Source: a virus
Taxonomy: Duplodnaviria > Heunggongvirae > Uroviricota > Caudoviricetes
IMG/VR virus record: IMGVR_UViG_3300049846_001252
Length of the DNA: 15,150 nt
Strand: one strand, 5' to 3'
Shown here: piece by piece, positions 1 to 15,150 of the stretch
How positions within the stretch are numbered: the stretch's first letter is position 1
How the letters are laid out: each line of letters starts with the position of its first letter
Program-made: the position numbers and the translations under genes
The notes under the pieces: generated by a model
Databases searched by the model: none
The model's input: only the letters and a program-made list of their open reading frames with translations
What the model was told of the DNA's origin: nothing

Positions 1-225
1 TTCTAATGTATATTCTTTAATTACTTTATTTGTTTTTAAAAAATTAGCTTCTTCAATAAAATGAACCATTCCGTGTGCTGCGTGATATATCATGGTTCTG
101 TTCAATGATTCTGATTTAAACTTCACATATACATGGGAGTAATCAGTTCCTAGATAAAATTTTATTGACTCGGCACCTATCTTTTTTTCAATAGGAGAAC
201 TGAATCCTACGGTTATAATTGCCAT
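1..225 (-). CDS. 5' part of probable permuted papain-like (YiiX/NlpC-P60 permuted) amidase/peptidase; runs off window; absent from ORF track
   Basis: ATG at 225-223, open to position 1: MAIITVGFSSPIEKKIGAESIKFYLGTDYSHVYVKFKSESLNRTMIYHAAHGMVHF... The YSHV...IYHA pattern resembles the His-first half of permuted NlpC/P60 enzymes; the catalytic Cys would lie outside the window. Confidence 0.6.
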   Translation of the reverse strand, partial: MAIITVGFSSPIEKKIGAESIKFYLGTDYSHVYVKFKSESLNRTMIYHAAHGMVHFIEEANFLKTNKVIKEYTLE

Positions 226-229
226 ATAA

Positions 230-649
230 TTACATTAAAACTTTTTCAAAATTATAATTAATTGCGACTTCCGGCGGACTATCAGTACCGACGATTCCTA
301 TGGACGTGTAAACTATTCGCAAAACAAGTCCTGTAGAAAGTTTTGCCGGATAATTTGAAGATGGAATATCTTGCTTTATTGATTCCGGATTTAAGTACCA
401 ATCGGTAATAAATTGCATTATTACGTTTTGGCCGTATAATATCTGAAAAGAAACTCGGTCTCCCCATTTAGCGTTTTTTACTAGAAAAACAGACCCTCCC
501 GCAAGGAGCACATCGTCAGATAAAGTAAAATCAATGTTCGTAGTAGTACCTAAGTCTGCCGTTTGAAACTTACTCTTAGTATCCTTATTTAGTTTAGATT
601 TTTCAAAATCGTCAATATTTCTTGGATCAAATCCTGTATTTGAAGGCAT
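230..649 (-). CDS. hypothetical protein, probably virion-associated
   Basis: 139 aa ORF tightly packed in the minus-strand operon; alternating hydrophobic pattern suggests beta structure. Confidence 0.7.
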   Translation of the reverse strand: MPSNTGFDPRNIDDFEKSKLNKDTKSKFQTADLGTTTNIDFTLSDDVLLAGGSVFLVKNAKWGDRVSFQILYGQNVIMQFITDWYLNPESIKQDIPSSNYPAKLSTGLVLRIVYTSIGIVGTDSPPEVAINYNFEKVLM

Positions 650-650
650 A

Positions 651-1475
651 TTATTCCTCAGTCCATTCTATATAACCATCGATACTATTGCCGGTTATAG
701 TCGAAGCGTTTAAATTAATTGCTAATACTTGAGAGGTTCCTCTTAATACTATTGGTTGACCGCCAGAAGGGTCTCCGAATGTAAATCCATAAGTAGGGGA
801 GGCTGAAATATTTCCCCCAGGAGTAGAACTAGGAAATAATGCTCTCTGCGATCTTATATTTCCAACAGACGTTCCTAGTGTTGGATTTGCCGTATAAGTT
901 CGAATTGTCGCTGTGGCAGCCGCGTTTACTGAATCATGAGGAACTGCTGTTCTAGTAGTTGAAGTTCCTCCAGTGTTTGCTGTAGACCTTTTTACAACAT
1001 TCACAATATTGTATGCTGCTGTCGTTTGAGTCGGAGTTATAAACATGCGCAATATTCTTACAGTTTTTGACCCCGATCCAGTAATAGTAAATATGTCGGT
1101 AGCTGACGCTGCCGCAACTAATGCGGTAAAAGATGCAGAATATGTAGCTTTTCTATTTTCGTCATTAATATATAATGAACCGACAGTATCACTCTGAAGG
1201 TCCACTCTTTGACCTGTAGTAAAAGTCGGCACTGTGTCATTATAAACTGATCCAACTTTAATAGGATTACCCGAATCTGTTGCGGCAGATGCGACATTTC
1301 CAGCAACTATTGCTGGATTAGTTGTAGTAGCAATTTCAGTGCCAGAATTATTCCTTAAGTTAATATGCAATCCGCCGTTAGACGTAGATTGAACCGGAGT
1401 CTGTTCTACACCCGTTGAATCGGAGCCTATAATTTTAACCGACTGTGCGGCTTGCGTGTCGTTTAAATCTGCCAT
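651..1475 (-). CDS. putative virion structural protein (tail fibre/whisker/decoration-like)
   Basis: 274 aa, rich in T/S/A/G/N; ATDSGNPIKVGSVYNDTVPTFTTGQRVDLQ and ATDIFTITGSGSKTV segments resemble phage tail-appendage proteins (recalled, not searched); shares a motif with the two upstream genes. Confidence 0.65.
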   Translation of the reverse strand: MADLNDTQAAQSVKIIGSDSTGVEQTPVQSTSNGGLHINLRNNSGTEIATTTNPAIVAGNVASAATDSGNPIKVGSVYNDTVPTFTTGQRVDLQSDTVGSLYINDENRKATYSASFTALVAAASATDIFTITGSGSKTVRILRMFITPTQTTAAYNIVNVVKRSTANTGGTSTTRTAVPHDSVNAAATATIRTYTANPTLGTSVGNIRSQRALFPSSTPGGNISASPTYGFTFGDPSGGQPIVLRGTSQVLAINLNASTITGNSIDGYIEWTEE

Positions 1476-1482
1476 TTATTTA

Positions 1483-2076
1483 TTATACTTCATGTCCTGA
1501 AATTGTTGTATATAAGTCTTGTGATTGATTGTCTAAGTTTGTTCTAATAACTCGCACTCTTACTCCAGCAGCAACGGCAATTGGTTCTCGTAAAGAAATA
1601 CTCATATTTGGATTTGCGGTAGAATTAAACTTAACAAATCTAGTATTAAATGAACCAGTAGCAACACCAGTTTCTACTTGTACTTCTATCTTCATTTTAC
1701 CAGAAGCAGCGCCTTCAATTTGTGTAAGTTGTAATGTTTTTAACGCAGTGACCGTATAATCGTGATTTGATGTTGCTGATGAAGCAACTGTAGCAGTGCT
1801 ATAGTTATTTATTTCATCGCCTTCCGATTCAATCATTACGACTTGTAGGGGATTAGTGCTAGAATACGCTGTACCTGATTCGTCTCTAAGATTTATATTT
1901 ATACTTCCGTCAGTATTAATGCCTAGTTGATCAGTACCATCACTAATCTTTGTCGTAATTCTTCCGCCAGAATCTACGCCTAATTGTTGTGACGTTACCG
2001 TTCCGTCTACTATCTTAACCGCAGCATCGCCATTAGACTGCGTTCTAATTGGGAGTGATGAGTTGAAATCTGACAT
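1483..2076 (-). CDS. putative virion structural protein, related to neighbours
   Basis: 197 aa; DGTDQLGINTDGSININLRDESG motif and a beta-rich C-terminal region. Confidence 0.65.
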   Translation of the reverse strand: MSDFNSSLPIRTQSNGDAAVKIVDGTVTSQQLGVDSGGRITTKISDGTDQLGINTDGSININLRDESGTAYSSTNPLQVVMIESEGDEINNYSTATVASSATSNHDYTVTALKTLQLTQIEGAASGKMKIEVQVETGVATGSFNTRFVKFNSTANPNMSISLREPIAVAAGVRVRVIRTNLDNQSQDLYTTISGHEV

Positions 2077-2099
2077 ATACTATTTCTCTCTTTCTTTAG

Positions 2100-2285
2100 T
2101 TATTCCATTAACTCTTTAATATCTTTTTCTAATTCTTGTTCGCGCTTATTTTGAATTTCTATGTGAGCTTTTAATCTTTCTATTTCATCCAAAGCTAATT
2201 CAATTTTTAATTCTAACTCTTGTCTAGCAACTTTAACTCTATTAAGCTCTAACATTCGTTTTTGTTTTTCTAATTTTTTATTCAC
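2100..2285 (-). CDS. small coiled-coil protein
   Basis: 61 aa, heptad Leu/Ile pattern, E/K-rich; start overlaps the upstream stop by 1 nt. Confidence 0.7.
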   Translation of the reverse strand: MNKKLEKQKRMLELNRVKVARQELELKIELALDEIERLKAHIEIQNKREQELEKDIKELME

Positions 2286-2914
2286 TAGCTAGCTCCTTCC
2301 AAGACATGAATTCGGGCATTGAAATCTCCGAGACTTGGACGAAGATGAGTAACTTGCACTTCAACAGTATCTCCGATTCCTAACAATAATCCTTCAGTTC
2401 CGAAAACAAATTCAGTATTTAGTGAATTACCGAAGTAAGTATATTTCTTATCTTCTACTACTGAATTTATCATCACTTCATACATTGCTATATTAGTTCC
2501 GGCTACGTCAATTCGTTTAAGTCGTCCAGCAATTCCCGCAATATAACTTGTTACTATAGTTGGAGTGGAACTTGCAACAGAAGTGACTTCGGCGTATATA
2601 GAATTGACCGTTCCGTCAGGTACAACTTTTACATCAATAGTTCCGTCAGCATTTACGTCCAGAGTATTAACTCCATCAGAAATTGCTATGTTGTCGCCAT
2701 CAGCAGCACTAATCTCAACTTGAGTTTCGTTCTGTACGTTTACATTAAGACTGCCATCAGCATTGATGTCTAATTGGTCGCCATCAGCATCTTCTAACGT
2801 AATGGTACTTATCGTTGCACTAACCTGAGCATCAACGCGAAGTCTATTATCAACCTCGTCATATGCTTGTTTTAACACTTGATTTGCGTCTAATTTTGTT
2901 CCAATGGATGACAT
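2285..2914 (-). CDS. putative virion structural protein, first gene of the minus-strand operon
   Basis: 209 aa; two internal repeats DGDQLDINADGSLNVNV and DGVNTLDVNADGTIDVKV; SD AAAGGA upstream. Confidence 0.65.
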   Translation of the reverse strand: MSSIGTKLDANQVLKQAYDEVDNRLRVDAQVSATISTITLEDADGDQLDINADGSLNVNVQNETQVEISAADGDNIAISDGVNTLDVNADGTIDVKVVPDGTVNSIYAEVTSVASSTPTIVTSYIAGIAGRLKRIDVAGTNIAMYEVMINSVVEDKKYTYFGNSLNTEFVFGTEGLLLGIGDTVEVQVTHLRPSLGDFNARIHVLEGAS

Positions 2915-2959
2915 CTAAGTCCTTTAATTCCGGGTCATATTAACTTGTTAAGAAAGTTC

Positions 2960-2989
2960 TTGACTTTTCCGGACATTGCATGGTATTAC
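2960..2989 (+). promoter_or_regulatory. possible sigma70-type promoter for the rightward operon
   Basis: TTGACT (2960-2965), then TG-G-TATTAC (2981-2989) in the 81-bp divergent spacer; the -10 is imperfect. Confidence 0.35.
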
Positions 2990-2995
2990 TAATAT

Positions 2996-3187
2996 ATGAC
3001 AAAGACACAAGACCAGATTAAATCTAAATTAGAGCAATTAAAGCTGGACATAAAGACTTATGAGCATTTTATAGGAAACGTAATGGTTACACCATACATG
3101 CTTAATAACTTTAAATGGCTTATTGAAACAGTAGAAGAATCTTTAGACCGAACAGAAGGGAATAGAAATAGTGAACCGACGCAATAA
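2996..3187 (+). CDS. hypothetical protein
   Basis: 63 aa ORF, first gene of the plus-strand block. Confidence 0.65.
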   Translation: MTKTQDQIKSKLEQLKLDIKTYEHFIGNVMVTPYMLNNFKWLIETVEESLDRTEGNRNSEPTQ

Positions 3188-3383
3188 TAACAACGAAGCA
3201 ATGTTCTATGACGAGTTAGAGAATTACTTAAACGCAAATAACTATGTTATCTATGATTATGATCTAGACGTAGACAGTGCCGGGAACGTGCTCCTTAGTA
3301 TGCAAACAGAAGACGGACGGGACCACGAGTTTCTAAACCCTACAAAGCTAGACCTAATAAAAGTTCTACGTGAATATGAATAA
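3171..3383 (+). CDS. acidic hypothetical protein
   Basis: 70 aa from GTG (alternative ATG at 3201); D/E/N/Y-rich. Confidence 0.65.
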   Translation: MNRRNNNNEAMFYDELENYLNANNYVIYDYDLDVDSAGNVLLSMQTEDGRDHEFLNPTKLDLIKVLREYE

Positions 3384-3430
3384 CTTCCTCGCTTCGCTCG
3401 GTCGTTGGAAAAATTAAAGGATAAAAAATT

Positions 3431-3625
3431 ATGAAAGTACACGTTAAAGGTTACGATCAGCCCCAGGAAGTTTTAGGTTACAGTAGTAAAAGTTTTGCCA
3501 TAAAAGAAGCCGGGACGCTTGGCGAAAAGACAACATGGGTTGTGAAGCCAGTTATGATAATTAAAGAACGGGGCAGCAATAAGATATTGGCCATAGACTT
3601 AGAGGAAGTAGAACGTGAGGGATAA
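3431..3625 (+). CDS. hypothetical protein
   Basis: 64 aa; SD AAAGGA upstream. Confidence 0.7.
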   Translation: MKVHVKGYDQPQEVLGYSSKSFAIKEAGTLGEKTTWVVKPVMIIKERGSNKILAIDLEEVEREG

Positions 3626-3642
3626 CAGCAGTTTGTCGAAAG

Positions 3643-3669
3643 GCGCGGTGCTTTCAGACTTGCTTCAAG
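3643..3669 (+). repeat. 27-bp start-associated repeat, copy 1
   Basis: GCGCGGTGC-TTTCAGACTTGCTTCAAG, 7 nt before ATG 3677. Confidence 0.9.
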
Positions 3670-3676
3670 GAATTAT

Positions 3677-3886
3677 ATGAGAGAAATAAAACTTTATGAT
3701 CTAGAACTACTATGCTCTGATTTTGGAGTAAACTTTAGTATCTCCGCAAGCCAAAATGGTTATTTGATTTATCACTTCGGTCCTGTTTCTTGGATGAAAG
3801 TTATTGGGGATAATTTGAATTGGGAAGATTATGTAAATATTAATCGCAGACTTGCCGCAACGTTTCCAGAGAAGGTATTAGGATGA
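3677..3886 (+). CDS. hypothetical protein
   Basis: 69 aa; SD AAGGA formed by the end of the repeat. Confidence 0.7.
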   Translation: MREIKLYDLELLCSDFGVNFSISASQNGYLIYHFGPVSWMKVIGDNLNWEDYVNINRRLAATFPEKVLG

Positions 3887-4149
3887 AAAAACATGTAGCG
3901 GTACTAGCCGATACTCCACAAGAATTTCACGCATTCTCAAACTCTTTTATGAATACGAAAAACTATTATTCAAAATCATATAATAAATTAGAACTCAATA
4001 ATCAAACGTTCCATATGGTACTTACTCCAGACGATGTTCGCGGGCAAAATCTAGATGGGTTTATTGGTGTGGGTCGATGGTATATACATTGGACGCCTGA
4101 GCGAATACAGAATTATATAATTCCAAATATGGCAAAGAGAACTCCATGA
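3883..4149 (+). CDS. hypothetical protein
   Basis: 88 aa; ATGA overlaps with both neighbours. Confidence 0.75.
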   Translation: MKKHVAVLADTPQEFHAFSNSFMNTKNYYSKSYNKLELNNQTFHMVLTPDDVRGQNLDGFIGVGRWYIHWTPERIQNYIIPNMAKRTP

Positions 4150-4724
4150 ATATAATCAGTATTGATTTGGAAATGAACAAGCCGTCGAACAAAATTATAG
4201 AGGTTGGCTTCTGTATTGTAAATGTTAAGAAGGAACAAATTCTAACACAGCAAAAAATTTATATACATCCAGGAGAAAAGTTGAGTCCGGAGATTGTCGA
4301 ACTCACGGGCATTACTGATGAGCTTTTAGAAAAGGAAGGCGTTGCTTCGTTGGAAGTTGCGTATAACCAAATGGTACATTGGTGTAACAAACTTCAAACA
4401 CACAAGCATCCGGTTCAGTGGGGTACTGACCATTATGAACTAAAAAAACAATTAGGCATTGATTGGGAAAATTATATTTTTTCAAGGCGGGGCATAGATG
4501 TAAAAGCTTTGTACCAAACGTACATGATGTGTGCGCCACAAGGAAAAACTGTTGCCGGATTAAGGAAGGCGTTGCAGAGTTTAGGAGAAGAGTTCCAAGG
4601 AAGACAGCATGACGCAATGGACGATGCGATAAACACTTGGCACGTTATGCGACTACTCCAGCGAAAATTTAAGTTGGCAGATTCTATAACAAAAGCTCAT
4701 GCTGAATACAATAAGAAAGACTAA
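4146..4724 (+). CDS. DEDDh 3'-5' exonuclease (DnaQ-like; ERI-1/KapD-like)
   Basis: ExoI IDLEM, ExoII WGTD and ExoIII GRQHDAMDDAINT motifs all present. Confidence 0.9.
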   Translation: MNIISIDLEMNKPSNKIIEVGFCIVNVKKEQILTQQKIYIHPGEKLSPEIVELTGITDELLEKEGVASLEVAYNQMVHWCNKLQTHKHPVQWGTDHYELKKQLGIDWENYIFSRRGIDVKALYQTYMMCAPQGKTVAGLRKALQSLGEEFQGRQHDAMDDAINTWHVMRLLQRKFKLADSITKAHAEYNKKD

Positions 4725-4725
4725 T

Positions 4726-4920
4726 ATGGCGAAGAAAAAGCTAGTTGGCTATATATGCGGAACCGATGTACTAGAGATTTCGTTAGGAGCTACTGACATA
4801 ATTATATATCCTTCGATTACTGAGTTAAAGAAAAAATCAAAGTGTTGGAAAGAATGCGGTATAGTAGAGATTAAACTATATAATCTTAAAACAAAAGTTA
4901 AGGGAACTTTATGTCTTTAA
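4726..4920 (+). CDS. small basic hypothetical protein
   Basis: ATG at 4726 directly after the exonuclease stop (ORF track starts at 4699); MAKKKLVGYICGTD... Confidence 0.65.
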   Translation: MAKKKLVGYICGTDVLEISLGATDIIIYPSITELKKKSKCWKECGIVEIKLYNLKTKVKGTLCL

Positions 4921-5129
4921 TCAGACGTTCGAACATAGATAGACTTATAAGTAAGCTTGGAATTCAAGGAGACGTAGATTATGAGATTACTAAAAATGAA
5001 AAGGGTAAGCCTGTTTTTGTTCTTTATCGGAATCTTCGGCCTGTTGCCGTTGTCAGCGACCCAACCATCCTTAGAATTAAGAACACAATTCTTAAATTCA
5101 ACGGCAGCCAGGGGGAAACAGATGTTTGA
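4911..5129 (+). CDS. hypothetical protein overlapping the cytochrome c 5' end in another frame
   Basis: 72 aa, SD AAGGGA, coupled to the upstream gene; 149 nt overlap with 4981-5352. Confidence 0.45.
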   Translation: MSLIRRSNIDRLISKLGIQGDVDYEITKNEKGKPVFVLYRNLRPVAVVSDPTILRIKNTILKFNGSQGETDV

Positions 5130-5352
5130 GTATAATTGTATTGGATGCCATAACGTTAATCCCAATAAAGACGGATCTATTGGTCCTGCCTTAGCCGGAA
5201 GTAATAAAGAACTGGTACTTTCCAAAGTTCTAAAAGGAATATATCCTGTTGGATACAAGCCTAAACGTGATACAAAAATTATGCCGGTTATGAACTGGTT
5301 AACTGTTGATGATGTAGAGTCAATTGCTAAATATTTAGAAGGTGTTAAATGA
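4981..5352 (+). CDS. secreted class I c-type cytochrome (single haem)
   Basis: SD AAGGAG 9 nt upstream; signal peptide MRLLKMKRVSLFLFFIGIFGLLPLSA; AARGKQMFEYN-CIGCH (CxxCH); GSIGPAL; candidate distal Met in KIMP; C-terminal helix DDVESIAKYL. Confidence 0.88.
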   Translation: MRLLKMKRVSLFLFFIGIFGLLPLSATQPSLELRTQFLNSTAARGKQMFEYNCIGCHNVNPNKDGSIGPALAGSNKELVLSKVLKGIYPVGYKPKRDTKIMPVMNWLTVDDVESIAKYLEGVK

Positions 5353-5663
5353 GTAAATTTAAAGTCGGGGATAGGGTTATATATAAAAAAGCTCGGGCCA
5401 AAGAAAATCTAACTTACAATTTATTTAATTCTTTCATTCCTTCTAGCGGAAATTTAGACTTAGTCCAGGCTGCGGATTTGGCGGGACATCTAATAGTTTC
5501 TAGATCTCATTTAACAAAAACTCCAATTGTTGGAGAAATTATAAAAGCACACTTCCTTGGTTCAGAAAGTGAAAACTTTAAAGTTGAATTTAGATTTAAC
5601 GGACTTACGCATATAATTAATATTGAAACAAAAGCACTTAAACTAATTAAAGGAGATAAATAA
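5349..5663 (+). CDS. hypothetical protein with N-terminal SH3/KOW-like KFKVGDRV motif
   Basis: 104 aa; ATGA overlap with the cytochrome gene; MSKFKVGDRV start is common in small phage proteins. Confidence 0.7.
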   Translation: MSKFKVGDRVIYKKARAKENLTYNLFNSFIPSSGNLDLVQAADLAGHLIVSRSHLTKTPIVGEIIKAHFLGSESENFKVEFRFNGLTHIINIETKALKLIKGDK

Positions 5664-5834
5664 ATGGAAAAATTAACACAAATGGTTCAAAAGATGGTGC
5701 CTCTAGCAATGATGTTCGGCGGGGGAGTTGCGATGGGAGCATTGGCTACTCAGACGAGTCCGGTCGGCGCTATTATAGCTGTAGGGTTAATCGGTATTGG
5801 TATGTTTTTAAATCATAAGAACAAGGCCCAGTGA
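5664..5834 (+). CDS. 56-aa two-transmembrane protein; absent from ORF track
   Basis: SD AAAGGAG at 5649-5655; MEKLTQMVQKMVPLAMMFGGGVAMGALATQTSPVGAIIAVGLIGIGMFLNHKNKAQ*; fills the gap exactly. Confidence 0.8.
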   Translation: MEKLTQMVQKMVPLAMMFGGGVAMGALATQTSPVGAIIAVGLIGIGMFLNHKNKAQ

Positions 5835-5852
5835 TTTCAGACTTGCTTCAAG
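5826..5852 (+). repeat. 27-bp start-associated repeat, copy 2
   Basis: GCCCAGTGA-TTTCAGACTTGCTTCAAG, 9 nt before ATG 5862; 18-bp core identical to copy 1. Confidence 0.9.
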
Positions 5853-5861
5853 AAATATTGA

Positions 5862-6323
5862 ATGTTTAGATTATATAGTGACCTTTTTAAGGTAGAAGAA
5901 AAATTTGACTCACTAATTGGTTATATAAAAGAAAGAGAAAGTCTTGTGAACAAAACAATACAAACTATTGGCACAATTCCTACAACTAACGTTACATACA
6001 AAGACGGGCGATGGGTTGATTCTGCCGGAGAAGAACTGCGCGGAAAAAGAATTGATGCTGAATTTTTAGCGACTAACGCATTGAATGTAAATGTCCAAAG
6101 TATTCCACAGTATGATCAAAAAATTGCCGATATAGAAAATAGAGTCGCGGCATTGGAAAAATTGGTTGAGGTTGACGAAACCAAAGTAAGTAGTAATGGA
6201 AAAGATTTGGCACTCACTTATTTATTAATTCAATTGAAATTATTAGCAGATGACCCAGTGTCAGGCTACGTTTTTGTTCCTAAAGTAATTGATGCTTATA
6301 ATAAGTATTTGGATGCAAAATGA
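5862..6323 (+). CDS. hypothetical protein with coiled-coil segment
   Basis: 153 aa; YDQKIADIENRVAALEKL heptads. Confidence 0.75.
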   Translation: MFRLYSDLFKVEEKFDSLIGYIKERESLVNKTIQTIGTIPTTNVTYKDGRWVDSAGEELRGKRIDAEFLATNALNVNVQSIPQYDQKIADIENRVAALEKLVEVDETKVSSNGKDLALTYLLIQLKLLADDPVSGYVFVPKVIDAYNKYLDAK

Positions 6324-6565
6324 TACATTGGTATTTAGTAGCCGTAATGACCAGTACAATAAATCCTAAATGGGTATCATATAACTTTCTAATAGATCTT
6401 CCTAAAGATCTTTGTCAATATATTGAAATGCAAGATAAGCTTGCGCCTACGTATATTACGGATGTTGCCGGGTATCAAGCAGTTATGACACTTGAATGTG
6501 CCGAAAATTATGAAAGATATCAGAATGTAATTAATACTAGACGAATATCAGCAGGTTGGTGGTAA
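6320..6565 (+). CDS. hypothetical protein
   Basis: 81 aa; ATGA overlap; hydrophobic N-terminus. Confidence 0.65.
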   Translation: MIHWYLVAVMTSTINPKWVSYNFLIDLPKDLCQYIEMQDKLAPTYITDVAGYQAVMTLECAENYERYQNVINTRRISAGWW

Positions 6566-6567
6566 TA

Positions 6568-7089
6568 ATGAACCTATTAGAAATCTGGCGACCTGTAATT
6601 AATTATAAGAACAATTATGAAATATCCAATATGGGTAGAGTTCGAAACATTAAGTCGGGCCACATACTAACTCCTCAACATTCCAAGAGATTAAATAATT
6701 ATACGACGGTTTGTTTAAGTAAAAATAATAAGACATCGACTTTTGCATTAGGTCGATTAGTTTTAAAGCACTTCCAGCGCGATAAAATTTGTAAGAATTT
6801 TGTGGCGCATCATATCGATTTTAATCACAAAAATAATAAAAATTCCAATCTAGTAAAGACAACTCTATCCGAACATTTTCGATTAGTTAAGAAAAAGAAT
6901 AAGGACATTGGTGTGAGTAAAGTAAATATCCGGGGTCTGGACTATTGGAGAGCAGTACTTACTATTAAAAAGAAAATAAAAACTCTTGGATATTTTCAAA
7001 CTAAACAAGAAGCTAAGGAATGTTTTCAGGAGAACTACTTTAAATATAACGGAATTTGGTTAGATATGGAAGGAAATGTAGTGGCATGA
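6568..7089 (+). CDS. NUMOD4-HNH homing endonuclease with C-terminal AP2-like DNA-binding domain
   Basis: EIWRPVINYKNNYEISNMGRVRN (NUMOD4); AHHIDFNHKNNKNSNL...SEH (HNH); GVS...WRAVLTIKKKIKTLGYFQTKQEA (AP2-like). ATG at 6568 preferred over TTG at 6556. Confidence 0.88.
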   Translation: MNLLEIWRPVINYKNNYEISNMGRVRNIKSGHILTPQHSKRLNNYTTVCLSKNNKTSTFALGRLVLKHFQRDKICKNFVAHHIDFNHKNNKNSNLVKTTLSEHFRLVKKKNKDIGVSKVNIRGLDYWRAVLTIKKKIKTLGYFQTKQEAKECFQENYFKYNGIWLDMEGNVVA

Positions 7090-7090
7090 G

Positions 7091-7117
7091 CCCCCGAGCT
7101 TTCAGAAGTGTACCAAG
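7091..7117 (+). repeat. 27-bp start-associated repeat, copy 3 (degenerate)
   Basis: CCCCCGAGC-TTTCAGAAGTGTACCAAG, 13/18 core identity, 6 nt before ATG 7124. Confidence 0.75.
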
Positions 7118-7123
7118 GAAATT

Positions 7124-7315
7124 ATGCGAGAAAAATTAATTAAACTGTTGCAAGCAAAAATTGGACTATATCCTAGGCTTCAGAAGGCGGTCAAAGCTGG
7201 CGACAGGAAAGAAGCTAAGCAGATTCACGAAACAATGGACGAACTTCAGCATCAAATTGAAGCACTAGAAGATGAATATTTAAAAAAGGTCGAAAATGAA
7301 CTTAAAAAGAAGTAA
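7124..7315 (+). CDS. small helical/coiled-coil protein
   Basis: 63 aa; SD AAGGA. Confidence 0.7.
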   Translation: MREKLIKLLQAKIGLYPRLQKAVKAGDRKEAKQIHETMDELQHQIEALEDEYLKKVENELKKK

Positions 7316-7508
7316 ATTTGAACTAGTAGAACAGGCAAATAACACGCACAGATTATTTGTTCTTGATGGTGGCCTTGCAATTCGCGTAAATCGGGTATTA
7401 AAATCATATCCTTCTGGCGCACTTAAAAGAGACTCTGAGGGCATATTTACTGTACCAGAAAATTCATGGACCAAGATTGCAAAAATCTTAGGCATTAAGA
7501 ATAGTTAA
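7296..7508 (+). CDS. hypothetical protein
   Basis: 70 aa; last gene before the convergent junction. Confidence 0.65.
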   Translation: MNLKRSKFELVEQANNTHRLFVLDGGLAIRVNRVLKSYPSGALKRDSEGIFTVPENSWTKIAKILGIKNS

Positions 7509-7624
7509 ATACCAAAAAATTTTGAAATCGGGGAAAACACGCGTCGAGGACCGGGGGTATACCTGGGTAGCCATCGGACCGAGATCGCGCAATCTAGACC
7601 CCTTAGCGTTCGTTTTAAACGATC

Positions 7625-7924
7625 CTACTTATTCTGACGGGCATGTCTTCTTCTGTCGGTAACTTGCTTAGCAACCCGTCTTAACCTACATGGATACGAA
7701 CAAACTACCTGTTTAGCCTTTGTTGTCAGGAATTCGTTATTACATTCCGGGCATACTTTTAGCTTCTCTTCTACCCCCCTTTTGTCCTTTGTATTTTGTG
7801 AAATACAATTAGGACAAATTTTCCCATGCCATTTCTTTCCAGTTTCGTCGGAATAGATATACTGACTATCCTTCATATTTAGGATTTTTGTTTTATCTTT
7901 GTTGCATACTTTACACAGCGCCAT
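7625..7924 (-). CDS. double zinc-finger protein (CxxC...CxxC and CxxC-x13-CSxxC), probable nucleic-acid binder
   Basis: CKVC, CPNC, CPEC, CSYPC; SD GAGGTG on the minus strand; basic C-terminus. Confidence 0.8.
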   Translation of the reverse strand: MALCKVCNKDKTKILNMKDSQYIYSDETGKKWHGKICPNCISQNTKDKRGVEEKLKVCPECNNEFLTTKAKQVVCSYPCRLRRVAKQVTDRRRHARQNK

Positions 7925-7944
7925 GTTTTCACCTCTGCTTCAAG
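7918..7944 (+). repeat. 27-bp repeat, copy 4 (degenerate, overlaps zinc-finger start and SD)
   Basis: GCGCCATGT-TTTCACCTCTGCTTCAAG, 14/18 core identity. Confidence 0.6.
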
Positions 7945-8021
7945 AACTTGTTAAGACCAATGATAATTTGTATCCACTTATACCCCCATTTTATGGGTAT
8001 AACCAGATATGAATTATAACT

Positions 8022-8048
8022 CCCGCCTGTTTTCAGACTTGCTTCAAG
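8022..8048 (+). repeat. 27-bp repeat, copy 5
   Basis: CCCGCCTGT-TTTCAGACTTGCTTCAAG, 18/18 core identity; intergenic, no adjacent start codon. Confidence 0.9.
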
Positions 8049-8102
8049 ATTTATATACCTTATATTTGTTCCCATGTATACCGACCCCAACTGATCTTCA
8101 TT

Positions 8103-8120
8103 CCCCCCTACCCCCCCCCC
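8103..8120. other. C6-TA-C10 homopolymer tract
   Basis: Read directly; sits at the compositional boundary. Confidence 0.9.
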
Positions 8121-8121
8121 G

Positions 8122-8230
8122 TGGCATGACTCTTGCATATATACAAAAAACGTGCCAACTAAAATCTTGGCATAGATCTTGCATAGAGAGAAGTCCCCTT
8201 GCAAGAATCGTACTAGGCATACTTTTTGCA
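8122..8230 (+). promoter_or_regulatory. three tandem sigma54 (-24/-12)-type promoter motifs
   Basis: TGGCAT-GACTC-TTGCA (8122-8137), TGGCAT-AGATC-TTGCA (8168-8183), AGGCAT-ACTTT-TTGCA (8215-8230); consensus TGGCAC-N5-TTGCW. Weaker minus-strand TGGCAC-GTTTT-TTGTA at 8157-8142. Confidence 0.75.
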
Positions 8231-8274
8231 GGGGAGACAGCAGTATCAGAATGAGACACAATCCGAAATAGTGT

Positions 8275-8303
8275 TTGACTTTATATATTAGTTTGGTTAT
8301 ACT
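8275..8303 (+). promoter_or_regulatory. sigma70-type promoter
   Basis: TTGACT-N17-TATACT upstream of SD GAGGAG and ATG 8332. Confidence 0.8.
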
Positions 8304-8331
8304 ACATTGAAACTAACGAGGAGTGTATAAA

Positions 8332-8520
8332 ATGAAATTCGATTTTAGAGGAAGAGTGTGTCAAATTGAGACATTCAAGACAAAGGGTGTTGTTAAGTAC
8401 AGAGCATTAGTGTTTAGTCATAGACTAGGAATTAAGTCATACTTTAAAACATTGGGCGAGTATGAGACAAGACGCGACGCATTGTTAGGATTGATGAGTC
8501 AAGTTGAGACGGTGGGGTGA
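8332..8520 (+). CDS. small basic hypothetical protein, first gene of the right block
   Basis: ATG 8332 with SD GAGGAG (ORF track uses GTG 8323); 62 aa. Confidence 0.7.
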   Translation: MKFDFRGRVCQIETFKTKGVVKYRALVFSHRLGIKSYFKTLGEYETRRDALLGLMSQVETVG

Positions 8521-8570
8521 GGTGGCTCAGTGTCTCGCTTTGAGAAGAATACATTTTTTTACTATTTTAC

Positions 8571-8597
8571 TTAAGTTTTAAAAATATAAGCCGATGA
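8571..8597 (+). promoter_or_regulatory. sigma28 (FliA)-type promoter 1
   Basis: TTAAGTTT-N11-GCCGATGA vs consensus TAAAGTTT-N11-GCCGATAA; followed by SD AAGGA and ATG 8621. Confidence 0.8.
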
Positions 8598-8620
8598 GTA
8601 TAGTATAAGGAAACTAAAAC

Positions 8621-9037
8621 ATGAAACAAGATGCAATTAGATATATAAATCAGACAATACTAAAACAAGCGTCTAAACTTAACTATACAGTTAAGAGCGA
8701 AGCGCCGAGTACAGAGGTCGATCTATTTAATAGCCCTAGTCTAATAGTCTGGTCTGGACAAAGTGACAAGACCGTGTTTCAAAATGAGACAGTGAATTGG
8801 GCTTTTAGAGCTTTACATGACGCATTGCATCTTAAGACTAAACTTAATTTCACTCATGACGCCGAAATTGAACTAGGTCACATTCAAGCATCTAAGTATG
8901 ATTCGGACTTATTAAGAGAGTTAGTTTTTTGCGAAGTCTCAATGCAAGCCATGTATCATAAGGAGACAGGATTGTTTTTGCAAGACCAAGCTTCATTCAC
9001 TGAAAATTTTTTAAAAAAGATTAAAGTTTTAAAATAA
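8621..9037 (+). CDS. hypothetical protein with FRALHDALH motif (possible zincin-like metal site)
   Basis: 138 aa; HDxxH followed by ...AE pattern seen in recurrent phage hypothetical proteins (recalled). Confidence 0.7.
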   Translation: MKQDAIRYINQTILKQASKLNYTVKSEAPSTEVDLFNSPSLIVWSGQSDKTVFQNETVNWAFRALHDALHLKTKLNFTHDAEIELGHIQASKYDSDLLRELVFCEVSMQAMYHKETGLFLQDQASFTENFLKKIKVLK

Positions 9038-9048
9038 ATGACCGATAA
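9022..9048 (+). promoter_or_regulatory. sigma28 (FliA)-type promoter 2
   Basis: TAAAGTTT-N11-ACCGATAA; followed by SD AAGGAG (9058-9063) and ATG 9074. Confidence 0.8.
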
Positions 9049-9073
9049 GTTATTTATAAGGAGATACAAGACA

Positions 9074-9334
9074 ATGACAATTTTAAAAAACGATGTTTTA
9101 GAGTTTCGAGTTAGTTATTATAAAAATAATAGACTGTATCAAATTAAGTCATCTAGCTATGCCTATGCATTAGGTGTATTCACTGGACTAAATTGCTCGG
9201 CGTTTTTAGACTTTAAAGCGTCTAATGACATAGGTGATTCAAGTCTTAGTGCTAGTCTAATGAAACGAGACAAGCAAGGAAACGTTTCAGTTATACACAA
9301 ACACTATTTGTCTCAGATTGAGAATCGAGTTTAG
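9074..9334 (+). CDS. hypothetical protein
   Basis: ATG 9074 preferred because it has an SD; the ORF-track ATG 9038 lies inside the promoter. Confidence 0.65.
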   Translation: MTILKNDVLEFRVSYYKNNRLYQIKSSSYAYALGVFTGLNCSAFLDFKASNDIGDSSLSASLMKRDKQGNVSVIHKHYLSQIENRV

Positions 9335-9336
9335 TT

Positions 9337-9609
9337 ATGACAAAAAAATATAAAACATTAGACCAAATAAGACGAGACTTAGACGCGGGCATTGACATAT
9401 ATTGGTGCAATCTTGGGTACAAGGTGCACTATGTTCCAGCATTAGACAACTTTGAGTCATACTCTGTTAAAAACGGAAAAGCAATTCGGGTGTCTTATAT
9501 TGAGACATACTTTGGGAGTCTTATCCAGCCTTCAGACATTGGAAGTTGTTTTAGTATCCAAGTCCCTAAGCAAAAGGAGAAGTCATGTCGCAAAATGATA
9601 CAATCTTAA
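9337..9609 (+). CDS. hypothetical protein
   Basis: 90 aa; operon-packed. Confidence 0.7.
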   Translation: MTKKYKTLDQIRRDLDAGIDIYWCNLGYKVHYVPALDNFESYSVKNGKAIRVSYIETYFGSLIQPSDIGSCFSIQVPKQKEKSCRKMIQS

Positions 9610-9728
9610 TTCAAGGGGTTAAGTTTCTCATTATGAGACGAGAGTCGCATCGGATGCTCTTGTCTTGGACTGAGAAGTCGGGCATAGTTAAGACTCGCTG
9701 GATTGCATACAAAGGAAAGGTTTAGTCT

Positions 9729-9923
9729 ATGTATGATTCAATGACTTTGAATGAACTAATAGAGCGAGAAAAATCGGCGCTCTGGTTGCTGAAAAACACA
9801 ACGTCAAGCGAAGCATTGCAGCAAGACGCAAAAAAAGACCTTTGGGCTATTAGGAAGGCTATGTCTAAAAACTATGACTTTAATTGGATAACTCAAGACT
9901 TTAAAAAAAGAAAGGGTTTATAA
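9729..9923 (+). CDS. hypothetical protein
   Basis: 64 aa; SD GGAAAGG. Confidence 0.7.
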   Translation: MYDSMTLNELIEREKSALWLLKNTTSSEALQQDAKKDLWAIRKAMSKNYDFNWITQDFKKRKGL

Positions 9924-9924
9924 A

Positions 9925-10275
9925 ATGAAACCGATTCAATCTTGGAACATAGACGGCGCGACTGTTAACATATATTCAGAGTATGACTCAGACTGGTCAT
10001 GGGTTGAGGAGTCTGAGGTCGAGGTTTTGAGAAAAATTAGTCGTGGGGACTTATTTCAGGTCATTATCGAAGTCAAAGTCTACGACAAAACCGGCGAAAT
10101 AGACGGGACTGATTCACTCGGCGGCGTGGTTTTAGAATACTCAATTAAAAAAGACTTTGAAAGTCAAGTCCGAGAAGTTATCAATGACCATGCAATGATT
10201 GATAATGCAAAAAATGAATTAGACAAAAAAATTAAAAATATACTGAAAGTGTATCAAAATGAAACAAAGCCTTAA
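9925..10275 (+). CDS. acidic hypothetical protein
   Basis: 116 aa; D/E-rich. Confidence 0.7.
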   Translation: MKPIQSWNIDGATVNIYSEYDSDWSWVEESEVEVLRKISRGDLFQVIIEVKVYDKTGEIDGTDSLGGVVLEYSIKKDFESQVREVINDHAMIDNAKNELDKKIKNILKVYQNETKP

Positions 10276-10771
10276 TGAACTAACTCGGCGCATAGTGGAT
10301 AATGATCTAGGCATTAAAGTCTATTTAAAGTCGTATGACGCGCCCGCTTTCCTATTAAAAACGATTGACAGGTATGAAGCGCAATACCATCCAGAAGTTG
10401 ACTCTATAGTCATGAATGAAGCATGGCATAGGTCCGAAGTTGATTTTTTTAGTACATTGATTCATGAGCTTAGTCATGCGACGGGACATGCGTCAAGACT
10501 TAACAGAGCGGGGATAAGTCAACGTTTCGGCATGGCATGGTTAGACTTTCACGTCGAGGAATTAATTGCGCAAAGGTCTTGCCAACTGGTCATGCAAAGT
10601 CTAGGCCTAAACGCTTGTCCGATTGAATATAAATGTTCGACTAACTACATGGCAAAACAATTGTTTCAGATTGAGACGCTGAGTCCGAGTTATGAAATAA
10701 ACGCGGACGATATTGAGACACAAGCTAATGATTCGGCGCAATTTATTTTAAAAAAAGTACTCAAGTTTTAA
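10259..10771 (+). CDS. stand-alone zincin-like metallopeptidase (ArdC C-terminal / MPTase-PolyVal type)
   Basis: FFSTLIHELSHATGHASRLNR...VEELIAQ matches the HExxH-TGH-xxRLxR...EELxAE signature of ArdC-type domains; no N-terminal ssDNA-binding domain. Confidence 0.85.
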   Translation: MKQSLNELTRRIVDNDLGIKVYLKSYDAPAFLLKTIDRYEAQYHPEVDSIVMNEAWHRSEVDFFSTLIHELSHATGHASRLNRAGISQRFGMAWLDFHVEELIAQRSCQLVMQSLGLNACPIEYKCSTNYMAKQLFQIETLSPSYEINADDIETQANDSAQFILKKVLKF

Positions 10772-10787
10772 AAAAAGAAGCCGAAGA
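10761..10787 (+). promoter_or_regulatory. sigma28 (FliA)-type promoter 3
   Basis: TCAAGTTT-N11-GCCGAAGA; followed by SD AAAGGAG and GTG 10827. Confidence 0.75.
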
Positions 10788-10826
10788 GTATTATATACGC
10801 GCTTTCCTAAACAAAGGAGTTGACAA

Positions 10827-11021
10827 GTGAATAAATATAAATACAAGTTTTCTGAATTATCAGACAAGGCAAAAAAACAAGCGGCGCATTATTATCGACA
10901 AGGATTGTTTGAAACGCGAGACGCGGACGACGTTCCTACAATTCAGGAATGTTTAGAGTATTGCCAAGATTGTGAAAATGATTTACTTTATAACAAAAAC
11001 GGAAAGATTAAAGGAGACTAA
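10827..11021 (+). CDS. hypothetical protein
   Basis: 64 aa; YKFSELSDKAKKQA N-terminus seen in many small phage proteins (recalled). Confidence 0.7.
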   Translation: MNKYKYKFSELSDKAKKQAAHYYRQGLFETRDADDVPTIQECLEYCQDCENDLLYNKNGKIKGD

Positions 11022-11025
11022 GACC

Positions 11026-11946
11026 ATGCAAGAACAAAAAAAGAAGCGAATTAAAAAAGTGTTTGACTCTAGACAGCTTTGTCATGTTTGGGCAAGTGAA
11101 ACGCAAAGCGAAGGTCGAAATAGTGGTAGATCTATGTTTTTTGAGAATAACACAATATACAGCTATGGTCGGCATTATACACTAGGCGTCATTCATACTA
11201 ACAAGCGCGGCGAAAAATTAGGACTTATAAACTCTGAAAGGTACAGCGTCACGACTTCCAAGCATCGAAGTCAAGCCGCCAGTGCCTTGTATGGTCGAAT
11301 GAATGTCTTGCATGTTCCTAGACCTAATGACTTAATGAGTGAGACTAATGAAATATATTTAACAAATGCCGTCGCAAGTTATGTTGAGGAAATTTTTAAC
11401 AGTCGAAAACATTGCAGCGAATACACTAAGGAAGGAATGCTAGACAGTATTAAAGATTTAAACATACTTTTAAAATTTAAAGGTAAAAAGGAGTTTAGCC
11501 TAGATGCTGAGACAATGACTGTCATTGATGAAATATTAGTCGAGAAGATTGAACAAAACAAAGCTAGGGACGCGGCTAGGTCTGAGAAAAGAAAGGCTCA
11601 ATTCGCTGAGTATAAAAGGCAACAGGAATTAAAACGCCAAGACTATCTGTCTAGTGTTATGTTATGGCCTACGTTTCAAAACACTAAGTCAATACCTAGT
11701 CAATATTTCCCGCATGACATGATTCGAGTCAATAAATTAACACTTGAAGTAGAAACGAGTCGAGGCGCGAAAGTTCCTTTAGATGAAGCATTGAAAGCGT
11801 TTCAGGACTTGGAGTCGGGCATTGATGTCATAGGTCGCAGAGTCGGAAGCTTTACAATTGATGAAGTCACACAAGACAAGATCGTAGTCGGGTGCCATGA
11901 GTTAGACAGAGCACAAGTTAGAAAAATTTTAAGCGAGGGGCTATAA
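11026..11946 (+). CDS. conserved phage protein of unknown function (HVWA...FFENNTIYSYGRHY; ETSRGAKVP...VGCH)
   Basis: ATG 11026 with SD AAAGGAG (ORF track starts 10972); N- and C-terminal globular parts joined by a charged helix. Confidence 0.8.
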   Translation: MQEQKKKRIKKVFDSRQLCHVWASETQSEGRNSGRSMFFENNTIYSYGRHYTLGVIHTNKRGEKLGLINSERYSVTTSKHRSQAASALYGRMNVLHVPRPNDLMSETNEIYLTNAVASYVEEIFNSRKHCSEYTKEGMLDSIKDLNILLKFKGKKEFSLDAETMTVIDEILVEKIEQNKARDAARSEKRKAQFAEYKRQQELKRQDYLSSVMLWPTFQNTKSIPSQYFPHDMIRVNKLTLEVETSRGAKVPLDEALKAFQDLESGIDVIGRRVGSFTIDEVTQDKIVVGCHELDRAQVRKILSEGL

Positions 11947-11947
11947 A

Positions 11948-12217
11948 ATGAATTATCAGATTAAAGGACCTTGGGAAGTTACTTTTAGGGAATTGACAGG
12001 TCAATATCACATCAAAGGAATGCATCAATTAGACAACGATGAGCACAAAATGAATGCTAACCTTATTGCTGCGGCACCGGAAATGCTTGAAACATTAAAG
12101 GAAATAGTTGAAATATTAGATAATAAAATTGCAAAGCTTGGTCCAAAGGATAATGACCTAGTCAAGCCTCGAAACATGGCTTTACATGCTATTTACAGAA
12201 CGACGGGGGGAAAATAA
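11948..12217 (+). CDS. phage protein with GPW...NANLIAAAPEMLE motif
   Basis: 89 aa; matches the widespread TPGPW...ANARLIAAAPELLEAL family. Confidence 0.8.
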   Translation: MNYQIKGPWEVTFRELTGQYHIKGMHQLDNDEHKMNANLIAAAPEMLETLKEIVEILDNKIAKLGPKDNDLVKPRNMALHAIYRTTGGK

Positions 12218-12218
12218 A

Positions 12219-12416
12219 ATGAAAATTGATTTAAGAGAATTTTCAGACGATGAGTTAAGCTTGTATGTTATGAATGATGAAAGTTTTTACCGAATGCGTC
12301 GAAATAGACGGGCATTGGTTGACTTGCTGGATAGTGTCTTTTTATATACGGACTGCCAGCTTGAAACTTTGAACCAAGACCTAGACGACGAAGAGAAGGA
12401 GAGCGAGTCATGCTAA
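12219..12416 (+). CDS. small acidic hypothetical protein
   Basis: ATG 12219 after SD GGGGGG; 65 aa, FSDDELSLYVMNDESFY. Confidence 0.7.
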   Translation: MKIDLREFSDDELSLYVMNDESFYRMRRNRRALVDLLDSVFLYTDCQLETLNQDLDDEEKESESC

Positions 12417-12880
12417 CAAAGGGTGAATTACAAAAATTAAGTGATCGAGTCGATGAGATAGACCAAACGATGGACTTATGTGACTCAAATCGAGACGCTG
12501 ATATCTTGGATAATTTAGAGGCCGAGCTTGATGAAATTATGAAACAACTTGAGGAAACGCCACAAAAAGGCAAGCTAGAAAGTCGAGAATTCGCTCTGTT
12601 AAGCGAGCCGCTAGACTATCAAGTAAGCTTCAGGCTTCAGGAATTAGAGCGTCATTTTTCAAAAGATTTAATTCGGGGGATTGTATTAAGTCGGGACTAC
12701 GCGCCAGTTCCTAAACCGACCCATCTTGAGACGTGGGACTCCAGCGAAATTATTAGACTTCACTTGAGCAATCTCATTATGACATACCCAATGAAAAATA
12801 TTGTTGACGTGTTTGAGATTCATGGATACGATGTCAAAAAGCTGAAGCAAGGCTTAAAACAAAAAAGAAAGGCTGGTTAA
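12410..12880 (+). CDS. hypothetical protein with acidic N-terminal coiled coil
   Basis: 156 aa; SD AAGGAG. Confidence 0.75.
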   Translation: MLTKGELQKLSDRVDEIDQTMDLCDSNRDADILDNLEAELDEIMKQLEETPQKGKLESREFALLSEPLDYQVSFRLQELERHFSKDLIRGIVLSRDYAPVPKPTHLETWDSSEIIRLHLSNLIMTYPMKNIVDVFEIHGYDVKKLKQGLKQKRKAG

Positions 12881-12882
12881 TT

Positions 12883-13257
12883 ATGTCTTATTGCATAACA
12901 AAAATAAAAGGGTATTCATTCACTGGAGAATTCGACGGGGAGTTAACAACCGAACAACTAGCCGAACTCGGTCTAGACGCTCAACCTGAAAAAGTCCCGC
13001 TTATTGAGGGAGACTTTTCGATTGACTGGGACGATGACATTGCTCAGCCGATGATTGATACCATGTACTTAATTAATCCATACGATGACAAAAAATTTAT
13101 AACTCTTGATCTAGACTCGGTTGACACGGCAACACTAGAGGAGCATCTTGCGCAGTACGGTGATTCGGCGGACTGGGAAAGCGACCGGATAGCAGAACGA
13201 GCGGACTGGGCCTATGACTCTTGGAAAGACCGAATGATGGAAGACGGGGGGGAATAG
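12883..13257 (+). CDS. highly acidic protein, candidate DNA mimic
   Basis: 124 aa with 20 Asp + 12 Glu vs 6 Lys + 3 Arg. Confidence 0.75.
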   Translation: MSYCITKIKGYSFTGEFDGELTTEQLAELGLDAQPEKVPLIEGDFSIDWDDDIAQPMIDTMYLINPYDDKKFITLDLDSVDTATLEEHLAQYGDSADWESDRIAERADWAYDSWKDRMMEDGGE

Positions 13258-13259
13258 CT

Positions 13260-13400
13260 ATGCACAGACAAACAGAGGAGACTATAGGACTGATTGTGTT
13301 CGGGGGATTGATGTTGGCTCTCGCGTGGGTTTTCCTATACACTTATGGCGAACTAGCGGGCCTTCCGGCTTTATTAACTGAAGTATTGAAAGGGTTATAA
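13260..13400 (+). CDS. 46-aa single-pass membrane protein; absent from ORF track
   Basis: MHRQTEETIGLIVFGGLMLALAWVFLYTYGELAGLPALLTEVLKGL*; G-rich SD; fills the gap between 13257 and 13403. Confidence 0.75.
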   Translation: MHRQTEETIGLIVFGGLMLALAWVFLYTYGELAGLPALLTEVLKGL

Positions 13401-13402
13401 AC

Positions 13403-13618
13403 ATGAAAAAGACAGAGTATGACAATTTATCAAGCGAAGCAAAAAAGGTCATTGACTACATCTTAGACCATGAACACGAGGACTTTATTGAGAATCCGAC
13501 TAAGACTCATGTCTATTACTTGGCCTTAGTGGTGACTGAAGGAAAGTCAACGGCGAATAAGATTTACTTTGAGACCATAGAGGAAAGTCTAGAAAATAGT
13601 GAGGTGTTTGGTGACTAA
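13403..13618 (+). CDS. small acidic hypothetical protein
   Basis: 71 aa. Confidence 0.7.
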   Translation: MKKTEYDNLSSEAKKVIDYILDHEHEDFIENPTKTHVYYLALVVTEGKSTANKIYFETIEESLENSEVFGD

Positions 13619-14048
13619 CTTCACAATGATAAGTCAGGGCACACGACTCATTTTTAGAAAGTACGGTCAGGACGGGACTACAGTCACCATCGGCGGACTA
13701 CCAAAGGACGGCTCATATAAGGTCGAGGATTGTCTAGGACGAGACATCACGGCATGGGTCAAGGAGCGGCAAGCCTTGGGGGACCGGAAGCTGGGTCAAA
13801 TTATTAAGGTCATGAACTTTATCGACAGGGTGTCAACGGCACAACGTCTCTTTTTGGATAGTCAAAAGATGTTTAAGGACGACCAGTTAGTTGAGGACCT
13901 TACGTATGCTTTCCTAAACTTTAAGGAAATAGGCGAAAAGTATATAAAAGAAAATGAACACCTACGAGCCGATAGAACTAAAGGGGGCGTTTCAAAAACT
14001 GAGGGACCTTTAGGTTCCGAGGATAGGACTAAAGCGAGGAATTTATGA
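13599..14048 (+). CDS. hypothetical protein (start uncertain, possibly ATG 13626)
   Basis: 149 aa ORF in operon. Confidence 0.65.
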   Translation: MRCLVTNFTMISQGTRLIFRKYGQDGTTVTIGGLPKDGSYKVEDCLGRDITAWVKERQALGDRKLGQIIKVMNFIDRVSTAQRLFLDSQKMFKDDQLVEDLTYAFLNFKEIGEKYIKENEHLRADRTKGGVSKTEGPLGSEDRTKARNL

Positions 14049-14251
14049 ATAATGAGCCAAGAATGAAGATAGAAGCCCTGAAGTATTACAAAGGTCGAGT
14101 CATCTGCGAGTTTCGGCTAGAAACGAGCAATATAAAGGAAGCTTATAGTAAGTATAAGATGTTGCGTGACAATAACTCAGGCTGGGTCATTAAAATGTCT
14201 CAAAACGAAAATACGTTTTTCGACAAAATGGCTCATTTTGAGTCAGGATAG
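14045..14251 (+). CDS. hypothetical protein
   Basis: 68 aa; ATGA overlap. Confidence 0.65.
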   Translation: MNNEPRMKIEALKYYKGRVICEFRLETSNIKEAYSKYKMLRDNNSGWVIKMSQNENTFFDKMAHFESG

Positions 14252-14260
14252 GGGTTTAGT

Positions 14261-14632
14261 ATGGATAAGTTAAAAAAAATGCAAAAAAGACCCCTTAACT
14301 TGCTATTAGGACTAATATACACGTTCCTAATAGGGTGCGGAAATGCCTCTGAGAGCCCCGTAAATGCCCCAGAATCGACGACTAGTCCGACCCCAATATC
14401 ATCTAGCCCTGTTCCGCAGCCAGACGAGGACTCTGGTCCGAGGAAATGCGAGGAACCTAAAAAATGTCCCTTACCGGAGCGGACTAAGGAATATAAGGAC
14501 CTACGTGATGCCTTCCTAAAGGCTTTGGAATTATGCCATGAACAGAGCCGAGAATTCCCCGTTAAGGAATTGTTAAGACATTTAGAAGACAGAGAACACG
14601 GTCGCGGGCAGGTTCCTAAGAAAAGAGATTAA
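14261..14632 (+). CDS. putative lipoprotein with Ser/Pro/Thr-rich linker
   Basis: Basic N-terminus, hydrophobic LNLLLGLIYTFL, lipobox LIG-C; then ESPVNAPESTTSPTPISSSPVPQP and a Cys-containing helical domain. Confidence 0.7.
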   Translation: MDKLKKMQKRPLNLLLGLIYTFLIGCGNASESPVNAPESTTSPTPISSSPVPQPDEDSGPRKCEEPKKCPLPERTKEYKDLRDAFLKALELCHEQSREFPVKELLRHLEDREHGRGQVPKKRD

Positions 14633-14668
14633 GGTTTTTTCCGACGAAGGAATGAAGTTTAAACGTAA

Positions 14669-14683
14669 TGACTGAGTCAGTCA
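14669..14683. promoter_or_regulatory. 15-bp palindrome, candidate operator
   Basis: TGACTGA-G-TCAGTCA in the spacer 16 nt upstream of GTG 14700. Confidence 0.45.
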
Positions 14684-14699
14684 AGAAAGAGAGTTAATT

Positions 14700-14999
14700 G
14701 TGAGCCGAGTAAAGAGTGAAGACCTAGCAAAAGCGGAAGCTTTGTCAGAGAGATTAGAGGACATGTTAGTAGGGCTTAGGGCCGAGACGCAAATGCGGCG
14801 AGAGGTCCTAACTAAGCGTTTTCAGGATTCGCAGGTAGTTTCCTTGAATGTTGACGGTAAGTCTTATGAGTTAGGCCCGAAGTCAAGAGAAGTTGTTAGA
14901 AAGGCTTTACTGGAGTTTACGGAGAAGCATTTGCTAGAAGGTTTAGAGGATATAAAACAACAGGCCCAAAATGAGGGCGGGTTTGGTTCTAGGGAGTAG
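14700..14999 (+). CDS. hypothetical coiled-coil protein
   Basis: 99 aa from GTG; E/K/R/L-rich. Confidence 0.7.
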   Translation: MSRVKSEDLAKAEALSERLEDMLVGLRAETQMRREVLTKRFQDSQVVSLNVDGKSYELGPKSREVVRKALLEFTEKHLLEGLEDIKQQAQNEGGFGSRE

Positions 15000-15017
15000 T
15001 TTCGGGTTCTACAAGAT

Positions 15018-15044
15018 GCGCCGAGCTTTCACACTTGCTCCAAG
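15018..15044 (+). repeat. 27-bp repeat, copy 6
   Basis: GCGCCGAGC-TTTCACACTTGCTCCAAG, 16/18 core identity; intergenic. Confidence 0.85.
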
Positions 15045-15150
15045 GTTTGTTAGGAGCGTTAGCTGCAAGCGGTAGCGACGCAGGAAAGGTTTTATGGATA
15101 TCAGGATATTTAAGTTTATTGGTTCGTTTTTTATAGCTCAGCATATGTTC

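Follow-up and report, generated by a model that had tools for sequence, protein, structure and literature searches.

Positions 7930-8320 of the window (the whole 15,150-nt stretch of DNA analyzed here) form a divergent intergenic region of ~400 bases in an uncultured ~79-kb phage, in which motifs for three bacterial sigma factors (sigma-54, sigma-70, and sigma-28) stand ahead of ~19 small genes. The stretch at ~8100-8300 is a genuine module boundary and regulatory hub. On balance, the region is expected to act as the control hub of these ~19 genes, putatively the early or host-takeover genes of a lytic-looking phage, which would be read by the host RNA polymerase together with host sigma factors. 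According to the proposed mechanism, a sigma-70-type promoter would start the operon, promoters of the FliA (sigma-28) type would re-initiate transcription within it, and a conserved cassette of mirrored sigma-54 boxes (~115 nt), located directly upstream, would bind the host sigma-54 holoenzyme. The host would probably be flagellated, and both sigma-54 and sigma-28 should therefore be active in the cells that the phage can reach. The sigma-54 boxes might be enhancer-dependent promoters that serve both directions from the divergent junction, or else sites at which the holoenzyme is kept in closed complexes, as a trap or an insulator. Since unrelated phages carry the same arrangement, comparison of their sequences indicates that the layout is a real means of connecting phage genes to transcription by the host, apparently one so far undescribed. 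The features concerned are as follows.

7625..7924, minus strand: divergent gene flanking the hub on the left; its 99-aa product has four pairs of the CxxC type and a tail that is basic (ORF list)
8031..8048, plus strand: one copy of the 18-nt repeat TTTCAGACTTGCTTCAAG (repeat search)
8103..8120, plus strand: C tract CCCCCCTAC(C)10, with CCCCCC at 8103 and C10 at 8111
8122..8137, plus strand: sigma-54-type box 1, TGGCATGACTCTTGCA (consensus match)
8142..8157, minus strand: weaker mirrored box, TGGCACGTTTTTTGTA (consensus match)
8168..8183, plus strand: sigma-54-type box 2, TGGCATAGATCTTGCA (consensus match)
8200..8215, minus strand: weaker mirrored box, TAGTACGATTCTTGCA (consensus match)
8215..8230, plus strand: sigma-54-type box 3, AGGCATACTTTTTGCA, followed by GGGGAG as in L082 (consensus match)
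8242..8258, plus strand: first copy of the TATCA-N3/4-TGAGACA element (motif search)
8275..8303, plus strand: sigma-70-like promoter TTGACT-17-TATACT, ahead of the first gene (motif match)
8332..14999, plus strand: 19 small genes in one direction, forming a block with distinct codon usage (ORF list, codon counts)
8332..8520, plus strand: first gene of the block, 62 aa, pI 9.9 (ORF list)
8571..8597, plus strand: sigma-28 (FliA)-type promoter 1, TTAAGTTT-N11-GCCGATGA, ahead of the gene at 8621 (consensus match)
9022..9048, plus strand: sigma-28-type promoter 2, TAAAGTTT-N11-ACCGATAA, ahead of the ATG at 9074 (consensus match)
10259..10771, plus strand: ArdC-type zincin domain protein with HExxH, 170 aa (PF18818, MPTase-PolyVal, E 1.8e-13)
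10761..10787, plus strand: sigma-28-type promoter 3, TCAAGTTT-N11-GCCGAAGA, ahead of the gene at 10827 (consensus match)
10972..11946, plus strand: 324-aa conserved protein, phrog_7247 (PHROG match)
12883..13257, plus strand: very acidic 124-aa protein, pI 4.05, 32 acidic versus 9 basic residues (composition)

An earlier note on this DNA had proposed that a C tract, three sigma-54 motifs, a palindrome, a sigma-70-like promoter, and three sigma-28 promoters switch on together, and each was found where it had placed them. Its report of a shift in GAC and GTC is likewise confirmed: across position 8230, GAC rises from 12.0 to 25.7 and GTC from 8.9 to 17.2 per kb, while ATC falls from 14.8 to 7.5, a shift that reflects codon usage (GC3 0.40 versus 0.24-0.31; GAC for 67% versus 41% of Asp). 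The TGAGAC palindrome, whose first copy had been assigned to the hub, does begin there, at 8252, with 13 copies to the right of 8230 (the last up to 13570, all on the same strand) versus none to the left. The 18-nt repeat has five matches versus 0.09 expected, a degenerate copy at ~7100 coming from a separate search; this copy and the exact or near-exact ones at 3652 and 5835 directly precede start codons, whereas those at 8031 and 15027 have no start codon directly after them, and a weak copy lies at 7927. A Pfam search with the flanking 99-aa protein gave nothing over the cut-off; weak homologues are encoded in L082 and L230, two phage loci in which the CCCCCCTAC motif also adjoins the box arrays. 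C or G tracts lie close to arrays in 19 of 34 families versus 10 expected.

The three best sigma-54-type boxes read TGGCAT-N5-TTGCA on the plus strand (8122, 8168, and 8215; exact GGCAT-N5-TTGCA at 8123, 8169, and 8216), and thus contain the GG and GC ten bases apart that define -24/-12 elements within TGGCAC-N5-TTGCW. They are spaced 46-47 bp apart, and their count was matched in 0 of 200 shuffles. With the a priori consensus TGGCACG-N4-TTGCW, four of the six matches in the window fall within 8122-8215, both weaker minus-strand boxes included. The best boxes point to the operon from 100-210 nt upstream, while the mirrored boxes point to the divergent gene. The view that all promoters face right accordingly holds for the three best boxes and for the sigma-70 and sigma-28 sites, and fails for promoter-like sites as a whole because the two weaker boxes (8142-8157 and 8200-8215) face left.

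The sigma-70-like match TTGACT-17-TATACT lies 28 nt upstream of the ribosome-binding site (RBS) of the first gene, a suggestive placement; such matches are not enriched in the window (44 versus 43.6 expected), and this one alone is not significant, which weighs against the control-hub reading. The a priori FliA consensus TAAAGTTT-N11-GCCGATAA, searched with up to three mismatches, matched the window at 8571, 9022, and 10761 only, all on the plus strand and with one, two, and three mismatches in 16 positions; three matches were reached in 1 of 200 shuffles. Sites of this type also occur in L083 (6), L105 (9), L096, L222 (9), L211, and L251, where they are limited to one co-directional block per genome and share, with those of the window, the consensus cTAAAGTTTT-N11/12-CCGATAAgtat. 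In the window, L083, L105, and L096, they are located 25-45 nt upstream of an RBS and start codon.

The array of about 20 small rightward genes described earlier, including an ArdC-type zincin and a very acidic protein, was recovered as 19 plus-strand ORFs with both proteins present. The zincin, which also matches phrog_7245 ('anti-restriction protein', E 2.5e-13), provides the block with an anti-defense gene. No Pfam or PHROG family was found for the 62-aa first gene product or the acidic protein, and a PDB profile search with the 324-aa family gave no match. Rhizobium phage RHEph01 encodes a member of this last family in its early region, ahead of the RNA polymerase gene, and Caulobacter phage CcrBL10 encodes one within its terminal repeat; for this reason, the downstream block looks early. 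Peptide patterns from the 324-aa protein and a structural protein retrieved no IMG/VR relatives.

Co-occurrence of the features in relatives, on which the earlier note had staked its proposal, was found. The whole design is packed within 450 bp in L209 (a C-rich bit; TGAGACA repeats, present as four tandem copies of the TATCA-N3/4-TGAGACA element beside the mirrored boxes; and one promoter each of the TTGACA and sigma-28 types), and parts of it recur in L230, L082, L083/G011, L215, and L233. In L230, CCCCCCTACCC and four boxes are followed by genes with sigma-28 promoters. The box cassette (~115 nt) can be aligned among the window, L230, L082, and L017, and each phage shares one gene or none with the window, the 324-aa protein being the sole shared gene for L082, L083, and L105. 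Among 52 viral loci that have promoters of the sigma-28 type, 7 also have sigma-54 box clusters, versus 0 of 52 reversed controls. The window, L209, and L222 have in common a strand-biased TGAGACA or GTCTCA-N3-TGAGAC element, from which it follows that a further putative DNA-binding factor, or more than one, acts at the hub; this counts against the control-hub reading. The 78-kb record G012, considered as kin of the window phage, was rejected after a negative structural-protein test.

Viral arrays comprise 3-14 boxes, often as convergent mirror pairs, and most are mirrored; each genome has one box cluster (none with the reversed-pattern control), usually at a divergent junction. Convergent mirror pairs were found in 16 stretches of 596 Gb of bacterial genomes (9 of them in one MAG) versus 27 in IMG/VR, and this rarity in bacteria combined with recurrence in viral contigs suggests a phage-specific use of the sigma-54 enzyme. 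Box orientation varies among relatives; in G011, the tandem boxes face away from the adjoining early genes. Given this variable orientation and the mirroring, the boxes may be sites for holoenzyme binding instead of stacked promoters. The motifs behind the earlier idea of stacked promoters are thus present, while that idea is weakened by the mirrored boxes and the G011 orientation, a poor fit to simple promoters, and by the failure to find an activator gene or a conserved enhancer by the boxes, points that also count against the control-hub reading. Some of the 78 array matches were chance or coding tandem repeats (L033 and L034) and were set aside, and the L105 box pair, located within a gene, is probably also due to chance.

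A location of the hub at a physical genome end is possible, and the earlier note had gone further, taking it as the boundary of a terminal repeat or as a genome end that enters the cell first, with redundant promoters for whichever sigma factor dominates; this fuller version is rather doubtful. In G011 (57 kb, 100% complete, classed as having direct terminal repeats), the sequence both starts and stops inside the box array, and sigma-28-driven genes lie within the first 4.4 kb; however, the end repeat is the tandem array itself, as expected if an assembler breaks a circular or concatemeric map in a repeat. Similarly, 5 of 31 whole contigs end within ~65 bp of an array, a count confounded by the tendency of tandem repeats to break assemblies. 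The module is located 2-7 kb from a contig end in G013, G010, and L105, and homologues of the 324-aa gene occur at isolate genome ends. Arguing against a genome end, five records with a completeness of 92-100% have the array 18-50 kb in from either end, and the hub is internal to the 15-kb window. Arrays that adjoin a terminase gene, as a cos or pac site might, speak for an end but were seen in two families only (L058 and L036), and no terminase gene was found in the window, including near the hub. Sigma-54, sigma-70, and sigma-28 are all co-active in flagellated cells.

The same two terminase-adjoining families, the many array units in the form of nearly perfect inverted repeats, as is typical of proteins that bind as dimers, and the paired perfect DnaA boxes beside the array in 2 of 39 families would also suit operators or iterons for a phage protein or another host DNA-binding protein (a repressor, a replication initiator, or a small terminase at cos/pac), with the -24/-12 likeness being coincidental. 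This is unlikely, given that one consensus, unselected flanks included, is kept over 37 nucleotide-level families with a GC content of 0.26-0.64 and no genes in common, whereas a binder encoded by each phage should change along with that phage. Among 244 distinct sites in viral arrays, positions outside the search pattern also fit the sigma-54 consensus (T at -1 in 87%, a purine after GGCAY in 93%, and T after TTGCA in 58%). DnaA boxes in so few families also mean that the array is not a general origin signature. Boxes are absent from phage DSL-LC04, from pelagiphage HTVC027P, although its TerL is 40% identical to that of L058, and from the isolates with a 324-aa homologue (RHEph01, vB_BsubS-Delta, and CcrBL10).

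Searches at the Pfam level, at which divergent phage sigma factors can be missed, detected no Sigma54_activat gene in any of seven records that carry such features and have a completeness of 92% or more, no Sigma54_DBD gene in the five complete records among them, and no Sigma70_r2 gene in the complete G011 and G013 or in three partial records with sigma-28-type promoters. Because near-complete records lack an activator gene and the tested records lack sigma genes, host factors likely read the hub motifs, and a host activator for the sigma-54 boxes is possible. That the sigma-28-type sites are instead middle promoters read by a phage-encoded sigma-28-like factor is quite improbable: the dense, uniform promoters (up to 9 in 9 kb, with an extended GTAT-ATAA tail) do resemble phage-specific sets, and the search for sigma and activator genes covered 15 kb of the 79-kb window phage, but the carriers searched have no Sigma70_r2 match and no other genes in common, and the first promoter after the junction is of the sigma-28 type in L105 and G011.

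In the textbook picture, the early genes of phages are transcribed with host sigma-70 or by a phage polymerase. The early region of T7 carries tandem host promoters A1-A3 and Ocr, and T5 has a first-step-transfer region; both depend on sigma-70 only and lie at mapped genome ends. As in these phages, a run of small genes in one direction is preceded in the window by a cluster of promoter motifs for host RNA polymerase, and an anti-restriction-type zincin and a very acidic protein are encoded among these genes. In contrast to T7 and T5, the motifs are of the sigma-54, sigma-70, and sigma-28 types.

A tentative extension of the control-hub reading is that unrelated phages have converged on wiring their first genes to the host flagellar sigma cascade (sigma-54 and sigma-28) and reach motile-phase cells only, for example via the flagellum or in free-swimming attack-phase predators with FliA as a global sigma factor; the mirrored cassette would then be a phage-specific device for capturing sigma-54 holoenzyme, not an ordinary promoter. 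If phages do use sigma-28 and sigma-54, infection would be tied to host state (motility, attack phase, or nitrogen and envelope stress), the signature could help predict host lifestyle from uncultured phage genomes, and such phages would be a source of natural strong sigma-28 promoters and sigma-54 binding cassettes.

Neither sigma-54 box arrays in phages nor phage promoters of the sigma-28 type came up in a literature search. When 50,697 phage records were searched by Megablast and blastn with the window or with the hub, nothing matched, and an Rfam search of the window was likewise negative; one contig (P0002) is 87% identical. The cytochrome c gene did not yield a host assignment, giving mixed phyla in the atlas and just two distant homologues. 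Annotated -24/-12 promoters with promoter-trap activity were described in Pseudomonas phage YuA (AM749441; Ceyssens et al. 2008, as cited in PMC10914365), which on this secondary account offers a precedent for single sigma-54-type phage promoters read by the host enzyme. In record AM749441, these are three single sites scattered in the structural region, and YuA differs in having neither a mirrored multi-box cassette at an early junction nor sigma-28-type promoters. The boxes share the TGGCAY-N5-TTGCW core, flanks, and spacing of bacterial sigma-54 promoters of the glnAp2 and pspA type, but differ in their arrays of 3-14, often mirrored, and in the lack of a detected activator or enhancer. Likewise, the sigma-28-type sites have the same -35 and -10 elements and spacing as two kinds of bacterial promoter, the class 3 flagellar promoters of FliA and the FliA-type promoters that Bdellovibrio uses in its attack phase (TTAAG-N16-CCGATA; PMC3627812), with the difference that phage genes lie downstream here. 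The TTAAG form seen in Bdellovibrio is present in window promoter 1 and in four of the six L083 promoters.

By its gene layout the window looks like phage DNA, and the minus-strand gene at 7625-7924 together with the plus-strand block starting at 8332 makes 7930-8320 a divergent intergenic region. Judged from sequence, this control region (the hub) is a real, recurrent regulatory module, and its recurrence in other viruses is a stronger argument for such a module than the statistics obtained within the window.

Features of the window (coordinates, strand, description)
1-2914, minus: structural-looking genes from the ORF list
2996-7508, plus: gene block with a DEDDh exonuclease, a cytochrome c and a NUMOD4 endonuclease
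7625-7924, minus: single gene
8031, plus: copy of an 18-nt repeat, in the hub
8103-8120: CCCCCCTAC(C)10 tract
8122, 8168 and 8215, plus: three sigma-54-type (-24/-12) boxes, TGGCAT-N5-TTGCA, with two weaker minus-strand boxes in between
About 8242-8258: one copy of the TATCAGAATGAGACA element
8275-8303: sigma-70-like promoter TTGACT-17-TATACT, ahead of the first gene
3′ of TTGACT-17-TATACT: AGGAG ribosome-binding site, then the first gene
8332-14999, plus: block of 19 small genes
8571, 9022 and 10761, plus: three FliA-type (sigma-28-type) promoter motifs, each just 5′ of a gene start

The earlier note had described a C tract, three sigma-54 motifs, a palindrome copy, a sigma-70 promoter, a GAC/GTC shift and three sigma-28 sites, all of which were found at 8103-10761, and the downstream zincin and acidic protein are present as described. 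Its statement that all promoters face right holds for the three strong boxes and the three FliA-type sites, but the two weaker boxes face left. The box count was reached by none of 200 shuffles, and the exactly three matches to the canonical FliA consensus (up to three mismatches allowed) by 1 of 200; the sigma-70 match is not significant alone and takes its weight from position only. The GAC/GTC shift arises because codon usage changes at the hub boundary, beyond which GC3 is 0.40 instead of 0.24-0.31, GAC accounts for 67% of Asp codons instead of 41%, and GTC for 35% of Val codons instead of 8-12%.

Two further elements were observed. The 18-nt repeat TTTCAGACTTGCTTCAAG occurs on the plus strand at 3652, 5835, 7927, 8031 and 15027, preceded by a GC-rich stretch, with a degenerate copy at about 7100; at 3652, 5835 and about 7100 its 3′ end forms the ribosome-binding site 8-13 nt upstream of the start codon, and the repeat may serve the middle block as a phage-specific promoter or as a processing site. 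The TGAGAC element (8242-13575, plus strand) is strand-biased and mostly in frame 0 within early genes, with 0 plus-strand copies left of the hub versus 13 to the right and with the fuller forms TATCA-N3/4-TGAGACA and GTCTCA-N3-TGAGAC. It is also present in two other viral loci, L222 (1-12500) and L209 (11290-11520), and since it is common to unrelated phages, its putative binder may be a host protein.

When IMG/VR was scanned for pairs of GGCAT-N5-TTGCA boxes spaced by 26-36 nt, 78 loci were recovered, versus roughly 2 expected by our own estimate. These represent 37 nucleotide-level families with a GC content of 0.26-0.64, many of the loci carrying 3-14 boxes, and the box cluster usually lies at a divergent junction. 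Across 244 distinct box sites, positions outside the search pattern conform to the sigma-54 consensus (T before GG in 87%, purine after GGCAY in 93%). Each of five records that are 92-100% complete has a single box cluster, and the reversed-pattern control gave zero. C or G tracts lie near the arrays in 19 of 34 families versus 10 expected (about twofold), and a box cassette of ~115 nt can be aligned among the window, L230, L082 and the L017 family. Mirrored (convergent) box pairs were found in 16 stretches of 596 Gb of bacterial genomes versus 27 in the viral collection; nine of those 16 fall in one Acidimicrobiales MAG (L168-L179), suggesting a dispersed repeat or mobile element carrying that inverted repeat. 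Paired perfect DnaA boxes (TTATCCACA) were seen inside or beside the array in two families (L030, 6611-6630; L018, 10587-10607), a hint that in some phages the hub and a replication origin fall together.

The earlier note's reading called for these features to co-occur in relatives, and they do, wholly in L209 and partly in other loci. The full design of the window hub fits into 450 bp of L209, where a C-rich segment is accompanied by four tandem TATCAAAATGAGACA repeats beside mirrored boxes, and promoters of the TTGACA type and the FliA type are both present. In L230, CCCCCCTACCC is followed by four gene-facing boxes and then by genes with two FliA-type promoters, while in L082 a C tract precedes six boxes, three on each strand, within a divergent junction that lies 3 kb upstream of a homologue of the window's 324-aa gene (phrog_7247; 10972-11946, plus strand). 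It was through this gene that L082, L083 and L105 came to light as distant relatives. In L083, five or more boxes stand in tandem, followed by six FliA-type promoters ahead of small genes. Sites of the FliA type have the consensus cTAAAGTTTT-N11/12-CCGATAAGTAT. A viral scan with an extended FliA-type consensus returned 52 loci, several with 3-9 same-strand copies; box clusters accompany 7 of the 52, versus 0 in reversed-sequence controls. Nine FliA-type promoters occur in L105 and nine in L222, the latter with 60 TGAGAC copies in 14.6 kb, many as GTCTCA-N3-TGAGAC palindromes. At most the 324-aa gene is common to the window and the design-sharing phages.

The appearance of this design in phages without common genes, together with a box consensus kept across a wide GC range, points to conserved host proteins, and we infer that host sigma-54 and FliA would read the boxes and the FliA-type sites, respectively. 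No Sigma70_r2 gene was detected in the five records with FliA-type promoters (the complete genomes G011 and G013 and three partial ones) or in four fragmentary array-bearing records; no Sigma54_activat gene in seven genomes at least 92% complete or in four fragments; and no Sigma54_DBD gene in five complete genomes. The TerL of the L058 family is 40% identical to that of pelagiphage HTVC027P, a phage that lacks boxes and whose host is not known to carry rpoN; this lends weak support to sigma-54 as the box reader. The window's motifs agree with the sigma-54 and sigma-28 promoters of bacteria; its boxes belong to the sigma-54 promoter class by sequence and not by activator.

In the proposed scheme, the sigma-70-type promoter would start the operon, and the FliA-type promoters would re-initiate ahead of genes 2, 3 and 9. 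It is less easy to account for the sigma-54 boxes. These are mirrored, and in G011 the tandem boxes beside early genes point away from those genes. They could act as bidirectional enhancer-dependent promoters for both junction arms, fired by a host activator, or they could keep sigma-54 holoenzyme bound in closed complexes and serve as a trap, insulator or cap; both readings are compatible with the mirrored arrangement.

It is possible that the hub is a physical genome end or terminal-repeat boundary, as the earlier note proposed. G011 begins and ends within its box array, but this terminal "repeat" is the array itself. The array lies at most about 65 bp from a contig end in 5 of 31 whole contigs, and several modules are 2-7 kb from one; however, assemblies break at tandem repeats, and in five near-complete records the array is far from either end. 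Also consistent with a terminus, the array adjoins a terminase gene in two families, and homologues of the 324-aa gene stand at isolate genome ends. The downstream block would function in the manner of a T7/T5-type early region; membership in the first-entry class, which turns on position at a genome end and on timing of expression, does not follow from this likeness.

Sigma-54, sigma-70 and sigma-28 are co-active in flagellated cells of many bacteria, so a phage meeting only motile cells would find all three, an alternative to the earlier suggestion of transcription by whichever sigma factor dominates. In Bdellovibrio, two-thirds of the mapped attack-phase promoters are FliA-type, TTAAG-N16-CCGATA (PMC3627812). 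The TTAAG form is present in the window's first FliA-type promoter and in four of six L083 promoters, which is at most a lead to the kind of host. In open-access text, no paper on phage box arrays or FliA-type phage promoters was found; Pseudomonas phage YuA is a published precedent for host sigma-54 use by a phage (PMC10914365). Its record (AM749441) lists three -24/-12 promoters for which promoter-trap activity is noted, and a later study of transcript starts reports a sigma-54-like promoter region.

Close relatives of the window were absent from 50,697 deposited phage genomes. Encoded one after another at 230-2914 (minus strand) are three Ser/Thr/Gly/Asn-rich proteins of 197-274 aa that resemble each other in their N-terminal segments and have no Pfam match; for the 274-aa member, the one searched, deposited phages offered no relative either. 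The three may be paralogues that act as fibre or decoration proteins. At 4981-5352 (plus strand) the phage encodes a class I cytochrome c (Pfam Cytochrom_C, E 7e-10) that has an N-terminal hydrophobic segment and only two homologues, 45% identical, in 5.8 billion proteins. The window's 324-aa protein, recorded on a 79,150-bp contig, belongs to a family that has no match in Pfam or PDB and whose alignment shows invariant His, Cys and Gly residues; genes of this family are found repeatedly in the early regions and terminal repeats of phages, among them those of Caulobacter, Rhizobium, Brevundimonas and Achromobacter.

Follow-up and report, generated by a model that had tools for sequence, protein, structure and literature searches.

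Arrays of predicted sigma-54-type sites in control regions of unrelated phages

Sigma-54 (RpoN) is the one bacterial sigma factor unable to initiate transcription without an ATP-driven activator. Its promoters, including glnAp2, pspA, and nifH, carry a bipartite −24/−12 element in which GG and GC lie 10 bp apart; the consensus given by Barrios et al. in 1999 is reportedly mrNrYTGGCACGrNNNTTGCWNNw. In 2015, Bonocora et al. are said to have mapped non-productive and intragenic sigma-54 sites by ChIP in E. coli and Salmonella. A different precedent comes from phage T7, whose early promoters A1, A2, and A3 are tandem sigma-70 promoters at the entering end that fire without an activator. To our knowledge, sigma-54 is almost unstudied in phage biology. 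Sigma-54 site arrays in phages are not described in the literature that we searched; the report of a sigma-54-like protein in Pectobacterium phage Q19 rests on a weak HHpred match and is unrelated. The sigma-54 consensus is given as TGGCAC-N5-7-TTGCT (PMC12316311).

The window considered here is a stretch of 15,150 nucleotides from an uncultured phage and belongs to a 79,150-bp contig. Its plus strand contains three sigma-54-type sites: site 1, TGGCAT-GACTC-TTGCA, at 8122-8137 (23.0 bits; GG at 8123-8124, GC at 8135-8136; predicted start about 8148); site 2, TGGCAT-AGATC-TTGCA, at 8168-8183 (24.8 bits, the best in the window; GC at 8181-8182; predicted start about 8194); and site 3, AGGCAT-ACTTT-TTGCA, at 8215-8230 (18.3 bits; GC at 8228-8229; predicted start about 8241). 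Start to start, they are 46 and 47 bp apart. Two weaker motifs occupy the minus strand. The mirror partner of site 1, TGGCAC-GTTTT-TTGTA at 8142-8157 (14.2 bits), has a degenerate −12 element, with GT for GC; that of site 2, TAGTAC-GATTC-TTGCA at 8200-8215 (9.2 bits), has a degenerate −24 element. Sites 1, 2, and 3 keep GG and GC exactly 10 bp apart, and each minus-strand copy fails in one element.

Such a cluster is not expected by chance. The pattern WGGCAT-N5-TTGCA has three matches in the window against 0.01 expected, and none of 200 shuffles gave three. The bit scores come from a weight matrix derived from 468 sites in other phages and run over both strands of the window: sites 2, 1, and 3, in that order, are the top three matches; the minus-strand motifs at 8142-8157 and 8200-8215 rank fifth and sixth; and five of the six best matches in 15 kb fall inside 115 bp. 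For comparison, the 95th percentile of the best match in shuffled sequence is 13.7 bits. A sequence-only reading of this DNA had described three plus-strand motifs spaced by 46-47 bp, all retaining GG and GC, and two weaker motifs on the minus strand; positions, spacing, and relative strength are all confirmed. Site 3 is weaker because of the A before GG (position −26), seen in only 2% of sites from comparable arrays. Elsewhere in the window, one further exact site, TGGCAC-TGAAA-TTGCT at 1326-1347 (minus strand), scores 15.3 bits, just above the shuffle percentile; it sits within a 274-aa ORF (651-1475) of the same orientation.

The five sites alternate between right and left. Site 1 and the motif at 8142-8157 converge, with 4 nt between their −12 elements; the latter and site 2 stand back to back, 13 bp apart; and 8200-8215 and site 3 continue the alternation. 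Alternating convergent (33 bp) and back-to-back (13 bp) pairs account for the 46-47 bp period. The leftward copies are decayed (TTGTA for TTGCA; TAGTAC for TGGCAC), and in the window it is the gene-facing rightward sites that are intact. A hairpin or other RNA element was considered and rejected: the N5 spacers of the mirror pairs are not complementary, fold z-scores lie between −1.3 and −1.8, and no Rfam family matches. Since the spacers do not pair, the palindromy of the mirror pairs stems from two protein sites rather than from a hairpin. The minus strand at 8153-8172 does contain a weak terminator-like hairpin with a T run, built from the −24 elements of site 2 and of the partner of site 1.

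The array lies in a 407-bp gap between a leftward ORF and a rightward gene block. The leftward ORF (7625..7924, minus strand) encodes a 99-aa Cys-rich, zinc-ribbon-like protein; it diverges from the early block, and it is the sole gene that the leftward sites could serve. The block on the right begins with a 62-aa ORF (8332..8520, plus strand; Shine-Dalgarno sequence GAGGAG at 8318-8323) that matches no family. Its ATG at 8332 is co-oriented with sites 1, 2, and 3 and lies 91-184 nt 3′ of their predicted starts. A long run of small genes follows, including those for an ArdC-type zincin and a 324-aa protein belonging to a widespread family of unknown function. Beyond the 99-aa ORF, at 2996-7662, genes again run rightward, among them those for an exonuclease, a cytochrome c, and an HNH endonuclease.

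Three further elements adjoin the array. A C tract of 18 nt (six C, T, A, ten C) at 8103..8120 on the plus strand touches site 1, and its opposite strand is capable of forming a G-quadruplex. A palindrome of the GTCTCA-N3-TGAGAC type at 8243..8257, operator-like in appearance, is the first of 15 copies that extend to 14230. It covers about +1 to +15 of site 3, so that the predicted start of that site coincides with its beginning, and it lies 5′ of a sigma-70-type promoter, TTGACT-17-TATACT, at 8275..8303. This promoter matches its consensus at 10 of 12 positions and is co-oriented with the array.

Several other features of the region deserve mention in their own right. A sigma-28 (FliA)-type promoter, TAAGTTT-N11-GCCGATGA, at 8572-8596 (plus strand) is a very good consensus match, with a 138-aa ORF (8621) downstream; across the array loci described below, sigma-28-type promoters do not generally co-occur with sigma-54 arrays. 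Positions 7924-8082 hold a composite repeat, TGTTTTCA..CTGCTTCAAGA plus ATTTGT..C..TATACC, in two copies about 100 bp apart, and an inverted repeat with 23-nt arms spans 7963-8017 in the upstream half of the intergenic region. The 324-aa protein (ORF 10972-11946, plus strand) has an 87% relative, P0002; its family gives 295 matches at E ≤ 0.001, has invariant residues that include H36, W38, C306, and H307, and has members in phages of Rhizobium, Brevundimonas, Caulobacter (inside terminal repeats), Achromobacter, and Pseudomonas. The phage-borne ORF at 4981-5352 (plus strand) contains a clear cytochrome c domain (Pfam E 7e-10), and the Atlas clusters closest to it come from Myxococcota, Binatota, and Pseudomonadota, a spread that gave no host assignment. 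Together with a marginal spanin-like match (E 8e-4), this ORF may hint at a Gram-negative host.

How does this locus compare with the described systems? Like glnAp2, pspA, and nifH, it has the bipartite element with its 10-bp GG-GC distance, and the class to which it belongs shows the extended consensus; as with RpoN promoters, the sites lie upstream of co-oriented genes, and those array hosts that can be checked carry rpoN. Unlike RpoN promoters, phage arrays stack three to five sites in 110 bp (up to 14-16 elsewhere) and include convergent, overlapping mirror pairs; no activator gene, conserved upstream activator site, or IHF site was found with the phage array; and a sigma-70 promoter follows it directly, in the early control region of a lytic-type phage. 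The parallel with T7 A1-A3 is positional: three stacked promoters for the host polymerase, predicted ones in the phage array, head an early block with anti-restriction-type proteins. Those of T7 are sigma-70 promoters, whereas the elements in the phage array are of the sigma-54 type, unable to open DNA unaided. Finally, the ChIP-mapped sites of E. coli and Salmonella are likewise consensus sites without an obvious gene or activator to serve; binding is measured there and predicted here, and in those bacteria they occur singly, dispersed over the chromosome, in contrast to dense, oriented arrays at one phage locus.

Close relatives of the window are scarce. Megablast found none among cultured phage records; IMG/VR contains no exact 36-mer match; IMG/VR scans seeded with the 324-aa and 138-aa proteins gave zero matches; and in a metagenome scan with the 324-aa family the relatives were all distant (best identity 42%) and lacked an array. 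The control region itself does have counterparts. Positions 8100-8310 are collinear with the control region of a group of phages of about 80 kb, here called group C (L086, L090, L096, L129, L160; genome G030, 80 kb). The shared order is C tract, right site, left partner, right site, CCCCTTGCAAG block, right site, and the −35 element and spacer of the sigma-70 promoter. In the alignment, the cores TGGCAT and TTGCA do not vary, unlike the N5 spacers. The CCCCTTGCAAG block at the mirror site of 8200-8215 is kept in group C; so is the −24 half of the partner at 8142-8157, which in group C is a perfect site. The −35 element and spacer of the promoter at 8275-8303 are also kept.

The C tracts of the window and group C align with each other, and nothing 5′ of them does; the upstream genes of group C run in the opposite direction, and the repeats at 7924-8082 have no counterpart there. 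Because the alignment ends at this point, the module begins at the C tract, which is itself part of the module; it ends at the sigma-70 promoter ahead of the first early gene, and no enhancer-like site is conserved.

The same design is widespread among unrelated phages. An IMG/VR scan for two copies of GGCAT-N5-TTGCA 25-36 nt apart gave 82 loci, against roughly one by chance (a rough figure that takes the collection as about 60 Gb), and a scan for three copies of GGCAY-N5-TTGCW gave at least 120 matches. The copies are alike in the motif only at 69 of 83 loci from the first set and at 86 of 104 new loci from the second, for a total of at least about 150 loci. Flank identity between copies is 0.28 in the window and has a median of 0.38 over 83 viral loci; in plain tandem repeats it exceeds 0.75. 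Flanks this different suggest that the motif is under selection, rather than that the copies arose by recent duplication. Carrier contigs range in GC content from 0.26 to 0.64, and no neighbouring protein family is shared across the array-bearing groups.

Which protein reads the motif? A logo was made from 475 unique viral-array sites, retrieved with only GGCAY-N5-TTGCW fixed. It shows G at −28 (41%), Y at −27 (81%), T at −26 (93%), C (57%) or T (42%) at −21, G (75%) or A (22%) at −20, R at −19 (74%), T at −17 (62%), A (55%) or T (44%) at −11, and W at −10 (82%). Its free positions thus reproduce the extended sigma-54 consensus reported by Barrios et al. In the window, sites 1 and 2 fit most of the weakly conserved positions; site 3 departs with A at −26 and C at −19.

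A different DNA-binding protein, either phage-encoded, such as the zinc-ribbon neighbour, or a host factor, might instead use the array as a set of operators or iterons. The half-elements TGGCA and TTGCA are similar and lie one helical turn apart, the mirror pairs make operator-like palindromes of 34-36 bp, and the Cys-rich ORF at 7625-7924 has weak tblastn matches beside arrays in two other phages (L111 and L162; E 1e-4). Those zinc-ribbon matches are marginal, however, and overlap HNH-type fingers. Moreover, the information in the logo ends at −28 and −10 without symmetric extension, the free positions recover even the weakly conserved features of sigma-54 promoters, and one motif recurs in phages that span the whole GC range without a common neighbour family, and in integrase-plus-primase elements as well. 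We regard a reader of this other kind as improbable.

Bacterial genomes also bear on this question. About 11 of 119 matches to the triple pattern in bacterial genomes are true arrays; most of the matches were discarded as plain tandem or coding repeats. The five true arrays whose neighbours were scanned adjoin phage-family or integrase-plus-primase genes. The rpoN gene (Sigma54_DBD) was found in 9 of the 11 bins with true arrays; of the remaining two, one is incomplete and one is oversized and probably chimeric. Bins that lack rpoN have only false arrays, which are coding repeats within long ORFs. For the array phages of high GC content, tblastn and blastn gave no host indication.

The phages themselves seem to supply neither the sigma factor nor its activator. 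Of 50 array-bearing viral records, among which 18 reach 90% completeness or more, not one encodes a Sigma54_DBD; a reader would therefore need to come from the host. No clear activator was found in 49 such records; PF00158 matched two, yet it also matches all 14 control genomes, and this candidate was dropped as unspecific. Of the 38 main ORFs called in the window, 20 were scanned against PHROGs and 20 against Pfam, and none of those scanned matched a bEBP or Sigma54_activat (the largest ORF encodes 324 aa). The earlier statement that no AAA+ activator is encoded in the window holds to this extent. The identification of the motif as sigma-54-type in that reading is well supported, given the match to the extended consensus, the −24/−12 cores kept relative to the 80-kb phages, the orientation toward genes, and rpoN in the host bins that can be checked. 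Taking all functional readings together, the motif is very probably of the sigma-54 type and read by a host factor.

What the array does is a separate matter. The earlier reading had proposed activator-dependent promoters, a sponge or anchor for the sigma-54 polymerase, or a switch, roles among which the sequence data do not discriminate; it did not describe the right-left alternation behind the spacing, the C tract as a module component, or the spread of the design among phages. On the interpretation that we favour, the three motifs would be docking sites for the host sigma-54 RNA polymerase holoenzyme, and the intact rightward sites would form a bank of promoters that depend on an enhancer and start near 8148, 8194, and 8241. 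Their transcripts would continue past the sigma-70 promoter and enter the early block of anti-defence-type genes, so that the two kinds of promoter would feed the block in parallel. A host AAA+ activator is proposed to fire the sites because the phage appears to bring none; the stacking of sites may compensate for the missing dedicated enhancer. We give this account a probability of roughly 0.4.

The class as a whole suggests this interpretation in two ways. Where all sites of an array share one orientation, the downstream coding strand agrees with it in 13 of 14 informative cases; these represent only about five lineages. Within 160 bp downstream, 11 of 74 arrays are followed by a strong sigma-70 promoter of the same orientation, compared with 0, 1, and 3 in three control placements. 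The class has a characteristic spacing: tandem sites are 25-29 bp apart, convergent gaps measure 2-5 nt, and back-to-back sites are separated by 10-13 bp, preferences that the window matches with its 4-nt gap and 13 bp. Three points favour promoters: which way the arrays point, how promoter-like their position is, and the intactness of the gene-facing sites in the window. As a separate observation, eight loci (group B: L094, L099, L102, L109, L120, L126, L148, L156) and L141 (11549-11751) have an array 137 bp 5′ of the large terminase gene and co-oriented with it; there the array heads a late structural gene rather than early genes.

Other evidence weighs against active promoters. The scanned ORFs of the window include no activator gene, no enhancer is conserved 5′ of the C tract, and the array region has no IHF site above chance. 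A consensus sigma-70 promoter lies 45 bp downstream and could drive the genes alone. The geometry is unlike that of known bacterial promoters and should hinder serial firing, with −12 elements 2-5 nt apart and tandem sites at 25-29 bp. And in Pseudomonas phage phiK7A1 some sites point against the genes, one of them among four DnaA boxes.

These same features suit an array that binds host sigma-54 holoenzyme in closed complexes that never fire. In one version it would be a trap: with replication of the phage DNA, its sites would titrate sigma-54 and switch off the host responses that depend on it; in another, a protein roadblock, an insulator, or an architectural element where the early block begins. 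Neither an activator nor a conserved enhancer would then be called for, and a separate sigma-70 promoter is available for expression. The sites of ten complete or near-complete genomes fall mostly in one cluster, and the densest clusters reach 14-16 sites in about 1.2 kb. Packing is tight: about 2.5 helical turns centre to centre would put neighbouring enzymes on opposite faces of the DNA. The overlapping mirror pairs are unlike ordinary promoters, and some sites, as in phiK7A1, face no gene. Against this, a pure trap needs no direction, and uniform arrays face their genes in nearly all informative cases; three to five sites on a single entering genome would titrate little before replication; and convergent sites are probably mutually exclusive, which would waste capacity. 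On balance, silent binding of this kind is the leading alternative and seems somewhat unlikely. We would be similarly hesitant about the broader proposal that many phage lineages use compact arrays of consensus boxes to capture the holoenzyme silently, and not as ordinary promoters, either as a DNA decoy against the host sigma-54 programme or as a structure, C tract included, that insulates, protects, or opens the first control region.

The C tract is also relevant to a further possibility, that the locus is a replication origin or a packaging or terminus signal whose boxes serve DNA opening, priming, or terminase recognition. C/G-rich tracts recur near arrays in perhaps six lineages: 14 lie within 150 bp of arrays, in 38 kb, compared with 9 in the other 641 kb. 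Across the class they adjoin the first site on its upstream side, and such a tract resembles cohesive-end sequences. In addition, there is usually one cluster per genome, and some arrays adjoin terminase or primase genes. DnaA boxes are enriched four-fold near arrays in other phages, and one site of phiK7A1 is accompanied by two plus two perfect boxes. In the window, however, DnaA boxes form no cluster at 7900-8350 and in total do not exceed the chance expectation, and no terminase or replication gene adjoins the array. Nor would one expect unrelated phages to retain a single consensus for terminase or initiator sites. Of 62 full contigs, 11 do have an array no more than 60 bp from an end (1.1 expected), an enrichment that is real; the ends look like assembly breaks inside repeats, and a genome terminus was rejected on this ground. 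An origin or packaging role for the array in the window therefore appears highly improbable, and activator-gated promoters remain our preferred interpretation. Among other array loci, L112 has two perfect DnaA boxes between its array sites (6570-6800), followed by three tandem TAGCCTATAG units, and contigs of its group often break at these units.

Related designs exist in cultured phages of Pseudomonas. A mirror-pair region about 81% conserved is found in 127 Pseudomonas phage records, including PAK_P1, PAK_P2, K5, and K8. In PAK_P1 the pair reads TGGCAC-AGTCT-TTGCA, AT, TGCAA-TTAGC-GTGCCA and lies about 100 bp 5′ of a sigma-70-type promoter. This perfect 34-bp pair (NC_015294.2 55588-55621; L409 1518-1553) occupies an unannotated gap in a well-studied therapeutic phage, which also has a second, loose cluster at 67.6-68.9 kb. 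Phage phiK7A1 combines a mirror pair, the single sites that point against genes, and the site between DnaA boxes. The last (MT740307.1 about 95490-95560; L163 3220-3295) is flanked by two direct and two inverted perfect DnaA boxes and is antisense to the neighbouring genes, a layout that looks like an origin.

The PAK_P1-like phages and phiK7A1 thus share the mirror-pair design, and rpoN genetics is available in their hosts, which offers an experimental handle. If the arrays hold up, phages would make systematic use of the host's enhancer-dependent polymerase, whether as a stress-gated bank of early promoters, as a trap, or as an architectural element. Either outcome, if true, would add a layer to what is understood of phage takeover of host transcription.

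Follow-up and report, generated by a model that had tools for sequence, protein, structure and literature searches.

Organization of the locus

The DNA analysed here (the window, 15,150 nt) belongs to an uncultured phage of ~80 kb and carries an array of short palindromes that covers one stretch of early genes. The control region has at its left edge a C-rich tract, CCCCCCTACCCCCCCCCC (8103..8120, + strand), which is conserved throughout the relatives, with or without an array. It is followed by three sigma-54-type elements (8122..8230, +), TGGCAT-N5-TTGCA at 8122 and 8168 and AGGCAT-N5-TTGCA at 8215, and clusters of such elements occupy the equivalent place in relatives. These elements stand face to face on alternating strands and are putative promoters. 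A sigma-70-type promoter, TTGACT-17-TATACT (8275..8303, +), is predicted to drive the rightward early operon, at whose start it lies; the genes of this operon, under the array, are of the host-takeover and anti-restriction kind. Furthermore, a sigma-28-like promoter repeat (8568..8607, +) precedes a gene encoding a protein of 138 aa, with more copies at 9019 and 10758, and a similar CGATAAG box is found upstream of the orthologue of this gene in the relatives L001 and L006.

The window contains 15 copies of the palindrome GTCTCA-N3-TGAGAC with at most two mismatches (7 with one and 8 with two), against 0.33 expected; indeed, 200 dinucleotide shuffles gave a mean of 0.33 copies. Site 1 (8243..8257; GTATCAGAATGAGAC, 1 mismatch) is intergenic, directly downstream of the third sigma-54-type element, which places the three elements immediately to its left, and 17 nt separate it from the downstream -35 box of the sigma-70-type promoter, so that it is centred near -60. 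The layout of L001 matches (a site, 15 nt, then TTGACA), the gap between site and -35 box being 15-17 nt in the window and L001, and the relative L338 has a near-identical first site, GTATCAGAATGAGGC, in the place equivalent to that of site 1. In L001 and L003, one site directly adjoins the -24 box of such a sigma-54-type element.

Further to the right, gene 8332-8520 holds site 2 (8358..8372, 1 mismatch, frame 2, encoding CQIET) and, 10 nt ahead of its stop, site 3 (8496..8510, 2 mismatches, SQVET), which is closely paired, at 36 bp, with the intergenic site 4 (8532..8546, 2 mismatches); the latter precedes the sigma-28-like promoter copy at 8568-8607. Two sites lie in the conserved 138-aa gene (8621-9037), site 5 (8776..8790, 1 mismatch, FQNET) and site 6 (8953..8967, 2 mismatches, YHKET), and the L001 orthologue of this gene has a site in the position matching site 6. 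Site 7 (9310..9324, 1 mismatch, SQIEN) lies 10 nt ahead of the stop of gene 9038-9334, and gene 9337-9609 contains site 8 (9492..9506, 1 mismatch, SYIET) and, 8 nt ahead of its stop, site 9 (9587..9601, 2 mismatches), the sole frame-1 copy, in close pair (38 bp) with the intergenic site 10 (9625..9639, 1 mismatch). Site 11 (10251..10265, 2 mismatches, YQNET) falls at the end of gene 9925-10275 and contains the ATG with which the zincin-like gene 10259-10771 starts; in the latter gene, site 12 (10663..10677, 1 mismatch, FQIET) closes the dense part. The last three copies, each with 2 mismatches, are site 13 (12482..12496), the frame-0 copy, site 14 (12718..12732, THLET), and site 15 (14230..14244, AHFES), 7 nt ahead of the stop of gene 14045-14251.

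Distribution and symmetry of the sites

The initial annotation of this DNA had listed 13 copies, 7 of them with one mismatch, and had placed 10 in 8243-10677; the number of one-mismatch copies stands, whereas the total rises to 15 and the interval holds 12. It had also described an absence of copies left of 8243, a spacing that widens away from about 8240 and three intergenic copies (8243, 8532, and 9625), all of which the present scan recovers: no copy with at most two mismatches lies left of 8243 (composition-based expectation 0.24), density falls from 7.1 sites per kb (8243-9642) to 1.8 (9643-10742) and 0.7 (10743-15150), with 0 in 1-8242, and the 12 other copies are coding. Copies with three mismatches are skewed in the same direction, with 8 on the right versus 2.1 expected and 2 on the left versus 2.4. 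Distances between sites range from 36 to 1819 bp over several genes, and every coding copy is on the sense strand of a single operon. In the set of 92 sites, junction zones hold 32 versus 25.3 expected (p=0.07), which is no significant enrichment.

The dyad extends beyond the core to 17 bp, with a T at -1 in 12/15 copies and a purine at +1 in 14/15, giving the consensus T-GTcTCA-www-TGAgAC-R, a true dyad with a 7-3-7 layout. The two halves are unequal in the window (TGAGAC occurs 13 times and GTCTCA 3 times) and equally preserved in the sites of relatives; position 15 is a C in 35 of 44 sites.

The array in related phages

The equivalent region of relatives contains 11, 12, 8, 5, and 4 copies, and the shared location takes in the control region together with the opening kilobases of the rightward early operon. 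De novo motif discovery in this region ranks the palindrome first among the dyads of the window, L001, L210, and L003 (p from 5e-7 to 4e-23). In L001, of which 40 kb out of 86.9 kb were read, the full set of 11 sites falls within 3.5 kb, and five of them occupy a non-coding stretch of 1.3 kb that also has AT-rich segments and other repeats; the adjacent leftward operons of L001, L004, L006, and L210 have no sites. Site frequency is therefore uneven both in the window and across the 40 kb read of L001, as opposed to the uniform frequency named beforehand as adverse to a regional array. Sites of relatives are clustered rather than smoothly graded, and two short contigs are particularly dense, with 25 sites in 3.07 kb (L329) and 18 in 1.64 kb (L332), that is one per 90-120 bp. 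The sites are real, their location is conserved and the array is restricted to one region.

The array is an accessory layer, since some close relatives do without it: none is present in L002, L211, and L334-L337, and the array-less close relatives have a similar GC content and the same control region. Its presence is patchy on the gene tree, with ~6 changes. No substitute palindrome was detected in the array-less relatives, in contrast to heteroimmune operator systems, where a replacement operator is found.

Selection at the DNA level

The peptides CQIET, SQVET, FQNET, SQIEN, SYIET, YQNET, FQIET, THLET, and AHFES, reported previously from the coding copies, were all retrieved, together with an additional one (YHKET at 8953), and 10 of the 12 coding copies share one frame, in agreement with the statement that almost all do. 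The glutamate codon within the site is GAG in 9/10 copies, as compared with 46% across the block. The frame-0 copy at 12482 indeed reads TCA AAT CGA GAC, TGA being changed to CGA, and in the frame-0 (stop-codon frame) copies of the window and relatives T10 alone is lost; TGA is avoided and the palindrome is kept under coding constraint, as had been suggested.

The selection on these palindromes acts at the DNA level and not at the protein level, because QxET is not conserved in the orthologue alignment, T10 is lost in frame 0, and no compensatory changes occur. Orthologues mostly have QD(A/P)(S/A) where site 5 encodes FQNET, and site turnover is seen among them. A protein-level motif had been expected to lose the palindrome while keeping QxET, and the opposite is seen, the palindrome being kept where QxET is not. 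Furthermore, the genes beneath the array are not orthologous between relatives; the 138-aa gene alone is common, and the array persists. Among ~70 deviations in 44 sites, 0 compensatory pair changes restore Watson-Crick pairing. Judged from their sequence, the sites have the symmetry of a dimer target and are to be read as a protein site rather than a hairpin. The proposal of a dimeric protein on this segment thus retains its foundation, namely a DNA-level dimer site, regional and ignoring gene borders.

A possible operator array and the search for its binder

Our leading reading, which we hold tentatively and at somewhat below even odds, is that of an operator/roadblock array for a dimeric, probably phage-encoded regulator silencing the first early block. 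One sequence-specific protein would bind the palindromes as a symmetric dimer, each half (tGTcTCA) being read in the major groove about one helical turn apart, across the A/T-rich 3-bp spacer, and the sites may act jointly on the whole block. When present, the binder would fill promoter-proximal sites, such as the ~-60 site and the -24-abutting site of two relatives, as well as many intragenic sites, and the combined occupancy would hold the first block of early transcription closed, whether once the early phase is over or in a carrier/lysogenic state. Repression is the output that we infer, and among the functions initially proposed the best fit is block-wide repression, the others (protection, injection pause, and segregation) being speculation. 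A phage-encoded, accessory binder is the most likely one, given that the array is missing from close relatives that share the control region.

The negative search for a binder, described below, counts against the operator reading, and so do other observations: the -60 site is at an activator-like position, one site per 90-120 bp (L329 and L332) far exceeds what a roadblock needs, and the array-less relatives have no replacement palindrome. Hints of a temperate lifestyle are limited to a short integrase-like gene (L006 and L211) and an IS (L003).

No HTH, ParB, or bEBP domain was found in the window's genes under or beside the array, and the structure model of the first gene has no recognisable DNA-binding fold. 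In the gene content of relatives' loci, no gene family tracks the presence of the array, and no candidate repressor was found in these loci or in the window.

Comparison with known systems

By analogy, the array resembles the CIRs of phiC31 and the stoperators of L5, from which it differs by the combination of palindromy, mostly intragenic placement, and confinement to a single region. In the Streptomyces phage phiC31, the CIRs are conserved inverted repeats that serve as operators of the c repressor. When scanned for its layout, the phiC31 early region has 7 perfect copies of TACTCAC-GTGAGTA in 16.5 kb. As here, one palindrome of similar size occurs in many dispersed early-region copies, and the core CTCA...TGAG is common to both. 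However, the 7 copies of phiC31 are perfect and lie between annotated genes, whereas 12/15 are intragenic and all are imperfect here, with a 3-bp spacer and, in relatives, a density up to ten times higher; with no significant junction enrichment among 92 sites, the intergenic/promoter-terminator placement of CIRs is not matched.

Cluster A mycobacteriophages have 20-30 repressor sites genome-wide, the stoperators bound by L5 gp71 or Bxb1 gp69, which are 13 bp long, asymmetric and oriented with transcription; mostly not promoter-associated, they are thought to stop elongation and to silence whole operons (PMC6550527). The likeness resides in the many sites beyond promoters. Unlike stoperators, the present sites are symmetric, both halves being equally kept in relatives, and they lie within 2.4-6 kb of one operon, mostly in coding sequence, rather than genome-wide.

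Two other systems share features with the array. The origin iterons of lambda-O are dyad-symmetric (xxCTCAAAAxGAGxx) and located inside the initiator gene; they are equal to our dyad in length, partly equal in sequence and likewise written in coding sequence, and on other viral contigs the same 17-mer is repeated in tandem inside HTH_36/RepA-like genes. In contrast to these iterons, there is neither a tandem array nor an initiator gene under the sites, which are irregular and spread over six unrelated genes. The parS site of ParB is 16 bp long, with a 7-2-7 layout and the half-site TGTTNCA, and ParB/KorB-type proteins can spread and silence. As with ParB-parS and KorB-OB, the palindromes are regionally clustered and inside genes. 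They differ from parS by their 7-3-7 layout, by the polarity of the array relative to the promoters and by the lack of a ParB/KorB gene in the loci read. The initial statement that the motif matches none of parS, matS, and Noc sites is to be qualified with regard to parS, where the spacing does differ (7-3-7 versus 7-2-7) but the half-site TGTcTCA is one specified position away.

Alternative explanations

It is possible, though unlikely, that the sites are bound by a replication initiator (lambda-O/RepA-like winged-helix, Pfam HTH_36), in which case the array would mark an origin, or would be a control locus that titrates the initiator, beside the early promoters. The exact 17-mer is found in IMG/VR contigs as tandem arrays, spaced 18-22 or ~60-70 bp, within genes of 250-400 aa that have an HTH_36-type N-terminus or RepA-like homologues (for example L110, L206/L160/L150, L130, L139, and L090), and L159 has an HTH_36 protein beside SSB as well as dispersed sites. 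L148/L181 have an in-gene array too, in a gene for a 392-aa protein without Pfam or phage match. About 7 lineages tie the motif to HTH_36, versus 1-2 for a control palindrome. However, the control palindrome gives a similar number of multi-site viral loci (16/117 versus 20/119), so that the presence of the palindrome in other phages is weak evidence. Among the loci of the clade, HTH_36 occurs only in L001, as a stand-alone protein of 103 aa (29.7 bits) in the phage that has five sites in a non-coding region, and no such gene is present in the window or in other relatives' loci; with 2 homologues in 5.8 billion proteins, the L001 protein is too rare to be the clade's binder. Moreover, the irregular spacing in the window, 36-626 bp across 6 genes, is unlike any iteron origin, and array-less relatives would require another origin.

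It is distinctly unlikely that the array nucleates a coating or clamp protein (ParB/KorB-like or other), which would organise, tether, segregate, or protect the segment, for example the first DNA entering the cell, with no regulation of promoters. Such a role would account for the disregard of gene borders (the 32/92 junction sites), for densities up to one site per 90-120 bp, for site turnover, which points to selection on the regional number of sites and not on their positions, and for the parS-like half-site. Nevertheless, no ParB/KorB-like gene was found in the window, in L001's 40 kb or in the relatives' locus tables, which cover less than half of each genome, and the spacing is unlike parS. 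The array also lies exclusively to that side of the promoters which is transcribed rightward, and this location fits a link with transcription more than with entry.

Enhancer (UAS) sites for a sigma-54 activator, a bEBP looping to the sigma-54-type promoters, seem quite improbable. NtrC sites have the 7-3-7 geometry of the present dyad, and in the window, L001, L003, L210, and L338 the TGGCAY-N5-TTGCA clusters lie just left of the first palindromes or among them. However, sigma-54-type elements are numerous in L002 and L334-L336, which have zero palindromes, palindromes are dense in L332 and L333, whose contigs show none of these elements, and a bEBP gene (PF00158) is absent from all relatives' locus tables. 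A dimer on the two -24-abutting sites would obstruct the polymerase, not activate it, and the alternating orientation of the elements, mentioned above, keeps their promoter role putative.

Since no phage binder was found, the array might also act as a decoy for a host transcription factor that has this dyad as its operator, or as a readout of that factor, a highly improbable reading given that the array is missing from close relatives whose GC content is similar and whose control region is the same. Host Fur boxes of the TGAGAAT variant do not fit, since position 15 is a C in 35 of 44 sites. Finally, an RNA hairpin (6-bp stem, 3-nt loop), a by-product of a shared QxET peptide and chance are barely tenable: the sense-strand placement of all coding copies in one operon and the perfect copies just upstream of ribosome-binding sites in the unrelated phages L180, L159, and L144 would suit a hairpin, which is largely refuted by the lack of compensatory changes and by an unpaired stem mismatch in most copies, the peptide is largely refuted by the intergenic copies and by its lack of conservation in orthologues, and 0/200 shuffles reach 15 matches, their maximum being 3.

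Palindrome array

A pattern scan for GTCTCA-N3-TGAGAC with two or fewer mismatches returns 15 sites in the window (7 with one mismatch and 8 with two), while 200 dinucleotide-preserving shuffles of the same DNA give a mean of 0.33 sites and a maximum of 3, which confirms the array described in the initial annotation. All 15 sites lie at or right of position 8243, and the left 8.2 kb of the window contains none at this threshold. Copies with three mismatches number 8 on the right, where 2.1 are expected, and 2 on the left, where 2.4 are expected. The density drops from 7.1 sites per kb in 8243-9642 to 1.8 and then 0.7 further right. Furthermore, the aligned sites carry a T at position -1 and a purine at position +1, which extends the unit to a 17-bp dyad, tGTcTCA-www-TGAgACa, represented by the 17-mer TGTCTCAAAATGAGACA; its spacer is A/T-rich, and positions 3 and 13 vary most. 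The array is genuine and conserved, and its units are predicted protein-binding sites kept at the DNA level.

The initial annotation had also listed intergenic copies, the similar peptides encoded by the coding copies, and the change of TGA to CGA in the copy at 12482, all of which were borne out on re-examination. It had further raised the possibility of a protein-level motif. This alternative fails, as the 56 homologues of the 138-aa gene (8621-9037) lying under the array, once aligned, do not share the QxET peptides found in the window; the palindrome signal is thus, on this alignment, not a protein motif. Ten of the 12 coding copies share the frame xxG TNT CAN NNT GAG ACx, in which changes at position 3 alter the amino acid (S/C/F/Y) and those at position 13, a third codon base, are synonymous. 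Hence the right half-site is the better kept one in the window (TGAGAC intact 13 times, GTCTCA 3 times). Within the sites, Glu is encoded by GAG in nine of 10 copies, compared with 46% across the block. Where the frame would turn the TGA of the site into a stop codon, the copies of both the window and its relatives have given up T10 alone, the triplet becoming CGA or GGA. The palindrome is retained under coding constraint. The window and five relatives together supply 44 sites, in which none of about 70 deviations from the consensus restores a Watson-Crick pair; the signal is therefore judged not to be a hairpin. Neither Rfam families nor tRNAs were found in the window. Taken together, these features are the hallmarks of a predicted DNA site for a symmetric protein dimer.

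Distribution among relatives

No deposited phage matches the DNA of the window, whose contig measures 79,150 bp, and IMG/VR contains no relatives of two window proteins. The relatives examined are the surroundings of homologues of the 138-aa gene, retrieved from assemblies and JGI metagenomes. The clade that carries the array consists of uncultured phages of about 70-90 kb, recovered from peat, waste water, and other metagenomes. With two or fewer mismatches allowed and less than one site expected per locus, many of these loci show the palindrome enriched at the corresponding place: 11 sites in L001, 12 in L210, 8 in L003, 5 in L006, 4 in L004, 6 in L333, 4 in L338, 25 within 3.07 kb in L329, and 18 within 1.64 kb in L332. 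These sites always begin in the control region and extend into the rightward operon, never into the adjoining leftward operon. In L001, 40 kb of the 86.9-kb contig was examined, and 11 of 11 sites fall in one 3.5-kb stretch. The genes covered by the arrays are not the same between relatives, so the array belongs to the locus rather than to particular genes, and incoming genes must gain sites anew. Across the full set the sites disregard gene borders: a preference for gene junctions, seen in the window (6 of 12), is lost there, 32 of 92 sites being in junction zones where 25.3 are expected (p=0.07). Site number counts more than site position, and we take this as a fact to be explained.

Six relatives (L002, L211, and L334-L337) have no array despite the same control region, and the tree of the 138-aa protein shows a patchy occurrence of arrays, confined to the inner clade. 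No replacement palindrome was found in the array-less relatives. The idea that they use a different palindrome was rejected, as the strong matches, in L337 and L335, turned out to be tandem direct repeats of 15 bp and not dyad arrays: about 30 tandem copies of TAATTCGGGCNATTA at 11807-12260 in L337 and another 15-mer at 10541-10660 in L335, both with an exact 15-bp period and about 6 kb downstream of the 138-aa gene. The array-less L211 encodes two stand-alone Fis-type HTH_8 proteins of 70-73 aa (228-449 and 1178-1390). In L003, an IS1595-family transposase gene (8978-9853) separates the control region from the 138-aa gene, an insertion suggestive of a phage that resides in cells for some time. 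Matches to this transposase are scattered, probably in misbinned metagenome-assembled genomes, and indicate no host; five of the matched genomes have the 17-mer at control level.

Control region and gene content

The array is adjoined on its left by a 400-bp control region. Its left edge is marked by a conserved C-rich tract resembling CCTACCCCCCCC (8103-8120), present at the same place in L001, L002, L003, L006, and L338 and in every relative, array-bearing or array-less; this tract could serve as a signal in packaging, replication, or entry. Three sigma-54-type elements follow (8122, 8168, and 8215), then site 1 (8243-8257) and a sigma-70-type promoter, TTGACT-17-TATACT (8275-8303). Sigma-54-type clusters (TGGCAY-N5-TTGCA) head the early operon across the clade (8122-8230 in the window, 9443-9700 in L001, 7789-8065 in L003, and 40-260 in L338), and L211 has a single such match over its 20-kb locus, outside the control region. 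The elements of L338 and the window lie on alternating strands and face one another across short AT-rich centres, an odd arrangement for real promoters; the clusters may trap polymerase, bind a protein as an array, or belong to an origin.

The genes covered by the array are small orphans and a zincin-like protein of anti-restriction type. Just past the dense part lies the gene of a 324-aa protein whose relatives are found near the record start or in terminal repeats in RHEph01, vB_BsubS-Delta, and CcrBL10. This location and the anti-restriction-type content lead us to read the block as an early, host-takeover one. A sigma-28 (FliA)-like promoter repeat, TAAGTTT...GCCGATAA-like, occurs at 8568-8607, 9019-9058, and 10758-10797, and a similar box precedes the 138-aa gene in L001 (about 9950-9985) and L006 (about 9960-9995). 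A 34-nt direct repeat with the core TTTCAGACTTGCTTCAAG is present in seven copies (3640, 5207, 5823, 7088, 7915, 8019, and 15015), four of which (3640, 5823, 7088, and 15015) stop a few bases short of a start codon. The repeat has the look of a promoter or leader cassette private to the left-hand genes, and its core has no exact match in IMG/VR. A class I cytochrome c gene (Pfam PF00034, E=7e-10) at 4981-5352 is an unusual cargo amid phage genes and implies that the host possesses a cytochrome c maturation system.

Search for the binding protein

Pfam and PHROG scans of the window ORFs under or beside the array and of selected ORFs of relatives revealed no DNA-binding domain, and no gene family tracks the presence of the array among the fetched loci. 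Literature searches by sequence and by topic returned nothing relevant. The only gene common to all relatives in the region is that of the 138-aa protein, which has an invariant D-x2-H core inside a nearly invariant ALHDALH stretch. Its model (pLDDT 94) gave no significant match, with only weak minigluzincin/ArdC-like rows, and the product may be a small metallopeptidase-like early protein. It was rejected as the binder, as its model contains no DNA-binding fold and array-less relatives encode it too. An AP2-like fold was considered for the product of the first gene (8332-8520) and dismissed, the beta3-alpha model (pLDDT 80) having no PDB match and, like that of the 138-aa protein, no DNA-binding fold. 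The Zn-ribbon family (7625-7924) is also present in the array-less L211, and the HTH_3 protein of L208 is not conserved; both were discarded.

Proposed function of the array

The most likely function is block-wide repression by a phage regulator. This protein, presumably dimeric, would occupy sites near promoters and within genes of the rightward early operon, and the occupied sites would act jointly as a block-wide operator or roadblock array, shutting the first early block. Such a reading best fits the dimer sites, the strict rightward polarity, the weight of number over position, the accessory distribution, and the promoter contact: in the window and L001, 15-17 nt separate a site from the -35 box downstream of it, and in L001 and L003 a site abuts a -24 box. 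Known systems offer parallels. The early region of phiC31 contains seven perfect dispersed palindromes, as we checked on its sequence, and L5-type stoperators comprise 20-30 repressor sites that block elongation (PMC6550527). The present sites are likewise dispersed and probably of operator type, but, unlike in these arrays, they are symmetric, mostly intragenic, restricted to a single region, and very dense in some relatives. If one protein rules a host-takeover and anti-restriction block via in-gene sites, this would be a compact means of timing or silencing toxic early functions, and the sites would constrain the coding sequence of each gene entering the block. In a clade that is otherwise dark matter, the array and the sigma-54-type and sigma-28-type promoter elements provide a handle on an undescribed phage regulatory programme; a well-defined 17-bp site with dozens of natural variants makes a search for the binder directly feasible.

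A rather improbable alternative is that the array is a region-specific loading or coating field instead of an operator set. A protein would nucleate on dozens of degenerate dyads and cover the whole first-expressed anti-defence block. The result would be a chromatin-like domain that the phage builds and can switch, based either on a clamp field in the style of KorB/ParB or on a binder of a new kind; every gene newly acquired into the block would then have to evolve its own sites.

Some weight is also kept by the possibility that the sites serve a replication origin with an initiator of the HTH_36 type, the winged-helix domain of lambda-O/RepA-like initiators. Many IMG/VR contigs carry exact copies of the 17-mer arrayed in tandem within HTH_36/RepA-like initiator genes, as in the lambda-O design, dispersed 17-mer sites lie beside an HTH_36 gene in L159, and L001 itself encodes a 103-aa HTH_36 protein. 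The latter has only two homologues, and a permuted control palindrome yields as many multi-site viral loci as the array palindrome, although far fewer of these are tied to HTH_36. For the first two reasons, the HTH_36 lead to the binder is weak, and the equal number of loci also disposes of the notion that the palindrome is unusually popular among phages. A role as sigma-54 enhancer is weakened because sigma-54-type clusters and palindromes are each found without the other among relatives.

The control palindrome, CTGTCA-N3-TGACAG, is itself found 22 times over the whole 13.6-kb locus of an IMG/VR contig (L327), mostly as pairs exactly 29 bp apart, and this unrelated phage carries a genome-wide dyad array.
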